Shown: positions 1 through 64,000 of the stretch, in pieces
How positions within the stretch are numbered: position 1 is the stretch's first letter
Layout of the letters: each line of letters starts with the position of its first letter
The notes under the pieces: model-generated
The model's database searches: none
Seen by the model: only the letters and a program-made list of their open reading frames with translations
What the model was told of the DNA's origin: nothing
Program-made: the position numbers and the translations under genes
NCBI GenBank assembly: GCA_965644295.1
Contig: CBFFRP010000379.1
Location: forward strand, 99,585 to 163,584
From: Paraphysomonas bandaiensis
Taxonomy: Eukaryota; Protista; Chrysophyceae
Length of the DNA stretch: 64,000 nucleotides
Reading direction: 5' to 3'

Positions 1-99
1 TAAATGCTAAACATGTAGTAAATCATATGACACATGATACACAATGTATATACAATATTGATATTGTTATGCATGCTATCAGTAATTGCGATGACATTG

Positions 100-1620
100 A
101 CGAGCTAACCGATACACCAAAGAGTATTCAAGATGCTATTTCAGCTAAATATAAACAGTAGTGAATCGATGCTATCAACAGAGAAATATCCACTCTTCTC
201 AGAGGAAAGGATGCTGGAGATACACTGCGTTACCACCTGGAGCAAGAGTCATAAAAAAGGGGAAACTCATATTCAAAATAAAAAGAAAACAGAATGATAT
301 CAAATTCAAGGCTCGACTGGTCGCACAGGGTTTTACTCAAATCCAAGGCATCGATTATAATGATACATACAGCCCAGTCGCGAAGGCTACATCACTACTA
401 CGTACAATTATTGCCCATTCGACCATTATGAGACTCAGATTGCACCAAATCGATTTCACAACTGCGTACATCAATGCTGACCTCGAAGAGGACATATACA
501 TGCATCCCCCTCCTGGCACGGACGTCCCTGACGGAAAAGTCCTCAAACTGATGAAAAGCATCTATGGTCTAAAGCAAGCAGGTCTTAAGTGGTATAAGTG
601 CTGTACAAATTAATATCTAATATCTGACCCGTGTATATTCAAAAAGCAGATTAATGGCAGGATTATGCTAATAGCCATGTATGTGGATGATATTATTATA
701 GCATCTACATCATCCCACACTGATATCCAACAATTCAAAGACCATTTATCCAAAAAGTTCGAAATTACGGATCTCGGACTCTTAGATTATTACTTGGGCA
801 TTTCCATCCATCAAGACTACTTTTTGATAAGAATATCACGACTCTCAGTCAGGAGCAGTATGTCAACAAACTACTGGACAAATTCAATATGTCCAACTGT
901 AAAAACCCATGTCAACACCTATTTTACTTTCCTTCAACTATGATTTACATGAATACAATCATCTTTCAGAGTCAAATCAAAGTTATGTTCAGAATTTCCC
1001 CTACAAGGAGCTCATAGGCTGATGTATCTAGCTGTATGCACTCGACCGGATATCGCCTACGCAGTCAATACTCTCGCCAGATTTTCTGATATGCCTAATC
1101 TAACTACCTTTAATGCTGCGTTACATGTTCTTAGGTATCTCAAAGGCACTGCTAAGCAAGGATTGATATATTCTGGATCCCACATAACATTGTCAGGATA
1201 CTGCGATAGCGATTGGGCACGATGTCACCTCACTCGACGGTCCACCACAGCTTTTACATTCTTCATAAGTAATTGTCTTATATCATGGCAATCTCGATTA
1301 CAGACAACTGTGGCATTGTCATCTACTGAAACTGAGTATATGGCTTTATCGTCAGCAGCTCAGGAAGCATTATGACTACGCTCTTTATTATCAGAAATTG
1401 GTTTCAAACTTCCATTCTCAACAACTATTTGGTGCGATAATAAAGGTGCAGTCCAATTATGTTACAATCCTACTCATCATCGACGTGAACACATTGCGGA
1501 GAACATTTTGACTGTGGATCATATATCCACAAAGTCAATGTTAGCCGACCTCCTTACGAAACCACTAGGAGCAAATAACTTCCGCACATTGCGAACTACA
1601 TTGATGGGGGGAGCTGGGTT
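100..1620 (+). mobile_element. Decayed Ty1/Copia LTR retrotransposon pol (reverse transcriptase + RNase H), frameshifted and with stops
   Basis: ORF fragments carry Copia RT motifs KARLVAQGF, DYNDTYSPVA, HQIDFTTAYINADL, KSIYGLKQAG, YVDD, and RNase H motifs YCDSDWA, TVALSSTETEY, LADLLTKPL; broken into at least 4 ORFs. Confidence 0.93.
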
Positions 1621-1909
1621 CGACATCCCATCCAGCAGCAACAGAAAGCGATCAACAACCTCAGAGACACCTAAATCACAATTACCAAGCCACAAGCGAC
1701 CTAGGTGGCTAGTTTGAGTTACACGGAGTTTTTACCATTTTTTTTTACTTTTATTTCAATACATGATGCTGGACTAGAAGGATGGTCTCACAATATGGCA
1801 TCTCTGCAGTTCGCTTATTATTGACTAGTGACTGCTCCTCTGGTTTTTACTCTCAGTGTGTATAAGTTCATATTCTCTCTATTATCTACGGTTCACTGAT
1901 TATTTCATT

Positions 1910-1918
1910 GAGGGGGCG
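1910..1918 (+). other. Polypurine tract of the Copia element (GAGGGGGCG); 3' LTR probably starts at ~1919 (TATTAGG), end not determined
   Basis: Purine-rich GAGGGGG tract ~300 bp downstream of RNase H, the usual Copia PPT position. Confidence 0.6.
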
Positions 1919-3408
1919 TATTAGGATTCAGCTTAATACATGATTGTATCTGTGAGTTATAATGTTCAATGAAATATACCATGAACTGAATTAGAGAGAG
2001 TATCTGTCGAAGATACGTGATCGTCATCATAACGTCGTCATTATCAGTTACACTTCTAACTATTCCGTTGTGCATGATAGCTACGTTCTATATTGTTATT
2101 CATAATTTTCACTCTATCGTGTTCATTACTTACACTATAATAATCACAACATTGTTTTACTATTATAAAGATCAATTCTTTATTATGGCTAAATAGACAA
2201 TATCGATAATTATATATCTATACATAGTGTGGTACCACCTTAATTATACTAATTAGTTACAAAAAGAGTATGTTGAGTTCTGCTATTTTAGAGCAATTGA
2301 AAGCTGTAGTTCAAAGATATTTGACATACGGCTGTTAATGGAAGAATACAGAACTAATGTCATAATAGCAATCATAGTAGTGAAAGTTATAAGATCTTGA
2401 TATCTGATATTGTATGGAAATGATTGGTAGTTGAGACAACATGAATTTGGCGATTGCTAAGTGTATTGCTCATAAGTTTATTATATGTTACTTTATGTTT
2501 CTAACTTACAATTTTATCTCATATACGATCAATATGTCAATATATACATATTCGTTAGATCTTGAACAGAAAAACTTCCAGTTATGATCCGTGTTAGGTA
2601 GAGGAGTTGAAATACCACCAGATAATATCCAGAAGACATATATAGGCAACAATGACAAAATTGGATGGTATTATCAGACATCGAGGAACTAGATACAAGC
2701 GAGCTACTACTAATTAAACAAAAGGGGGGGTATCTGCTCTCTATATCTCCATATGAAAGAGCTGAAAGCCGTTCGTAGATTAATTCAGCTACTTCCTATA
2801 AGCTTCTAGTAATAATGCTGCTTTACTTAATATATTTTTTTATATCTACTTCTCAAGTATGTACATAAGTATACAAGTATGAGATACATGCATATCAGGT
2901 GGAAGATATGATGACTTTAATACAAACAATACATCAGAAACAAGCCATAGATTTAATTAAACTTCCTGGAGCGAGATGATTCCCATCTATGTATGTATGT
3001 ATATGATGCACATGGAGCTCATCAGATCAGTTGGAGAGTATGAAGCATTATACAGTGTAGTTATAGGAGCATTCAGAGCATGAGATGGTAGACGTACATG
3101 TATGTACTGCTGTATAGGTATGAGCTCCTCTCTACTCTCTCTCTATATATATGTACACGTATATAGTGTATACATATATATGTATATACGTGTGTGTACG
3201 TTTACTAGTAACGGCCTCCTGTCAGTGTAAGTGCTACATAACCAGTCACTTATATTAAAGAATTGATATCTAGCTGCGATAATGATGCAATGTAATAGCT
3301 GGATGAACACTGTGTTGTCTCCTATCTACTGTACAGGTGAGTGATACTGTCTATGGACCATGCTAACATAATGATAGCTGCGAGCCAAGATACGCATATA
3401 TGTACAGG

Positions 3409-3684
3409 ATAAAAACACCATATTTTTTTATGAAATACCTTGTTTTTTATGAAGTGCGCTTCTGAAATACCTTGTTTTTTTATGAAGTGCGCTTCTGAAA
3501 TAGCATATTTTTTATGTTAAATCTTACATTAAAACCCCGGTTTTAGGGCATATACTCCATCTTAATACCTTTTCTTTCTTTTGGTTTATGAATGGACAGG
3601 ACACTTCATATATAAAAATTCCAAAAATTTAATGATAAAAACCTATAAATTCTATATTTTTAGGTAAAAATATGGGTATTTTAA
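3409..3684. repeat. AT-rich MITE-like segment with imperfect terminal inverted repeats and an internal 33-bp direct duplication
   Basis: ATAAAAACACCATATTTTT at the left versus AAAAATATGGGTATTTTAAT at the right; TGAAATACCTTGTTTTTTATGAAGTGCGCTTC occurs twice (3431-3495). Confidence 0.35.
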
Positions 3685-3831
3685 TATTAGACTCACTGCA
3701 GTAGATGGTACAGTGATGTCCATGATATCACAGTCATATGAGTGGATGTTAACTGTTAATACCTCATATATTAGTCCTTCTACACCCCCCTTTATATCCG
3801 TCTAGCTAACAAACTGGATCAACAAACTAAA

Positions 3832-4206
3832 ATGAAACGAAGAGATCGAGTTCGTGAGATAAATATGCGTAATACTATCGCCCAGCATCACTCATCTAAT
3901 CAACCACAGCACACTGCTATAACAGAAGCGTTTACACCTCCCGATGACTCAGAGTCTTTATTGGGATATCCCGTATCAATGTCAGATATGAACAGACATA
4001 ATCCTACACAAAAGATGATGCGTAAGGCACGTGTTAGACAACTGATGGCTGATACGGTGTTACAGAGCGATACATCAGGGCACGTGTCTACCACTCCGTT
4101 TCAACATTTTATGCAAAGATCGTTTACAAAAGTTTTGTTTCCTATTCTGAGTTTACTTTCTTTTATATGTGTGGTAGTGTGGATTATCGATGTTGTTTTC
4201 CCATAA
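3832..4206 (+). CDS. Hypothetical 124-aa protein with a C-terminal hydrophobic (tail-anchor-like) segment
   Basis: ATG in A-rich context; C-terminal LFPILSLLSFICVVVWIIDVVF. Confidence 0.5.
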   Translation: MKRRDRVREINMRNTIAQHHSSNQPQHTAITEAFTPPDDSESLLGYPVSMSDMNRHNPTQKMMRKARVRQLMADTVLQSDTSGHVSTTPFQHFMQRSFTKVLFPILSLLSFICVVVWIIDVVFP

Positions 4207-4499
4207 GATTGTTCTTCTATGTATGTTCTCTTATATATACACGGACTGTGTGTGTTATATGTTGAAGTATGTACTTTACATGGTAAGAATTTCAGGATGC
4301 GAATAAGTCAATGATAGTATTTTTTATTTACCTACATGAATGCAGTTGGAGTTGAGAAGCCTCGAGCTAAAATCTGCAATACACCAATTTTATAGCGCAT
4401 AGCCAAATTGCACTGTGTACATCATAGCCACCAACGAATAGATACTAGGAATTAAAATGAATTGAAGTAGACAATTTTGTAAGCGCTAGTTGAATCGTG

Positions 4500-4982
4500 T
4501 TGAGAAGTTGCGACAAAATACTATTATGTTCAGCATCGATAGCTAAATAACGCCAAGAGCAGTGAAAACCTATTCTATTATTTGGGACAGCAAGTAGTAA
4601 TTGCAATTCTGCTAGTTGACTACAACCTACGTCAATTAATTGATACTCAGTCTTGAGTGAAATACAAAGTAGCATGAAACACTTGCATGCCACAACCAAT
4701 AAGGTTCTTGAAAGGTTATTCAGTAGAGCTAAGATTGTTATGACGGATTTGCGCAAGAGTATGACTCCTCGGCATTTGGAGTTACTGATGTTTTTACGCA
4801 TGAACCGTCGCCTCTGGAATGAAAAGACAGTTGAGGTAGCTATATTGGCAGCTAATGTAGTTTAGTATGAAATAATTGCAATTAAGTGCAATAGTTGAAA
4901 TTGAAACAGCAAGTAATAATTGCAATTATAATTGACTACAACCTGCGTCAATTAATTGACAATTAATTGATACGCAGCCCTG
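4500..4982 (+). mobile_element. hAT transposon remnant (C-terminal dimerization domain + right TIR)
   Basis: ERLFSRAKIVMTDLRKSMTPRHLELLMFLRMNRRLW; ends in AATTAATTGATACGCAGCCCTG, identical to the TIR of the 18073-18979 element; a second degenerate right end at ~4600-4655. Confidence 0.85.
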
Positions 4983-5252
4983 CAAAGTACAATACACAGG
5001 CTTCAACAAAACGATCAATACTTCTACAAGTTCCTGGTTTCCAATTTCCAAAGAACGAACGCACATGTCCTCGTAATATAATAATGACGCATAACTCACA
5101 TCGCATATACAATTATTAGTAATTAGTATCAGTCAGGATGTCATCAAGAAAAGAAAATACTATTTAACTCACATTGTCAAATACAAGTTACATATATGTG
5201 AAGCTTCAATATAGAAAATATATGTCGAATTGCCAAGTTACAAGAAATAATT

Positions 5253-7997
5253 TTAGATTCTAGTCTGGACTTTACTTCCTGATACAGCTTCACGCCGTTC
5301 AGAAGACTTCCTAGAAGACTTTCGGGATGCAGCCGTTTTGGACGCAGTAGGTTTCCCTCGTGATATGTACTGCGTGTTGGCAGTGTCACACTCATAACAC
5401 ACACTAAGAAGACATATTAACCCATCCACATATTCCTTATATAATGGCCCGCCGGGCGATTTTGATTGCATAGATTCATTGTCAGTCCCTTGTGAACAGA
5501 GTACAGCAACACTCTCCACTCCTTCAACACATTCTTCTAGCATCTGTAAGATATCATCCCTGTACAAGCGATTGTTTTCCTCCACACCGAGCCATAGTGT
5601 GCCAACAAGCACTCGTTGCAGGTACGTAGTGATGGAGATTAGGGTTCGCATCAGGAGTTCCTGCGGGGCAATCGGGTGTGTGTGAGAATACAGAAAGAGG
5701 CATATCTCATCATACGACGTATCCATCTTATTGTGCGCAAGCAACAGAAACTCAACCAGAGCATTTATAGTCGGCCAAGATACATCTTCATAGAAGCGGC
5801 ATTCAGGTCCCGCGTTTTCTATCCTAAGTGCCTGCATATGCGCGTATAAACTCACGAGAGCACAATATCCATCGACATTCCAGTCACTCGCACGAGGAAG
5901 GAAGACCACACCCTTAGTGCTCTGAATGGCAGGTAAAATACCAGTGTGAAGTGAACGCAACCCATCAAGCGACAATTGCATATTCTCATCACCACGTACA
6001 CAATCACTAATACGTTTCATTTGAAGCGATTGCAAACTTAATAGCGACGCAATCACCCCATACAATGCAGCCATCACTGTACGCATCCCACTCGACATGT
6101 CCAAGGGTAACAAGGATTTCAACGATTCCATAAAACTCAACGCCATGTTTAGGGTGTTCGAGAGTACTGTACACCTATCAAATGTACTGGTGCTATCATG
6201 AGCCTCCACTGAGCAATGACGACAAAACGAACCTTCTACACTACTATCGGAGGAACTAGAAACCTCATTATGCCGAATACACAGCATGGCAACAATACAA
6301 AACACACGCATGGGGGCTATTAGTTCCACTACACACGACTCGACGCTATGATTATCATTATTCAGACCGGAAAGTTGAAAGTTCAGTCCACTAGCTAGGG
6401 AATGGATGGGACATACAGAAAGTGAGGTGTCGTTGAAAATATCGGCTGAACTTTCTGTTAATCTACACCTTCCGCAACAGATACAAGTATCATCATCGAG
6501 AACTTTGTTGAATGAAATCATACCCACTATAGCGGTGGGTTCCAAGTGGCAGCACAGAACCAACGTGTCACATGCAGCCTCAACATGCTTCACATCAGCT
6601 ACAGCTGTGTTTCCGCTGTCCGCATCAGAACGGTGGGAGCAAACATGGATCAGTTCTCTAAGCAGACGATGACTCTGTTGCGAAAAAATCTCACCCCATT
6701 CAGCTTGAGATACAGCTGGAACAGGTTTCTCAAGGATATCAACAAGTGTGGTTCTTAAGGTTTCAATATCAGATATTGAGTGAAGATATTGTAGCCCATT
6801 AAAGACTGTCGGCATCGTTCGATCTGACGCTGCCAGCGTAGTCGGAATCCGTCCCTCAGACGTCCGTGGGCGCGTAGAACTCTCAGGATAGGAGTGGCGG
6901 CCCTTGCGCGGTTTCGAAACAATATTTGTGTTGTTTTTACCGCCTTTCTGGCTTACTCTAGACAACAATTTGTCCGGATACGATAGCCTTAAAGTTGATA
7001 TTGCGCCAGTAAATTGTGAGACCAAGTCTTCTGAGGACTCATCCACGCACTCATCCTGACTGTACTTCATGACAATATTTTCCCTCACAGGCTTACATTC
7101 ACTTTCAGGGAAACTCCCGGTACGTAGATCTTTTTGAGTTTGTAATGGCACCTTCTCTTTCTTATTGACAGAAGAACCCTGAGTTGTTGCGATCAAATAC
7201 ATCGAGATAATATGTCCAGATGCATCTTCTACAACTGTTAAAACACCTGGTGAAGGGTCAGGAACAGACCATGTTGCTGGTCCGAGATTTTCGCCTTCAA
7301 CCCTGCAAAAATAGGGGACAGCAGATGCTGGATTGGTATCGAACACAGGAATCTCTTCTGGCCACCAGTATACATCGTCCGGTACTGAATGGTTCCGTCG
7401 ATCCGATTGATTGTGGGCAGTGGTCGGGCGGCGAGCGTAGCATATAAGCCATCGATCAACAGTTGGTGAGATATTCTTTGAGTTGTTAGGGTATGTAAAA
7501 GGGAATGGTACAAGTCCTCTATCCACTAGCGATTGAGACAACACAGTTTTACGACTACTGGCATGAAAAAAGGCTGGAACTATAGTGTTATCTTGTTCAT
7601 TCGAGTTGATACGCTGTGATGTCCATATATTGTTTCCACTCTCTAGTATATGATAACAAGGTACCCAAAGAGGGTTCATAGTATCCAAATCACTATCTAA
7701 TAATTGTGTATGTGGCATTAACTTTGTATCATATGTGGATTTATTCCATGACTTTCTTCTTCTTTGTGTAGTTTGTTTACTTTTTTTCTCATTCTCAGAT
7801 ATTTTTTCTTTATTTCTATTAATACAAAAATTAATTCCATTTGGTCGTATTGTCCATTCCGTTAATTGAGATGATTCCGAGATAGTTTCATCTAATTGAC
7901 GTCGTCTTGAATCGCCGATAGGATATGATACACGTTTTGTATTCGCAATTTGTATGGGATTACCTCTATCCCACTGTTTTCTATGTTTTTTAGGCAT
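5253..7997 (-). CDS. Hypothetical protein (~914 aa; helical C-terminal half), divergent from cullin
   Basis: Long uninterrupted ORF; no family recognised; the 3' end may be spliced. Confidence 0.75.
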   Translation of the reverse strand: MPKKHRKQWDRGNPIQIANTKRVSYPIGDSRRRQLDETISESSQLTEWTIRPNGINFCINRNKEKISENEKKSKQTTQRRRKSWNKSTYDTKLMPHTQLLDSDLDTMNPLWVPCYHILESGNNIWTSQRINSNEQDNTIVPAFFHASSRKTVLSQSLVDRGLVPFPFTYPNNSKNISPTVDRWLICYARRPTTAHNQSDRRNHSVPDDVYWWPEEIPVFDTNPASAVPYFCRVEGENLGPATWSVPDPSPGVLTVVEDASGHIISMYLIATTQGSSVNKKEKVPLQTQKDLRTGSFPESECKPVRENIVMKYSQDECVDESSEDLVSQFTGAISTLRLSYPDKLLSRVSQKGGKNNTNIVSKPRKGRHSYPESSTRPRTSEGRIPTTLAASDRTMPTVFNGLQYLHSISDIETLRTTLVDILEKPVPAVSQAEWGEIFSQQSHRLLRELIHVCSHRSDADSGNTAVADVKHVEAACDTLVLCCHLEPTAIVGMISFNKVLDDDTCICCGRCRLTESSADIFNDTSLSVCPIHSLASGLNFQLSGLNNDNHSVESCVVELIAPMRVFCIVAMLCIRHNEVSSSSDSSVEGSFCRHCSVEAHDSTSTFDRCTVLSNTLNMALSFMESLKSLLPLDMSSGMRTVMAALYGVIASLLSLQSLQMKRISDCVRGDENMQLSLDGLRSLHTGILPAIQSTKGVVFLPRASDWNVDGYCALVSLYAHMQALRIENAGPECRFYEDVSWPTINALVEFLLLAHNKMDTSYDEICLFLYSHTHPIAPQELLMRTLISITTYLQRVLVGTLWLGVEENNRLYRDDILQMLEECVEGVESVAVLCSQGTDNESMQSKSPGGPLYKEYVDGLICLLSVCYECDTANTQYISRGKPTASKTAASRKSSRKSSERREAVSGSKVQTRI

Positions 7998-8624
7998 TTA
8001 ATTGAATATATTTATCATTTAATGAATTCTAGATATAGATTTTATTAAAGTATGAATGTAGACGTTGATTGATATTTGTAGTAACACTCTATAGGTGTTG
8101 GTAGAGATGAGAATATAGATAACAGGTATAAAAATCGCCACTTTTTATATCATAAACTACTATAATTCTAAGATCTTACACTTCTGACATCCTGAAAAAC
8201 GTCAGATTTTTACATAACAGTATTCTTGTCATTGAAAATCCATTGTTTTCTCACTCTACACTATAACTCCTTGTTTTCTCCATAACATAAGCTCGAAAAC
8301 TAGACTTTTCCACACTTTGACCTTATTCCAAAAATGTTTTGATAGAATATTTTTTCGTTCTTTTACGGTCATTTTCCTCGAAAGAATTTCCTATAGGCAA
8401 CACTTTTTTTTTGATGGGATACATACATACATACACGCTTCTACACATACAGGTACATACACAGGAAGAGTATGCTGGATGTGCCTATATATATATACCT
8501 ACAGATGACTGTATGTATGTGTATATTACTATAAGAGTATATATAACACACATATATATACATACATATACATACTAACCTCACTATTAATATATAAAAC
8601 TACAAGATATTTATTAGATAAATA

Positions 8625-11600
8625 ATGAGTGATATCGGTGTCATTATCGACCTTGAGGTCGGATGGAATGAAGAGATTATGCGTAAAGCTATTGAACCTC
8701 TTAAAGTAAAGTGACTCTACTTATATATGTATGTATGTATTTATATGGTACACAGGCGATACTTGATGAAGGAATTAAACGTAGTCCGTTTACTTATAAG
8801 GAATATACAGCAACATATACGTGAGTGGTCATATATAATTGAAGTACATTGACTGTTACTGTATACACTGTATGCATGTATGTATGTATCATCTAATGCC
8901 TTTCTTTAGTATTTGCTACAATATGTGTACCCAGAGATCCCCTTTTAATTGGTCCGAGCAACTATATGAAAGACATGGAGAGGTATATTATGCAGTTGAT
9001 AATACTTTTGTGTTCAAGTTATTTGATTTTCATATACCACTCATTTTATGGTTTGGCTTGCAGACGATTGCCAAATATTTGAATGACACTGTCCTTCCAG
9101 CACTTCGGAATCGACACGATATATTTTTACTGCAGGAGCTTGTGCGACGATGGCAAAATCACAAAATTATGAATAAGTGGATGCAAAAGTTTTTTATGTA
9201 TCTGGTAGGACCATGCATCCCACAGACGTGGACTATATATATATACGAAGCATGAATAGAAACGTATTTGAAATTAGATAGTTAATGTTTTTTTGTAGGA
9301 CCGATATCATGTTAAGTACAACTCGTTACCTCCGTTGAAAGAAGCAGGACTGCATCATTTCAAAACGGTGGTTTATGAAGCAGTGAAAAAAGACGTCGCC
9401 AGTGGCATCCTGGCAATGATAAACGAGGTCGGTTTTGTATAATGTTTACTTTTCTTTGGGAATGTATTTTACAATCGATGCACATAACTAATAGTACTGT
9501 GCATAATTGTAGGAGAGAGAGAATGTGGTCGTCGACAGGGATCTTATCCGCTCTTGCGTTGACCTGTTCGAAAGCATGGGAATGGGAAGCATAGATGTTT
9601 ATGAGAACGATTTGGAGAAGTACCTCTTAGAGTCATCAAAGTAATCCACAACATTCGTGTGCCATATATTGCAACACTTTTCACATAATAATATATATAC
9701 ATTTATGAATTGCATGTGCGTACTCTACGCTAATTGATGTGTGCAGAGAATACTACGCACGAAAGGCGGAGTTGTGGATGGAAACAGACTCGACACCTAT
9801 TTACCTCGTTAAGGCCGAAAAGGCTTTAGAGAGTGAACGAGAGCGTGTGGTTAACTATCTTAACGTACTATCAGAGCCCAAGCTGTTAGGTGTAATAGAG
9901 ACTGAGCTATTGGAGAAGAAGGAAAGAATGTTGCTCGAGAAAGAGGGCTCGGGTATGAGAGCTCTCTTAATAAACGACAAGGTTCGTAACATATGTGGTG
10001 GAGGTATTTATGGTGTTGAAGTATATTCTGTGCATGAAGGAATACTTAAGAACGTGTTCTGAATACACTATATGTAATGCTATTCTACTGTACCTAGTTG
10101 TATTGTCATCCCTGTGATCTATTTTAACCGATGTATTTGCTCCTAAATGCAGGATGAAGATCTCACCCGCATGTTCCGATTATTCAGTCGCGTCAGGGAT
10201 GGAGGTCTGAACCCAATGGCTGAAATATTCCGTGATCATATCGTAAGTCTTGGCATGGAGTGTGTTAATGCGCGGCGAGCTCGAATTGACAGTCTGAAAG
10301 AAAGAGAGAAGGAGTCCAGTAACGATCCGCAATTCATAAAAGACTTATTGGCCCTGCATGATAAGTATCTGGGAATGGTGGATAATCAGTTTAAAGGTCA
10401 TGCATTGTTCCAGAAAGCTCTTAAAGATGCCTTTGCCGAGGCAGTCAATAAAGATGTAGGAAAACACAAGAATGCGGACTTACTATCGTCTTTCTGCGAC
10501 CAGCTATTGAAAACTGGTGGAGAAAAGTTAGGGGAAGACGAAGTCGAATCGTATCTGGAGAAAGTGGTTCAGTTATTCTCTTATCTTGGAGATAAAGACA
10601 TGTATGCAGAAATATATAGGTACGAAGTCTTGCCTTTTGTTAAACTGAGAGAAAACATTTAGACTGGCGTAGTAGCTACGGCAATACCTGCTTGGACGAT
10701 GTTGTATGACATGCTTTTGTCGCTATACAGGTCTCAGTTAGCTCGCCGCTTATTAAATCAAAGGTCAGCATCGGACGACATGGAGCGACTTATGATAAGT
10801 AAACTAAAGCTCCGCTGTGGAAGTCAGTTCACGGGGAAAATGGAAGGCATGTTGACAGATCTGTCCATTGGGGCTGACCATCAGGTATGCCCAAAGACAG
10901 CGAGAACACATGTATCTAGTCGATGTATTATATGTTTTTTTCTTGTGCGCGATGCAGATAACGTTACTGTTGCATATGTACAGCAATCTTTTGATTCATA
11001 CTGCCGAGATGGTAGTCGCCTTGCTTTCGCCGGACCAATGGAGTTCAGTGCTCAAGTATTAACGATTTCCTATTGGCCGAGTTATAAAACCTACGACGTT
11101 GTTTTGCCCAATATAATGGCAAAGTGCTGTCAGGTCAGTAGATTTCGCATGGGCACATATATTTGCAAAGAATACGTTGTATAATGCGTGCGTATACCAT
11201 TGCGTGTTAAACTCTTTGCATGCAGGTTTTCACCGAATTTTACGAGGTGGAGACTTCAAAGCGACGCCTTCAGTGGGTGCACAGCCTGGGTGATGCCATT
11301 GTGAAAGGTATCTACAAGACTAGATCATACGACTTTCAGATATCCACCCTGCAAGCGGCCGCTCTACTTGCGTTTTCTTCGACTGACGGGGAAAGTATAA
11401 CGCTATCGTACACTGATTTAGGTACTTCTATGCGTAGCTTATATATTACACTATATTTTCAATGCGGTGCTGTTTTCATATACTGTGAGAATACGTGGTT
11501 GTAGTACGGAACGTGTGTCTAAATGAGTCTTGACGCAGCGAATATGCTACACTTGCCTGATGAGGCTCTCAAGCGTGTCTTGCACTCCCTGTCGTGTGGA

Positions 11601-12260
11601 AAGTACAAGATTCTGAAAAAAGATGGTCCACCAAGTGCAATTCGCTCTACCGACACATTCACAACTAATAACACTTTTAGGTATACAACGTCATTATATT
11701 ATTACATTTTGCCTATATAAGGCGTGTACTGGGATATATGTTGATATTATATTTTGGAAGCGGATATATGTGATTGCGTATATATATCTACATGTGCAAT
11801 GAATATTTGTGTGCACAAGTGTATTATGCGTGGTAACTAAATTCCCTGTTTTAGCTCAAAGAGCCTTCGATTTCGTGTACCCATTGCTGCGCTGGAGGAA
11901 TCACATAACCCCAAAAGGCTAGAAGATGATAGGGGACACACGATTGAGGCTGCTATAGTGCGTATTATGAAGGCACGCAAGACTCTCTCACATCAGCAGC
12001 TTATTGCCGAAGTACTGACCCAGCTCTCGTTTTTCAGACCCGATGTTAAGGTGCGCACACCTTATTGTATAGTGTTCTAATGCAGTATGTATGAATATTT
12101 GCTTTGTTCTGTTCCGTGGTGTTTGTTCCAAAAATACTTTTATATGAACTTATATGTCAATGTGATACAGAAAGTGCGCCGTCACATTGAAGCGTTAATT
12201 GAAAGGGAATATTTGGAGAGAGATCAAGATAATAGGGACATTTACAAATACCTCGCATAG
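8625..12260 (+). CDS. CUL1: Cullin (cullin-1-like), multi-exon
   Basis: N-terminus [64 protein letters not shown], neddylation motif [13 protein letters not shown], ends YKYLA-TAG at 12260; GT-AG introns. Confidence 0.92.
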
Positions 12261-12580
12261 CGTTAGTACCTGTGGGCGTGGGCGGGAGAAGTTATTACGA
12301 AGAGCATATTAGTGGTGTACCGTCCTGTCTGTAGCAAGAGAATAACTACCTGTGATAGTTAGCTGACTCTACCCTGACAAAGAGATGAGTTTTAGGTTCT
12401 TGCGACATTGAGGAACATAGATAGCATAATGAGATAAGGCAATTACAGTAATGCAATATAGTTGTTAGTGGAATAGTAGTCCAAATGCTAATATATTCAC
12501 GTGCCACTTGCTCTGATGAAAAGCGGCTATCACGAATTCATGTATCTAGTCTTTAGTCTTTATCAGCAACGTATTGCCAG

Positions 12581-13122
12581 CAAGGCTGCATAATAAGTAA
12601 TTGACGCAGGTTGTAGAAAAATAAAATTGCAAATTATTATTTGCTTTCTCAAGTAATTGCATTGCAATTAATTTGATGTTAAATGAATAACGTGAGGTAA
12701 AATCAATGGTTCTAGTTTCTTCTGGTTTTCCATTATAAATATCGAATTTTCAAAGCAAAAGGCTATTTCTAACAACATACAATGACTGCAGTCTGCAGCC
12801 ATCATTAACTTTTTTTGGAATACTGCATTTGCACTAAAACAATTTCGATGCTGTAAGAAAGAAGATAATTCAGTTAATTGTATGAGTAATTTAGATCTAA
12901 ATAATTTATTAATCTTAATAGAGCCGCTTCTGCAGTTGTTCGGTGAATAGTATAATTTGTCTAGAATGAACACATGTTGAGAGTCTAATAGCAAGTTTGA
13001 ACCTTTAACTAGCTACGTGAATTTAGTGCAGCTTATACGAACGCAACTGATGGAATTGAAACATCATGTAGCAACTCACTTTCAATTACTACAATAGTTG
13101 ACAATTCATGTTACGCAGCCCT
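12581..13122. mobile_element. Degenerate non-autonomous hAT-family element
   Basis: Ends CAAGGCTGCATAAT / GTTACGCAGCCCT resemble the CAGGGCTGCGTA TIR; subterminal TTGACGCAGGTTGTAG is shared (inverted) with 4935-4950. Confidence 0.5.
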
Positions 13123-13758
13123 CTTCCACAATCATACTTCACTGTGCATTCATGATATGAATACAGTACTCTGTATGTCAGGGCTGGAGAATAAAGTATT
13201 GATTTGTCAATTGGTTTGAACTTGAACGAAATACACGACTTATGTCGACTGTCCCTGTCGCTCCATCAGTCTACTGTGTGTGTGTATGTATGTATATGAT
13301 GGATTACTAAGAGTGATATGGTCTCTCGGGATGATTATAATGATATTGATAATGAGAAAGTGGTCTGGATATACCCCCTTAACATGTAGAGCTTATACAT
13401 ATGCATGTATACATGTGTATATACATGGATACGTGTGTGTATACACATATATATAGAGAGAGAGGATGGTGTAGTGTGGATCTACAGTAGAGTTATACAG
13501 TACAGAGAAGTCAAGTACAGTCGATATTACACATGGTCTATAGGCTAAGTACTGGATACGCATACTATGATATGGTGATATTAAGTGTGGACTGGTATCA
13601 TATCTCAGTATCATAGCACACTTCCTCATAATAAAATTAATGTCTAATACCCCCACTTTATTGACCTGAAAACCTGTTTTCTACCATTTTTCGAATTTTG
13701 GAGATGAAAACAGGAAATAAAATAAACTTTATACAAAATCATGTATAATATGTACATA

Positions 13759-13850
13759 CAGCCCACTCGCGATATAACGCGATTAGGGTTGGCGAAAGAA
13801 AATAATCGCGATATATAATACAGGAATCGCGTTATATCGCGAGTGGGCTG
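13759..13850. mobile_element. 92-bp Tc1/mariner (pogo-like) MITE
   Basis: Perfect 26-bp TIR CAGCCCACTCGCGATATAACGCGATT, with TA on both sides (13757-58 and 13851-52). Confidence 0.8.
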
Positions 13851-14270
13851 TACACACACATTAGTAATTTCATAAACTGAATACCTTTTAAAGATTCTCT
13901 TCCACATATTCCAACCATTTCTTGAAATGTGACATGAATTCTCCATATGAACATCTTCTCTATATGTATGTATATACTGACTGGTGCTTATGTATAGAAA
14001 TAGACGTACATCTGATCCCATAATTCCAAACCAGTCATATAGAACTCTACTATACTATAAAGAAGGTATAGAAGAGAACAACATATCAGTTCATTAGATT
14101 GAGTTGATTAAACGTATTTAAACGTATTGTTATCACTTCGTTGCATCTTTATATGCAACATTGTATCCATAACAAAATCAATCAATCAACATACAATTTC
14201 ATAAGAAAAAGTCGTATAAGAAGACGACTTTATATTAAAAATCAATTAATTTATATAAAAGAAAGTTAAT

Positions 14271-17184
14271 ATGATTAATATTGCCGGTACAACACCTGTA
14301 GATGATCCCTCATATAGGTATAAGATGCCACGGATCATACCTAAAGTAGAAGGTAGAGGGAATGGTATTAAGACCGTGTTAGTTAATGTATCTGATATTG
14401 CAACTGCGCTGAATCGGGATGCATCAGAAATTACAAAGTTTTTTGGATGTGAATTAGGTGCACAAACGACAATGAGTGTGGATGATGACAGATATATAGT
14501 CAATGGTGCTCACAGTACGGGTGATCTTCAGAACTTTATGCATCGTTATATAGAGTCTTTTGTCCTGTGCAAAAACTGTCGTTTGCCTGAGACTCATTAC
14601 AAGATCAAGAATGGGATCATCTGTCAAAAGTGTATGGCTTGTGGCTCTAAGGACCCCTGTGATATGACTCATAAGCTTACCACGTTTATTCTAAAGCAAC
14701 ACAAAAAGGCAAAAGAGTCAAAAGACAAGGAGTCAAAGAAAGACAAGAAGAAGAGCAAAAAGTCGAAGTCAAAGGATGAAGGGGAAGCGAAGGAGGAAGA
14801 AGAAGAAGACAGCAAACCAGCTGCATCCAAGGTGAAGAAAGAGAAGAAAGTGAAGAAGAAATCGAAGTCGAAAGAGGAAGTTGCAGAGGAAGAAGATGAG
14901 GACGTTGAGATGGATACAGAGAGCGAGGCCACAGGTACACATTGATTCATGACAGAAATTTACATGTATAGTTGTATGGTATAGTAGTGAGGAATGGTAA
15001 TGGTGAGAGTTTCTGTTTGTTCTGGGAAATTGAACCCTCCTAGAAGCACAGTCACTTATGGACCACAACCTGAACAGATATCTGAACTATACCGTACTGT
15101 TGTTATGTGATATATATGTAGTTGTATGGTATAGTAGTGAGGAATGGTAATGGTGAGAGTTTCTGTTTGTTCTGGGAAATTGAACCCTCCTGGAAGCACA
15201 GTCACCTATGGACCACAACCTGAACAGATATCTGAACTATACCGTACTGTTGTTATGTGATATATATGTAGTTACATGGTATAGTAGTGAGGAATGGTAA
15301 TGGTGAGAGTTTCTGTTTGTTCTGGGAAATTGAACCCTCCTAGAAGCACAGTCACTTATGGACCACAACCTGAACAGATATCTGAACTATACCGTACTGT
15401 TGTTATGTGATATATATGTGGTTGTATGGTATAGTAGTGAGGAATGGTAATGGTGAGAGTTTCTGTTTGTTCTGGGAAATTGAACCCTCCTGGAAGCACA
15501 GTCACTTATGGACCACAACCTGAACAGATATCTGAACTATACTGTACTGTTGTTATGTGATATATATGTAGTTGTATGGTATAGTAGTGAGGAATGGTAA
15601 TGGTGAGAGTTTCTGTTTGTTCTGGGAAATTGAACCCTCCTAGAAGCACAGTCACTTATGGACCACAACCTGAACAGATATCTGAACTATACCGTACTGT
15701 TGTTATGTGATATATATGTAGTTGTATGGTATAGTAGTGAGGAATGGTAATGGTGAGAGTTTCTGTTTGTTCTGGGAAATTGAACCCTCCTAGAAGCACA
15801 GTCACTTATGGACCACAACCTGAACAGATATCTGAACTATACCGTACTGTTGTTATGTGATATATATGTAGTTGTATGGTATAGTAGTGAGGAATGGTAA
15901 TGGTGAGAGTTTCTGTTTGTTCTGGGAAATTGAACCCTCCTAGAAGCACAGTCACTTATGGACCACAACCTGAACAGATATCTGAACTATACCGTACTGT
16001 TGTTATGTGATATATATGTAGTTGTATGGTATAGTAGTGAGGAATGGTAATGGTGAGAGTTTCTGTTTGTTCTGGGAAATTGAACCCTCCTAGAAGCACA
16101 GTCACTTATGGACCACAACCTGAACAGATATCTGAACTATACCGTACTGTTGTTATGTGATATATATGTAGTTGTATGGTATAGTAGTGAGGAATGGTAA
16201 TGGTGAGAGTTTCTGTTTGTTCTGGGAAATTGAACCCTCCTAGAAGCACAGTCACTTATGGACCACAACCTGAACAGATATCTGAACTATACCGTACTGT
16301 TGTTATGTGATATATATGTAGTTGTATGGTATAGTAGTGAGGAATGGTAATGGTGAGAGTTTCTGTTTGTTCTGGGAAATTGAACCCTCCTGGAAGCACA
16401 GTCACTTATGGACCACAACCTGAACAGATATCTGAACTATACTGTACTGTTGTTATGTGATATAGTTTATATGCGTTCAAGATTTGTTGAATGTCTATTT
16501 TTCTAATCTATACTTACTGTTTTAGATGCTGCGATTGAGCAATTCAAGCTCTGGCTGAATAATAATATATCCCCATCTCCGGCTACTGGTGTTCTTCTGC
16601 CGAAGCAGCAACATCTTGCAGCTGTCGTTGAGGAACTGCGGTCGATTCAGACGCTGTCGTCGTTGCGTCCTTCTGATAGGGCTATAATTTACATCGGTGC
16701 AACATTTTCCCCTACGTCCATAGCAGACAATGATGTTAAGAAGCACAAGGATGTGCTTGGTATGCTTGCACCCAAGGATAATGAGATTCAGCAACGTCAT
16801 CTTATTGCGGTATGTCTTAAATAAGCATTCTTGCACTCACGCTGTTGTATATGCTACGCCAATTCAATCGTATCTTTTGTAATTTATCTTGAGCAGGCTG
16901 CGGAATGGTTCTGCGGTACTCGCTATCCCGATTTGCTTCGTATGTTTCCTGTGCTGTTGAAGCAATTGTATGATGAAGATTTGGTAGAAGAAGAGGCTTT
17001 CTACGCCTGGCATACGGATCTTACCCGTAATGAGTTTACTGCCGAGCAGAGCATGATAACTCTGGAAACGTTGGAGCAACTCAAAGAAGCTGCCCAACTC
17101 TTTGTTGTCTGGCTGCAAGAGGCAGATGAAGAAGGGGATAGTGAGGACGAGTCGGGGGAAGATGATGACGAGGAAGATGCCTGA
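14271..17184 (+). CDS. EIF5: Eukaryotic translation initiation factor 5; exons 14271-14934, 16526-16809, 16897-17184
   Basis: DDPSYRYKMP, EGRGNGIKT, ITKFFGCELGAQ, CKNC/CMAC zinc finger; C-terminal W2 domain LKQLYDEDLVEEE and WLQEADEE; reading frame kept across GT-AG junctions. Confidence 0.95.
14966..16464 (+). repeat. Tandem array of 10 near-identical 150-bp units in eIF5 intron 1
   Basis: GTTGTATGGTATAGTAGTGAGG recurs at 14971, 15121 ... 16321 with a few single-base variants. Confidence 0.98.
14974..15097 (+). ncRNA. Putative box C/D sno/scaRNA (copy 1 of 10; the others at +150-bp steps, last D box at 16432-16435), predicted guide for U2 snRNA Cm40
   Basis: 12-bp terminal stem GTATGGTATAGT/ACTATACCGTAC; C box GTGAGGA (14987-93); D box CTGA (15082-85); K-turn spacing; GAACAGATAT directly upstream of D is complementary to conserved U2 GUAUCUGUUC; sense strand of an intron in a translation-factor gene. 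Confidence 0.7.
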
Positions 17185-17711
17185 CGACCTTGGGTTATTT
17201 ATGAAATACTAGCTATCTGCTTGGATTGTGGGGTATGGCTGATACATTATTTCTCATTTAGTACGGGGAGCCGGCCTTCGGCCAACAATGAATTGTATAT
17301 GCATAAGATGATGATATTATGTTCTCATATGTGATATATTTAATGAATCATCTCTACGCACCTTGTGTGTGACACATTTGCAACAATTTAGCACGTATGA
17401 CACTTCTTTACTCGACATTGTGTTAGCTAAAACTCTATAGTTAAGACGTACAATATTACTTTCACCGAAAACAACAATAATTTACACATATTATTTAGAG
17501 CTCCACCAAATTGGAGCCGATCCGGCTTATCTGTTGCTATTGACTATAGACCATTTTCAGACAATGAAGTTCGTTTTAAGAGAAGTTAAGTTAGTCAAAC
17601 TAGATAGATTATTATAATATAATAATAATAAGATTATTATGTAAACGTTATATATTATATATACAGTAACTTCGTCAGAGAAAACGACTAAAAAACAGCA
17701 ATGGGAAATTG

Positions 17712-18072
17712 TGACAGAACCTACAACCGAATTGGTGGATCAAGGCGCTCTCTCATCTGAGAATGTTGTGACCGGTAAACGTCGACGTAGTAGTGGGGTA
17801 TCGTACAAAGAATAGCTCTATATTATGCTTGACGGAATACTTGAACTGTATAATAATATATATATATATATATGTGACTTTATTGCTGTAAAACTGATGT
17901 GATATGTAATATGCAAGAAAGTAGTAAAAAATATTATAAAAAATATTCTTCACACAATTAATATTTAGTTATAAAAAATATTCTTCATAGTTAGTTATTG
18001 TGCAATTGAAACCATATCAAATATTTCACCAGGTTTTATACATTTCACCAGGTTTTGGTATTACCTCGACTT
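17712..18072. mobile_element. Partial (right-end) copy of the PIF/Harbinger-like element at 46234-47346
   Basis: Near identity to 46995-47346, ending in ACCAGGTTTTGGTATTACCTCGACTT. Confidence 0.8.
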
Positions 18073-18979
18073 CAGGGCTGCGTATCAATTAATTGAAATT
18101 AACTGTCAATTATTGAAATTTCAATAATTGAAATAGGGATGCTTGACTTCAGCAGGCAGCCCAATACCCCGGTTACCCTTCAGGTGGGCCCTGCCCCGGA
18201 TGCCCTTGAGGTCGGATGCCTGTTTATTCATCAGGACCCAAAGACGTCTACACAAGTGACACTTATTGGTGTCCCTTGTACCACACAAGCATTCGGCTAT
18301 GAGTGGGCAGAACATTATCTGCTGCCTATGTTTGCGGCTCACGTTAGTTTCCCAGAGAGAATCTCTCCGGTACTTATCCCCCAGAACACCACGAAAAGGT
18401 GCGAGTCCGACTTTGTTGAGGGTGATAATGGATGATCTTCCCTTTTCTTTCGTGGAAAAAACATTGACACGACAGAACACCAGGTTGAGTAATATTATAA
18501 GATCAATATTAATGAGGTATATGTAGAAGTCTTGAACTTAGAGGTCGAATGCAAGATCAAAGAAATGCTTCCAATGCATTTCGGTTTGATTGTTGATGGA
18601 TGGAAGCAAGGAACGTGATGGATGATGGCTAGTTCAGAATGACGACGGAGTGCAACATTAGATTGATGGTAGCAAGCAGCGGAATCGAGCACATCTGAAT
18701 CAGCAAACTCGTTGCCACAGTATGAAGTACTTGCATGCCACAACAACCAACAAGGTTGAAAGATTGTTCAGTAGAGCTAAGATTGTTGTGACTGATTTGC
18801 ATTTAGAATTACTTATGTTATTACGCATGAACCGTCGCCTCTGGAATGAAATGACAGTTGAGGTAGCTATATTGGCAAGTAATGTAGTTCAGTACTAATT
18901 GCAACAATTGAAATTTAGACAGCAAGTACTAATTGCAATATTAATGACTAGAACCGCAATTAATTGATACGCAGCCCTG
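18073..18979 (+). mobile_element. Internally deleted hAT transposon with both TIRs
   Basis: TIR CAGGGCTGCGTATCAATTAATTG at both ends; transposase fragments (MDDLPFSFVEK, FGLIVDGW, VERLFSRAK); no intact 8-bp TSD seen. Confidence 0.85.
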
Positions 18980-19291
18980 ATACCCACTATACTTGTTTAG
19001 GTAAGAAAGTATTTATGGGTGCATATTAAAAGAAACATATATCTATAAATTTATACTATTATGTACTATAATTACACATAAGGTTGTGAGATATCTTCTG
19101 CAAGTGTGGATCTACTGATGTCCCTGTTGGATATGGTCATATTGATAGATAATGACATAACGGAACAAGATTTTCACTCTATGCGGATATCTTATAAATC
19201 TCGCATCAATCACCAATTTCATGTTAATTCTACTACCACACATTTTTCGTAAGATCTTCGTCACTGCCTCGTCAATATATTTCAATACCCT

Positions 19292-22200
19292 TTACGACGC
19301 ATCAATACGAAGTATTCTTTCCACTATACGAGTAATTAGAATTTCCTTCTTACACACATTCTCGTCACTTGGGTTTTTAACTTTCACTACCAACACTGAC
19401 TCAATCTCAGCCCTTAACTTTCGTATCAGTGCCGCATGTAGCTCGGATATCCGCAGATGAATCCACCCATTCACAATCACTTTGCTGCGCTCAGAGGACT
19501 TGGACAATTCACTAAAGCTCTCACCAAATAAGAGGGTCGCTATAGGAGAAATATGTGTACAGTCGTATATTTGGTGAGCTGGTGAAGCCACCTGCAAATG
19601 AAATGATTATCATATATCGTGTGTGCATTTCGCTACCATACACGACATTTAAGTAATTGTGTAATAAGTTGTGACCTGACGTTTTATAGTATGTATACTT
19701 CACACCATGGTGCATAATTACGCGGTTAATATTATGCATGCATATGATGTGTGCGAGGTATATCGCTACGTGGTACAGAAAAGGGTGAATGGAAGAGGTG
19801 TATCGTGTGATGTGGTAACTGTAATAATAGAAAAAGAAAATGAGTAATCACACGCAAGTCACCTTCATAAAGTATGCCAGATACATATCTCTTCGTCTTT
19901 CCTGTTCAATTCCATCTCCAAGCAAATTTCCAGTGTGTCTGATACCATATATAAGTCACAAATTCATACCTTACACGTCATACAAACACCACAACTTCTA
20001 TATTCACATCTTGTCTGATGAAACATAATTTATAAAATTCATTAAGAAAATTACCGTTTAAGAATACTTGTTGGATGTATTGATATCTCTTCCTCTTCAC
20101 TACCCAGAATTTTCTGTACTAGTCTGTTGGTGGTATTTCCTCTAGTGGATGAAGTCTTCACCATTTTCTGCACCATACAAACTCTGGCCAAACGCGGGAA
20201 CAATCCTGCGAGAATATACATGAAGCCCAAGCGCACCATTATCAAGGCGTATACGACATGATAGTTAGCTACATATAAAAAGGAGCAGAGTAGACACACT
20301 GGCAGTATATATATTGTGAGCAGTAAATGTTGTAGAATAGCTCAAACTATTCGCCAGGGTACACTAATATGACCCAAATAAGTTGCTGACATTCGTTCTT
20401 ACCTGCACAGATTACACAACGAACAATATCTTCTGACCCAGAAAATTCATTCTCTGATACTAAAATACTGCTACTATTTTGAACATTGCCCTCCTCTCGG
20501 CTAACGCTATTGATGTTGTCATTCAAAGGGGTAATCAGTTGTGCATCGCTTAAGTATCGCCTAAATTGCTCGCGAAGACCTTTGATATCTTGTAGGGCAG
20601 AGGCAGAAAGATAATTTTCTTTGGCAAAATTATAGGCTGCCCCAGATCCTTTAGTCTCGTAAACTTCATTCCAGGCATTGTACATATTCACGATGGCGAT
20701 GTGATCTGAAATTGGATAATACGAGGATGATAGTGGAATACAGGACTTTTCATTAGTGCAAAATGAAGTGTGTATCCTGGTCGCATCTTCACGCTTGTCT
20801 ATTGGACTGACAAGAGGGCTCTTTCCTCCTAGGCTTGCTGCTATGGTAAGAACAGGGTCTAGACAATGAAACATACATCCATAAATCAGCATTTTACCCA
20901 GTCGTACATCAACGGGTAGGTGACTAAGATGTAACCCAAGTGGGGTGACGGAATAAGAATATGGTTGGGTGATAGCATCACACATCGCAGCCTGAGAGGA
21001 TTCCTTTGATATTGTAATGGCACCTATATCACGAAGTACTACTAGTGCCTCTCTAATTTGAGAGCGGTCGGGAGGGTCCAGGCATGAAGAGAGAAACTCA
21101 AAGGGATTACCAAGTTTAAGTATGAGAATCTGATAAACCAAATCAGCCACATATGACTACAAGGTACATAGTATGGCACACCTCTACATGTATACATGAA
21201 CGGTTTCGGATGTGACAATTAGTAAACACAATGCATACTATATCAGTAGCAACTATGGTCACACATAATACCTGTAGGCAAACGTCTTCCAATGGAGCTC
21301 GCTTTATTTCAGGTAAGGAGTAGTCTTCACACCGACTGCTATCCATCCATTCCTCAGAGAACAAACGCCAACACGTACCGGCCCTAACTCGACCTGTGTA
21401 ATATGCAACTAGATCATATATAGATAGATAAATGTGGTACATTTCATAGCGTGCACTGACAACACACATGAGGTTGCTCTGCAATGATAGACTAAATCTA
21501 TATCACTTCACATTGCGCACCTGCTCTACCAGCCCTTTGCTGCAGTGAAGCTCGAGATGCTTTAGTAGTCAATAGAGTGGAAAGTTTACTTGACGGGTCA
21601 AATCGCATCTCACGTACCAAACCTATATGCAACATCAATTCGGCTCACAGCATTATGAGATCGAACTATATAAAATAAAATAAAACGACAACTATGGATG
21701 AGACGATAGATGGTATTAAAACATACAGTAATATGAAAACGCCCCACATACGGTAGTAAACAAATCAAGCATGCCCTCTACGCACCACAGTCTACAACAT
21801 GCGTTACGTCATCCACTGTAACAGAAGATTCAGCAATGTTAGTGGATAAGACCACTTTCCATTCGCCTAACTTCGTTCTACAAAAAACCCGCCGCTGTTG
21901 GTCTGGAGGCAAGGAACTATGCAACATATACACCTGTGGACATTGAACCATGCATATTACTACCACAGCAACACACCAATCCATTCGAATGCATATGTGC
22001 ACACACAGTAGAACATACCTTGGCATTCATTGTACTCAGCACACGCCGTGACCTAAGTATCTTACTGATTTTATCTATTGCCTGTATCCCAGGTAGAAAG
22101 ACTAGTATAGCATTGCCCCTATCAGAACTTGTATTTCCACAAGACGTTTGATTCCGATTACGACTACGGTTCGTTTCTGTTTGTATTAGTCGTATAATGA

Positions 22201-24342
22201 ATTCTGCGATCAACTCTTCATTACATATCGGGGGGGCGGAGAGATCCCCTCGCCCAGCAGCTATTCTTCTTCCTGTATTTCCTCTGCCACGCCCACCTCT
22301 TCCTTTCATCGAGGATCCTATAGACAATACGTCTTCTTCAACCACTCCGGAGCTATTCTGACTGCGTTGACCAGAGGTCACAACTGCACGGATATCCGAC
22401 ATATACTTCAGTGTCACCGGGAAGCAGCGCCCAGGAACACGCAATACCGGACAAGAAAAGTACTCACACAGAGAATCACCATGAAGAGTAGCACTCATAA
22501 GTATCTGAAAAAGAGTCTCAGTGAAACAGGAAATAATAATGAAACATAATTCACGACAACAAACGCAAGAGAGTCACGTTACTACGTTGTAGCATGTATG
22601 TACACTGCTATACCAGCTTCAAGTTGTTTCTTAACTGAACTTCCTTTCGAAGAATCGCCATTAGAAAATCAGTCTCAATTTGACGTTCATGCACCTCGTC
22701 CTTCATTCACATAATTAGTCATACATACCAAAAGATTCCATAAATAATTCGGGTGTGGTATATAACACGTCCATCACAACAATACACGAGCTCGTACCAT
22801 TATCACATGTGATACGCTGTTCAAAAAGTTTGGTTGCTTTAGTTTTCTGAGAAGAATACCAGTGGTGCAGTAAAGTATTCTCGTATTCTGAGATCGAGCG
22901 GATTTCAGCCTAATTTGATAACCCACAGTGTCACCCACGGTCGACTCCAGTCGCTCATTTGCCACTCTCTCAGCAACAGACATGGCAGCTATGCGACGAG
23001 GTTGCGTACAGATAATAAAACACTCGGATCCACGATTAGAATGTATCATATCATCTAGAATAATCTGGGGAACCTGAGTAGTTTTACTGCACACAAACAA
23101 TATCAGAAATAGATTATGGGATCTCCAAACTAGTATGTATAATGTACAATGTGCCTATAATACATATTATACTATTTGGATTTGTATGATGCCAAGGCAA
23201 GACACGACACTACTTGGTACTAAAAACCACTACCTATACAGCGTATCAATTCATATAGGGTACAATACCACACAGATATATTCTTCGGTCATTCCATACC
23301 CGCATCCAGTTTCACCAATCAAAGTCAGCACATTGGATTCCTGCAGCGCAGTCAGCAAACTATCCTTCGCTTCGTACATTGGTAGCACAGCTCTTGAGTT
23401 ATCACGCATCAAAGCATATTCCGGTTTGGCTTCTAGCTCTTGCTGAGCTTGCAGCATCGCAGCACTGACATCCAGATTAGGAGTAAGAGACACCGCCTCC
23501 TCGGGAGGCTCGTCGACAGGATCATTCGCGCATGGGTCGCAGTCCGAATCCGACTGATCACTGTGATCCGATTCATCCTGGCAGTCATCATTCACACTAT
23601 GTGGTGCAGGTTCATCAACTCTTTCCTCAGATTGAGTCACTTGTGGAGAATTTTGCTGGAGCATAGCTCGTAGCATAATGTGGGTATCATTCGGCATACT
23701 CTCTAAGTCGCCATCAAGAAGAGGTTTGTTTTCGGGAAGGACATGTAAGAACTTGAGCTTTTTACTTGTCTTCAATTTATTTTGCACTGTCTTGCACAGC
23801 TCTGCAATGTCCATTGTACGTGGTATAACAATACGTTTAGTTACAGAGCTTTTCTCTGCAGATATTTGCAAACTCAGCGGTCCACTCAGATCCTTCTGAA
23901 TTGAATTGGCTTCTGGTTGTTGAGATTGATACGCTTCTACTTTTAATTTCTTTTGTTCAGATTTTAAGATTGATTTCCGTTCTTTTGCATCTTTTAATTG
24001 TTTCCGATCATCACGAAGAATTTTCTTAATAATTTTTCTTTTCATTCCATCAGTTAAACTCTCTGTATATGTATGTCTATCATCATCATCATCATGATTA
24101 CCATCATCATCATCATCTGCAGTAGCAGCAACAGAAGTAGCATCTGTCGTATCATTAGCATTCAATTTTTTCTTATTCTTTTTATTAATTTGATTAATTT
24201 TATAAAGTAATTGAAGTATTTCATTCTCATCACGATGACTTAGTGAGATATGTGTGATAGTGCCTGCTCGAATCTGTACTTTATAGTTCTTATTGGATTG
24301 TTTATTAGGGATAGTATGAGAGGATTTAGAAGATTTCTTCAT
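19292..24342 (-). CDS. DEAH/RHA-family RNA helicase (DHX36/DHX57/DHX29-like), multi-exon
   Basis: GETGCG-KTTQVPQ, TQPRRIAAMSVAERV, DEVHER (22680-22701), MSAT, LSTNIAESSVT, QRAGRAGRV, HA2 region LGLHLSHLPVDVRLGKMLI, C-terminal OB-fold region; likely start MKKSSKS at 24342. Confidence 0.9.
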
Positions 24343-24675
24343 GATTGATAAGGGTGAGGGAGGATAGTGAGATATGTGATTGAAGTCTTTAAGTTTGATT
24401 GTAGAGGTGGTTGATATGATGGATGTATGTATGTATGTACATGCATGTATGTGTGTGTATATGTATGTATGTATGGCATAATAATATTCTTGAGGGCTGA
24501 AATATACTTGCAAGAATTTTACTACCATATCATCCTGTTTGTCCCATCTACACATACAGAAGTAGTGCTGTACTTCGTACCTACTACGACACAGGCGTAC
24601 TGCTGTACTGTACTTACGTACCTACCTATATACCTGCATGCCTACATACTACGTCCGTACGTCCGTACGTGCATG

Positions 24676-24812
24676 CATACATACATACATACATATATAC
24701 ATACATACATACATACATACATACATACATACATACATACATACATACATACATACATACATACATACATACATACATACATACATACCTACATACATAC
24801 ATACATACATAC
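24676..24812 (+). repeat. (TACA)n microsatellite, about 34 units
   Basis: Directly visible; it produces the spurious HTYI/MYVC ORFs. Confidence 0.97.
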
Positions 24813-25049
24813 CTTTGTCCAATCCATTCTGACTCCCGTATCCTACAGAGATACTGATAGTTGTAAACTGAAATATGTATAGTTGAATAAGCCAACTGAC
24901 TTCTACACTTCGGTCCTGTGTGTTCCAGCATGTTCTTGGGTCGTATTCGAATTCCTTGTTGGATTGGATGATCTTCAATTGCTATCAACATACACAGCAA
25001 TGGACTGGAATAATGAACTATAGTGTTCTATTATTCTAGAATTACATAA

Positions 25050-25335
25050 CATGGACGTTGAAACAAGAGGAGATCAGTAAAGCAATCGTTCCTGTGATTC
25101 TAGAATTGAAAGCAGCGTGGAAGACCGTCTGAGCAGCGTGGAAATACAGGGCCGCACTACGAGTGTGAAGATGGCTAATGCTGCCATAAGAAGACACCAG
25201 GCACTAATGGTTTTGCCTTTCGCTGATGGAACCATCCCACAAGTTGAGATTCATCCAAGCACCACACATTGGCTTGTAGCAGGGAAGAAGCTTCTTCCTA
25301 ATGGCCAGCGGAACAACTGGAATAAAAAGAAAAGT
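25050..25335 (+). pseudogene. ORF remnant (possibly Mug135_C-like domain) whose 3' part forms the 5' arm of a hairpin
   Basis: SVKMANAAIRRHQALMVLPFADGTIP...LPNG reads as coding; ATG at 25050 is followed by an early stop. Confidence 0.35.
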
Positions 25336-25673
25336 TGTGTGTGCTTTTCTCTTGTTCCAGTTATTCCGCTGGCCGTTTGGAAGAAGCTTGCTCCCTGCTT
25401 CAATCTAATGTGCTATGGTTGGAGGAATCTCAACTTGTGGTAGTTGTGCCTTTGGCTGATTGAACCATCCCACAAGTTGAGATTCCTCCAACCACTACTC
25501 ATTTGCTTGTAGCAGGGAAGAAGCTTCTTCCTAATGGCCAGCGGAACAACTGGAATAAAAAGAAAAGTTGTGTGTGCTTTTCTCTTGTTCCAGTTATTCC
25601 GCTGGCCATTTGGAAGTAGCTTGCTCCCTGCTTCAATCTAATGTGCTATGGTTGGAGGAATCTCAACTTGTGG
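25237..25673. repeat. Two tandem ~204-nt imperfect fold-back hairpins (25237-25440, 25470-25673)
   Basis: Arms CCACAAGTTGAGATTC...GGCCAGCGGAACAACTGGAA versus TTCCAGTTATTCCGCTGGCC...GAATCTCAACTTGTGG; period 233 bp. Confidence 0.9.
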
Positions 25674-26571
25674 TATTATTGCAGTGATAAGATGAACGTA
25701 TTGAAATACCAGGTTATTCAACCCTGGTCAAAGGAATGACTTACATGCATATTCTAAACAAATATAGTATATAGTATATAAGAGAAGATATATTGAGTAT
25801 TTCTTTGTAGTTAATAAAAAACGTATTTGTTTGTTGATGATATATTCACGAGGTGAAAGTTGTTAATAGTAAGATAGTAAGTACCCCCATTCATTTGATT
25901 AAAGTAAGCAATGCATACTAATTCCAGTATTCTGATAGCAGCAACGCCAATACCTCAATAAAATAACAGTTTATACTGAAAGTCTTATTAAGGTTTAGCA
26001 ATAGGCGTTAAGAATCTGCACCAGCTTAGTAGCTAGATGGACAAACTAGTCAAGCTAGATAAGCATCTACCATTTACTGACTAGAGTAAACTCTTGTATC
26101 CTACTATTTATCGCTACGAGAACTGCTTGTGCGTCTCCGCAAGCACCAAGGTGCGACCATTCTTGCTATATGATAGATGTGTATGTAGGGACGTTGTACA
26201 AGTGAAAGCAGTGATCTAAGTCAACTACTACCACACTGGAACGCTTAAGACTACATTTTATGCAGTTTGCATCTGGGACTGCCTTATGTGCCTCACGGCA
26301 ACCAGGGGAAGCAGCAATATACAATATACCCTTCGGAGTTTGGCAGTCTGGTGGCCTTCCCTTAGGCATTGTGCCAGGTGGCTCGGAGGTATGCGGATGA
26401 AGGTCTTACAAAAGGTGTTGCTCTACTGTGAAGAAGCATCGGAATCGGCACTTTTGCTGACTTAGCCAGTAGCAGAGAACACATGGAAGAGAGTGTGTAG
26501 TTGGACATCAGTGGGATACGAGGGTTCTAAGATGTATCCAATAGCAGGGATTCGAGAGGAAATGTGATGGC

Positions 26572-26678
26572 ACATAAGAGGCAACATCTGATTGAGGAAA
26601 TGTGATGGTACAAGAGAGGCAACATCTAATTGAGGAAATGTGATGGTACAAGAGAGGCAACATCTGATTGAGGAATGT
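26572..26678 (+). repeat. About 3 copies of a 38-bp minisatellite
   Basis: AGAGGCAACATCTGATTGAGGAAATGTGATGGTACA repeated. Confidence 0.85.
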
Positions 26679-27348
26679 GGGACTGCGTAACAGCACTAGT
26701 GTCACCAAAGTCGAGCATCTGATAGATGAGCATGATGGTCTGTAGGAGATACTCGGACGTCCTCAGCTGCCCTTAGTGTCTGTGTTACTAAATATGAACA
26801 TATAGGTCACAATAAATACGGAATTGACTTTTTACTGAACGCAAAGATACTTGGTACTTGGTTATGCTGTGAAATATGTCTTCTATTTATAGAACTAGTC
26901 AAGTTTTATGCACACACTTCGCTTCCGTGTAGCATGACATATCATATGCACCAAGGCTAGAGAATACTATAGAAAATATATTCTAAGGAATAGAAACTAG
27001 TATATATATATATATATATTACTTTCTCTTGTATCATCCAACTCTCCCTCTATTTTGGTGTGACTTAGTATCAAAATATATGTAAAATAACATTTCCCAT
27101 TGAGAAAGAACTAAGCTGTGCTTCTGGTTTCTGTTATAATACTAGAACTCCATATATATTCTTGTTGGAGCATTCATGTGTTAAAAAAAAAGTAGTGACA
27201 TCAAGGCGACGAAAACATATCATTAGCACTTAAAGAAAACTGTACTGCAATGTTTCTTCGCAACTTCTTGCTAACTTGCAATTGACGCCGATTTCACGTC
27301 CTTTCTAAACAACCAACATCTAATTACATGTTTCGATGGTGGTCATAT

Positions 27349-27836
27349 TTAGGCAGCAGCTCTTGCTTTTTCGGCCTTGACATTCACATTGCACACAAAA
27401 TCGATGAGCATCTTCTCAACAGCTTCTTTGTTGGAGTTAAAGTCCTTGCTGAAATACACTTCCATCAGACAACAAATCATGTGTTGCATATATCTACTCA
27501 CGTCATATTTCTAATATCAGCTTCTGTGGACATTTGGAGCTCATTTCCAGCGGCACCGCTCGAGCCAGTGTGCTGTATGACAATATCATATGAATATATC
27601 CATAGTATAGTATACTACCGTAGCCAGAGCCTTCTGATAAACAGCTTCCATTTCCGCACGATAAGCAGCAATAATCTGCTCCGCTTCAACTTTTGCTTCT
27701 TTCATTCTTTCGACACGTGCTGATAGTTCATGATATCAATATACAAACAACCTCATCTATATGATATATATATACCTTTACGTGCATCTTGAACAAGTTG
27801 ACTTGCTTTTCTTTCTGCTTCCTTCAATTGATTCAT
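27349..27836 (-). CDS. ATP6V1G: V-type H+-ATPase subunit G (4 exons; not in the ORF track)
   Basis: Spliced translation MNQLKEAERKASQLVQDARK-ARVERMKEAKVEAEQIIAAYR...NSNKEAVEKMLIDFVCNV, matching the subunit G pattern. Confidence 0.88.
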
Positions 27837-28397
27837 GATAATAAATTCTTTATATCAAACTTGTGAATATGAATTGCTTGTGATGGAAATCTAATGAGTG
27901 TATTGCAATGAATGCATGTGTATGTGTATATATGCATATGTACGTATGTCTGCCTATATGTATCATGCAGCATATTGTTGGTGTATTTTTGGCATGTTTT
28001 CTTCAGCGTATCCTGAATAGTCAGAAAACTGAAATAATATAGAAGATAGGAGTTGTGTTGTCGTATATAGAAGAAACACACAGTCATCGAAAAACTACAG
28101 ATTTTAAGGAGATCCTTCCACTGAAAATCTTAAAACCTAGGAATTTCCACCCAAAGTATTCGTTTTTCAGAAAATAGTAACAGTTTTTCATATGAAAACC
28201 ACTTTTTCTAATCTTTTTTATAAAATTTCTATATTTTCATTATAAAATTCTATATTTTCATAATGTTATATATAAAATTCCTTTAAAATTATCGTCTTAT
28301 CGTATCACATCCATAATAATTTCTATGACCTGAACATACATACATAGATAGCTAGATAGCTAGCTTACTCCCATTAATCTCTTCTCCCTTACATCAG

Positions 28398-31300
28398 ATG
28401 GAAGAACCATATGATGATCCACCACCGGAATCTCCTCCACAGACAGTATGGAACACTGGTAATACCTACATACACATATATATACATACATACATAGAGA
28501 TAACTGTAACTATAACTTGTAGATGATACACACAGTGATATCGACTCATTTTTTAATGATTATATCGAATGTTATGATGAGTTAATATCTGAAGATTTTG
28601 ACCATGACTTGGGAACCCCTCCATATGATGAACCAGACGATGATATTAGTATATGTGAGGATTGGGATGAACCACCTCCTGATTGTATTCCATCATATCC
28701 TTCTACACCTCCATCAGATGATCCTCCATCAGATAATCTTCCATCTTTATCTGAGGATTGGGATGAACCTCCACCGGATTGTGATGATGAATGGATTGGA
28801 GTAGAAACATGTGAAGACTGGGACGAACCACCACCACCATCGCCTCAGGAATCACATGTGCTGAGTGATTACAAAGTTGAATCTACGAGTGATGCACCAG
28901 ATGCTAATATGCAAGGCTCTAGCTTGATGTCAGGTATACATATATACCTACGTTCTTATTTGGTCCTCTTATGCATGAGTCAGATGTCATGACACAGGCC
29001 AGTGCAGGCGTTGTTGACAGTTACTCTACGACTGGAGGCGTGTGGACAAAGCCTCAAAGTTCTTGTTCGCAATCCATTGGTGAGACTGTTTATCCATTTT
29101 TATGTAATGTTGTGCCTGAGCACACAGACGATTGCGGCACCGCTCCCATGACAGAATCCAATCCATGTGGCGACGTTGTCTTAGTTGATAGTGAGGCATG
29201 TGTGCCTATGAAAGAGCACCCAGTATATGGAAAGTACGTCAAGATGTTATCTGTGGGTCTTCCGAAAGGGGCTGTCAGAAATAAGATGATAGCAGATGGT
29301 GTGGATGTCTCATACCTAGATATGGATTCCAATAGTATGATACCACAAAGTGTGATAGCTCAGTCTATCAAAAGCGGTTCTAGTGATAGTGAGGCATGTG
29401 TGCCTATGAAAGAGCACCCAGTATATGGAAAGTACGTCAAGATGTTATCTGTGGGTCTTCCGAAAGGGGCTGTCAGAAATAAGATGATAGCAGATGGTGT
29501 GGATGTCTCATACCTAGATATGGATTCCAATAGTATGATACCAAAAAGTGTGATAGCTCAGTCTATCAAAAGCGGTTCTAGTGATAGTGAGGCATGTGTG
29601 CCTATGAAAGAGCACCCAGTATATGGAAAGTACGTCAAGATGTTATCTGTGGGTCTTCCGAAAGGGGCTGTCAGAAATAAGATGATAGCAGATGGTGTGG
29701 ATGTCTCATACCTAGATATGGATTCCAATAGTATGATACCAAAAAGTGTGATAGCTCAGTCTATCAAAAGCGGTTCTAGTGATAGTGAGGCATGTGTGCC
29801 TATGAAAGAGCACCCAGTATATGGAAAGTACGTCAAGATGTTATCTGTGGGTCTTCCGAAAGGGGCTGTCAGAAATAAGATGATAGCAGATGGTGTGGAT
29901 GTCTCATACCTAGATATGGATTCCAATAGTATGATACCAAAAAGTGTGATAGCTCAGTCTATCAAAAGCGGTTCTAGTGATAGTGAGGCATGTGTGCCTA
30001 TGAAAGAGCACCCAGTATATGGAAAGTACGTCAAGATGTTATCTGTGGGTCTTCCGAAAGGGGCTGTCAGAAATAAGATGATAGCAGATGGTGTGGATGT
30101 CTCATACCTAGATATGGATCCCGATAGCGTCGTGCCCTTGATACCGTCTATTCAACACACAAACGATAGCGCCACAAAGTCAAAGTCGTCACCACCTAAG
30201 GTACGACGAAAGAGTCTTCATATGACAAGCACAGTACAAGTTACTGAAGAAAGTGTATGGTGTGCTGCTGATGATGTTGATGTCGAGCTCGATGAGACTG
30301 AGCTGGAAAAGTTGTTTACAGAAAGGTGACCCGATTGTTTCTAATTGAAATAAGTAACCCCGTGATGTAGGATTCAGAGTAACAAGACAGTTAAAAAAAT
30401 TGCACAACCTTCGAAAGCTAAAACAGTGGCTCTCATTGACGGAAAGAGAAGTCAGAATGCCTGCATTGCATTAGCTCGATTGCGGGTTTCATTTGACGTG
30501 ATAAGAGATAGGTAACGCTATATTGTATGACTTGATGTGTAGGTTGTATTAGTATAACGACTTTGTTCTTTTAGGATAAGGGTACTGAACTACACGGCTT
30601 TCACTACTGATCAGTTAATTTCTTTGCTGGTAGTATACTGTTTTACATACTCAGTTTGCTTCTACTCACGTATGTGACAGGAGTTCTTGGCGTCAAGTGA
30701 AGAGCAGTCTATCCTTTCCCGTTACAAGGGCGAGGTGTCACACCTTGGGCCTGCTGAGCGCTATATGCTGTGTATGATGGGCCTGAAGAATGCCCGTGAG
30801 TGTATACAGTGTATGCTCTTTGCACACCAGCTTCCAGTAAGGATAGATGAGATTTTGAAGCAGGTCTTATGTTTAGAACAAGTTTGTGATGGTATTCTTT
30901 TGAGCAGTAAGTTGAGGAAGCTCTTGAAAGTATGCCTGAAAGTTTGCAATCAGTTGAATGGAGGAAAAGTGTTGAACGGTTTGAATGTAGAATCACTCGT
31001 GAAATTGCAGCAGGTGAAAGCGTTTGACCGAAAAACCACCGTCCTACGCTATATAATTAATCTTTTGGTGCGTCATGGAGAAGATGTGAATCTTTTACCA
31101 GACGTGAAAGGGCTGCAAGAGGCCTCTAAGATATCTATTGAAGCACTCGCCACTGAGAAGCAGTCCTTGCTCTCCACTTATCATAGTGTTGTCAACATTA
31201 TAGAAAACTTAACAGACGACGGATCTGGTGTCTCTGAGAGCACTGGAATTGGGTGTATGCAGATGTTTTTGTCAGCAGTAAGTAAAAATCATGGTGATAT

Positions 31301-31754
31301 GTAGTCGTAATTAGACTATAAGCTTTTTATGCAACTGTATCGCATATTACTCTATCGTTCTCTAATTTGTGTTGTTGCTCCTGGCGATGTTTCGAACTGT
31401 CAATACAATTAATAGTTGCGGTATACAGGCAGAAAGGGACACGAGTGAACTGAGTGTGCGTATAACAGGAATTAGAGATAAATACTTAAGAGTTCTTCAA
31501 TACTTCGGAGAGGATAGCAGTTTATCTAGCAGTGACTTTTTTTCCATGCTTCTTCAGTTTATTGAGGTATGGGCAGGCTACCTTGTCGAAATTTTTATTT
31601 TAATCCTATCATTGACAACATATTTTAGGCTTGCCAAACTGAAGCTATCGCGGCCGCAAAGTCGCTGCCGAGAGAAACTGATAACTCGAGAGCCAAATCC
31701 TTTGTAGATTCGCATCAACATAATGGCGGAAGGACAAATTCGGCCTATACATGA
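28398..31754 (+). CDS. Formin (FH2 domain) with an acidic/Pro-rich N-terminus and five CCDC53/WASHC3-like repeats; multi-exon
   Basis: FH2 motifs RRKSLH, SVW, LEKLF, LIDGKRSQNACIALARL, LGPAERY, KVCNQLN, SLVKLQQVK, KTTVLRY, YFGED, FF. Confidence 0.88.
29187..30119 (+). repeat. About 4.7 nearly identical 198-bp (66-aa) coding repeats
   Basis: KEHPVYGKYVKMLSVGLPKGAVRNKMIADGVD x5, resembling the CCDC53 C-terminal motif (DPxYxKYFKMLxxGVPxxAVxxKMxxEGxD). Confidence 0.92.
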
Positions 31755-32464
31755 AACAAAATCTTTATTTTAGTAAACGCTGTTACTGCTTGTATTGATT
31801 GGATCGTTGTGTTTTTATTGTCAAAGCTGGGGACTACTTGGTAGTTCTAAAGTGTACATAGTTCGAATATGTTTTAGAGGTTACATCATAAACGGTGAAA
31901 TAATTTGTAAAAGATGGATACTACTGCATGTCAATCGTCTGTTGAAGAACTCAAAAATTTCTGACTTCTTGATAGCATCCTAACCTAACACATAGCAGTT
32001 TCATTTGTACAAGCATAGACCACCTTCAGCCTCATCGTCCTAGAATGCAGAGAATACACTTCATAATTTATAAGAAATATCTTAGTGGTGTCGGTGTTAA
32101 TGTGGGAACGGCTGTGTTTACTTTCTGTGCTATAAATCAGAGTACCACAACTCTCAGAAGATGACCATTTATTTAATTTCTGCAATGGAAATTGCTCATA
32201 TTAAGCTAGATCACAGAGAGAATTTGTCGTAAGACTAGATAGATTTATGAATATCGTCTACACTCTACACGAAGTTGTGATAACCAACACTAACTCATTT
32301 TAATCCATGCATAATATCCTACATATGCGAACCTCTCGTTACTGAACATATCTTGAAAGATCAAACTATTTCAGTTTCTCAATATCATCACAGCATTTGT
32401 ACATCACTATATTTCACTGTATTCTCGTACATTGTCTTCAAGTGACATACTGAATATACTAGAA

Positions 32465-33590
32465 TATACTCTTGGTGACCTCGGCGCTGTCCAGAACACG
32501 CTCTGCAAAATCAGTTCCTTCAATCTCGTCCTCGTTATTTCTGTCGGATACACCAACCTCTATGGATGAATTCAGTTGCAAATGTCTAACTGTTCTTCTC
32601 TCATTGCCTGTCAACTCTCTTTCATCGTTCCCTTGAATTTTAGCCACTGCCTTCTCAAAATTTGCACTGGCAACAATGCTTGCATTAGGGGAAAGGTATG
32701 GATGCAATGCAGCTCTAGAAATTCTTGTAGCAGCATATCAAATAACTGGCGGGCTTGTTACAAATTGGTTCCATCTCTTCCGAACATACTTATTCACCAC
32801 AATAGAAAATGGTTCGTCGTTCATAACTATCCATTCCAGCCACCGAAATAAGTTCCTTGCAGCTGGAGATATTTTGTATCTTACAAAAGACAATAAATCG
32901 CCCCCGTGAAGTCTTTCACTTCCCAAAATTCTCTCGAGTTCCTCTCGTCAAGAAAAATCCGCATGTTTGGTGCCCTTCTTGGCTGTTGATTCACACAAGT
33001 CGCGTAACCTCGCTGTATATCTTGTTAAAGGAGATCATTGCACAACGAACAATAAGATACAGAGCACTGAGAGGATTCTCTGAAACCTCTCAGAAGAAGA
33101 CTCTGTAAATTACACTGCCATCAATTTTTTCGACCATCATCGTTGCTTAATATGCTGGATGTGGGATAGTATAAATACAGAGTTGTGTACTGTAGCTTCT
33201 TCCAACTGTGGGGAAAAATAGTGTTTTTTATGAATGTTTCTAGGTGAAATATGCATATTTTCAATGATTACTTTAGAGTTTTTGGGTATATGTACGTTGC
33301 TATTGATATCGCTCAGGACACTATTCTCCAACAGTTACTGTGGAATGCATTAAGAAGATAGTGAATAAGATTGCCACAGAGTGCCTGTAGAGTTGCATGA
33401 ACATTGTTGTCTAATATTCTTTAGAGATTCTTCGGAGTATAGAGGAGATACTATATTCTATTATCTTAATAACACTCAGTTCTTTATATAGCAGTACAGG
33501 TCATTAATGGTATTCCATTAATGACCCATTAATGGTAGTCCGGTTACCGGCAATTATAATGGCATTACCATTAATGGTTACCAGGCCCTG
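32465..33590 (-). mobile_element. hAT transposon remnant (second family), terminus ...GGTTACCAGGCCCTG
   Basis: Transposase fragments ARNLFRWLEWIVMNDEPFS and FEKAVAKIQ; homologous to 45090-47419. Confidence 0.8.
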
Positions 33591-33765
33591 ATAATTACAA
33601 ACCATTTAAATCACAAAGTAGATATCCACTCTTCTGAAATTTATTCGCATTAGCACATTAGAACCAAGTGTAAAACAAAATAAACGTTTTGGTAGATATT
33701 ATGGTGATATAATTTCACATTTATATTTACAGCAATTATGTTTGCAAGTCAGTGCCCAGGAAATA

Positions 33766-36700
33766 TCAGGCATCACGGATTTCGTACAAAACAGTTGCAT
33801 CTGTATCATGCTGATCGTTTATTGATGAGCTTGAAATAGCAAAATCTTCTTGTGATTCTTCAACATTTCCATCGATTGCGGTTGTGTCATATGTCAACAG
33901 ATCCACATTCGTAGTGGATTCATACCCACCTTCTGTTCTACCAGACTCTGCCACCAATTCGGCATATACAATATTTTCATCCATTAAGTGTAAGCACTCT
34001 GTTGCATATGGGACTGATGTGTTGTGAGTAACTGGAAGAGACTGTTGTTCCATTTGTGGCTGAGGTGAGTCAGTTTTCGGTGTAATTTCGTCAACATCAG
34101 AACAAGAATCGTTGCAGAATCTCATACCTGGAGTCGTCATTATATCAATCAACTACAAGTACAAGTCAGTCAACCATTCGTACAAAATTATATCAAAGAA
34201 ATTCGGACCTTTTTCCAAGAACATGGTGGCCTAGAGACAAGGAAAATTTCCATATTGTTTGCAAGTCTATCGACCTCAGAATCAACGAAAGATGCCAATG
34301 ACTTTTTGTCAGTTTCAGAGGCGGCAAAATCCATCAACGTCAGTTCCCTAATACCTTCCAGGGTAATACGAGGGCAATTGTCAATATATAACAAATCCGG
34401 GTCCACACTTTCTATCTTTTCAATTAGAATACTCAATTTCAGTATAGCTATATCATTTCCTTCAACGTCATCAATGATAGTCTGAATCTTTAAGTCGATG
34501 TTCTCGTAGTCGTGTAGTTTAAGTGCTACAAGGGCAAGTTGAACAAAACTTTCGTTCAGAAAATTTTCGCTCTTGAACACTGACACAACTCGTTCAGAAA
34601 AATGTTTAGCAGTGGTGAGAATAGTGCCATTTAACATTAGTTCATTAAACGGATTTAACCGTGAAAGCTGAAAGGAATCGACAACAAGGCGTCGCAGTGT
34701 TGTACTATCAGTCTTGGCTGTGAAAAATATTTTAAAAAATTTTTCATCGTCGTAGCTTTCAATAAGATTCACAATCATATCGTGGTTGTTCATACGAAGC
34801 GCTGTAGAGAGAGATTAAAAAGAAAAAAACTACAATTTTAGAAAACGTACCGACAGAGAATAGCCCATAAATGACATGCATCAGATGCATGCGGGAACGT
34901 TCCTTGCTGCGTCGGTTAATTTTGTCAGATGCTCGACGACTTGAGTACGAATGCACCGCCTCAGCAGCAGGGGCAGAGGGGTACGAAGGATATAACTCAT
35001 CTTTACTTATAAAGCTTGCATCGGTACCTTGGTATCCACGGTCAGTACTAATATTATACCCAATAACCACTTCATCAGTTCCACGCGAATATTCCATTTC
35101 GTTAGCAGAGAGGAGGAACACCATGTGGTCCTTAAATAGACCATTCAGAAGGTCAACGACTTTCCCTTTGGTATCATTATCAACACCTTGCAACCAATCA
35201 CTGAGGGTTTTGTGGTGCTGCAAAGGTCCCGGACGATTCGCTAGTTCCTCAAACCGCAAGCACAACTCAATCATGCGCATCATCTCAGTGTCAGCACGCC
35301 GCTGTTGGAGGAGGTACAACATAATATGCCCTGGAGCCTCAACAATACATTTTAAATTTCTGCGATTGAATTCACCATTATCCGTAAGTAGAATTTGGTA
35401 TAGCAAGTTAGTGAGCACTGTCGAAGAAAAGTATCCCAGTAGTCTGGAACTCTGGTGTATCTTTGCCTCTTCTAACAAGTATTTCACGAGGTCGTCCGTA
35501 ACGTCAGCTTCGCTTTCCAATATAGTCTCAACAGCCTCAGGTATCAATCTTCCGTGCTGTATAAAGCATCTATGACTCACTAGGAGAGAAACAAATGCTC
35601 TTTTCCGCTCTGCACTATCGCCGACAGTAAACTCGCGGTGTCTGTCAGCGGGTGTGAGCCTACGGATAATGCGCAGGGCAGATTCCCAATCTCCCAGAGC
35701 AGCAAAGTGATCACATATCATAAAGCGACAGTACAGAGTGTTTTCCACCATTAGACGAACATTCGACTCTGTGAATGCGACTTTCATGTGCAACCCCTGA
35801 TACCAGTCCTTTTCATTGTCAGAACCAAAATCCCACCCTTGGTGTCCACACATGAGCATCATTTCCGCTTTATTATCTGCCCACTCAAACCGATTGCTAG
35901 CTTTGAATAGCTCCGATAAGAGTTCAATGAATACAGAGCGCTTGATCGTTATCATACTGTTTCTTTCCAAAAGAAGTACAAAAATTCTGCATACCACATC
36001 CGAAGAAAGTAGTCGAAGTATCTTCACCATTACCAAAGAAACTTGTTCATCATCAGATCCTGGATTTAATGCAAAAAGACAATTCTTAAACTCGTCCATC
36101 ATGGCCTCATTTGATCTAGCACCAAAATAGGCATCCATCAGTGTCTTCTCTCCAATAGGATCACGCAGAAAGGCCTGAAAGATATCAATCACCATCGGCT
36201 TAGCAAATTCTACACCTGATGTAGAATATTTCCAGTGTTCAGGAAAGTAATTAGAATTAATTTCTTTGCAAATTGTATTATAAAAATCATGCATTAACTC
36301 TGTTTCTTTCTTTGCAAAGCGTAGAGTTATGGAAATGGGACAAAGAGGACATAGTTCCTCAGGACATGTTATACATATTTGACGCTTAGTAGCATCAAGT
36401 GTTGCATTAGTAATTGAAATTAATGGAATATAACCCCCATTTAATACTCCAATATTGTTAAGAGCTCTTTCTATAGCCATTTCATCAGTTCCTCTTAAGG
36501 ATAAACTCCCTATACACAATCTGTAGATTTAACATATAGAAGATTACGTAAACTCATATATACAGAAGTATGTACACGTACCCATTGGGGGTTATTACAA
36601 CCATTTTTTTTTCAAAACTATCACTTTTTATATTTTCATTTGAAGAAATCTCTGATTTTGTATATGTTATAACACTCTTGATTACACGCTTTAAATGATC

Positions 36701-36802
36701 TTTCTTTGGGGTATCAATGATCGGTTCAGTACATTGACATCCAGGTTCCACATTAACATGTTTTGATTTCTTTAATCCAAGTGATAAAAGTATCTTTGAC
36801 AT
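33766..36802 (-). CDS. Hypothetical protein, probably one 4-exon gene (~950 aa)
   Basis: Consecutive minus-strand ORFs (36802-36554, 36519-34759, 34793-34188, 34152-33766) separated by short GT-AG intron-like gaps; no family recognised. Confidence 0.7.
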
Positions 36803-37249
36803 CTTCTATATATGGATATTTATATAAGAAATTATGAGAAGTTAATATATGAGAATACCCGCTTCGATCATCTGATCACACACCACCACATCATCACACT
36901 TCGCTTTTCACTTCCTCAACAAAAAAAACTTTCTATATATATAGAAAAAAGAAAAATAGAAATTCTTTCTGTGGGAAGATACGTACAGTACACTGTACAT
37001 GTATGTATACACACGCTCTACACACAGCAGGAGAGTACATACATTTCCAGCAAAACAAAATCGACCTTTTCAATATATTAGTGAAATATAGTGGTCATTA
37101 AAAAACAGCATGCATCAAAAAAGCCTGGATATTTAGAAATCTATTTTTGTGGGAATATGATATATTGCTGTTGCTGAGTCAATTTTGTCCAGTGCAAAGA
37201 CAAAATAGCGATTTTTTTTTTTGAATTTCTGCTCTCTCTCGTATCTGTA

Positions 37250-37400
37250 TCCTTCGTATATTTTTGTTCAATAATGCCTCTAGTATTGAGACAACAATTA
37301 TCTGTATTCCAGCCGTAGTTATAGTTCAGTAATATAGAGAATTTTTGCCTCAATTTATTTCCGAAAAATAAGATGCTGCCTGCCGTGCCGATACGCTCTG
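37250..37400. repeat. Dispersed ~140-bp repeat, also at ~45765-45905 (inverted) and ~50705-50826
   Basis: Shared core TGCCTCTA.TATTGAGACAA.AATTATCTGTATT.C.GC.GTAGTT. Confidence 0.75.
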
Positions 37401-38564
37401 CTCGAATATACTGCAAAGCAAAGCATGAAGCATTGACACAAGTCACAAGTGACTGTGTAAAGTTGATAGCATAATATTTCATGTATTGCAAAATATTTCT
37501 ATTTTGTCTTTCAATGGATTTCTGGCTTTTTGTCCTCCTATAATTCTTGCCTGTTATAATAGCATAGTAAGGGAACGTTGGCACCTTTAGGGAGTTCATC
37601 ACCTACACATGGATCCATAGGCACTACTAAGAGGCTTTTACAAGGTTGATCAGCCTTATAAGAAGAGCAGTGTTCAACAGAGTCTACAGCAAGCTCTTGG
37701 CCTCGCACAGATGGAGATGCTTGCCCATAAGGAATAGGAAGTACGTCCTGGGAGCAGCGCAACTAGCAGCTTACTAGCTATTTACTGGGAGCTAATGGCT
37801 CCTACACTGCTATTTGTGAATATGGTGTTATAGTCACACAACATCAGTAACTGAATTTACTTCCTTTGTAACTATATTCACCCGTTACAACTAGTTAATA
37901 TCACCTCTAGTGCATACTATTAATTCACTTCAATTGCACATCATACTGCAAACTCAACAGATTCCTAACGCCTATTGCTAAATAAAATTACTTTCAATAT
38001 ACGTCTGCAATATAATATGATCATCTATCTAGTTTGACTATCATAAACTTCTCCTAAAACGATCTTAATTGTTTAAAAATGACCAACAGTCAATACTTGT
38101 TTAGTACCTATAGATAAAAATTTTAGTTCTTAATAGAGGTTCCTAATGTGATTATTATTAGGTACAATGAAAAAGGACCCACCTATAGGTGGTCCTACTT
38201 AATACTGGTATAGGTGATACCTATAGAGTTAAAATGTACCTATAGGTACCAGGAAGATTAAATTAATAAAGTACCTACTTTGAGGTACTTTTTCTGAGGT
38301 CCACCGATGCAAACCTTTTCCTTTCTGGTTTTTGCTTTATATATGTGATGCAATAACTGTGAACTGTGAGGATACATAGCACAGGTAGGCTGTCATCTTA
38401 AATGATAGATTTTTTCATAAATAGGGTAGGTTCTTGCCCACGTAGCCCACCATCATAAATATAGCCATATTATAAATAAATGCATATTATACTAATTATA
38501 TAGTTATTTTCGTGTTCTTTGTACTTTTAGAGGTTCGAAACTACAAAATCTTAACCCAGCGAAA

Positions 38565-40856
38565 CTACACCTCCTCATTATCTGTTGTCGTCACAGCATT
38601 TTGAAGTCGAGCAACAATATCCTCCCACAAACCAATCCACCACTCACCGGGCACTGCAATGCGATTATGCTCCCGCCATAGTGCGATGCGGTGCCTGAGG
38701 AAGTCATGAGGCATGATATCATTTATACGGATAATCCTTCTGCAAAGCGGACAGGGGGCTTCACGGCGATTAGCAAAATAGCGATTAATAGCATCGCGGT
38801 TAAATATACATCCATCCCCAACCAACACAGGATCGTTCATTATTTCCATGGTCAGCGGGCAAACGAAGTCAACAGGCTCACGATCTTCATTGAGATAGAA
38901 CCTATCTTGATCGGGAAGACGTGAAAGTCCGTCAATCAATCCGGTGATGATAGCCATAGTATTTTGATTCAGTACTTGAACAGGCTGGGTGTAGCGCAGA
39001 ATAGCTGCTTGCAACGCGTCTACTTCCCTCAGCAGGTTCTCGCGATACAAACGCTGCTTACGCAGCAGACGAGTCACCTGTTCACGAATTTCACGTCTAC
39101 TTGGGTGTGTTTTTCTTGATTTATATACTTCCTTGCGAGTGAAATGCTTGCGAATCTGATCGGCGAGAGTAGCAACATCGAACGCATGTCGCATTATTTC
39201 AGTTGTGCGGTGCTGCCAGCGGTCAACATCGATGCGAAGGCTGTTTGCAAATCCTGCTGGCTTTTCTTGCCACTGATTTTCCAGTTGGCGAACTTCGTTA
39301 CTAAATGTAGCGAAGTGCCCCATCAGATTTCGGATTTTTCTATCCTTAGCTCGAACCCACGCGCTGCTTATATCAGTGTTGATATTAATGTATTGACGTA
39401 TCCGACCATTCGAAACAAATATTCCTCTGCGGACGGTGTCCATAGCAGCTCGCCAAGTATTGCCGTGAATATAATCCCAATCACCAGTGTCACAGATATC
39501 ACTATACAAGCGGGATATATTGTCACTAACGGAAAACGTGTCGGCGTAATCATTCATGAGTGTCCCAATTGCTTTGCGAATGTTTCGGATCAGACCATCC
39601 AAATTGCCTTGCGGGAAATTAGGTGGAGGAATTCGCAAGTTTTGTAGTTCACTTAGCATACCGATGACTTCAGTCAGCGCGTCCTCCATAGCATTTAAAG
39701 TTTCACCCTGTATTGCTCCAAGGTCTCCCAACCTGCCACGCCAGTAGTCCATGCCGAATCGATCTTCCGCACGTCGTGCATTCGATACGAATCCGACTGG
39801 TATGCGCACTTCTCTACGAACATCGCCCGCGTCGCCCCTACATAAGACTTCAATGATATGGTTTCTGGCAGTTGCTTCCATCGCTTCGAAGTCCAGATCT
39901 GCTGGTGTGTGGGGCCCTTCGTCACAGTCTTCTTCCGTGGCCAACATATCATCGGCATACGTACATACAACAGAAACTTTTTTCATGCGCAATTCTGTCG
40001 CACACAGCTCTCGAAAAGCCTGTTGTTCTTGTTTTCCTTGCAGAAATCTACTATACCGATTAGTGAACCAAATCTGCTGCCAAGAATCCACAGCCTCAAG
40101 GGCTCGCTGGGACTTCATGTCCACCGCATCAAAGAGACCCGGAGAATCCACCACAATCACATTACTGGGAAGGTGTTCAAAGTTTCCTTCGATGCGAATA
40201 AAGTCCACAGTCATGGCCTGCCATTGATCGGGTGGCGCATTTTTCGCAGGTAGATGAGAATAGATCGTCAGGGCCTCTCGTAACTCCTTTATAGAGTCTT
40301 CCTCAAGCACTAGTGGCTGGCGCCCAATGTTCTGTAAGAGTACACGGTTTTCTTCGTTCGGAGTTAGTGGAGTAGGATTCTCATAGCTAAGGTCGTTACT
40401 GAAGCAGTGCCTTATCACAGTCATTATAGCTTCGAGTCTGCTATTTTGCTTCGCGCTTCCTTCGATCTCCTGCAGCTTTTCCGCCACGTATTCAAGGCGC
40501 TCCTTCATAGTTCGGGTTGATATGAAATACACCGTTGCTTTGTATGTATTCATGTCTCGCCGAGAGACAATCTCACTCACCACTGAAGTGGATGACTTTG
40601 ACTGTGCACCGGCTGTAACAACAGTCTCTTGAAGTAACTGATTGATGAATCGCGATTTACCCTCTCCTGCGCCGCCATAGAGAGCAACTTTAGTTGGGTT
40701 TAAGTTAGTTAAGATCGTATCGCATCTGTTGATCACGTCACTGATATGGGGCCGAACATCAGCCGCTGTGTCTTCACTCGTTAGTATCTTCTGAAGACAC
40801 TCAATAATCATACGGCATTTCGCCTGAACATTTGCTCGTCTAACATCATCCGCCAT
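38565..40856 (-). CDS. Dynamin-like (NUGGC/SLIP-GC-like) GTPase fused to a C-terminal U-box/RING-type E3 domain, copy A (763 aa from MADDVRR)
   Basis: G1 GGAGEGKS, G2 ST, G3 DSPGLFD, G4-like TYAD, helical stalk, U-box FVCPLTMEIMNDPVLVGDGCIFNRDAINRYF...CPLCR; intronless. Confidence 0.85.
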   Translation of the reverse strand: MADDVRRANVQAKCRMIIECLQKILTSEDTAADVRPHISDVINRCDTILTNLNPTKVALYGGAGEGKSRFINQLLQETVVTAGAQSKSSTSVVSEIVSRRDMNTYKATVYFISTRTMKERLEYVAEKLQEIEGSAKQNSRLEAIMTVIRHCFSNDLSYENPTPLTPNEENRVLLQNIGRQPLVLEEDSIKELREALTIYSHLPAKNAPPDQWQAMTVDFIRIEGNFEHLPSNVIVVDSPGLFDAVDMKSQRALEAVDSWQQIWFTNRYSRFLQGKQEQQAFRELCATELRMKKVSVVCTYADDMLATEEDCDEGPHTPADLDFEAMEATARNHIIEVLCRGDAGDVRREVRIPVGFVSNARRAEDRFGMDYWRGRLGDLGAIQGETLNAMEDALTEVIGMLSELQNLRIPPPNFPQGNLDGLIRNIRKAIGTLMNDYADTFSVSDNISRLYSDICDTGDWDYIHGNTWRAAMDTVRRGIFVSNGRIRQYININTDISSAWVRAKDRKIRNLMGHFATFSNEVRQLENQWQEKPAGFANSLRIDVDRWQHRTTEIMRHAFDVATLADQIRKHFTRKEVYKSRKTHPSRREIREQVTRLLRKQRLYRENLLREVDALQAAILRYTQPVQVLNQNTMAIITGLIDGLSRLPDQDRFYLNEDREPVDFVCPLTMEIMNDPVLVGDGCIFNRDAINRYFANRREAPCPLCRRIIRINDIMPHDFLRHRIALWREHNRIAVPGEWWIGLWEDIVARLQNAVTTTDNEEV

Positions 40857-41734
40857 GTGTGTATCTTGTGGTGTAGTTGTGATGCTCTGAGTGTATGATA
40901 ATAGAAGGAGATCGTGTAGATATGCATACACAGAGAGAAGATACGCAACATCAACTTGAATGAGTGGAGCACAATCGTGTTGCCCCACGAGAAGAATATT
41001 CAAAGATACCACAAGAATATTTGAAAAGATACACGTGTTTGCTCTACTAGTATATGCATCTCTAGAGTTTCTAAAGCAGCCTCCATTTCCAACTATGGAC
41101 AAACCAACCCAACCTGCCTCACAATGTCTGCATCCTACCCTCGTAGACGTACTGTGTATAGTCATATAGTCCTATCTAGATATACAGAGTACATGTGTAC
41201 ATTACACAGCAGATTTCTATAAATACCCGGATTTATGGTTTTACGAGTATAATAATGGCAAAAATATTTCCTAAATACCCTTTTTTTTACTTGTAAAATC
41301 ATGAGTATATTATTATACAAGTTAAAAAAATGGTATTTAGGAAATATTTTTGCCATTATTATACTCGTAAATCCATAAATCCGGGTATTTATAGAAATCC
41401 TCGCTCCTATTGCTGTGTAATCTGTACTCTGTATATCTAGACGTCTACGAGGGTAGGATGCAGACATTGTGAGGCAGGTTGGGTTGGTTTGTCCATAGTT
41501 GGAAATGGAGGCTGCTTTAGAAACTCTAGAGATGCATATACTAGTAGAGCAAACACGTGTATCTTTTCAAATATTCTTGTGGTATCTTTGAATATTCTTC
41601 TCGTGGGGCAACACGATTGTGCTCCACTCATTCAAGTTGATGTTGCGTATCTTCTCTCTGTGTATGCATATCTACACGATCTCCTTCTATTATCATACAC
41701 TCAGAGCATCACAACTACACCACAAGATACACAC

Positions 41735-44035
41735 ATGGCGGATGATGTTAGACGAGCAAATGTTCAGGCGAAATGCCGTATGATTATTGAGTGTCTTCAG
41801 AAGATACTAACGAGTGAAGACACAGCGGCTGATGTTCGGCCCCATATCAGTGACGTGATCAACAGATGCGATACGATCTTAACTAACTTAAACCCAACTA
41901 AAGTTGCTCTCTATGGCGGCGCAGGAGAGGGTAAATCGCGATTCATCAATCAGTTACTTCAAGAGCCTGTTGTTACAGCCGGTGCACAGTCAAAGTCATC
42001 CACTTCAGTGGTGAGTGAGATTGTCTCTCGGCGAGACATGAATACATACAAAGCAACGGTGTATTTCATATCAACCCGAACTATGAAGGAGCGCCTTGAA
42101 TACGTGGCGGAAATGTTGCAGGAGAATATTGCAGTCGAAGGAAGCGCGAAGCAAAATAGCAGACTCGAAGCTATAATGACTGTGATAAGGCACTGCTTCA
42201 GTAGCGACCTTAGCTATGAGAATCCTACTCCACTAACTCCGAACGAAGAAAACCGTGTACTCTTACAGAACATTGGGCGCCAGCCACTAGTGCTTGAGGA
42301 AGACTCCATAAAGGAGTTACGAGAGGCCCTGACGATCTATTCTCATCTACCTGCGGACAATGCGCCACCCGATCAATGGCAGGCCATGACTGTGGACTTT
42401 ATTCGCATCGAAGGAAACTTTGAACACCTTCCCAGTAATGTGATTGTGGTGGATTCTCCGGGTCTCTTTGATGCGGTGGACATGAAGTCCCAGCGAGCCC
42501 TTGAGGCTGTGGATTCTTGGCAGCAGATTTGGTTCACTAATCGGTATAGTAGATTTCTGCAAGGGAAACAAGAGCAACAGGCTTTTCGAGAGCTGTGTGC
42601 GACAGAATTGCGCATGAAAAAAGTTTCTGTTGTATGTACGTATGCCGATGATATGTTGGCCACGGAAGAAGACTGTGACGAAGGGCCCCACACACCAGCA
42701 GATCTGGACTTCGAAGCGATGGAAGCAACTGCCAGAAACCATATCATTGAAGTCTTATGTAGGGGCGACGCGGGCGATGTTCGTAGAGAAGTGCGCATAC
42801 CAGTCGGATTCGTATCGAATGCACGACGTGCGGAAGATCGATTCGGCATGGACTACTGGCGTGGCAGGTTGGGAGACCTTGGAGCAATACAGGGTGAAAC
42901 TTTAAATGCAATGGAGGACGCGCTGACTGAAGTCATCGGCATGCTAAGTGAACTACAAAACTTGCGCATTCCTCCACCTAATTTCCCGCAAGGCAATTTG
43001 GATGGTCTGATCCGAAACATTCGCGAAGCGATTGGGACACTCATGAATGATTACGCCGACACGTTTTCCGTTCGTGACAATATTTCCCTCTTGTATAGTG
43101 ATATCTGTGACACTGGTGATTGGGATTATATTCACGGCAATACTTGGAAAGTGACTATGGACACCGTCCGCAGAGGAATATTTGTTTCGCATTGCCCGAT
43201 GCGTCAATACATTAATATCAACACTGATATAAGCAGCGCGTGGGTTCGAGCTAAGGATAGAAAAATCCGAAATCTGATGGGGCAATTCGCTACATTTAGT
43301 AACGAAGTTCGCCAACTGGAAAATCAGTGGCAAGAAAAGCCAGCAGGATTTGCAAACAGCCTTCGCATCAATGTTGACCGCTGGCAGCACCACACAACTG
43401 AAATAATGCGACATGCGTTCGATGTTGCTACTCTCGCCGATCAGATTCGCAAGCATTTCACTCGCAAGGAAGTATATAAATCAAGAAGAAGACATCCAAG
43501 TAGACGTGAAATTCGTGAACAGGTGACTCGTCTACTGGATAAGCAGCGTTTGTATCGCGAGAACCTGCTGAGGGAAGTAGATGCGTTGCAAGCAGCTATT
43601 CTGTGCTCCACCCAGCCTGTTCAAGTACTGAATCAAAATACTGTGTCTATCATCACCGGATTGATTGACACACTTCAACACCTTCCCGATCAAGATAGGT
43701 TTTATCTCAATAAAGATCGTGTGTCTGTTGACTTCGTTTGCCCGCTGACCATGGAAATAATGAACGATCCTGTGTTGGTTGGGGATGGATGTATAGTTGA
43801 CCGCGATGCTATTAATCGCTATTTTGCTAATCGTCTTGAAGCCCCCTGTCCGCTTTGCGGAAAGATTATCCATATAAATGATATCATTCCTCATGACTTC
43901 CTCAGGCACCGCATCACACTATGGCGGGAGCATAATCGCATTGCAGTGCCCGGTGAGTGGTGGATTGGTTTGTGGGAGGATATTGTTGCTCGACTTCAAA
44001 ATGCTGTGACGACAACAGATAATGAGGAGGTGTAG
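41735..44035 (+). CDS. Dynamin-like GTPase/U-box fusion, copy B (766 aa from MADDVRR)
   Basis: Same motifs as copy A; intact ORF; clustered substitutions relative to A. Confidence 0.85.
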   Translation: MADDVRRANVQAKCRMIIECLQKILTSEDTAADVRPHISDVINRCDTILTNLNPTKVALYGGAGEGKSRFINQLLQEPVVTAGAQSKSSTSVVSEIVSRRDMNTYKATVYFISTRTMKERLEYVAEMLQENIAVEGSAKQNSRLEAIMTVIRHCFSSDLSYENPTPLTPNEENRVLLQNIGRQPLVLEEDSIKELREALTIYSHLPADNAPPDQWQAMTVDFIRIEGNFEHLPSNVIVVDSPGLFDAVDMKSQRALEAVDSWQQIWFTNRYSRFLQGKQEQQAFRELCATELRMKKVSVVCTYADDMLATEEDCDEGPHTPADLDFEAMEATARNHIIEVLCRGDAGDVRREVRIPVGFVSNARRAEDRFGMDYWRGRLGDLGAIQGETLNAMEDALTEVIGMLSELQNLRIPPPNFPQGNLDGLIRNIREAIGTLMNDYADTFSVRDNISLLYSDICDTGDWDYIHGNTWKVTMDTVRRGIFVSHCPMRQYININTDISSAWVRAKDRKIRNLMGQFATFSNEVRQLENQWQEKPAGFANSLRINVDRWQHHTTEIMRHAFDVATLADQIRKHFTRKEVYKSRRRHPSRREIREQVTRLLDKQRLYRENLLREVDALQAAILCSTQPVQVLNQNTVSIITGLIDTLQHLPDQDRFYLNKDRVSVDFVCPLTMEIMNDPVLVGDGCIVDRDAINRYFANRLEAPCPLCGKIIHINDIIPHDFLRHRITLWREHNRIAVPGEWWIGLWEDIVARLQNAVTTTDNEEV

Positions 44036-44676
44036 TTTCGCTGGGTTAAGATTTTGTAGTTTCGAACCTCTAAAAGTACAAAGAACACGAAAATAACTAT
44101 ATAATTAGTATAATATGCATTTATTTATAATATGGCTATATTTATGATGGTGGGCTACGTGGGCAAGAACCTACCCTATTTATGAAAAGGTCAATCAGTT
44201 AAGATGACAGCCTGCCTGTGCTATGTATCCTCACAGTTCACAGTTATTGCATCACATATATAAAGCAAAAACCAGAAAGGAAAAGGTTTGCATCGGTGGA
44301 CCTAAGAAAAAGCACCCAAAGATAGGGGAGGGAGTATGATGATATATATTATATTGTGCAATTGAAGTGAGTTAATAGTGTGCAATAGGTGAAAGGTGAA
44401 GTCAACTCATAGGTGTTAAGGTGATTATAGGTACAAAGGAATTAAATTTAGTTACTGGTTACTGATGTGCGACTATACAAGTTATAGTACTGACGTACTG
44501 ACTGATGAACATATGATAAACAGATGTTGCTGAGAACAGATGTTTCATCAGATGTTACACGAATATGTAGTGAAGTGTTCAGAATAATAATTATAATTTC
44601 TTACTTGAAAGCGCATATCCAATTCTAACATATTACTTATAAGTCCTCCTTACTCTCCGCTCCTCTGTATACAAAC

Positions 44677-47419
44677 CAAGGCCTGATAGCCATGAATGGT
44701 AGTCCAGTTCCCGGCAATTAGAATGGCATTAATGAAAAATGTCCCGGCAATTATAATGGCCATTAATGGCAATTAATACCTACTAACTTAAAGTAGATAG
44801 AACCACTCATATAATAGATAGTGTTGTGCTCCCTTAATTACTAATTTTTAGTGAAATAGCAGACTACAAATTTTAACTACTTCTCGCTCTCTACTGGCAC
44901 ATCAGGATCTTCTTGCAGGGCTTTATGGAGGGTATAAACATCCCACAACATGTAATTGGCTCGTAGGAATAGCAACGATTCTAGACGATATGGATTCATG
45001 TTTTTACGCTCAGGTGTCATAATAAACTTTGCACGACTAAAGAGCCTCTCAACAACATGAGATTGTGCTTCAATATGAAGCAAGCAGCGGTAGTTGCTCT
45101 CTTGGTGACCTCGGCGCTGTCCACAACACGCTGTGCAAAATCAGTTCCTTCAATCTCGTCCTCGTTATTTCTGTCGGATACACCAACCTCTATGGATGAA
45201 TTCAGTTGCAAATGTCTCACTGCTCTTCTCTCATTGCCTGTCAACTCTCTTTCATCGTTCCCTTGAATTTTAGCCACTGCCTTCTCAAAAATTTCACTGG
45301 CAACAATAATGCTTGCATTCGGGGAAAAGTATGGATGCAATGCAGCTCTAGAAATTCTTGTAGCAGCATATCAAATAACTGGTGGGTTTGTTACAAATTG
45401 GTTCCATTTCTTCCGAACATACTTATTCACCACAATAGAAAATGGTTCGTCGTTCATGACTATCCATTCCAGCCATCGAAATAAGTTCCTTGCAGTAGGA
45501 GGCACTTTCGTTCTTATAAAAGACAATAAATCGCCCGCTGTGAAGTCTTTCATTTCCACGAAATTCTCTTGAATTCCTCTCGTCAAGATGAATCCGCATG
45601 TTTGATGCCTGCCTCTCTTAGCTATATGATTCAAACAAGTTGTGTAACCTCACTGTATAGAGCACTGAGAGGATTCTCTGAAACCATTCAGATGAAGACT
45701 CAGACTGTAAATTACACTGCCATTAATTGTGTTGGTCATCATCGTTGCTTACTATGCTGCGTATGGGCAGTCAGTATCTTATTTTTTCGGGAATAAATTG
45801 AAGCAAATATTGTCTATATTACTGCAGTCTAACTACGGCTGGAATACAGATAATTGTTGTCTCAATAATAGAGGCATCTTGGAACAAAAATACACAAAGG
45901 ATGCCGATATGCTGGTACTGTAGCTTCTTTCAACTTTGGGGAAAACTAGTGTTTTTATGAATGTTTTTAGGTGAAATATGCTTATTTTCAATGATTATTT
46001 TAGAGTTTTTGGGTATATGGGTAGGTTGCTATGGATACCGCTCAGGACACTATTCTCTAACTGTGGAATGCATGCATGCATTGAGAAGATAGTGAACAAG
46101 GTTGCCACAGAGTGCCTGTAGAATTGCATGAACATTGTTGTCTAATACTGTTTAGAGGAGATACTATATTCTATTATCTTAATAACACTCAGTTCTATAT
46201 ATAGCAGCACAGGTCGTTTATGGGATGCCATTAAAGTCGAGGTAATACCAAAACCTGGTAACGCGATTTCACCAGGTTTCATATCTAAGTATTGAGTTAT
46301 TATTTTACTGCAATTTGTATCTGAGAGGTTAAAGATAAAGAAAAAGTTGCAATTATAGTTGTTATTAGCAATATTTATTGCGTTACAAGTTGGCCCTGTC
46401 ACGACATGTGTTTTGTAATATCATATTCTCATATAGCTGCATTTGCCTCTCTTGAGATTGCAAACGCTCCAACCGAATAGCCTGATTTTGGATACAATGC
46501 ATACGCATAAAGCTATCTTCACCACTACTACTTACAGTAGTAGTATTAGTACCTATGCTCTGAGACGACGCGGCTACAGCCGTTAGGGGCACATTACTAG
46601 TAGGTGGAGGATTATAAGCAGGTGGAGGATCATCATTTTTTCTCATTAAAAGATCACGAAGTTCTGCTAGTCCGAACATCATTTCCTGACGAAGTTCAGC
46701 AACAGCGGGAGGTATCAGATCTGCTTTCTGCTGGGATTCGACGACCCCGCCATCATCTTCACGAATTTCGACCACATTCTTCTTCCCTTTGTAATTCTCC
46801 TACACCATTATACTACACAGTTAGTACAGTGTATAGTAACTACGCACAACAATAATCAGAACAATACCGCATATATACGTACGACGACCCCGTCACCATG
46901 AACAGTACTACGTACCCTGCTCGTGCGCTTTCGTGGTACCTCCGAGTCGTTGGATATGTCGCCACGAATTTCGACCACATTCTTCTTCCCTTAGTGACAG
47001 AGCCTACAACCGAATGGGTGGATCAAGGCGCTCTCTCATCAGAGAATGTTGTGACCGGGAAACGTCGACGTAGTAGTGGGGTATCGTACAAAGAATAGCT
47101 TTATATTATGCTTGACGGAATAGCTTGAACTACTGTATAATATATATATGTGTAGTCGGTGACTTTTATTGCTGTAAAACTGAAGTAATATGGAAGAAAG
47201 TAGTAAAGAATATTATAAACAATACTTTTCACACTGTTAATATCTTCATAGTTACTTATTGTGCATATTTAAACCCTTTTCCGACCATCATCAAAAATTT
47301 CACCAGGTTTTACATCAAAAACCAGGTTTTGGTATTACCTCGACTTTTAATTGCCCATTAATGGTAGTCCGGTTACCGGCAATTATAATGGCATTACCAT
47401 TAATGGTTACCAGGCCCTG
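44677..47419 (-). mobile_element. Internally deleted hAT transposon (second family) carrying a nested insertion
   Basis: Imperfect TIR CAAGGCCTGATAGCCATGAATGG / CCATTAATGGTTACCAGGCCCTG; dimerization motif VERLFSRAKFIMTPERKNMNPYRLESLLFLRAN. Confidence 0.8.
46234..47346. mobile_element. PIF/Harbinger-like non-autonomous element with 26-bp TIR and TTA TSD
   Basis: TIR AAGTCGAGGTAATACCAAAACCTGGT; TTA at 46231-33 and 47347-49; an empty site is present in the paralogous hAT end at ~33515. Confidence 0.82.
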
Positions 47420-48545
47420 CCTACGATTCCGTGATCAATGGAATGAACATTATTCATATTCAATACCAAACACATCAGTCAAATACAGTTGATCATAATA
47501 ACTCATCATCACTGCATAAGGGAATATACATTCAGTATTCTCATTGTAGCTGAAGCCTTGTATACGTACTTCCAAGTACAATCAATAAACAATAAGCACT
47601 GAAAGAAATACAAATGTATTACTGGATAATCTGGCAATACACGTCTATCAGCGTGGATATCAAACCCGGAATTCTCCAGTAAATTCTTCAGCCTTAATCA
47701 TTAATATATATATATAGTAAGAACATATACATATATATCATCAATCATAATATCTTCATCATTATGTCTCATTATAGGTAATCCTGTCTCTATTTGTCTT
47801 TTGAATAGATATATAAGTATCAATGATAAGCATGAATTGTCATAATGTATCATATGCACATATAGTATGTACAAACTTAAACATATACAATAGAGAGCTC
47901 ATATAGCATAGAATAACCTGATCGCTGGTTATTACATATTACATACGGGTTCTGTGTTCTGTCAATGTTATTTCGTCACTCAATGTAAGATACTAACATA
48001 TTATATTGCGGCTATAATGCTGAAGTAGCATTAGTCACAACGCCACTTCCAATATTGAAGTGCACATACACACATGAACGCGTTTGGAAAGATATTCACA
48101 TCCCTCTTGCTCCTTGAAAGCTGAAACACCTAGTAAGGTAGACATAAGCTTGGTAGCAAGAGGCTGCTGGAAATTACAAAGTGAAAATCTCTAAACTTCA
48201 ATTACTAATACTAGACAGAAAGCAATCACATGTCGCTACAATAACGAGTGAAGAACTTAAGTTTAGCACTGATACAATATTAAATGAAGTAGTGGTGTGT
48301 ACATTTGTACACCACGTTATCAGAGTTTCTGAAGATATGTCGGTGGTTCATATGCTACAACTATATCAACGAAGGGGCTACTCTTAGCAAGTGCCCGCTA
48401 AATGCACCGCCACTACTATACTTAGGTCACAACATTGAAAGAAAGCGCCATGAATAGGCTAAACATGACGAACTACACATACCGGTGAGCCAGCAACACA
48501 AATTCTTTGTGCGACATCTGGTAAATACCTCACATATGTGCATGT

Positions 48546-50160
48546 TCATAAGTACTTTATAATTTCCCATCTCCCCCGGCACTGTTCACTTGTGCGTGAG
48601 TCATTCATTGCCTTGCTCACTTGAGACCACAAAATCGTGCCATGAACATCTAACACCACCCCCACAGCAACCCGGAGGCTCTCGTCCTCTTCAGCTGACC
48701 ATGTACCTGTACTTTTGGCGGTTCCAAATTCGCGGTATTTCACCGTCTGTTCCCAGCGTTGGAAACACTGTTTGCCTGTACGGGTTCCCCCCATGTGCTC
48801 ACACACTTTCACCCAGGAAATCTTAGATCCTTCCTGTCGGCATTTCTTCACCCCTTGTAACAAGAGTTCATCCTCTTCCTGAGACCACGGGCCAAGAACA
48901 ACCCCTTCTGTTTGGCGTTGCATTGATCCCCACTTCGTACAGCACTGCATGGCCGATCGAGTCCCGTTCATGTATTCACTAACGGCTGCCCAACATATTC
49001 CTTTTCTGCGCCCACTGGTGTCGTGTGCAGCCACTGCCTCGGTCAATAATGCAATCTGTTGACAACATAAACATCAAATAAAAGTATTTCTATGATATAT
49101 AAGGCAGTAGACGTATTTGTCACATACCTCGTCAGAAGTCCAAAATCTAGAGTCATCAGTGCGGCTGCATAGCCGATTCCAACGTCTCTGGCATGCCTTT
49201 GGCTTACGTTGACCACCCATATACATCGACACATTTTGCCACGAAATCTGGTCTAGAGTAGAGTCCTTCCTATCGGTTTCAACAGCTTGTTTCAGTCTGC
49301 ACAAAATAAATAGTGAGATTACAATGCTGAGGGGCAGATGATTGTACGATATATTCCGCACGTATGAGACGAAATCGGTGCAGTGTGATATAAAACATGC
49401 GGAATTCTATGAAGTGCTTATTTGAGGATATACAACTCAAAATAATGTAAAGAGGCGGCTGTAGAATGATACTGTCAGTGACAACAGGGTAATATACTCA
49501 CAGTTCGTCCTCTTCTTCTGTCCAGGCTCCAGTTTTCGCATCAACACCATCCGCCCAACACAGAGTATCATTCCATCGTCTACAACACTGTACATCTGTT
49601 CTACCTTCACCAACATATTCAGCAACTTTTGCCCAACATGCACCATCATATGTTCCTTTATTCTTATTAGCATACATTTCAACTGCTTCTCTTACACGTT
49701 TATCCATTGCAGGTGTCCATCCTCCATCAGCTCCTTGATTAATAGACCACCATTTCTGTTGACATTGTTCTGATGATCTTGTTCCTACAGCTTCACTCAC
49801 AACAGCCCAACTTATTCGTGATGTACATTGTTGTTTACATAATTCCACTGCATTATTTAATCTTTGAACTTCATTATCATCCCAGTAACCAACTGTATGA
49901 TTATTCTCATCTGAACTCTCATGTTTCTTTCTTTTCACTCTATTCATTTCCATTGTATTGAATTCATTTTGATGATCATATTCATTTCTTTGTAGTTTCT
50001 TATTTATTGTATTCATATTTGAATTCTTCATAGAATCTGATTCGGATATAAATAATGAAGATACAGGAGCATTATGATCAAACATCAGATGAATATCCTC
50101 ATCATCATCACTCAATATATAATTTTGATGTGAATTTTGATGTAATTTGATTGAATTCAT
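48546..50160 (-). CDS. MYB protein with six tandem MYB repeats (3 exons)
   Basis: Six W..EE...W..V....R...QC..RW units across ~50160-49502, 49297-49128 and 49036-48546. Confidence 0.88.
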
Positions 50161-51023
50161 TATTTTATTATATAAAAATATGTAGAAATGAATAATTTTG
50201 AATTAGAATATGACAATTTTTGTAAAAATATGGAATTTTGTTGAAAGTATTAGCATATGAATATTCGAATGAAAGTAGAAGTGCAGCATATTCAATGAAG
50301 TTTAATTAGACACTTGGATTAGGATGGAAGTGGAATGGGAATGAAGTGGTATGTATATACGATCCACTTATATATGATTTATGTATGTTTATGTATTTAT
50401 GTATATCGAGGTATGTATTGTGGGTTGGAGGTGTGTATAGAATACGATTGTAGGTGGTGTGTCTGTGTGCCTGTGTGCCTGTCTGTCGATGTATGTCTGT
50501 ATGTCTGTTGGCACGTATGTACATCGCGCATTCTGTGTACTTACATACATATGTATGTACATATGTGCGTATGTATGTACATACAGTAGGCAGGTACGAT
50601 CGTAGGTGGATGGGTATATACAGCAGTACACATAGGTAGGTATACTCACTGTATAACGTAAACACTCGCCAAATGGGCCCGTATAATTGGTTGCATTACG
50701 TACGGCATTCTTTGTATATTTTTGTTCATAGATGCCTCTAATATTGAGACAATAATTATCTGTATTTCCGCTGTAGTTGTATTGCTGTAATGTAGATAAT
50801 ATTTGCTTCAATTTATTCCCGAAAAATGCAATGTATTCCTATTGGTTGTATGCTATATGAGGCACAGCTCTATATGATACGTGTGTATGTCTATGTATAG
50901 AGGGATATGTATGTATATGTACATACAGTTACAGTTAGTAGAGTTGTTCTTTAACGACTATATGGCATACTAACCAAACTAACACATACATACATACATA
51001 TTTCATCTACTTCATCATTTAAT

Positions 51024-51640
51024 ATGATTCCTGAAACTAAAATTCAACTTACTGATGAATCAGATGCATCTGTAGTCACTGATATTGAATCACATGAACC
51101 ACAAGACATACTTACAAGTAACGCCTCAGATACATCCCTAAATGATCCTAATAATAAAACATGCTATACTCCTGTCATAGAAAAAGTTACTCCTGTATTG
51201 AATAATATCACTGAATTATTTGATGATGATGAATCAGAGATATCTTGTGATGATAACATACACGGTGATGATACACTGTTTAAAGTTACCCCTGCTGGGG
51301 CTGGAGCTGCTGTTGTAGGAATGCTTGTGGGAACAGTTGTTGTTGGTCCAATGGTTGGAATTGCTCTCGCAGGAGCGGCGGGATATGCGACGTACGTGTG
51401 ATAAATGTCTATAGTTAATATGTTAATGTTTTGTTTGTTACACACAGTACCCGGTCAGATAGAGTCGGAGAATACTCTAAAACTATCGGAAAGAAAGCCT
51501 ATAATGGTTTGTCAAAAGGTTTTCATCGCTCAAAGAGATTTATTGAGTCGAAATTGCCTCAGAACAGAGGAGAGTGTGGGAATATCGAGCCACCAGTTCC
51601 TTCTGCTCCTTTGGCTGTTCAAAATAAGGAAGAGGCCTAG
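51024..51640 (+). CDS. Hypothetical protein with a glycine-zipper-like hydrophobic segment (2 exons)
   Basis: GAGAAVVGMLVGTVVVGPMVGIALAGAAGYAT; intron ~51392-51446. Confidence 0.6.
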
Positions 51641-52724
51641 TAACCTCTAGTGCCTGAACGTTGTTGATATTTCTTCTTTATTCAATGACAATATGTGTTC
51701 GTTTTTTATTATTCATACTATTATGTCAACTGAGTGGTGTTGAATTGTGTTATCACATACGAAGTAATGGTTACTATGATTTCTGCATGAAGAAGAGTTA
51801 ATACGACAGAAGACAGAACTTTAATGGACTAATATTTTCTGTTCTAGTATACTAACTAAGCAATTTGTCTGAGAATGTAATAGATTGAAAATTTCACAAA
51901 CAAGAAACGAGGAAATCAACGCAAAATATGAAATATTCTCCGCTATTCTAGTCTAGCTACAGAATGAAAGAATTATAGTAGAGGGCATTTCAGCTCTTCT
52001 ACTACTCCTACTGTTATGTGTGTTGCTATTAAATAGAGAAAACGCCCTTTAAATATAATATCGTTCAAACGTGTGTGGTCACACATAGGTCACATACGTA
52101 TAGTGTAAAACTAGAAAGAAAGTATATGCAATATACAGGATCCATCCTATCATGCATGAAAAAAAAGCGGGATGGCTTATACGCTCCGCTTGCAGGCAAT
52201 GGGTCCGTTAAATCGAATCCCTAAAATCTATACCTTATTATTTTCCCATAAAATAAACAAGAATAATTAGAACGCCCGAATTGCGGAGCAATTTGCGACC
52301 AGGGGGGAGGATCTTTAGATCCGGAGGGAGCCTGGTATATTATTCTGAATGTTTTATATTAATGTAATATCAATCTTTTTTATATATCTTTTATGTATAT
52401 CTATATTAATAATTCTTCTTATATTATTTCGATTACTAATATCCTATTTATAAATTGACATTTTGGCATTGGCATTTTATAGTAAAATAATCTGGCTGAA
52501 ATAATATTTTATAAAATAGAGTTTCAAAAGTATAAATTGCCAGCGCCTAAATGCCATCGTCGTTATTATAGTTAAGAGTAGAAAACAGCTCGCCACCATA
52601 CCTACTACACTATCTTATCGTACCCACACAATAGCGTCATCACTGTCTACTTATGTACTATGTCTTTAAGTCATATCGATATTTAAAAAAGGTTTAAAGA
52701 ATTGATTTGTTGATTACATACCTA

Positions 52725-52757
52725 AAGTATTTTTTATATTAAAACTACTTAAAGAAT
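52725..52757 (+). promoter_or_regulatory. Putative viral promoter, exact 33-bp repeat of 53149-53181; core ACTTAAA(G/A)A also at 54957, 55357, 57740
   Basis: The core sits 32-38 nt upstream of the ATG of five + strand non-structural ORFs. Confidence 0.7.
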
Positions 52758-52778
52758 TACAAATATAGTATTATTATA

Positions 52779-53120
52779 ATGAACGAAACTTTAGACAAAC
52801 CTGTTTTGATGATGACAAAATTAGAGCAAGATGAAATAAGACAATCTGATGAATACAAAAAAGCTATCAAGTACATACCTTATCTATTTAAAACCCGCAA
52901 AACCTTTAATAATAGGCAATGGTCTTATGGAATGAAGCACACTGTAGAAAGATACATACGGACTTATAATCTTGAGAACAATTATTACGTTTCTAATAAT
53001 GCTTTAATATTGGGTATGATAGATTCGGGTTTCAAAGCAAAGCATGAATCTAACACTCAAAATTATATATTCAATTTCACAGAAACTATTATCAACAAAA
53101 ATATGAGAAAACAACGATAG
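52779..53120 (+). CDS. Viral hypothetical protein (SYGMKH..ER...YVSN motif)
   Basis: Clean ORF preceded by the shared upstream motif. Confidence 0.7.
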   Translation: MNETLDKPVLMMTKLEQDEIRQSDEYKKAIKYIPYLFKTRKTFNNRQWSYGMKHTVERYIRTYNLENNYYVSNNALILGMIDSGFKAKHESNTQNYIFNFTETIINKNMRKQR

Positions 53121-53208
53121 AGCCTATTTTTATTTATATTGTCAAATTAAGTATTTTTTATATTAAAACTACTTAAAGAATATTTATATATAGTATTATT
53201 ATAAAAGA

Positions 53209-54951
53209 ATGAATTTTGAAAATTCGATTTTACTGACCTCTGAGGAGATTGAACAACTTGTCACTTCTATGTTTCCAAATGACAAGGCAAATACTATTGC
53301 CAAAGGATTATGTAACTACTGCTTCATTAACAAAGGAATGATATACTTTCTTGAATCTAATATTACATATTCACAGCTACCTTTAAGTGTAGGAAAATCT
53401 AAGTTAGTTACTATTATTACGAGTTATATACAGAAATCTTTTCAATCTTTAAGCGAATACAAACAAGAAATATTGAAATTAAAATACGAAAAATTTTACA
53501 AAATATTTCTTAATGCATCTGTATTACAGTATTACGATCAAATAATAACAGTACTAGAAATAAAGAAAGTAGTATTTGATACAACGCCCTATGAGATACA
53601 TTTTAATAATGGATATTATGATCTTCAGCATAATAAATTCAAACAAAGAGAATTACACAAACATTATGTTACGCAATATATTCAAAGAGATTATGTAAAG
53701 TCTAGTGAAGATGAACGCGATAAAATGATGGAACATATTAGAAAAATTTATCCTGATAACGAAGATATGAATTGTATTCTTTTAACGCTTGGTTCTGCTC
53801 TCAGTGGTAAGTCTAACGTTGATCAAGATACGTTATTTCTCTTGGGAGTAGCGTCCGCTGGGAAATCGTTTATAATGGAATTATCACAAAAAACATTTGA
53901 ATGTTACTTTAAAGAATTAAAAAATGACACTTTTAGTCACAACAACAGTAAGATTGATAAAATTTTAAATAGTTTTGCAAACAACCCTCAAATTAGGATT
54001 ACATGGGTTAATGAAATCAAAGATGTTAAAATAGACGAAACACTATTCAAAAAGTTTTGTGAAGGAAAACTACAAACAACTAAATTATATGAAGATGAAT
54101 CTCATGATATAACTCATAATTCAAAATCTTTTATAACGGCTAATACTATGCCTAGTATGAAAATAGATTCCGGTGTAGTTAGACGATTTAAAGGATACAC
54201 GCATGTAAGTAAGTTTGTAGATAATCCTGATGAAGTGGATGAATCTAATCACATTTACCTTAAAGATAAGTACCTACTCGATAATATAGTAAAACACAAT
54301 CTATTGAATGCATGGTTTGACATATTAGCAAAGTATTGTTACAAGTGGTCAAAAGGAGAAAAGCCCAAATTTAATAAGAATTTTACAGAAACAAAAGATT
54401 CAGTTGTCAATACTAATGACATAATGCAAGACTTTATAGATGGTTATTTCATAAAAACAGATAAATCATCTGACAGGATAAGTAAAGAACTAATGGAAAC
54501 ATATTTCAAGAAACAATATCCTGATAAACATTTATCAATGGTACAACTGATAACATCATTAAAAGATAAAGGTTTACACTACAATGCTAGTATGCGCGTT
54601 GACGGTGTTCGTGGTTGTTTTACAAATATTAAACTGCGAATGAAAAAACTTCTTAAAAGTGGCGAAGAAAAACGAACCGATTTGACAGAGTACACAATTC
54701 AATTAGAAAACGAAATAGAAACATATAAAGATGAAATTGAATATCTTAAACAGCAATTAAGTATGTTCAATAGACAATCTAAATCAATCAAGTCAAAAAA
54801 TTCTAAGATGGTCAAAGTTAAGAAAGTTACTTTTGAATATGATACTGACAATGACGATGAACCCATACCCGAAACATTTAAAACAAATATATTTAAACAA
54901 CAAAAAATTGAAAAAGAAGAATTAAATGAAATTATTGATTTACTAAATTAA
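53209..54951 (+). CDS. D5-like superfamily 3 helicase
   Basis: IHFNNGYYDL (D5_N-like), Walker A GVASAGKS, Walker B WVNE, motif C TANTMP, VVRRF. Confidence 0.85.
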   Translation: MNFENSILLTSEEIEQLVTSMFPNDKANTIAKGLCNYCFINKGMIYFLESNITYSQLPLSVGKSKLVTIITSYIQKSFQSLSEYKQEILKLKYEKFYKIFLNASVLQYYDQIITVLEIKKVVFDTTPYEIHFNNGYYDLQHNKFKQRELHKHYVTQYIQRDYVKSSEDERDKMMEHIRKIYPDNEDMNCILLTLGSALSGKSNVDQDTLFLLGVASAGKSFIMELSQKTFECYFKELKNDTFSHNNSKIDKILNSFANNPQIRITWVNEIKDVKIDETLFKKFCEGKLQTTKLYEDESHDITHNSKSFITANTMPSMKIDSGVVRRFKGYTHVSKFVDNPDEVDESNHIYLKDKYLLDNIVKHNLLNAWFDILAKYCYKWSKGEKPKFNKNFTETKDSVVNTNDIMQDFIDGYFIKTDKSSDRISKELMETYFKKQYPDKHLSMVQLITSLKDKGLHYNASMRVDGVRGCFTNIKLRMKKLLKSGEEKRTDLTEYTIQLENEIETYKDEIEYLKQQLSMFNRQSKSIKSKNSKMVKVKKVTFEYDTDNDDEPIPETFKTNIFKQQKIEKEELNEIIDLLN

Positions 54952-54993
54952 AAAGTACTTAAAAAATTATTATATATAGTTTAGTTATATATA

Positions 54994-55347
54994 ATGGTAA
55001 AAAAGTCTGTTTACACTAAAAAGATTATCAAAGAGAAAACTGTGAAGCACGGAAAAGAACGAACAATACAATTGTACAGAAATGACAAAAAGAATAATAT
55101 CTCTGCTCAAGATGTACGCGATATTGTACAAGGATTGCAAAATTCAGATCCAAATAAACTATTTATGGTGCGCGCTTTAAACGCAGCCAGATGGAGCACA
55201 CTCAAAGGATTTTATAGTGACCTAAATGTTGATGATGAAGAAGATTATTATGCAAATAGAGTCAAAGACACAGATAAGTTTTCAAAGTTCTCACAATTGC
55301 AAATTACTGCCTTTGTACCCGATGATATTGAGGATAATTTTGTTTAA
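54994..55347 (+). CDS. Viral hypothetical protein
   Basis: Clean 117-aa ORF with the upstream motif. Confidence 0.7.
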   Translation: MVKKSVYTKKIIKEKTVKHGKERTIQLYRNDKKNNISAQDVRDIVQGLQNSDPNKLFMVRALNAARWSTLKGFYSDLNVDDEEDYYANRVKDTDKFSKFSQLQITAFVPDDIEDNFV

Positions 55348-55392
55348 TATAAAACTACTTAAAAAATAATTAATATAATAATAATATATAGA

Positions 55393-56643
55393 ATGTATTT
55401 TTATTATAAAATGAATAGTGCCATGTACAGAGTTTTAGATGTTAAGAACTACATCTTTTCAGACATGTCACATGAGAAATGTATGAAATTAGAATATGCG
55501 TATCAATTGTTTAAAGGATACGAAGCATCAGATGAAGGAATAAAACAGTATGGTAAAGATTTCAGGGCGTGGTGTAGAGAGATGAGATTTACTAAAAACT
55601 TGTCAATTGATTACAAAAAATTTCATTCACACTTGGGCGCTGTTAAATGTGTCTTTATGCAATATTGTAAAGGAAAATATGAACATCATAAAAAGATTAA
55701 AAAAATAGAAAATGGATACTTTCAAGATTGTTACAATGCAGGTTTACAGTTTTGCGAGCCGGGAGTATTTAATTCATATGGATACGATTTTAGTGGATTT
55801 TATCCATCTCTATTGATAGATGATAACTTTTTAATACCAACAAAGAAAGGAAAAGAAAAATACTTAAAGAAGTTAAAAAAACGTTCTAAACTTAAATACG
55901 GAATATACAGAGTTAAAATTACATCTGATAATAAAAACTTTAAAAAGATATTTTCATTTTCTCCAAAACATACATATACTCATATATCTCTAAAACATGC
56001 AATGAAATGCAAAAAGAAATTTGATGTAAATATTGAGTTAATTGTTGATGATAAACCAAACGCATACATATACAGAACAAAAGATTTAGTAAAAGCAAGT
56101 GAAATATTTGCAGAATGGTACAATCGTTTAATTCAGTTAAAAAAGTTGTATCCCAACAACAAACTTGTAAAGCATTTGATGTCATCGCTATGGGGAACGT
56201 TAACGCAGTACAATATGATATATAAATCATATGATGAATTAGAAAATGAAGGTTATGACTGGGGATATACAAAGGAATGCGATTATATTGTACAGGATAA
56301 GTATATGTCAGCACATAGTAACGATGAAGAGAATTATAAACTTTTAGATTCAAATAATCCTTTTAAATACAATATTAGACTACTTCCGTTTTTGCTTTCA
56401 TATGCAAGAAACAAAATAGCAGAAGTGGCATTGAAGGATATTGACAACGTCATTCGTATTCACACAGATAACGTTACTTTTAAGAAAGATCCAAAATTAG
56501 ATATACCCAATCTATTGCGAGAAGATAAAACTTCGGGTATGATTGAATGGAGACATGTAAATGGATACAATCATATATGTCCAAAGTGTGACGAGCGACT
56601 TAAATACAAGGACATAAAAACACATATTGAAGAATGTTGTTAA
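55393..56643 (+). CDS. Minimal family-B (protein-primed-type) DNA polymerase with a C-terminal zinc finger
   Basis: Motif A YDFSGFYPS, motif B KHLMSSLWG, motif C RIHTDNV; C-terminal CPKC...H...C. Confidence 0.75.
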   Translation: MYFYYKMNSAMYRVLDVKNYIFSDMSHEKCMKLEYAYQLFKGYEASDEGIKQYGKDFRAWCREMRFTKNLSIDYKKFHSHLGAVKCVFMQYCKGKYEHHKKIKKIENGYFQDCYNAGLQFCEPGVFNSYGYDFSGFYPSLLIDDNFLIPTKKGKEKYLKKLKKRSKLKYGIYRVKITSDNKNFKKIFSFSPKHTYTHISLKHAMKCKKKFDVNIELIVDDKPNAYIYRTKDLVKASEIFAEWYNRLIQLKKLYPNNKLVKHLMSSLWGTLTQYNMIYKSYDELENEGYDWGYTKECDYIVQDKYMSAHSNDEENYKLLDSNNPFKYNIRLLPFLLSYARNKIAEVALKDIDNVIRIHTDNVTFKKDPKLDIPNLLREDKTSGMIEWRHVNGYNHICPKCDERLKYKDIKTHIEECC

Positions 56644-57685
56644 CGTTTTTTCTTTTTCTTAATGCTTTTATCAAAATCATCTAATAACTTTTTATCAACA
56701 GTTTTTAGTAAATCACTTTTAGCATACCATCCCGCGTCTTTTTTTAACTCTCCATACATCCAAACTTGATAGTGATTTTCGCCATCAAAAAATCGCTTAT
56801 CAAGAATCTTTTAATTTCAACTTGTTCTTCTTCGGCATCAGGTGCAGGCATTAGTTCATCTTCTGTAAAGGATGCATTTTTAATACCACTTAACATATAT
56901 CTGTATGTAACTTTTCCAGGATAATACAATATTTGTTTAATTTGTACAGGTATAGGGTCAAAGCGGAAGTCACCTTCTCGGAACACATCAGAATTAATAG
57001 TTTCATTTAAAGCATTTTTGGGTTTGTCTAATTTTCGATACACAAAGTCACCCACATTATATTTAGGTTTTGATTTGGTTGTGTCTGGAACAGGATACTT
57101 ATGTGTTGCCAAGTCAATATTAGACACATCTTTCTTCCTTAGTTTATTCAAATCTATTCTTAGCTTATCAACTATATCAGTCCATTCTCTATAAATTTTT
57201 CCAGTTTTTAACTCAATGCTATTCATATAACCATTAAAAAATCTGCCTAATGTTCTATTTAAACTCTCCACTGCTGACATTTGTTTATGTCGTCCCGCTA
57301 ATGCAACGCTATGTAAAATACTTTCGTCGTACAAATATTTTGCAAAACCTTTTTTAAATGATGCACCGCCATCTGTTCGAATAGAAGCGTACGGTTTATT
57401 AAGATGATTACGTTGAAATATAGCCTTTATTGCTTTTAAAGTTTCATCAGAGTTTTCTGTTTTCATTGGTTCCATATCAAACTCATCAGTTGCCAAATCA
57501 ACAACAACTAATAAATATTGATATCCTTTTTTATCTTTTGGTAAATGCAACACATCCGCCATAAAGTTATAATCTTCTTTAAGTGGTATATTATCTTTTA
57601 TTCGATTATATCTTTTCTTCTTGGTTTGTTTACTTGGTCTTGTTAATGTTTCATCGATATCATATTTTTTAATAAGATCATTCAT
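56640..57685 (-). CDS. Retroviral-type (rve) integrase with a C-terminal chromodomain after a single-base frameshift at ~56810
   Basis: DDE residues in FMADVL, IRTDGGASF and AVESLNRTL; KYNVGDFV; the alternative frame gives ILDKRFFDGENHYQVWMYGELKKDAGW to TAA at 56640. Confidence 0.88.
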
Positions 57686-57775
57686 AATGATATATAATAC
57701 ACATATAAAAAATATAAATAAACTAACTTAGTAAAAAACACTTAAAAAGAAATTAATATATAAGAGTATAGTATA

Positions 57776-58120
57776 ATGAACAAAGAATCAAGAAGAGAGT
57801 ATAATAAAAAATACTACGCTGAAAAGAAAAGCGCAATATGTGCAAAGCTATTTGAAAAAGAAGAATGTTTAAAATGTGGCAGAATAGTATCACATCAAAA
57901 TATGAAGAAACATCAAGCATCAAAAGTATGCATGACAACGGCAGAGAGAAAACAAGCAAAGTTAAATGTTTCAAGCGAATTAGAAGCAATAAAACAAGAA
58001 TTAGAAGACATTAAGAAATCTAAACAAGATTCATTGATGTATTGTTGGGGATGTCAAGAATCATTTACAGAATCTCAAAAAACTAAACATAAATGTTCAA
58101 GTAAACATAGAAATCTTTAA
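57776..58120 (+). CDS. Viral small zinc-finger protein
   Basis: CLKCGRIVSHQNMKKHQASKVC and CWGC...KHKC; upstream motif present. Confidence 0.7.
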   Translation: MNKESRREYNKKYYAEKKSAICAKLFEKEECLKCGRIVSHQNMKKHQASKVCMTTAERKQAKLNVSSELEAIKQELEDIKKSKQDSLMYCWGCQESFTESQKTKHKCSSKHRNL

Positions 58121-58401
58121 GTAAAATTTATTATAAATGTATCATCATCGATAACTTTATATTTTTTCTGTTTTTTCCTTTTGGTATCCTTTTTTGTGTG
58201 TACCCATTTCTTATATTCTTTGTTCTCTTTAAGTGTTTTAATTTTAGTATAATAATAGTTTCTAGCATACTCATTACATTTAGCTTTATTATTAAAATAG
58301 TAAATTCTATTTCGAATCAATAATGTGTCTCTGTTCTTTAAGTAATATTCATGATTATACTGTTTAAGTTTCTCTTTATTCATTATTATATCAATAATCA
58401 A
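58117..58401 (-). CDS. Viral basic hypothetical protein (Y/K-rich coil)
   Basis: KEKLKQYNHEYYLKNRD pattern; stop codon overlaps that of the convergent ORF (TTAA). Confidence 0.55.
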   Translation of the reverse strand: MIIDIIMNKEKLKQYNHEYYLKNRDTLLIRNRIYYFNNKAKCNEYARNYYYTKIKTLKENKEYKKWVHTKKDTKRKKQKKYKVIDDDTFIINFT

Positions 58402-58535
58402 TAAAATTATAAAATGGCAAGTATCATAGGTAATAGTAATATTTTAAAAGCTTTTGTTATAGCTATATCAACGGCTCGCTCTGTTGCTGACCGCAAAAAA
58501 ACGTGCTACTCTCTTCCAATTACGCCTAATAAAAT

Positions 58536-58964
58536 TCATTTTTTAATTCGTGGAAGTAATATCTCAACCATTTTGACAATTAATTCGATGTCATTATTGA
58601 AATATTTTTTAACCGCTTCAACTACAACCGCTAGTTTTCTATCACCAGATTTCGGTTTTGTGATAAAATTTTCAACTGCTTGACAAGTAAATAATAGAAT
58701 TTGTTCATTGTATTTATTTGAATCAGGATCAAAGAGATCTAAAACAGATTGAATTTTAGTAACTAATTCGTACTGTTGATTTTCAAGTTTAATCTCTTTA
58801 ATTTTGTCAGAAAGTCCATTTAACTCAACATTAAATAGTTTTTTGTCTGGAATCGATCGATGTCTGAAACTACATTCACGTTTAACTTCAGCTTCTATCT
58901 CTTTAGTTTCTTCAACTCCTAGAGGTCTGTTGTTGTCGTTGTCTTTAATAACTACTTTTCTCAT
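58536..58964 (-). CDS. Viral hypothetical protein
   Basis: 142-aa ORF with TATATAA directly before the ATG. Confidence 0.6.
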   Translation of the reverse strand: MRKVVIKDNDNNRPLGVEETKEIEAEVKRECSFRHRSIPDKKLFNVELNGLSDKIKEIKLENQQYELVTKIQSVLDLFDPDSNKYNEQILLFTCQAVENFITKPKSGDRKLAVVVEAVKKYFNNDIELIVKMVEILLPRIKK

Positions 58965-59003
58965 TTATATAATTGTGACACAAAATATTTAAACATTTTA
59001 TAT

Positions 59004-60108
59004 TTAAGCGAAACCCTCATCTGAGATATCACTGCGCCATTCATCCCAGCCAAATTCATTTTCTTTTCTGGGAGTAAAATATTCTGCTGGTACCGGTGTG
59101 CTTGGTGGCTTGATTTTATGAGTTCGGACATGATGCTTTGTTCTTAGTTTATGCATGTTCTCATCCTCTATTTCATCTTTTTGTTTTATATTCATTTCTG
59201 TTCGTCTTGTTCGACTCATTTGTCCGGTAATTGGTTCCATATTGACAAACAAGCCTTCTAATCCTTGTCTCATGTGTCTTTTTTCATAGTGATTTTTGGC
59301 TCTAATTGCTTTATCGGCATCATAGTCCTCTGCCTCCATACCTTCTCTGTTCAATCTTTCGCTTTTCTTGTCTTTACTACGTTGAACTAATTGTTTTGTT
59401 GCTTCTTTCTGTTTTTGAGTTCTGCCTTTTGGTTTAGCTAATTTAGTTTGTGGCTCTAAAGGCAAATCCTCAACATCATCATCTAATTCTTCAATCTGAT
59501 CATTTGATTTAAATTCTAATGGCTGTGTATACATCAAATCATTGCTTGTAGATATTGGTGGTGCGGGGTTGATGGTATTATCTGCCTTGCTGGATATATC
59601 AATGGCTCTTCTACGTTGCGCACGTTTTTTGTTTTTGAGATGTTGGACCCATAATTAAATTTCCAGTTGGAGATTTAGAGACTTTAATATTTCCAGATGC
59701 GTACCCGTCATTAGCTAATTTTGCAAATTTGAAAGTCTCTTTTAACTCTTTCTGGTACATTTTCAAGTCTCAACACCTCCTCATTGGCGGGGTTCTTGGG
59801 ATTATTTCTAGCTTCATTTAATTGTCCTCCGCAATATATCAATCTCTCTTCTGTCAATGGCTGAGCCATGTAGCAGCACCTACACCGGAAACACCTCCTA
59901 TTCCGCCCCCGCCAAATTGCTTATTTACACCTGTGCCAAAATTAGTTTTCTTTTTCCCTTTAGCTTTGCGCTTTTTCTCTTTGTTCTTTTTCTTTTTAAA
60001 ATCAAATCTGGTGCAATACCATGTAAGTTTATGTAAGTCGTCAAGAGATAAATAGATTTTCTCTTCTCCTTCATTAGTATTTATATAATAGTGAAAGATA
60101 GATATCAT
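59004..60108 (-). CDS. Viral hypothetical protein(s), frameshifted
   Basis: ORFs 59004-59537 and 59854-60108 with coding-like sequence between them. Confidence 0.45.
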
Positions 60109-60663
60109 GCGAAATAATCATCTGAATTAAATGTCACATGTCTTTGTGTGGCGGGTTGTCTTTGTATAGATACTTGTTCATCTTCTAGATTCTGATTCAG
60201 ATTCTGATGATTCAACAACAATTGTTCTCTTTTTTTGGTTTTCTTTTTGGTGGTCTTTTAACAACTATAACCTCTTCATCTGATTCTGAATCATCATATA
60301 TTATTTTTTGTCTAGGAGCTCGTTTAACAACAGGCCTTGGTGCTGGTTTTGGTTCGGGATCTGTCTTTGTTACTGATTGCTCTTCTTGATGTTTGGCTAA
60401 TAATTGAGCATAATGTAATTCCTTTTCTTGTTGCCTCTTTAAAGCATTCTCTGCTCTCTTTTGTCTAGCCTTTTCAAATGCTTGTAGTTGGGCTCAGTGT
60501 TTTAGGCTTTGTCATCACTCTTTCTCTTTTTCACAGGAGCGGACTGAATAGGTGCTTGGGGTGTGTTAACAGGCTCCTCTGGTATGGTTGCGAGTTGTTT
60601 GACCTGTCTTTTCGGCTTTGTTAAAGGAATTGATTCTTCTATATATTCTTCGGGTTCTACCAT
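60105..60663 (-). CDS. Viral K/P/E-rich protein, frameshifted
   Basis: MVEPEEYIEESIPLTKPKR...AQLQAFEKARQKRAEN...YDDSESDEEVIVVKRPPKRK; TATATA before the ATG. Confidence 0.55.
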
Positions 60664-60719
60664 TATATAGTTACTGCAGAAAAAATATTTACAAAATATT
60701 AATATATTTACTCATAATA

Positions 60720-61473
60720 TAGTGAGAAATAACAGAAACACCTTCTGATTTGCCTAATACAGCACCTATTAAAGAAGTTATGGACGTCTATATACCAAAC
60801 ATCAATGAACACTTACCACATCGAAATGGGTTTATATATACTTTAATAGGGATCTGGTGGATCAGGAAAAACAAGTTTATTATTGTCAATGTTTAAGTCA
60901 TCTAGATTTTACAGAGCCAAATTTGATAATATATAACGCCTAATCACCCCCACAGAGTAGCTTTCTCAGTGTTCGCGAGTCATCCATTTGGAACGCATGG
61001 AAAGGTATATCATGAATTAACACCGGAATTATTGGATATAATATATGATGAATTATCAAACTTAAAAGAAAGTAATATAGAGCAGGGTATTCCTCCAGAA
61101 TATAATTTAGTTATTATTGATATGATTATGCAAATCATTTAAAAGACAATGTTTTAATTTAAACATTTGAACAGAATGCTTATCAAAGCAAGACATTTAA
61201 ATACAGCTTGTGTTTTACGTTACAACCATATAATTTATTTCCATTAACATTGAGAAAACAAATAACTAACATGACTTTGTTTAAACCTAAAATCAACAAG
61301 AGTGGACAGTTGTAACATCAGAACTATTAAATATGAAACAAAAGATAATGCTTTGTTGAAGCTGCGATGATTATGTTTATGGTAAAAGGCTATAATCATT
61401 TAGATGTTGATACAGTTGAAAACAAATTACTTCAAAACTTTAACACGCTTATCGTAAAGTTGGTAATCACTTA
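60720..61473 (+). CDS. A32/FtsK-HerA-like genome packaging ATPase (multiple frameshifts; not in the ORF track)
   Basis: GFIYTLI-GSGGSGKTSLL (Walker A ~60850-60880), LVII-DDYA (Walker B), ARHLN, YNHLDVD. Confidence 0.82.
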
Positions 61474-61812
61474 ATATCCAATTATTTATACTATAAACGA
61501 ACAGGCGATGACAGAAAATGAGTTCAACCGAATTGCAATGTGAATTCTGAAAGGCGCAGTATTATTTCATCCGACTCAGATGAGGTGAACTACATGGATG
61601 AACTTGAACTATCAGGTCAGACCAGGCGCTTAGATGAAGTTATAGATTTATAATATGTTAGCCACTACTAGCGATTCTTTTAAAAGACAGAGGAATAGAG
61701 TGCACGTATTAAAGCAATATGCGAAGTGGACCAGGTTTTCACATTCCAGGATGGCAACCAGTGCTCGAAACTATTGCTGAAAATATAAGTGATTCTCCAC
61801 TGAGAGGAGTTA

Positions 61813-62588
61813 ATGAATAGAAAAATATATGATTGTAATAATATAGATGAGCGATAAACTATGTATCTTTTTAAATAGTAAGAGTGCAAAAATAGATATA
61901 TATCAGGTAATACATCAGATTGTATATTTCATTTACCTGTTATCAACATACCAAAACATAGGAAGATATTTTGTTCGGTTCAAACGGCGATGATACCTTA
62001 TTCATTTTATAACATTAGTTCAATTAATAACACTTTAAAATATACAGTCAATGGTGGTGGAGTACAAACATTAGCTCATTACAGAAGGAAATTATAACGT
62101 TATTAATTACCTTGATAACAGCAATCACAACTGGCATACCCGCTTTAACAATCACATATAACAGCAAAACAAACAAATTAACCTCTTCACATAGTACATG
62201 TGATTTTACATTTGAATCAAATAGTACTTGTTTTGAAGTTCTTGGTTTTACAGATGATACAACATACTCGTCAACGTCACAAGTGCTTACAAGTACCATA
62301 TCAATTAATTTATTCACAATTAGAAATGTTTATGTTACATCTGATAACTTTCAAATCAATAATATTAACAATTCAACACCTAATAAAAGTAATACCTTAT
62401 GCAGTATTCCTGTAGATTCTTCCCATCACAGTATGATCAGTTACTCTAATATATACAATGTTCGTAATATGATCTATAATGTTCATAATTTAACAAATTT
62501 ACATGTTAAACTCACGGATCAAGATGATGATGTGCTTGATCTGAATGGAGTTCATTGGTCTTTAACTCTAGAGCTTGATATAGAATAA
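61813..62588 (+). CDS. Minor capsid (penton) protein, frameshifted
   Basis: FLNSK, TSDCIF, AMIPYSFYNI, beta-rich middle, C-terminal LTDQDDDVLDLNGVHWSLTLELD; lies between ATPase and MCP. Confidence 0.72.
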
Positions 62589-62612
62589 TTAAAATATAGT
62601 GTATATATATAC

Positions 62613-63060
62613 ATGAAACTAGGTAAGAAGTTTGATCGAGGTGTTCGAAAGCTTGGTCACAAAATAGATAAGAAGGCTCATCAATTAGGGCATAAATCTC
62701 ACGACGTACTTCAAAAAGCACAAAAGATCAACCGTAAAGCGGTTAATACTGGATCAAAAGTTTTACACAACGTTAGAAAGGGGGGTTAGATATAGCCGAC
62801 GCTGTTTTAGGTACAGCGGTAGATGCTGGCGCTGGAAATGTCCCTGCACTTGGAGATGGTGTAGCTTTAGCAAGTAAAAGGATTGCATGGTGCTAGAGAA
62901 AGGGCTTGATAAAGGAGATAAGGCCTTACACAAATATAAAGAACGCAAGTAACAAAGCTCTTAAACATGCCAACAAACATGCTAATGATCTCGAAAAGTT
63001 CAATGTGCGCAAAAAGTACCGCACAAGCAACCGCAGATGAAAGATGGATCTCGCATAAAC
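62613..63060 (+). CDS. Small basic amphipathic virion-associated protein, frameshifted
   Basis: MKLGKKFDRGVRKLGHKIDKKAHQLGHKSHDVLQKAQK; located between mCP and MCP. Confidence 0.45.
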
Positions 63061-63128
63061 AATATATAAAACGCATTTATTTTGAAATTATATAGATATT
63101 TATTTTATCCATATAATATTGTTACTCA

Positions 63129-64000
63129 TGATACCTAAAAACCTATTATACACTAACAAGCGATCAAGTGCCTATTGTCGTAACTTTTCCACTCACATAC
63201 AACCATTGAATGGCGTTGGAAACTACTTAGATGGGCAGACTATCAATCATTAATATCCCCACAGCTCAGAATCTCGTCATGGCAGGGTCTGAATCACTCT
63301 TAAAATTTGACTTTGACAGTAACTAATGGAGCAGGAGCAAATGCCTTATGCCCGTTTAGATAGAGCTGGAGCTCACGGTTGCATTCAAAGGCTTAGACTT
63401 TATCATGGTTCTCAATTACTTGAAGACATTGATAATTACGGTAATCTTGTAGGCATGCTTATGTCATTACAACAATCTGGAGATTCTGCTAAAGGTAAGT
63501 TAAACATTATGGCTGGGTTAACGAGAGATTCCTTTTGTGATGTGACTGATTCAACAGTAGCAGATGCAGGTACTCTATTAACAAAAATTCAAGGGGCAAC
63601 CAACCAAGTTTTTACTATTAACTCAGGTGAAAGACTTATTGATGATGGACAAACAACACAGTTTGCAGATATCGCCGCCGCGGGAGATACTCTTACTAGA
63701 ACTTACACCATTAACCTTTTATCTATTATTGGTTCTCTTTCTGATAAATACATTCCTCTCTTTGCAATGACAAGCGCACCTCTTAGACTTGAACTTCAAC
63801 TAGTTTCTAGCCCAGCGAAATTCATTTGTTCTGAACTTGCATTGTCCTCTTTTAAAGTAAATAACTGTGAATTTATTGCTCAATTTATGGAGCTGGAAGT
63901 GAAGCAATGAATATAATCAATAATTCCGCACCTTGGTGGAAGACTTGAGTGGGTGGTTCCTGCATGGAGGAACTACGTGTACAATGCCACTTTAAATAAT
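63129..64000 (+). CDS. Double jelly-roll major capsid protein of PLV type, frameshifted, runs off the window
   Basis: MIPKNLLY...IQPLNG...INIPT...ESLLKF, then RLDRAGAHGCIQRLRLYHGSQLLEDIDNY, KYIPLFAM, LRLELQL. Confidence 0.8.

Follow-up and report, generated by a model that had tools for sequence, protein, structure and literature searches.

The first intron of an eIF5 gene in Paraphysomonas bandaiensis contains what appears to be a satellite, ten tandem repeats of 150 bp, and the question is whether this array is ordinary repetitive DNA or a set of small-RNA genes and, in the latter case, what the RNAs might recognise. The locus was analysed within a window of 64,000 nucleotides (contig CBFFRP010000379.1, positions 99,585 to 163,584 of the forward strand), whose internal positions are used throughout. 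An earlier note on this DNA had read the units as box C/D guide RNAs aimed at C40 of U2 snRNA.

Array and host intron

Ten units with a period of 150 bp were delimited at 14969-16464 using Tandem Repeats Finder (10.0 copies, 98% matches, score 2929). A search of the 62.5-Mb genome with the unit sequence returned ten matches, all of them at this array, which is the sole copy in the genome. The array lies on the sense strand of a spliced intron. A splice joint at 14932^16524 (GT..AG) is present in contigs of three RNA runs (X10, X12 and X17) and, with boundaries reading CAG/GTACAC and TTTTAG/ATGC (cut at +2 relative to the joint), places the intron exactly at 14935-16525. The spliced product comprises 411 aa and has eIF5 relatives, and Pfam entry PF01873 is recorded on its homologs. 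Repeat finding, genome search and RNA-contig splice joints thus bear out the ten-copy, sense-strand array of the earlier note. In the independent run X5 (kind not on record), which spans the intron flanks, the unit contig has a depth of 1096-1273 and the flanks one of 84-97, giving a copy number of about 11-13, compared with 10 in the assembly. The second intron (16810..16896) contains no RNA gene. The features of the locus, with their basis in brackets, are as follows.

14271..14934, + strand: eIF5 exon 1, N-terminal eIF-5/eIF-2B domain and Lys/Glu-rich linker (ORF, RNA-contig splice joint)
14935..16525, + strand: eIF5 intron 1 (GT..AG), host of the array (joint in X10, X12, X17)
14969..16464, + strand: tandem array of ten 150-bp units (Tandem Repeats Finder score 2929; genome matches)
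14974..16447, + strand: ten predicted box C/D RNAs, each ~124 nt long including both arms of the terminal stem (model R1 matches)
16526..16809, + strand: eIF5 exon 2 (RNA contigs, spliced product)
16810..16896, + strand: eIF5 intron 2, 87 nt, GT..AG (joint 16808^16896)
16897..17184, + strand: eIF5 exon 3, W2 domain, acidic tail and stop codon (ORF, spliced product)

Unit anatomy and the eIF5-intron RNA family

The predicted RNA of unit n extends from 14974+150(n-1) to 15097+150(n-1). Its parts are given here for unit 5.

15574..15585, + strand: terminal stem, 5' arm GTATGGTATAGT (sequence)
15587..15593, + strand: C box GUGAGGA (aligned to model R1 positions 1-7)
15613..15651, + strand: central domain with a short helix CUG/CAG, an internal loop UUUG/GCA, an 8-bp hairpin TTCTGGGA/TCCTAGAA and the loop AAUUGAACCC (invariant columns in alignments A1 and A2)
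15656..15662, + strand: degenerate C'-like box UUAUGGA, family consensus CGAUGAU (alignment)
15672..15681, + strand: putative antisense element GAACAGAUAU, complementary to U2 GUAUCUGUUC (pairing scan)
15682..15685, + strand: D box CUGA (invariant family column)
15686..15697, + strand: terminal stem, 3' arm ACTATACCGTAC (sequence)
15698..15723, + strand: spacer of 26 nt, rich in A/U and G/U, separating the RNA of unit 5 from that of unit 6 (sequence)

In each unit, the two arms form 12 bp (11 Watson-Crick pairs and one G-U), followed by a 3-nt bulge (A, G, U) and by the GA of GUGAGGA opposite the GA of CUGA (tandem G-A/A-G), which is the geometry of a kink-turn. The D box is present in all ten units. 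The C box fits RUGAUGA at six of seven positions and keeps the UGA of the sheared pairs, whereas its position 5 is G, not U, and would place a G-U instead of a U-U opposite box D. Stem, boxes, K-turn spacing and internal hairpin are therefore found on the sequence as the earlier note had described them. The stretch after box C (AUGGUAAUGGUGAGAGUUUCUGUUUGUU) is G/U-rich, at most a lead; in vertebrate scaRNAs, Cajal-body localisation depends on a CAB box or, in those of the box C/D type, on G/U-rich repeats.

Unit-by-unit comparison reproduced the three variants listed previously, two of which convert pairs to G-U. An A>G change at unit position 74 (copies 2, 4 and 10) turns a U-A pair of the hairpin into U-G, a C>T change at position 125 (copies 4 and 10) turns a G-C pair of the terminal stem into G-U, and GT>AC at positions 6-7 of copy 3 removes the two outer stem pairs. 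Two further variants were detected: copy 2 carries T>C at position 88, and in copy 4 unit position 2 shows A>G. The copies are 98-100% identical, so that their mutual agreement is silent on selection since the amplification.

The homologs that the earlier note had proposed to look for in the eIF5 introns of relatives were found across distant lineages: in at least eight besides this one, a homologous RNA occurs once or twice in the orthologous intron. There is one copy in the closest relative (L024) and in L028, and two tandem copies in L025, L026 and L027 and likewise in L047. Fifteen metagenome loci were retrieved by the RNA core pattern alone, and eight of these also contain flanking eIF5 exons. 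Although the host genes are very divergent across lineages, the family resides in the eIF5 intron that separates the coding sequence of the N-terminal domain/linker from that of the W2 domain, and the array lies in the same place. A covariance model (R1), built without the window and only from homologs in other organisms, aligns with all ten units (14987-15085, 15137-15235 ... 16337-16435) over model positions 1-113, from box C to box D, at 52.8-54.5 bits (E ~1e-9 within the window, ~1e-6 genome-wide). The 62.5-Mb genome yielded no further R1 matches outside the ten units. Two extra genome matches to the RNA core pattern, located in coding-like DNA, were dismissed as chance matches.

Wherever the other 17 sequences are invariant, the window units agree with them, throughout the central domain as well as in CUGA and in the UGA of box C. 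All ten units have the invariant core of the family, UUUG-UUCNNNGA-loop(..GAACCC)-UCNNNGAA-GCA with pairing NNN; the A/G polymorphism leaves its pair intact as U-G. Across 17 distinct cores, the three middle pairs of the hairpin each occur as four to five standard pair types, with only two A-A mismatches, and the hairpin thus covaries. Terminal stems are found at the same place in the homologs, where they are built from unrelated sequence, and the 12 bp of the window are the strongest in the family. As to the conservation of the boxes on which the earlier note had relied, the D box held fully (CUGA in 17 of 17 homologs, an invariant column in the family alignments), but the C box did not: 15 of the 17 homologs read xUGAUGA (exceptions, GUGAUGC in L039 and AUGAUGU in L041), all have U at position 5, and GUGAGGA was found in this species only. 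Upstream of box D, conservation is lacking, and nearly every lineage has a sequence of its own. In sum, the homologs L024, L025-L028, L036-L040, L043, L046 and L047 share with the array the host intron, the order of the boxes, the invariant central hairpin domain and the D box, but differ from it by a mostly canonical C box, a clear C' (CGAUGAU), other sequence adjoining box D and a copy number of one or two as opposed to ten.

Together, homology and motifs strongly support the identification of the 150-bp units as box C/D RNA genes. Rfam assigned the unit to no family: the window gave no match to Rfam 15 at gathering threshold, the unit nothing relevant at E up to 10, and the homologs nothing at E up to 10 or 1. 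In the literature searched, neither a box C/D family hosted by eIF5 nor arrays of this kind in marine protists had been described. Judged by homology, the family is deeply conserved, unnamed and absent from Rfam, with the array as the organism's only member.

Complementarity to U2 snRNA and 18S rRNA

The organism's own U2, present as four identical genes reading ...GUGUAGUAUCUGUUCUUAUCAG, carries the proposed target sequence. The element GAACAGAUAU forms 10 bp with it, with one G-U at the position adjoining box D and a unit-U2 duplex energy of -11.3 kcal/mol. The D+5 rule leads to the C of UAUCUG, a nucleotide numbered C40 in human U2; in this organism its number is 40 or 41, according to where the 5' end truly lies. 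In a box-anchored target scan of the organism's own 18S, 5.8S, partial 28S, U2, U4 and U5 (the rDNA having been located through 5.8S), U2 was the best target; the 28S was covered by fragments (roughly model positions 1-326, 675-1383 and part of 2391-3399), and ~2 kb of it are missing from the assembly, so that a better rRNA target is possible. When guides were shuffled, 5.7% reached 10 anchored bp anywhere in the 3.85 kb of targets, before any requirement for a known methylated site. Multiplying this rate by the share of target positions known to be methylated, we estimate the joint chance of such a match with D+5 on a known methylated site at roughly 1e-3 to 1e-2.

From fission yeast to higher eukaryotes, U2 carries the conserved modification Cm40-Psi41, for which the only guide known is the Drosophila scaRNA:MeU2-C41 (PMC5733568). 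This experimentally validated box C/D RNA guides U2 Cm41 (equivalent to vertebrate Cm40), and no orthologs of it had been found in other species (PMC5733568). It was assayed in S. cerevisiae at C41 of U2, a position unmethylated in that yeast (PMC5733568). There is no evident sequence relationship between it and the unit, which matches no relevant Rfam family at E up to 10; only the complementarity suggests a U2 guide here, and the other members of the unit's family do not target U2.

None of the 17 homologs has the U2 antisense element, not even that of the closest relative, and no box-anchored U2 C40 guide was found in any of the fetched relatives and family members other than the window. 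The sequence next to box D is ..CAUUUGACGU/CUGA in L024 and ..UGCUGU/CUGA in the common form of the family, both unrelated to that of the window. A search for a shared family target of this region showed that only ...GCUGU/CUGA recurs, with 5-11 bp to a 28S site (ACAGCAGG), a pairing too short and variable to call. Of the U2 C40 guide claimed in the earlier note, the 10-bp complementarity to the organism's own U2 and the position of D+5 have thus stood, but the element has no counterpart in the family. On these complementarities, we put the case that the unit targets U2 C40 for 2'-O-methylation at just short of an even chance.

Conversely, the match may be fortuitous. The same box C/D array would then function only via its central domain, for example through pairing of the loop with 18S rRNA in ribosome assembly, and the sequence adjoining box D would be an unconstrained, fast-drifting spacer. 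The central hairpin loop is complementary to positions 363-373 of the organism's own 18S (AGGGUUCGAUU), and pairing with 363-373/375 extends over 8-13 bp in 10 lineages. The variability upstream of box D, set against the invariant central domain, fits such a reading, as does the finding that unanchored 9-10-bp snRNA matches are common in family members. Moreover, CAGATATCTG is palindromic, and AGATAT is flanked on either side by a direct repeat of CTGAAC, a pattern more suggestive of a small duplication at the site than of a guide under selection. Against chance stand the exact abutment of the match with box D and the location of D+5 at a nucleotide whose methylation extends from fission yeast to animals, for which the joint estimate above applies. 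The 18S-pairing loop, for its part, has no adjacent D' box, so that it is not a canonical methylation guide either. A fortuitous U2 match is a serious possibility, if less than evenly probable. With its structured, invariant central domain and its conserved tie to the eIF5 intron, the family is a promising candidate for some non-canonical function in ribosome assembly.

Amplification, proposed processing and significance

Ten near-identical copies within one intron, which the earlier note had called unusual, were confirmed, but the arrangement is less exceptional than it had appeared, given the two-copy homologs, the multi-snoRNA introns of rice and Drosophila and a 58-copy array in the same genome. 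The latter is a U14-like array (58 matches, G000:C434:87990-102345) in which a box C/D snoRNA is likewise repeated head to tail; it differs by its period of 255 bp, a long spacer and a short terminal stem. Tandem amplification of snoRNAs is a habit of this genome.

The occurrence of several snoRNAs within one intron in rice and Drosophila is mentioned in PMC2780460, which cites Liang 2002 and Huang 2005. Such clusters share with the eIF5-intron array the presence of more than one snoRNA per host intron, which implies endonucleolytic separation. They mostly contain different snoRNAs or a few isoforms, whereas the array holds ten near-identical copies, spaced strictly at 150 bp, inside a protein-coding gene for a translation factor. 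Euglena has snoRNA genes in tandem, and mammals possess the SNORD115/116 arrays; the arrays of protists form polycistrons outside introns, and in SNORD115/116 each intron of a repeated host unit holds a single snoRNA. In trypanosomatids, snoRNA genes are also found in tandem repeats (PMC2780460). All of these resemble the eIF5-intron array in tandem amplification of guide-RNA copies and concerted evolution, but differ from it in that its copies all lie within one intron.

The array could also derive from a snoRNA pseudogene in decay, multiplied like any ordinary intronic satellite and giving rise to no functional RNP. Both the C box GUGAGGA and the C' UUAUGGA deviate, the sequence that usually adjoins box D in the family has been lost, and the copies are too similar for a selection test. 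This explanation is nonetheless unlikely, given that the array is the genome's only member of a family kept across very divergent eIF5 genes and retains all positions invariant in the other 17 sequences. Its terminal stem is the strongest in the family, its recurrent variants stay paired as G-U, and bona fide snoRNA arrays such as U14 are normal in this genome.

It is very improbable that the functional structure is instead a hairpin spanning the spacer, in which the 3' arm of one unit (n) pairs with the 5' arm of the following one (n+1), forming a cluster of miRNA-like or RNase III substrates: the same arms can pair across the 26 nt and do so in the minimum-energy fold of two units, and this hairpin gives a weak match to mir-4680 (22 bits, gathering score 78, E 0.93), but this match lies far under threshold, the stem has just 12 bp, the hairpin is impossible in single-copy homologs, whose terminal stems of unrelated sequence flank boxes C and D, and a 3' arm, as it is transcribed, finds its own 5' arm at hand while the next unit is still to be made. 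The mir-4680 match, the only one obtained with Rfam on the unit, was rejected as insignificant.

The preferred reading, ten tandem copies of one intron-encoded box C/D snoRNA with two proposed functional elements, is considered probable. Each unit would close via its terminal stem, with GUGAGGA and CUGA meeting as a kink-turn on which we infer that Snu13, Nop58, Nop56 and fibrillarin assemble. Exonucleases entering from the intron ends would release only the outermost units, so that the inner ones would have to be parted by cuts in the 26-nt spacers, the presumed sites of endonucleolytic separation, after which the ends would be trimmed back to the protein-protected stems. Each splicing event may thereby yield about ten RNAs of roughly 124 nt and act as a dosage device, one that this genome applies to other snoRNAs as well. 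The unit was detected as a separate contig in three RNA libraries, at 0.3-0.8 of exon depth, a value that ten copies in 3-8% retained intron would also give, so that with these contigs, which give neither the ends nor the level of the RNA, a stable small RNA is indistinguishable from unspliced pre-mRNA. Two elements would act in the mature RNA: an ancestral one, the invariant central hairpin whose loop would pair with 18S rRNA at AGGGUUCGAUU, and a species-specific one, the 10 nt adjoining box D, which would place a 2'-O-methyl group on U2 C40. Tentatively, and at somewhat less than even probability, an ancient, rRNA-associated eIF5-intron snoRNA may have gained the U2 C40 antisense element by a small rearrangement beside box D and then been amplified tenfold.

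On this reading, apparent intronic satellite DNA can be a dosage-amplified guide-RNA gene, and the recurrence of snoRNA arrays in this genome means that its repeat annotation and snoRNA catalogue need to be revised jointly. The locus also points to a box C/D family outside Rfam, with a structured, invariant central domain and an association with eIF5 introns across lineages. As ten RNAs in one intron would require endonucleolytic separation, it offers a natural substrate for finding the responsible nuclease in this lineage. A guide for U2 Cm40 is not known outside Drosophila (PMC5733568), and the unit provides a concrete candidate. If this assignment is true, the unit would be the second guide known for a conserved U2 modification and would document the retargeting of a snoRNA from the ribosome to the spliceosome.

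Tandem array and anatomy of the unit

Tandem repeat analysis of the window delimited a 150-bp unit, repeated ten times head-to-tail (14969-16464) with 98% similarity; in a unit-by-unit comparison, six of the ten copies matched the consensus exactly. The array is carried, in sense orientation, by the first eIF5 intron, whose GT..AG joint (14934 -> 16526) was recovered in contigs from three RNA runs. RNA-run contigs also defined a second intron of 87 nt (joint 16809 -> 16897), and the spliced product comprises 411 residues. The ten-copy intronic array described in the earlier note was thus borne out, and the unit variants listed there were reproduced, with two further variants found besides. The 62.5-Mb genome contained the array sequence at a single locus. 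Unit contigs from another sample were 11-13x deeper than the flanks, confirming the amplification, which is therefore no assembly artefact.

Elements of unit 5 (window positions, sense strand of eIF5)
15574-15585: terminal stem, 5' arm
15587-15593: C box GUGAGGA, preceded by a single unpaired A
Between GUGAGGA and the central domain: G/U-rich stretch
15613-15651: central domain, an 8-bp hairpin (loop AAUUGAACCC) enclosed by an internal loop (UUUG/GCA) and a short helix
15656-15662: UUAUGGA, a weak C' box
15672-15681: GAACAGAUAU, adjoining box D
15682-15685: D box CUGA
15686-15697: terminal stem, 3' arm
After the 3' arm: spacer to the next unit, 26 nt

The terminal stem comprises 11 Watson-Crick pairs and one G-U pair, and the proposed kink-turn geometry was confirmed: beyond a three-base bulge, GA faces GA. 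For a single unit, the terminal-stem fold was the minimum free energy structure, at an energy ordinary for the composition (z = -1.4). The terminal stem of the last unit ends 78 nt upstream of the 3' splice site (window 16436-16525), not far from the spacing at which box C/D assembly coupled to splicing reportedly works best in vertebrates. From D box to 3' splice site, the distance is 90 nt in this unit, compared with 110-160 nt in relatives.

The unit was assembled as a contig of its own in three RNA runs, in which the unique intron flanks were not assembled. In two of the three, this contig measured 180 nt, as expected when a 150-bp repeat is assembled as a circle with k = 31. Unit depth amounted to 0.3-0.8 of exon depth, a value that fits equally a stable RNA from the unit and ten copies in a 3-8% unspliced transcript.

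A box C/D family in the eIF5 intron

Homologs were sought with the eIF5 exon-1 protein among protein representatives, after which the encoding contigs were fetched. The closest genomic relative (contig L024) showed 82% identity in the N-terminal part of eIF5 (tblastn). Single-copy homologs were found in the eIF5 introns of this relative and of L028.

Family RNAs in relatives
L024, 6754-6897: single copy in the orthologous intron, with terminal stem, canonical AUGAUGA and CUGA
L026 (with L025 and L027, a more distant relative), 5194-5373 and 5627-5809: two copies in the orthologous eIF5 intron, spaced by about 440 bp
L028 (GC-rich relative), 3116-3259: one copy

In its central segment, the L024 RNA scarcely differs from the window unit. 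When metagenome contigs were scanned for the conserved core alone, 15 further loci emerged (L035-L049), eight of them with eIF5 exons on both sides of the RNA; two tandem copies are present in L047, as in L025-L027. Among the 17 non-window sequences, the C box reads xUGAUGA in 15 (GUGAUGC and AUGAUGU in the other two), CUGA is present in all and a clear C' box (CGAUGAU) in most. Each of the three middle hairpin pairs is represented by four to five standard pair types across 17 distinct cores, with only two mismatched cells; this covariation shows that the central hairpin is real.

A covariance model was built from the 17 non-window sequences, with the window left out. It aligned all ten units from box C to box D at 52.8-54.5 bits (E ~1e-9 in the window, ~1e-6 genome-wide) and gave no match in the whole genome beyond them. 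These matches therefore identify the array, on comparative grounds, as the sole member, in this organism, of an old and conserved box C/D family residing in the eIF5 intron. Together with the homologs, they leave the reading of the units as an array of box C/D RNA genes well supported. Rfam returned no match for the unit, the window or any homolog examined. On metagenome contig L045, the family member is followed, after about 620 bp, by a weak snoZ101-like box C/D match (3897-3975; 27 bits, E 0.77), which may represent a second snoRNA of that locus.

Judged by its sequence, the window RNA is the most deviant family member. It keeps all positions invariant in the other 17 (box C UGA, the whole central domain, C' UG and CUGA); C-box position 5 is G instead of the consensus U, the C' box is weak, and box C is followed by a stretch that bears no relation to the CACGUAUGUAUUCG-like sequence which several relatives carry. 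Immediately before CUGA, the window reads ...CAGAUAU, compared with ...UGCUGU in many members. In the window, CAGATATCTG is palindromic and AGATAT is flanked by two copies of CTGAAC, a pattern suggestive of a small local rearrangement.

Candidate targets in U2 and rRNA

The four U2 genes of the organism are identical and read GUGUAGUAUCUGUUCUUAUCAG. The element GAACAGAUAU forms 10 bp with U2 GUAUCUGUUC (one G-U, adjoining box D; -11.3 kcal/mol), and the C of UAUCUG lies opposite position five from box D. This C carries 2'-O-methylation in organisms ranging from fission yeast to animals (PMC5733568). The only known guide for U2 C40 is Drosophila scaRNA:MeU2-C41, for which orthologs had yet to be found (PMC5733568). 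This match was the best box-anchored target among 18S, 5.8S, U2, U4, U5 and the available 28S pieces, which are 2 kb short of the complete 28S; the runner-up was 9 bp to 5.8S. In 5.7% of trials, a shuffled guide reached 10 anchored pairs somewhere in the 3.85 kb of targets, and the joint chance of 10 anchored pairs and a known methylated site is estimated at roughly 1e-3 to 1e-2. However, a box-anchored counterpart of the element was absent from every homolog, L024 included, and the region flanking box D evolves fast within the family. Thus, the pairing and the target nucleotide claimed in the earlier note hold on the organism's own U2, whereas the element lacks conservation: U2 C40 is a plausible target, and its methylation under guidance of the window RNA is a tentative reading, slightly more doubtful than probable.

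In the assembly, the rDNA breaks across contigs C68, C188, C420, C438, C653, C516 and C525; 18S and 5.8S are complete (L031), 28S is present only as fragments at contig ends, and a rearranged piece on C525 has 28S sequence directly next to 18S.

The hairpin loop can pair with 18S 363-373 (AGGGUUCGAUU), forming 11 bp in the window unit (-13.8 kcal/mol) and 8-13 bp across ten lineages. No D' box adjoins this pairing, and the loop is therefore not a canonical methylation guide; it may instead contact pre-18S rRNA during assembly. Many divergent eukaryotes carry a member of the family, with this 18S-complementary loop, in their eIF5 intron. A second complementarity, between UCACUUAUGGA (window 15656-15666 of each unit) and UCCGUAGGUGA near the 3' end of 18S (1767-1777; 11 bp, two G-U), is not conserved in homologs and probably due to chance. 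The ending ..UCUGCUGU before CUGA, found in many family members and lost in the window and L024, can pair over 5-11 bp with 28S AGACAGCAGGACGG (L032:9731-10000 (-), position 99), a possible ancestral target of the family's box D guide.

Amplification and processing

A U14-like (RF00016) array was found at G000:C434:87990-102345 (in part in L015), with 58 matches of 36-50 bits at a 255-bp period; its units combine the classic 18S guide ..CCUUGGAUGUCUGA with a canonical UGAUGA box. A U2 gene is immediately followed by a (CATA)n microsatellite (L001:1700-1740), and the U14 array has similar CATA runs in its spacer. Keeping snoRNA genes in tandem arrays is a habit of this genome. The organisation, considered unusual at first reading, is so relative to animals and yeast, but not within this genome or beside plant and insect precedents, PMC2780460 providing examples of several snoRNAs within one intron from rice and Drosophila.

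Exonucleases entering from the intron ends would free only the outer units of ten protected particles, so that release of the inner units would require cuts in the spacers. The stem arms are also able to pair across the spacer, which could serve as a processing signal. However, the single-copy homologs show the within-unit stem to be the ancestral pairing, and during transcription a 3' arm meets its own 5' arm before that of the next unit. Two other lineages have two-copy versions of the RNA, so that duplication in tandem within the eIF5 intron is recurrent; in P. bandaiensis it has gone further. The conserved eIF5-intron family itself is the most interesting by-product of the analysis.

Follow-up and report, generated by a model that had tools for sequence, protein, structure and literature searches.

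A young palindrome in a protist genome carries two head-to-head genes for a predicted dynamin-like GTPase ending in a U-box

The window analysed here, a 64,000-nucleotide stretch of the Paraphysomonas bandaiensis assembly (contig CBFFRP010000379.1), contains a real palindrome, an inverted duplication of recent evolutionary origin in the nuclear DNA of this protist. Each arm carries one intact, intronless gene, the two standing head-to-head and encoding products of 763 (A) and 766 (B) amino acids. Judged by profile searches and a structure model, the product is a dynamin-superfamily GTPase of the class of the bacterial dynamin-like proteins (DLPs) and mitofusins. We favour, with somewhat better than even confidence, an explanation of the whole as a young palindrome with two DLP–U-box paralogues that would act as an assembly-gated ubiquitin ligase (E3) in a surveillance role.

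The duplication spans 6 kb, with two arms around a 6-nt loop (Table 1). Self-BLAST against the reverse complement returned 38274-44326, exactly the inverted repeat given in an earlier sequence-only reading, at 95.8% identity across 6106 columns with gaps counted, and global alignment of the arms (3029 versus 3018 nt) gave 2924 matches and 73 mismatches (97.6%) with six indels of 11, 6, 25, 9, 1 and 1 nt. The repeat resolves into an outer pair (38274-40465 and 42135-44326; 2192 nt, 97%), an inner pair (40466-41150 and 41441-42125; 685 nt, 100%) and an innermost pair (41212-41302 and 41309-41399; 91 nt, 95%), and as single-stranded DNA the centre (41140-41470) folds into a hairpin of -114.7 kcal/mol (z = -25 against shuffles). 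The small central loop described earlier was recovered, with 6 nt in place of about 10 bp, but its surroundings depart from perfect, spacer-less symmetry, since the asymmetric indels of 11, 6 and 25 nt all lie no more than about 130 nt from it. On either side the flanking sequence is unique, identity being 59% beyond about 44326, apart from a remnant of older inverted homology of about 124 nt that is offset by about 300 nt. Head-to-head gene pairs, near-identical arms and mosaic identity with fully homogenised tracts are also found in primate sex-chromosome palindromes; the present arms, however, are far smaller (3 kb), lie in a protist genome and hold one gene each, and the spacer is only 6 nt compared with kilobases in such classic large palindromes.

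Table 1. Positions of the palindrome, its genes and their predicted domains in the window.
Feature	Position	Strand	Basis or remark
Older inverted-homology remnant outside left arm	37829..37940	.	partner 44355-44477, 77% identical; self-BLAST; I5
Left arm: gene A, 3' flank and upstream region	38274..41302	-	inverted-repeat pairs I1, I2, I4; self-BLAST; arm alignment
Conserved 35-nt 3' UTR element of gene A	38528..38562	-	mirror copy 44038-44072 (+)
Gene A CDS, 763-aa dynamin-like GTPase / U-box	38565..40856	-	ORF, start position, Pfam, AlphaFold; stop included
Gene A C-terminal Trp-rich helix, residues 739-756	38589..38642	-	conservation; AlphaFold model
Gene A U-box, residues 661-732	38661..38876	-	Pfam PF04564 4e-12, 46.5 bits
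Gene A helical stalk, residues about 361-650	38907..39776	-	long helices H369-403 through H631-646 (AlphaFold model)
Gene A G domain, residues about 52-360 (G1 61-68, G3 237-240, G4 299-302)	39777..40703	-	motif columns, model, profile/fold
Region between start codons: two inverted upstream/promoter copies meeting at centre	40857..41734	.	arm alignment
Central 6-nt loop	41303..41308	.	gap between innermost 91-nt arms; hairpin fold
Right arm: upstream region, gene B and 3' flank	41309..44326	+	inverted repeats; self-BLAST; arm alignment
Gene B CDS, 766-aa paralogue of A	41735..44035	+	ORF, start position
Gene B G domain, residues about 52-363	41888..42823	+	as for gene A
Gene B helical stalk	42824..43693	+	most diverged part of arms, 92-96% identity
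Gene B U-box, residues 664-735	43724..43939	+	Pfam PF04564 1.2e-11

Both open reading frames are uninterrupted and the gene is colinear with a transcript-like contig of a relative with 65% identity, in agreement with the intact and intronless genes of the earlier reading. Translation is taken to start at the MADDV methionine (minus strand, 40856; plus strand, 41735), where the closest relative, P0151, also begins; the Met1 column is conserved in at least 90% of 28 aligned family members, and the longer upstream extensions of the frames (866 and 848 amino acids) are probably non-coding. The products differ by 39 amino-acid changes and one 3-codon indel, a 9-nt in-frame indel in the G domain of gene B (42126-42134), with 14 synonymous codon changes besides. 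The genes are GC-rich relative to the window, as had been remarked (47% versus about 38%), yet lie inside the host-exon range (GC 35-52%). Downstream, the 35-nt 3' UTR element shares 29-30 of 35 nt with the corresponding untranslated region of the 65% relative (L001, L002), compared with 75% identity of the coding DNA. Between the start codons, the 294 nt of 40857-41150 match 41441-41734 without a single difference; the asymmetric indels fall in 41151-41440, together with 9 mismatches. This identity of the sequence directly upstream of the two start codons makes co-regulation of A and B plausible; the single bidirectional promoter proposed earlier, however, gives way to two inverted copies, each about 440 nt from the centre.

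Pfam, profile and fold comparisons all bear out an architecture of dynamin-superfamily G domain, helical stalk and C-terminal U-box, and the motifs on which it was originally proposed are present (P-loop at residues 61-68, D-S-P-G at 237-240 and T-Y-A-D at 299-302). The Dynamin_N score of the window protein, 21 bits, is under Pfam's 27-bit threshold, so that the dynamin call needed profile and fold evidence. A family profile run against PDB sequences matched Campylobacter DLP (5owv_A, 2.7e-23) and Nostoc BDLP (2j68, 4.6e-18), followed by IniA, SynDLP and Fzo1. Foldseek searches with the AlphaFold model of the gene A product (pLDDT 79, pTM 0.69) ranked bacterial DLPs ahead of mitofusins, dynamin and Mx, with SynDLP, Cj-DLP, BDLP and IniA at 1e-12 to 1e-9, MFN1/2 at about 1e-7 and MxA and MxB at 1e-7 to 1e-6. 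The superfamily assignment of the G domain therefore holds, but profile and fold point to the bacterial-DLP/mitofusin class and not to that of Mx/dynamin or of GBP. The G1 and G3 motifs do not vary within the family; at G4 a lysine found in several relatives is replaced by tyrosine in the window protein, and GTPase competence is consequently not certain. The stalk includes a family-conserved hairpin module at about 455-500 (model strands 479-491; conserved columns G478 and D495), and at least 90% of the family share W739 in the C-terminal helix. The U-box, well recognised by Pfam (cut-off 21.4 bits), has retained three or four of the cysteines that occupy zinc-ligand positions in a RING, which places it between a classical U-box and the RINGs found in the relatives.

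The best profile and fold matches, the bacterial DLPs (Nostoc BDLP 2j68/2j69, Campylobacter DLP1/2 5owv, IniA of Mycobacterium 6j72 and SynDLP of Synechocystis 7zw6), share with the window protein a dynamin-type G1/G3, helices N-terminal to the G domain, a long helical neck/trunk after it and a comparable length of about 600-800 amino acids, although identity in structural alignments is only 10-14%. Unlike them, the window protein comes from an intronless nuclear gene of a eukaryote, and none of the solved DLPs has a C-terminal U-box. The hydrophobic, membrane-binding paddle typical of the bacterial-DLP/mitofusin class is absent from the window protein, and the maximum 19-residue hydropathy of 1.04 indicates no transmembrane segment, so that it is read as soluble. 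Mitofusin and Fzo1 are matched by profile (Fzo1, about 7e-9) and by fold, but the window protein differs in lacking transmembrane helices and in having an E3 domain, and with no N-terminal extension before the conserved Met1 there is no room for a targeting sequence. The antiviral and antimicrobial GTPases Mx, GBP and IRG, from which the sequence-only reading had drawn its analogy of a self-assembling GTPase as cell-autonomous effector, belong to the same superfamily, and MxA and MxB are among the fold matches; Mx, however, ranks below all bacterial DLPs and the best mitofusin match (MFN2, 6jfk), and these GTPases have no E3 domain, unlike the window protein. The U-box itself resembles those of plant PUB12/13, CHIP, the UFD2 type and Legionella LubX, with 46 bits in Pfam; in PDB sequences, residues 658-736 match plant PUB U-boxes and LubX at 1e-7 to 1e-5, and here the domain ends a GTPase stalk.

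Among characterised proteins, the literature search found a dynamin-superfamily GTPase and a RING-type E3 together in one chain only in vertebrate RNF112 / ZNF179 (neurolastin). Its RING is N-terminal and its GTPase is of the GBP/atlastin type, compared with the BDLP-type G domain, long stalk and C-terminal U-box of the window protein. RNF112 is not among the sequence or fold matches of the window protein or its family, and the two accordingly look like independent fusions. A study of RNF112 describes a classical C3HC4 RING, a short three-helix middle domain and G domains that dimerise in the transition state (PMC12012479).

Judged by its sequence, the window protein is a member of an apparently undescribed eukaryotic DLP–RING/U-box fusion family that occurs across environmental assemblies; no paper describing the combination of a bacterial-type DLP GTPase with a U-box was found in the literature. 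Full-length relatives fall into about 25 clusters from marine and other metagenomes, all with Dynamin_N plus RING or U-box, at 19-26% identity except one at 65%, which lies on a 2.4-kb transcript-like contig, a sign that the family is expressed, and whose gene also occurs in a metagenome scaffold. All 28 aligned members match Pfam Dynamin_N (best E-value 3.8e-23), the relatives scoring 38-60 bits and thus over the cut-off. At the position of the U-box the relatives carry complete C3HC4 RINGs, half-RINGs or U-boxes, and related G domains are fused elsewhere to HECT (P0140) or to a kinase (P0019); the GTPase–E3 link has thus arisen more than once. In the six distinct genomic contexts examined the relatives are all single-copy, with no inverted partner or second copy, and no conserved neighbour gene of the family was found. 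The earlier reading had named a conserved single-copy housekeeping gene as an outcome that would refute it, and this is borne out in part: in three contigs from related genomes the gene is single-copy and syntenic among conserved housekeeping neighbours, but these relatives have only about 22% identity to the window protein and no E3 domain. No annotated NCBI/UniRef proteome member was found in the 20 clusters looked up, a diatom proteome being present in the collection, which suggests a patchy distribution.

Identity between the arms is patchy (5' region 100%, stalk and U-box 92-96%) and mismatches are over-dispersed along the arm (chi-square 64.4, 14 df, p = 2e-8): the 294 non-coding 5' nt show 0 differences, whereas dS reaches 0.06 in the stalk and the 3' flank has 8 differences over 282 nt. 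This pattern, together with the 77% inverted homology that survives beyond the arms, supports gene conversion between the two arms. Long-read libraries are known to yield near-perfect palindromes with very small loops as fold-back artefacts, and a chimeric read of this kind, or a head-to-head joining of two haplotypes with a true copy number of one, would suit the 100% identical 685-nt tract beside the centre. Fold-back of one molecule, however, gives identical arms, and these arms differ by 73 substitutions, the in-frame 9-nt indel and three asymmetric central indels, with the frame open in both copies; beyond them the flanks are unrelated except for the offset remnant, so the arms are not two alleles with allelic flanks, and an assembly artefact is very improbable. 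It is also quite unlikely that the duplicate is decaying, with one or both copies unexpressed and under neutral drift and their intact frames no more than a sign of youth. In favour of decay are an overall dS between A and B of merely 0.035, a dN/dS of 0.92 over the C-terminal half (codons 401-763; only about 49 changes), which simple relaxation after duplication would fit as well as diversification, and a dN/dS of 1.5 in U-box and tail, from only 13 changes. Against this, about 2.3 kb per copy contains no stops or frameshifts, the sole coding indel is in frame, the N-terminal half has a dN/dS of 0.29, the catalytic motifs are the same in A and B and the promoter regions have been kept identical.

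Around the palindrome lie ordinary eukaryotic genes, coding for eIF5, a formin, a DEAH helicase and Myb proteins, and a short intron of GT..AG type occurs among them. A metagenome protein matches the eIF5 exon at 96% identity, and the representative of a cluster containing a protein of the diatom Mediolabrus comicus does so at 67%; from these genes the host would probably be a diatom or another ochrophyte. About 8 kb from the palindrome starts a low-GC virus-like element with D5-like and integrase-like genes, and the palindrome might be cargo or a remnant of this element, or a giant-virus insertion, serving the element and not the host. Protist giant viruses do encode dynamin-family proteins of the same fold (E 1e-10 to 1e-5), one match being a Tupanvirus protein annotated as RING-containing (E 8e-4), a relative in L006 adjoins a D5-like primase-helicase gene, and the codon-usage correlation of the DLP gene with host exons (r = 0.43-0.49) is lower than that of host exons among themselves (0.76). 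Yet its GC and GC3 of 47% and 45% are within the host-exon range and far from the 28-31% and 22-26% of the element, whose 17-nt upstream, promoter-like motif occurs six times, all inside 52.7-58.4 kb and never in or near the palindrome. Element and palindrome are separated by a Myb gene and other sequence, viral fold matches are no better than bacterial ones, other relatives sit among ordinary eukaryotic genes and no relative was found in IMG/VR viral contigs, so that viral cargo is most unlikely; given its distinct composition and its own motif, the proximity of the element looks coincidental, as had been allowed from the outset. A stronger rival, though still rather unlikely, is a housekeeping protein of membrane or organelle dynamics, in which a mitofusin/FZL-like DLP–E3 would remodel or quality-control an organelle membrane, the E3 domain would regulate turnover of the protein or its partners, and the palindrome would be an incidental recent duplication. 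The closest solved relatives are indeed membrane-fusion and repair DLPs and mitofusins, distant relatives are single-copy in the conserved neighbourhood, and the dN/dS of 0.32 against the 65% relative shows a family under purifying selection. The absence of transmembrane segment, paddle and targeting extension argues against it, as do the low identity and missing E3 of the syntenic relatives, the fast evolution of a family whose members are mostly 19-26% identical to the window protein, the seemingly patchy distribution (0 of 20 clusters) and the swapping of C-terminal effectors (RING, U-box, HECT, kinase) among relatives.

For the pair of DLP–U-box paralogues, the most likely role would be cell-autonomous surveillance, i.e. 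defence or quality control of organelles or membranes. Antiviral defence specifically is possible but doubtful. It is weakened by the single-copy syntenic relatives, the lack of a conserved neighbour and of viral-contig relatives, and the outcome with PADLOC, a bacterial anti-phage defence library, in which the window protein has no match, a result that also favours housekeeping, and only two relatives have weak matches, to LeoA. What the bacterial-DLP/mitofusin class is mainly known for, moreover, is the fusion and repair of membranes and not immunity, although the window protein has neither its membrane-binding paddle nor its transmembrane segment. As U-box and RING E3s generally act as dimers or clusters, GTP-dependent dimerisation of the G domains and stalk-mediated self-assembly on some target surface would cluster the C-terminal U-boxes. 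In RNF112, autoubiquitination is reported to be independent of the dynamin-like properties (PMC12012479), which weakens the idea of a nucleotide-gated E3. On this proposal the assembly would be a nucleotide-gated E3 that would mark the coated target with ubiquitin. Gene conversion from arm to arm probably keeps the copies alike near the centre, and the two copies, diverged in stalk and U-box, could co-assemble.

The inverted repeat at 38274-44326 that the sequence-only reading had proposed was recovered at exactly these positions by a repeat finder, by self-BLAST, in which the stretch matches its own reverse complement, and by global alignment of the two whole arms. It is 6,053 nt long and resolves into three nested arm pairs (see the table). 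The tiny central loop that had been described is present, although at 6 nt it is smaller than the ~10 bp then estimated and the core is interrupted by asymmetric indels. Over arms of 3029 and 3018 nt there are 2924 matches and 73 mismatches (97.6% identity; 40 transitions and 33 transversions), together with six indels of 11, 6, 25, 9, 1 and 1 nt. The palindrome falls short of a perfect hairpin at its core, the three largest non-coding indels being found within ~130 nt of the centre; as single-stranded DNA, 41140-41470 nevertheless folds at -114.7 kcal/mol, against -23 ± 3.7 in shuffles. Beyond the arms, identity drops to 59%, and a 124-nt remnant of homology with an offset of ~300 nt was detected there by self-BLAST.

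A palindrome of this kind could in principle be produced during assembly, either as a fold-back chimera or by the joining of two haplotypes head to head, and either origin is highly improbable here. Fold-back of a single molecule would give identical arms, whereas these arms are separated by 73 substitutions, an in-frame 9-nt indel and the asymmetric central indels. Joined haplotypes would be expected to carry allelic flanks, whereas the flanks found are unrelated except for the short 77% remnant. Judged from the assembled sequence rather than from reads, the palindrome thus appears to be genuine.

Coordinates of the features in the window
Feature	Coordinates	Strand	Remarks
Long ORF	5253-7997	minus	914 aa
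eIF5 N-terminal exon	14271-14945		
Tandem array	14811-16610		eleven copies of a 150-nt unit
DEAH-helicase HA2 exon	20347-21150		
Long ORF	23251-24555	minus	434 aa
(TACA)n microsatellite	24634-24841		
Duplicated unit	25210-25683		233-nt unit
Formin	28971-31707		FH1 repeats and FH2 exons; short intron beginning GTAAGT between exons
Tandem array	29186-30277		five copies of a 198-nt unit
Direct repeat	32469-33521 / 45099-46234		~1 kb, ~85%
Long ORFs	33766-36519	minus	586+201+128 aa
ORF	37141-37602		
Dispersed repeat	37242-37384, 45766-45909, 50703-50827		~125-145 nt, 84-88%, mixed orientation
Remnant homology outside the arms	37829-37940 / 44355-44477		77%
Outer arm pair	38274-40465 / 42135-44326		2192 nt, 97% complementary
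Middle arm pair	40466-41150 / 41441-42125		685 nt, 100%
Innermost arm pair	41212-41302 / 41309-41399		91 nt, 95%, 6 nt between arms
Gene A	38565-40856	minus	start codon 40856
Gene B	41735-44035	plus	start codon 41735
Post-stop element, gene A	38528-38562	minus	35 nt
Post-stop element, gene B	44038-44072	plus	35 nt
Two Myb-domain ORFs	48546-50160		probably exons of one gene
Low-GC, putative virus-like or mobile element	about 52700-59540		GC 25-32%
D5-like primase-helicase ORF	53209-54951		Pfam D5_N 3e-4; PHROG 'DNA primase' 2.7e-17
416-aa ORF	55393-56643		no database matches
Integrase-core ORF	56744-57685	minus	1.5e-7; 32.0 bits vs cut-off 32.6

Each arm holds a single long ORF, and the two intact, intronless, diverging genes of ~765 codons that had been read from the sequence are borne out, gene A encoding 763 and gene B 766 amino acids. 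The methionine of 'MADDV' was taken as the start of both, since P0151, the closest relative (65% identical over 755 residues), begins there, the Met1 column is conserved across 90% or more of the 28 family members aligned (alignment A1), and the upstream ORF extension reads as implausible sequence. No further copies or fragments of the gene were found elsewhere in the 64-kb window, and an exact database look-up of the protein in its 763-aa and 866-aa forms found neither recorded. Just past each stop codon lies a 35-nt element with a counterpart at 2343-2377 of L001, the contig carrying the gene of the 65% relative. Identity in this element between the window genes and the 65% relative is 83-86%, compared with only 75% in coding DNA, and a conserved regulatory role in the 3' UTR is possible.

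Genes A and B differ at 53 codons (39 non-synonymous and 14 synonymous) and by a 3-codon indel. Their dN/dS is 0.71 over all codons, 0.29 for codons 1-400, 0.92 for codons 401-763 and 1.5 for the U-box and tail (13 changes); between gene A and the 65% relative it is 0.32 over all codons (dS 0.79), and the family is therefore under purifying selection. The stalk contains a hairpin whose loop (residues 482-485), together with a stretch shortly ahead of it (468-470), collects several of the amino-acid differences; these segments also vary in A1 between conserved flanking positions. Identity between the arms in 200-nt bins is 100% at 41506-41905, 98-100% up to 42905, 92-97.5% at 42906-43905 and 99.5% at 43906-44105, and the mismatches along the arm are over-dispersed (chi-square 64.4, 14 df, p = 2e-8). 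The 294 non-coding nucleotides 5' of each start show no differences at all, the 3' flank shows 8 in 282 nt, and dS in the stalk is 0.06. This mosaic of identity, taken with the 77% outer remnant, points to recurrent arm-to-arm gene conversion. Constraint on the promoter could contribute to the 5' identity, but alone would hardly yield perfect identity. With unique flanks and patchy high identity, the locus has the features of a palindrome maintained by gene conversion, and would offer a compact natural case of near-spacer-less inverted duplication in which homogenised and diverging segments are combined in a mosaic.

By itself, the window protein scores 21 bits with the Pfam model Dynamin_N, below its cut-off of 27 bits, and only the U-box passes (PF04564; 46.5 bits for gene A and 45.0 bits for gene B, cut-off 21.4 bits). 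A PDB sequence search with the window protein alone likewise returned U-boxes only (plant PUB12 and related, LubX), solved plant PUB U-boxes matching at about 1e-7. Dynamin_N is matched by all 28 members of A1 at E ≤1e-3 (best 3.8e-23), with scores of 38-60 bits in relatives. The A1 profile, searched against solved structures, matches the Campylobacter dynamin-like protein (DLP) 5owv_A at 2.7e-23, the bacterial DLP (BDLP) of Nostoc, 2j68, at 4.6e-18, IniA at 2e-12, SynDLP at 6e-11 and Fzo1 at about 7e-9. In the AlphaFold2 model built on A1 (mean pLDDT 79, pTM 0.69), N-terminal helices (residues 3-51) are predicted to precede an alpha/beta G domain (about 52-360) and a long stalk, which is helical (369-646) but for a beta-hairpin within it (479-491); beyond the stalk come a linker of low confidence (649-660), the U-box (661-732) and a Trp-rich terminal helix (739-756). 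When this model is compared with the PDB by Foldseek, SynDLP, Cj-DLP, BDLP and IniA come out on top (1e-12 to 1e-9), and mitofusins, dynamin 1, Drp1 and MxA/MxB next (1e-7 to 1e-6). The probability is 1.00 against DLPs, mitofusins, dynamin, Drp1 and Mx, with global TM-scores of 0.2-0.35, low values being expected of multi-domain hinged proteins. The G domain, helical stalk and C-terminal U-box claimed in the sequence-only reading are accordingly upheld by Pfam, by the A1 profile and by AlphaFold2/Foldseek, and the fold search that it had suggested finds the DLP fold first.

The G1 residues (G61, G66, K67 and S68) and the G3 residues (D237, P239 and G240) show little or no variation among the family members in A1. 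G4 has the form T-x-x-D; in the window protein it reads T-Y-A-D, against T-K-x-D in several relatives, so that the aspartate is retained and the lysine replaced. The family model, these three motifs, the helical stalk and the predicted fold together argue for a member of the dynamin superfamily, and since profile and fold searches rank alike, its class is probably that of bacterial DLPs and mitofusins, not that of classical dynamin, Mx or GBP. No membrane anchor, whether hydrophobic paddle or transmembrane helix, was found in the protein, the maximum 19-residue Kyte-Doolittle mean being 1.04, within the U-box. At the stalk tip, where a paddle would be expected, there is instead a polar hairpin module conserved in the family (G478 and D495 kept in at least 90% of members). 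The window protein would thus work like the BDLPs and is structurally closest to them, but because it lacks a membrane anchor and has an added E3 domain it was not filed as a canonical BDLP or mitofusin.

The E3 domain itself varies among the relatives. All eight RING ligand columns are kept in P0010 and P0013, both called C3HC4 RINGs by Pfam, and five are kept in most members of A1. The window proteins have cysteine at the first, seventh and eighth ligand columns and also where most relatives have histidine, and have lost the rest; the 65% relative, in addition, has lost the eighth column. Along this series the Pfam calls move from RING models to the U-box model. On alignment evidence, the E3 domains of A1 form a graded RING-to-U-box transition inside one family, and the window protein is, by its Pfam assignment, a bona fide U-box protein without the full zinc-ligand set. 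Such a series within a single set of homologues would be useful for tracing the origin of the U-box.

Exhaustive HMMER comparison with 1.84 billion representatives gave 1165 matches, most of them U-box-only and 39 below 1e-10; the matches span 82-1755 aa, and domains as well as fragments were thus covered. Full-length relatives fall into about 25 clusters of 690-835 aa with 19-26% identity, apart from P0151 at 65%, and a C-terminal RING or U-box. Word-indexed protein searches found no match at E ≤1e-3 with the full window protein and none at 1e-10 with A1, blanks that are a prefilter effect, given the 1165 HMMER matches. Pattern scans found no close relatives in JGI metagenome contigs or IMG/VR and no distant relatives in IMG/VR viral contigs. 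Environmental assemblies (Tara Oceans through ENA, JGI, Logan) are the source of every relative, and a look-up of 20 clusters turned up no member belonging to a named proteome. Related G domains also carry other C-terminal modules, namely a HECT E3 (P0140), a protein kinase (P0019) and DUF7605 (P0083), and P0018 has four tandem G domains; the C-terminal modules point to modular effector swapping.

The genomic settings of the relatives are varied. The 65% relative lies on the 2.4-kb contig L001, which is essentially one ORF with a short leader and trailer. The run accession of this contig presumably belongs to the Tara Oceans metatranscriptome series; a literature search for run accession ERR1719487 returned nothing. 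The same gene recurs at the end of a Tara metagenome scaffold (L002, 1-7615) with plastid-type genes (Tic20, SufB, rpl19, rpl33, rps18 and a YggT-like gene) at 26-40% GC. At roughly 7000 its GC rises from ~28% to ~48%, where the last 141 codons and 3' UTR of the relative's gene begin, and because of this jump L002 is most likely a chimeric scaffold joined with plastid-type DNA. In L003-L005, compact eukaryotic DNA, Vps26 and RRM-domain genes adjoin; the three contigs L008-L010, from related genomes, share as neighbours a gamma-tubulin-complex protein, a DEAD helicase and a proteasome ATPase; and the surroundings in L007 and L011 are unremarkable. In L006 (7621-12116) the relative is called as two genes on the same strand, 64 nt apart, one for the 588-aa GTPase part and one for the 146-aa RING part, with a D5-like primase-helicase (DUF5906, 8e-8) directly upstream. 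Across the relatives no conserved partner or neighbour gene was found. Whether other family members also form palindromes, as the sequence-only reading had asked, was answered in the negative, tblastn of family members finding exactly one copy and no inverted partner at every locus examined. Within the sampled loci, the palindrome therefore seems particular to the window.

The neighbours of the palindrome are ordinary eukaryotic genes, encoding eIF5, a DEAH helicase, a formin and a Myb-domain protein. For the eIF5 exon, a metagenome protein gives 96% identity, and the representative of a cluster with a protein of the diatom Mediolabrus comicus gives 67%, so that the host is probably a diatom or some other ochrophyte; nothing pointed to animal, crop-plant or human DNA. 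A tandem array directly follows this exon. A second array encodes the FH1 part of the formin, which is rich in proline; a CCDC53 Pfam match that it produced was rejected as spurious. The microsatellite and a duplicated unit with internal inverted repeats are further repeats of the window, in which tRNA and Rfam scans gave no match. The long ORFs and the ORF at 37141-37602 have no Pfam match, are not mutual paralogues and have no counterpart beside relatives; the long ORFs are presumably lineage-specific host genes. A direct repeat brackets a 12.6-kb segment with the palindrome and some of these ORFs, its right-hand copy being interrupted by a 144-nt dispersed repeat. This dispersed repeat, present in three copies, may be a MITE-like element. 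Residence of the palindrome inside an LTR element was considered and rejected, no transposon or LTR-type coding content having been found.

To the right, GC falls and ORFs become compact in a stretch that is probably a virus-like or mobile element. Besides its D5-like and integrase-core ORFs it holds several small ORFs and a 416-aa ORF whose single-sequence AlphaFold model (pLDDT 37.5) is too poor to use; no broken genes were noticed. The 17-nt motif AAAACTACTTAAAGAAT occurs, with up to three mismatches, in six copies in the window, all within 52741-58349, a number reached in none of 100 shuffles. The start codons at 52779, 53209, 54994 and 55393 each have one copy 38-44 nt upstream, and the motif looks like a putative element-specific promoter. 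It has no copy in the palindrome, and GC3 is 22-26% in the element against 45% in the DLP genes. The element's nearness to the palindrome therefore looks coincidental, as the sequence-only reading had allowed. The D5-like proteins of the window and of L006 were also compared as possible parts of the same element; their similarity is marginal (22% identity, E = 0.013), with no evidence of sameness.

Dynamin-superfamily GTPases and RING/U-box ligases are each well known. Among dynamin-like proteins with a RING, the one found to have been studied is RNF112, in which the RING is N-terminal and the G domain GBP/atlastin-like; both its domain order, opposite to that of the window protein, and its G-domain class differ. 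RNF112 is absent among the PDB sequence and fold matches of the window protein and A1, and it is an analogue, not a relative. PMC12012479 describes it as having a C3HC4 RING and a short middle domain. Among surveys of eukaryotic dynamins, one explicitly left out the BDLP and mitofusin classes (PMC10280142) and another does not mention E3 fusions (PMC11789081). A full-text literature search, a word search that cannot prove absence, found no description of a bacterial-DLP-type GTPase and a C-terminal E3 in one chain. That related G domains are fused to RING, U-box and HECT in different lineages suggests a recurrent functional coupling of GTP-driven assembly to ubiquitylation in protists; if confirmed, it would give the dynamin superfamily a new architecture and provide, in algae of ecological importance, a candidate system of surveillance.

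Dynamin-family G domains dimerise across the nucleotide pocket, their stalks drive higher-order assembly, and RING/U-box E3s as a rule work in dimeric or clustered form. If the GTPase assembled, U-boxes would thus be brought side by side, which could activate the transfer of ubiquitin to anything coated by the polymer or to the window protein itself. The paralogues A and B, with almost identical G domains, could co-assemble. A caution for this mechanism is that autoubiquitination of RNF112 is reported not to depend on its dynamin-like properties (PMC12012479).

As to the biological role, surveillance or defence may be the likeliest candidate, antiviral defence specifically being a doubtful possibility. 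The swapping of C-terminal effector modules among relatives, the fast divergence of the family, its apparently patchy distribution, the relaxed or diversifying distal half of A and B and the D5-like gene beside one relative (L006) would all be consistent with surveillance or defence, whereas relatives that are single-copy and syntenic, their absence from viral contigs and the lack of a conserved partner gene speak against it. PADLOC, a catalogue of anti-phage defence families, likewise has no family for the window protein, and for two relatives it gave only weak LeoA matches in the P-loop region (E 6e-5 and 6e-3). A housekeeping role at an organelle or membrane is rather unlikely. The conserved single-copy housekeeping gene that the sequence-only reading had named as its refutation is encountered in part, in that the relative in L008-L010 is single-copy and syntenic; the E3 architecture does not share in this conservation, the relative there having no E3 domain.

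Bolder still, and improbable at present, is the proposal that the DLP-RING/U-box/HECT fusions constitute an unrecognised family of eukaryotic cell-autonomous immune effectors, in which the GTPase would polymerise on a foreign structure and the E3 would tag it with ubiquitin. If this were true, virus factories, capsids or the membranes of parasites would be examples of targets, and the system would parallel the animal GBP-coat-plus-E3 and TRIM mechanisms with an independent origin in protists. The palindrome would then keep two specificities, diverging in stalk, hairpin and U-box, under an identical promoter by gene conversion.

What the first reader, a model, noticed from the sequence alone, without database searches (positions are those of the whole stretch)
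52160..64000. Endogenous Polinton-like virus combining rve integrase, minimal PolB and a PLV-type capsid module
Seen: a compact intronless gene block (helicase, PolB, integrase, ATPase, mCP, MCP) directly next to intron-rich host genes. Two convergent gene pairs share overlapping TTAA stops (56640-43, 58117-20). Established: this gene set defines Polinton-like viruses and virophage relatives, and some parasitise giant viruses and protect host populations. Inference: the MCP N-terminus resembles the PLV type rather than animal Mavericks. No maturation protease is visible in the window. The replication module is essentially intact, so the integration may be recent.
Basis: partly seen in the sequence, partly recalled or inferred. 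Interest (0 to 1): 0.8.

Follow-up and report, generated by a model that had tools for sequence, protein, structure and literature searches.

The report
Polinton-like virus beside host genes
The last 11-12 kb of the window is a small double-stranded DNA virus of the Polinton-like kind, with a mavirus-style replication module, sitting next to ordinary eukaryotic genes; it is a new example of a known kind, and most of the apparent damage to its capsid genes looks like sequencing error.

Summary
The gene block is real. From about 52.3 kb to the window end lie, in order: a small ORF, a D5-type superfamily-3 helicase, a conserved 117-aa ORF, a 416-aa polymerase, a convergent rve integrase, several small genes, an A32-type packaging ATPase, a penton protein and the first ~290 codons of a major capsid protein.

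- **Polymerase:** it models at pLDDT 96. Its best structural match is the truncated protein-primed PolB of mavirus, then phi29 polymerase.
- **Capsid protein:** a relative 81% identical to the window's capsid piece models as a double jelly roll.
- **Relatives:** marine metagenome contigs, including Tara-labelled ones, are collinear with the element at 93-98% nucleotide identity.

This architecture (palm-only pPolB, S3H helicase, rve, PLV capsid module) is already described.

New here: every gene right of about 59 kb is frame-broken as the sequence stands. The breaks are about 66 insertions of 1-4 nt (53 of them single bases) of random composition. Substitutions there still favour third codon positions, and none of these insertions occurs in the 4 kb to the left. 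That fits unpolished long-read consensus better than natural decay.

Integration is plausible but unproven. No terminal repeat or target duplication can be seen, and the right end lies beyond the window. The host is an unidentified eukaryote.

The parts
52300..52778 (.). AT-rich non-coding left end of the element. The boundary is approximate and lies somewhere between about 51.65 and 52.72 kb. It includes a ~50-nt promoter block at 52725-52780.
   Evidence: GC falls from about 0.37 to about 0.27 near 52.3 kb. Only the promoter block is conserved in relatives. No TIR or TSD could be defined.
52779..53120 (+). 113-aa ORF of unknown function, intact.
   Evidence: phrog_9576 E 2.5e-7. No similarity to the 148-aa first gene of L015.
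53209..54951 (+). D5-type superfamily-3 helicase, 580 aa, intact. No primase domain was detected.
   Evidence: D5_N E 3e-4. PHROG primase-helicase E 2.7e-17 over residues 110-429. 69% identical relative L019. Only its last ~100 aa match the L015 helicase.
54994..55347 (+). Conserved 117-aa ORF immediately upstream of the polymerase, intact. Candidate partner of the polymerase (inference).
   Evidence: Homologues sit in the same position in L003 (48% identity), L004 (37%) and L015/L020.
55393..56643 (+). [quoted passage not shown]
   Evidence: 180 homologues of about 400 aa. Invariant D132, N256, K260 and D359. AF2 pLDDT 96. Foldseek matches to mavirus pPolB (E 4e-25, TM 0.75) and phi29 DNAP (E 5e-9). 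pN/pS 0.12 against L001.
56640..57685 (-). rve (retroviral-type) integrase. Broken: one frameshift relative to intact 348-aa homologues.
   Evidence: Pfam rve E 1.5e-7. Intact 348-aa homologues in L001 and L015. Break count.
57776..58120 (+). 114-aa Cys/His-rich ORF, open. It is 24 codons shorter than the 138-aa homologue (in-frame length difference).
58117..58383 (-). Homologue of an 88-aa gene, open. Its stop overlaps the previous gene (TTAA).
   Evidence: phrog_17714 E 6e-6.
58463..58964 (-). Homologue of a 167-aa gene of unknown function. Broken: 2 frameshifting indels.
59004..60074 (-). Homologue of a 358-aa gene of unknown function. Broken: 7 frameshifting and 2 in-frame indels.
60105..60663 (-). 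Homologue of a 184-aa gene of unknown function. Broken: 4 frameshifting indels.
60722..61474 (+). A32-type (FtsK/HerA) genome-packaging ATPase. Broken: 16 frameshifting indels and 1 in-frame indel.
   Evidence: Intact 243-aa relatives hit Pfam Pox_A32 (3.9e-15 for L003). Break counts.
61497..61895 (+). Homologue of a 126-aa gene. Broken: 19-20 frameshifting indels and 3-4 sense-to-stop changes. The alignment is poor in this stretch.
61847..62588 (+). Penton (minor capsid) protein. Broken: 3-4 frameshifting indels.
   Evidence: The 158-aa piece is 97% identical to intact 244-aa P0241. Weak DUF5901 hit in relatives. Break counts.
62613..63058 (+). Homologue of a 145-148-aa gene lying between penton and MCP. 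Broken: 7 frameshifting indels.
63128..64000 (+). Major capsid protein, first ~290 of ~470 codons, cut by the window end. Broken: at least 3 frameshifting indels in the first 151 codons, or 7 stops if read in one frame.
   Evidence: tblastn to more than 100 MCP-family proteins from residue 1. Stops counted, indels. The 194-aa piece is 81% identical to P0308, which models as a double jelly roll.

Best explanation
Window ~52.3-64.0 kb is the left two-thirds of a Polinton-like virus genome that is contiguous with eukaryotic chromosomal DNA, most likely through rve-integrase-mediated integration.

Shown:
- **Replication module, mavirus type:** a separate superfamily-3 helicase, a palm-only protein-primed PolB without a recognisable exonuclease or N-terminal terminal-protein/vOTU part, and an rve integrase.
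- **Morphogenetic module, PLV type:** an A32-like packaging ATPase, a penton protein and a ~470-aa double-jelly-roll MCP. No protease was detected.
- **Lineage:** the same lineage circulates in marine plankton, with collinear contigs at 93-98% identity. It has evolved under purifying selection.

Inferred:
- The element replicates by strand-displacing, protein-primed or self-primed synthesis, with the helicase compensating for the lost exonuclease.
- The five plus-strand genes of the replication block share one promoter of their own.
- The element integrates and persists in the host genome like mavirus and other PLVs.
- The many frame breaks right of ~59 kb are mostly consensus errors of an unpolished long-read assembly, not biological decay. 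If so, the copy is probably young and largely intact.
For: **Gene identities**
- See (polymerase; ATPase; penton; MCP).

**One collinear element**
- L015 and L016 span helicase to penton in the same order as window 54795-62105.

**Selection**
- pN/pS is 0.12 in the polymerase.
- Substitutions are enriched at third codon positions even in the broken genes: penton 7/8/25, MCP 4/2/14, ATPase 8/5/17.

**Technical origin of the breaks**
- 66 extra-base events against a handful of missing-base events.
- Insertion sizes are 1-4 nt. Inserted bases are 48% GC in a background of about 32% GC.
- Only 40% of single-base insertions equal a flanking base, which is about what chance gives.
- There are none between 54.8 and 59 kb, then 5-30 per kb up to the window end.
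- Natural relatives differ from one another by 0-2 gaps, all multiples of three.

**Promoter**
- The motif has 8 matches in the window against 0.9 expected. Five lie 27-38 nt upstream of starts of the plus-strand genes (52779, 53209, 54994, 55393, and the ATPase start). The block is conserved upstream of relatives' genes.

**Literature**
- Mavirus pPolB has only an exonuclease remnant and is accompanied by a separate S3H (PMC11161782).
- Palm-retaining truncated pPolBs and DUF5906 helicases define 'pMVRE group 1' (PMC13215967).
Against: - No TIR, TSD or right end can be seen, so integration is not demonstrated.
- No reads were available, so the error hypothesis is indirect. The insertion density is not a simple ramp towards the end: it peaks at 61-62 kb.
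- The integrase and the 167-aa gene carry single-base deletions within the otherwise clean stretch.
- The window's own helicase does not reach the Pfam D5_N cut-off (21.5 against 22.4 bits).
- The rve hit is just under its cut-off (32.0 against 32.6 bits).
- The MCP fold was shown on a relative, not on the window's own broken and truncated copy.
- The host is unidentified.
Confidence: 0.66

Rival explanations
1. The element is integrated but old in its right half. The capsid module has decayed naturally while the replication and integration genes are maintained, a drift towards a capsid-less, transposon-like lifestyle. An alternative version is a young copy that recombined with an old decayed copy.
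For: - Every gene from ~59 kb rightwards is frame-broken while helicase and polymerase are intact.
- A shift of endogenous PLVs towards a transposable-element lifestyle has been proposed for OmPLV (PMC12721341).
- Capsid-less pMVREs exist (PMC13215967).
- Mosaicism is evident in the helicase.
Against: - Natural small indels are usually deletion-biased and slippage-associated (general knowledge). Here insertions outnumber deletions about 9:1, are 1-4 nt long, of near-uniform base composition, and not tied to flanking bases.
- Substitutions in the broken genes remain enriched at third positions, with almost no nonsense substitutions. That is not expected after enough neutral time to collect ~60 indels.
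Confidence: 0.13
2. The host-virus junction is an assembly chimera. A free or episomal PLV genome present in the culture or sample was joined to the end of a host contig.
For: - The virus-like part lies at the end of the window and ends in low-quality sequence.
- Independent metagenome contigs of relatives begin just upstream of the helicase or its small upstream gene, as if a physical genome end lay there.
- No TIR or TSD was found.
Against: - The element encodes an rve integrase.
- Integration of PLVs in protist genomes is common (PMC13215967; bioRxiv 10.64898/2026.06.19.733378).
- The ~7 kb across and right of the junction is clean sequence.
Confidence: 0.17
3. The element is better filed as a mavirus-like virophage than as a PLV.
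For: - The polymerase is structurally closest to mavirus pPolB.
- S3H plus rve is the mavirus replication and integration set (PMC11161782).
- Sputnik and mavirus MCPs are among the fold matches.
Against: - No cysteine protease was found in the window or in fuller relatives.
- The MCP is ~470 aa. By fold it matches PBCV-1 and iridovirus MCPs at least as well as virophage MCPs.
- No sequence-level hit to the solved mavirus or Sputnik MCPs.
- Replication modules are known to swap between groups (bioRxiv 10.64898/2026.06.19.733378).
Confidence: 0.08

Closest known systems
pMVRE group 1 / mavirus-type replication module (Wei et al. 2026, PMC13215967; Krupovic et al. 2024, PMC11161782)
   Same: It has an exonuclease-less, palm-retaining pPolB, with best fold match to mavirus pPolB. 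It has a separately encoded superfamily-3 helicase; relatives hit DUF5906. It has an rve integrase.
   Different: - The polymerase is only 416 aa. It matches the C-terminal ~400 columns of the 617-aa mavirus enzyme, so the N-terminal terminal-protein and vOTU part described for mavirus is not in this protein (inferred from lengths).
- The capsid module is not virophage-like and no protease was found.
- Group membership by phylogeny was not tested.
Aquatic Polinton-like viruses (Yutin et al. 2015, PMC4642659; Bellas & Sommaruga 2021, PMC7805220)
   Same: It has the MCP, penton and A32-ATPase core and no protease. Its MCP family has more than 1100 members of about 470 aa, many on 17-21-kb aquatic contigs. 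Marine relatives exist.
   Different: The literature read here says most PLVs lack pPolB and often replace rve with tyrosine recombinases (PMC13215967; bioRxiv 10.64898/2026.06.19.733378). This element has both pPolB and rve.
Tlr1-type PLVs and transpovirons with pPolB-S1H fusion (PMC11161782); OmPLV of Oxyrrhis marina (PMC12721341)
   Same: Its pPolB palm lacks the exonuclease and is accompanied by a helicase. The copy is endogenous in a protist-like genome.
   Different: Here the helicase is superfamily 3 and encoded separately. The polymerase is a stand-alone ~400-aa protein, not a 1000-1500-aa fusion.
Maverick/Polinton elements of animals
   Same: It has an rve integrase, a protein-primed PolB lineage, a DJR capsid and a packaging ATPase.
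   Different: It has no full-length pPolB with exonuclease and no adenain-like protease was detected. MCP family members come from aquatic metagenomes. No sequence of an animal element was fetched or compared, by rule.

Membership tests
Polinton-like viruses (PLV) | Double-jelly-roll major capsid protein | tested here: met
   The window's MCP pieces align from residue 1 to ~290 of the family. The 194-aa piece is 81% identical to P0308. The P0308 model (pLDDT 83) matches PBCV-1 Vp54, Sputnik, PRD1 P3 and mavirus MCP at E 1e-12 to 6e-16. The window's own copy is truncated and frame-broken and was not modelled.
Polinton-like viruses (PLV) | Penton (minor capsid) protein | tested here: inconclusive
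   97% identity to an intact 244-aa family encoded just upstream of the MCP gene, with one small gene between. It is fused to the MCP in L003. Only a weak DUF5901 hit was found. The fold was not modelled.
Polinton-like viruses (PLV) | A32/FtsK-HerA-type packaging ATPase | tested here: met
   Intact 243-aa relatives aligned to 60722-61474 hit Pfam Pox_A32. The window copy is frame-broken.
Polinton-like viruses (PLV) | Genome of about 14-40 kb bounded by terminal repeats | not testable with these tools
   The right end lies beyond base 64000. No repeat partner is in the window.
Polinton-like viruses (PLV) | MCP/ATPase phylogenetic placement among named PLV groups | not tested
   No named reference came back from any search.
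pMVRE group 1 (mavirus-related pPolB elements) | Palm-retaining truncated pPolB | tested here: met
   416 aa. Invariant motif A, B and C residues. Fold match to mavirus pPolB at TM 0.75 and to phi29. No invariant acidic residue in the first 100 positions.
pMVRE group 1 (mavirus-related pPolB elements) | DUF5906-type superfamily-3 helicase | tested here: inconclusive
   The window helicase hits D5_N just below cut-off, and PHROG primase-helicases. DUF5906 is hit by the helicases of relatives L003, L004 and L015, not by the window's own protein.
pMVRE group 1 (mavirus-related pPolB elements) | Placement in the group-1 clade of the pPolB tree | not tested
   No reference sequences were at hand.
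Maverick/Polinton (Polintoviricetes) | Full-length pPolB with exonuclease and N-terminal TP/vOTU domains | tested here: not met
   The protein and 180 homologues are about 400 aa. They align to the C-terminal ~400 columns of mavirus pPolB.
Maverick/Polinton (Polintoviricetes) | Adenain-like cysteine maturation protease | tested here: not met
   No protease family was hit by any ORF of the window part or of relatives L004, L012 and L015. The element's right end was not seen, and only sequence profiles were used.
Virophages (Maveriviricetes) | Virophage-type MCP and cysteine protease; dependence on a giant virus | tested here: inconclusive
   Sputnik and mavirus MCPs are fold matches but not the best ones. 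There is no sequence-level match and no protease. Dependence on a giant virus is not testable from sequence.

The most novel reading that the evidence does not exclude
The ~400-aa stand-alone polymerase is a minimal protein-primed PolB that has shed both its exonuclease and its covalently attached terminal-protein/vOTU part. Two readings follow. Either the conserved ~117-aa ORF always found just upstream supplies the priming protein in trans, or the enzyme starts DNA synthesis without a primer, as pipolin PolBs do. This would be the smallest self-sufficient PolB replication set known in eukaryotic viruses, carried by an abundant marine PLV lineage that can now be tied to a host genome.
Probability: 0.2. 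Interest if true: 0.6.

Novelty: new member of a known kind. Interest (0 to 1): 0.35.

Why it matters
- **A host link.** The element ties a host genome to a PLV lineage seen in several marine metagenomes, including Tara-labelled assemblies, at 93-98% identity. Host links are rare for PLVs.
- **A clean example of a compact architecture.** It shows the palm-only pPolB, S3H helicase and rve replication module joined to a PLV capsid module, and it illustrates module swapping inside one lineage. The helicase body differs from that of the closest relatives. A more distant relative (L003) has a penton-MCP fusion.
- **A caution for endogenous-virus surveys.** Read naively, the capsid genes would be scored as pseudogenes and the element as a decaying fossil. 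The pattern of the breaks points to assembly error instead.

Tried and rejected
- **Alternative genetic code** as the reason for in-frame stops in the MCP. Rejected: the stops are a mix of TGA and TAA, neighbouring genes are open in the standard code, and the few single-stop interruptions in host ORFs use all three stops.
- **Introns in the capsid genes.** Rejected: the DNA is collinear with intact relatives and has no long gaps.
- **Deaminase- or RIP-like hypermutation.** Rejected: the substitution spectrum is balanced and ts/tv is about 1.2.
- **Integration next to a tRNA or other RNA gene.** No tRNA or Rfam family is in the window.
- **A hairpin or terminal structure at 52150-52350.** Not significant, z -1.4.
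- **In-window TIR search.** Only low-identity AT-rich pairs were found.
- **Sequence-level PDB searches** with the polymerase profile, the MCP profile and the helicase. No hits.
- **IMG/VR scans** with the polymerase and the helicase. No relatives.
- **Host identification.** Exact protein look-ups and paper searches for sample and assembly accessions led nowhere.
- **The large all-protein HMMER search** was not used. Family scans and word searches had already settled the proteins.
Full report
**What is there**

The last 11.7 kb of the window differs in composition from the rest: GC is 0.28-0.35 against about 0.39. The drop lies near 52.3 kb. To the left are pieces of ordinary eukaryotic genes:
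- cullin, formin FH2, eIF5, a WASH-complex CCDC53 subunit and Myb;
- a DEAH-helicase HA2 domain;
- an inverted pair of U-box/dynamin-like genes;
- a copia-type RT.

These genes are split into several ORF pieces, which fits introns. No tRNA or Rfam family is present.

To the right, from 52779 to 58383, six closely packed ORFs are open: a 113-aa ORF, the helicase, a 117-aa ORF, the polymerase, a 114-aa ORF and the 88-aa homologue. The integrase among them is open except for one frameshift. The next gene, the 167-aa homologue at 58463-58964, has two frameshifts. About 95% of 52779-58964 is coding.

**Replication and integration genes**

- **Helicase.** The 580-aa protein (53209-54951) matches D5_N (E 3e-4, just under the Pfam cut-off). 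It matches PHROG primase-helicase families over residues 110-429 (E 2.7e-17). No primase domain was detected.
- **Polymerase, sequence level.** The 416-aa protein (55393-56643) has no Pfam, PHROG or PDB sequence hit. It belongs to a family of at least 180 proteins, nearly all about 400 aa. In an alignment of 44 members the invariant residues include D132, N256, K260 and D359. These lie in stretches that read like PolB motifs A, B and C. No acidic residue is invariant in the first 100 positions.
- **Polymerase, structure level.** The AlphaFold model is very confident (pLDDT 96, pTM 0.91). Among solved structures it matches phi29 DNA polymerase best (E 5e-9), then archaeal PolBs. Among predicted viral structures it matches the 617-aa pPolB of Cafeteriavirus-dependent mavirus (E 4e-25, TM 0.75, rmsd 3.7 over 402 columns). 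The next match is a 339-aa polymerase of a Harvfovirus.
- **What this makes the polymerase.** It is a palm-only protein-primed PolB of the mavirus type, without the extra N-terminal part of the mavirus enzyme. The literature already describes such 'palm-retaining truncated pPolBs', and their association with DUF5906 superfamily-3 helicases and rve integrases (PMC13215967). It also describes the loss of the exonuclease together with gain of a helicase (PMC11161782). Loss of the first Asp of motif C, as here, is reported to be compatible with activity (PMC11161782).
- **Integrase.** The minus-strand gene (56640-57685) hits Pfam rve (E 1.5e-7). Intact 348-aa homologues show weak similarity to foamy-virus integrase cores.

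**Capsid module**

The penton piece 62112-62588 is 97% identical to an intact 244-aa protein found on seven marine contigs. Fetching those contigs and their neighbours gave two kinds of relative:
- L006-L011, L017 and L018, which are Tara-labelled or PRJEB4352 marine metagenome assemblies;
- L015 and L016, two 9.2-9.4-kb contigs from independent assemblies.

L015 and L016 carry, in the same order as the window: helicase, 117-aa ORF, 416-aa polymerase, 348-aa integrase, four small or medium genes, a 184-aa gene, an A32-type ATPase, a 126-aa gene and the penton. The window's 54795-62105 is collinear with them, so left and right halves belong to one element.

Mapping the relatives' gene bounds onto the window gives:
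- ATPase 60722-61474;
- a 126-aa gene 61497-61895;
- penton 61847-62588;
- a 145-aa gene 62613-63058;
- MCP from 63128 to the window end, about 290 of about 470 codons.

The MCP family has more than 1100 members of about 470 aa, many on 17-21-kb contigs. It has no Pfam or PDB sequence hit.

A 471-aa member (P0308, from L012) is 81% identical to the window's longest MCP piece. It was modelled at pLDDT 83. It matches the double-jelly-roll capsid proteins of PBCV-1, Singapore grouper iridovirus, EhV-201, Sputnik, PRD1, faustovirus and mavirus (E 1e-12 to 6e-16).

No protease family was hit in the window or in the fuller relatives L004, L012 and L015.

**State of the genes**

Counts are relative to the nearest intact relatives. 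Positions are not listed, by rule.

| Gene | Breaks |
|---|---|
| Integrase | 1 frameshift |
| 167-aa homologue | 2 frameshifting indels |
| 358-aa homologue | 7 frameshifting, 2 in-frame indels |
| 184-aa homologue | 4 frameshifting indels |
| ATPase | 16 frameshifting, 1 in-frame indel |
| 126-aa homologue | 19-20 frameshifting indels, 3-4 sense-to-stop changes (poor alignment) |
| Penton | 3-4 frameshifting indels |
| 145-aa homologue | 7 frameshifting indels |
| MCP | at least 3 frameshifting indels in the first 151 codons, or 7 stops if the 291 codons are read in one frame |

The helicase, the 117-aa ORF, the polymerase, the 114-aa ORF and the 88-aa homologue are open.

**Why the breaks look technical**

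Five observations point the same way.
- **Direction.** The window has about 66 non-redundant extra-base events (53 of 1 nt, the rest 2-4 nt) against a handful of missing-base events.
- **Composition.** The inserted bases are near-uniform (A24 G24 T20 C16, 48% GC) in sequence of about 32% GC. Only 21 of the 53 single-base insertions equal a neighbouring base, roughly the chance expectation.
- **Location.** There are no such events between 54.8 and 59 kb of the same element. From 59 to 64 kb there are 5, 12, 30, 6 and 6 per kb.
- **Substitutions.** Inside the broken genes, substitutions are still concentrated at third codon positions (penton 7/8/25, MCP 4/2/14, ATPase 8/5/17, 145-aa gene 5/5/18). 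Sense-to-stop substitutions are almost absent. That is the signature of divergence under purifying selection, not of a long neutral decay.
- **Control.** The metagenomic relatives differ from one another by 0.4-3.5% with 0-2 gaps, all multiples of three.

Random short insertions laid over an otherwise selected coding sequence are what an unpolished, insertion-prone long-read consensus gives. Natural decay is generally deletion-biased and slippage-associated (general knowledge). I therefore read the capsid half as probably intact in the organism and badly rendered in the assembly. This remains an inference until reads are examined.

To read the window's own capsid genes through the breaks would have required joining frames. 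That step was left out.

**Age and selection**

- Window 55075-57775 is 98.1% identical to a 2.7-kb metagenome contig (L001) with one indel.
- Window 54795-58029 is 97.6% identical to L015.
- In the polymerase, 16 synonymous and 9 non-synonymous differences give pN/pS of 0.12.
- Divergence is uneven. The integrase is nearly identical to L001, while the polymerase has pS of 0.07.
- The body of the helicase is unrelated at sequence level to that of L015, although the last 45 residues are identical.
- A 69%-identical helicase was found on another contig, L019.

The lineage is thus a recombining, selected population, and the window copy is a recent member of it.

**Regulatory motif**

A 15-nt motif (consensus written) occurs 8 times in the window against 0.9 expected. 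Seven of those lie in the element. Five lie 27-38 nt upstream of start codons, at 52779, 53209, 54994, 55393 and the ATPase. A close variant sits before 57776. Each is followed by a TATATA-like box just before the ATG. The roughly 50-nt block is the only non-coding sequence conserved with relatives, and it recurs before their genes too. This suggests one dedicated promoter class. Whether it is read by the host or by a helper giant virus is not known.

**Integration**

The element is contiguous with host DNA, and the junction region is clean sequence. However:
- the left terminus cannot be placed more precisely than 51.65-52.72 kb;
- no terminal inverted repeat or target duplication can be recognised;
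- the right end is outside the window;
- contigs of relatives from independent assemblies begin shortly upstream of the helicase or its small upstream gene.

That last point fits a genome end or a collapsed terminal repeat there. Integration is the most likely reading, given the rve integrase and how common integrated PLVs are. A chimeric join cannot be excluded without reads.

**Comparison and novelty**

By function, the element combines a mavirus-like replication and integration set with a PLV capsid set.

By membership:
- It meets the PLV core, with MCP and ATPase met and the penton by homology only.
- It fails two defining features of Maverick/Polintons: the full-length pPolB and the protease.
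- It matches the published description of pMVRE group 1, except that phylogenetic placement was not tested and the window's own helicase does not hit DUF5906.

It is a new member of a known kind.

The most interesting open point is how a 400-aa polymerase without a terminal-protein domain initiates synthesis. The conserved 117-aa ORF directly upstream is a candidate partner.

Noticed in passing
window 52742, 53166, 54952, 55352, 57734, 60682 (plus strand): A shared promoter-like block lies 27-38 nt upstream of start codons. It is an A-rich 15-nt motif followed by a TATATA-like box. It is conserved upstream of genes in relatives L015, L016 and L001. There are 8 matches in the window against 0.9 expected.
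   Followed up: partly
window 59000-64000: About 66 random 1-4-nt insertions relative to intact relatives, and none in the preceding 4 kb of the same element. This suggests a low-quality, unpolished long-read stretch at this end of the window. Other parts of this assembly may have similar stretches.
   Followed up: yes
window 53209-54951 versus L015:609-2210: The helicase of the window and that of its closest relatives share only the C-terminal ~100 residues; the last 45 are identical. This marks a recombination point inside the gene and a swapped helicase body together with the upstream small gene.
   Followed up: partly
L003:15411-17375: In a more distant relative on a 62-kb metagenome contig, penton and MCP are fused into one 654-aa ORF. 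Residues 1-238 match pentons and residues 231-654 match MCPs.
   Followed up: partly
L007:1492-2106: A Tara relative carries an extra 204-aa gene between the 145-aa gene and the MCP. The window lacks it.
   Followed up: no
fold search: The second-best structural match of the polymerase is a 339-aa 'DNA polymerase' of a Harvfovirus, a giant-virus metagenome bin (E 2e-22, TM 0.76 on the target). This hints at a related element inside, or exchanged with, a giant virus genome.
   Followed up: no
L004:6717-7160, L004:7232-8641 and L015:104-550: DUF5710 occurs in the first gene of L015, in a small ORF upstream of the L004 polymerase, and at the N-terminus of the 469-aa L004 polymerase. It is absent from the window's proteins. 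Its function is unknown.
   Followed up: no
window 38565-41165 (-) and 41489-44035 (+): Two head-to-head paralogous host genes of ~850-866 aa combine a dynamin-like GTPase region with a C-terminal U-box. Both are long uninterrupted ORFs.
   Followed up: no
window 28971-30329: A host ORF has five repeated matches to the C-terminal part of the WASH-complex subunit CCDC53 (E 1e-69), an unusual internal repetition.
   Followed up: no
window 155-1714: A copia-type reverse transcriptase (RVT_2, E 2.5e-35) is interrupted by in-frame stops. It is a decayed retrotransposon at the left edge of the window.
   Followed up: no
window 50490-50930: Imperfect TATGTATGTACATA-type repeats and palindromes lie in the host flank about 1.5 kb left of the element.
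   Followed up: no
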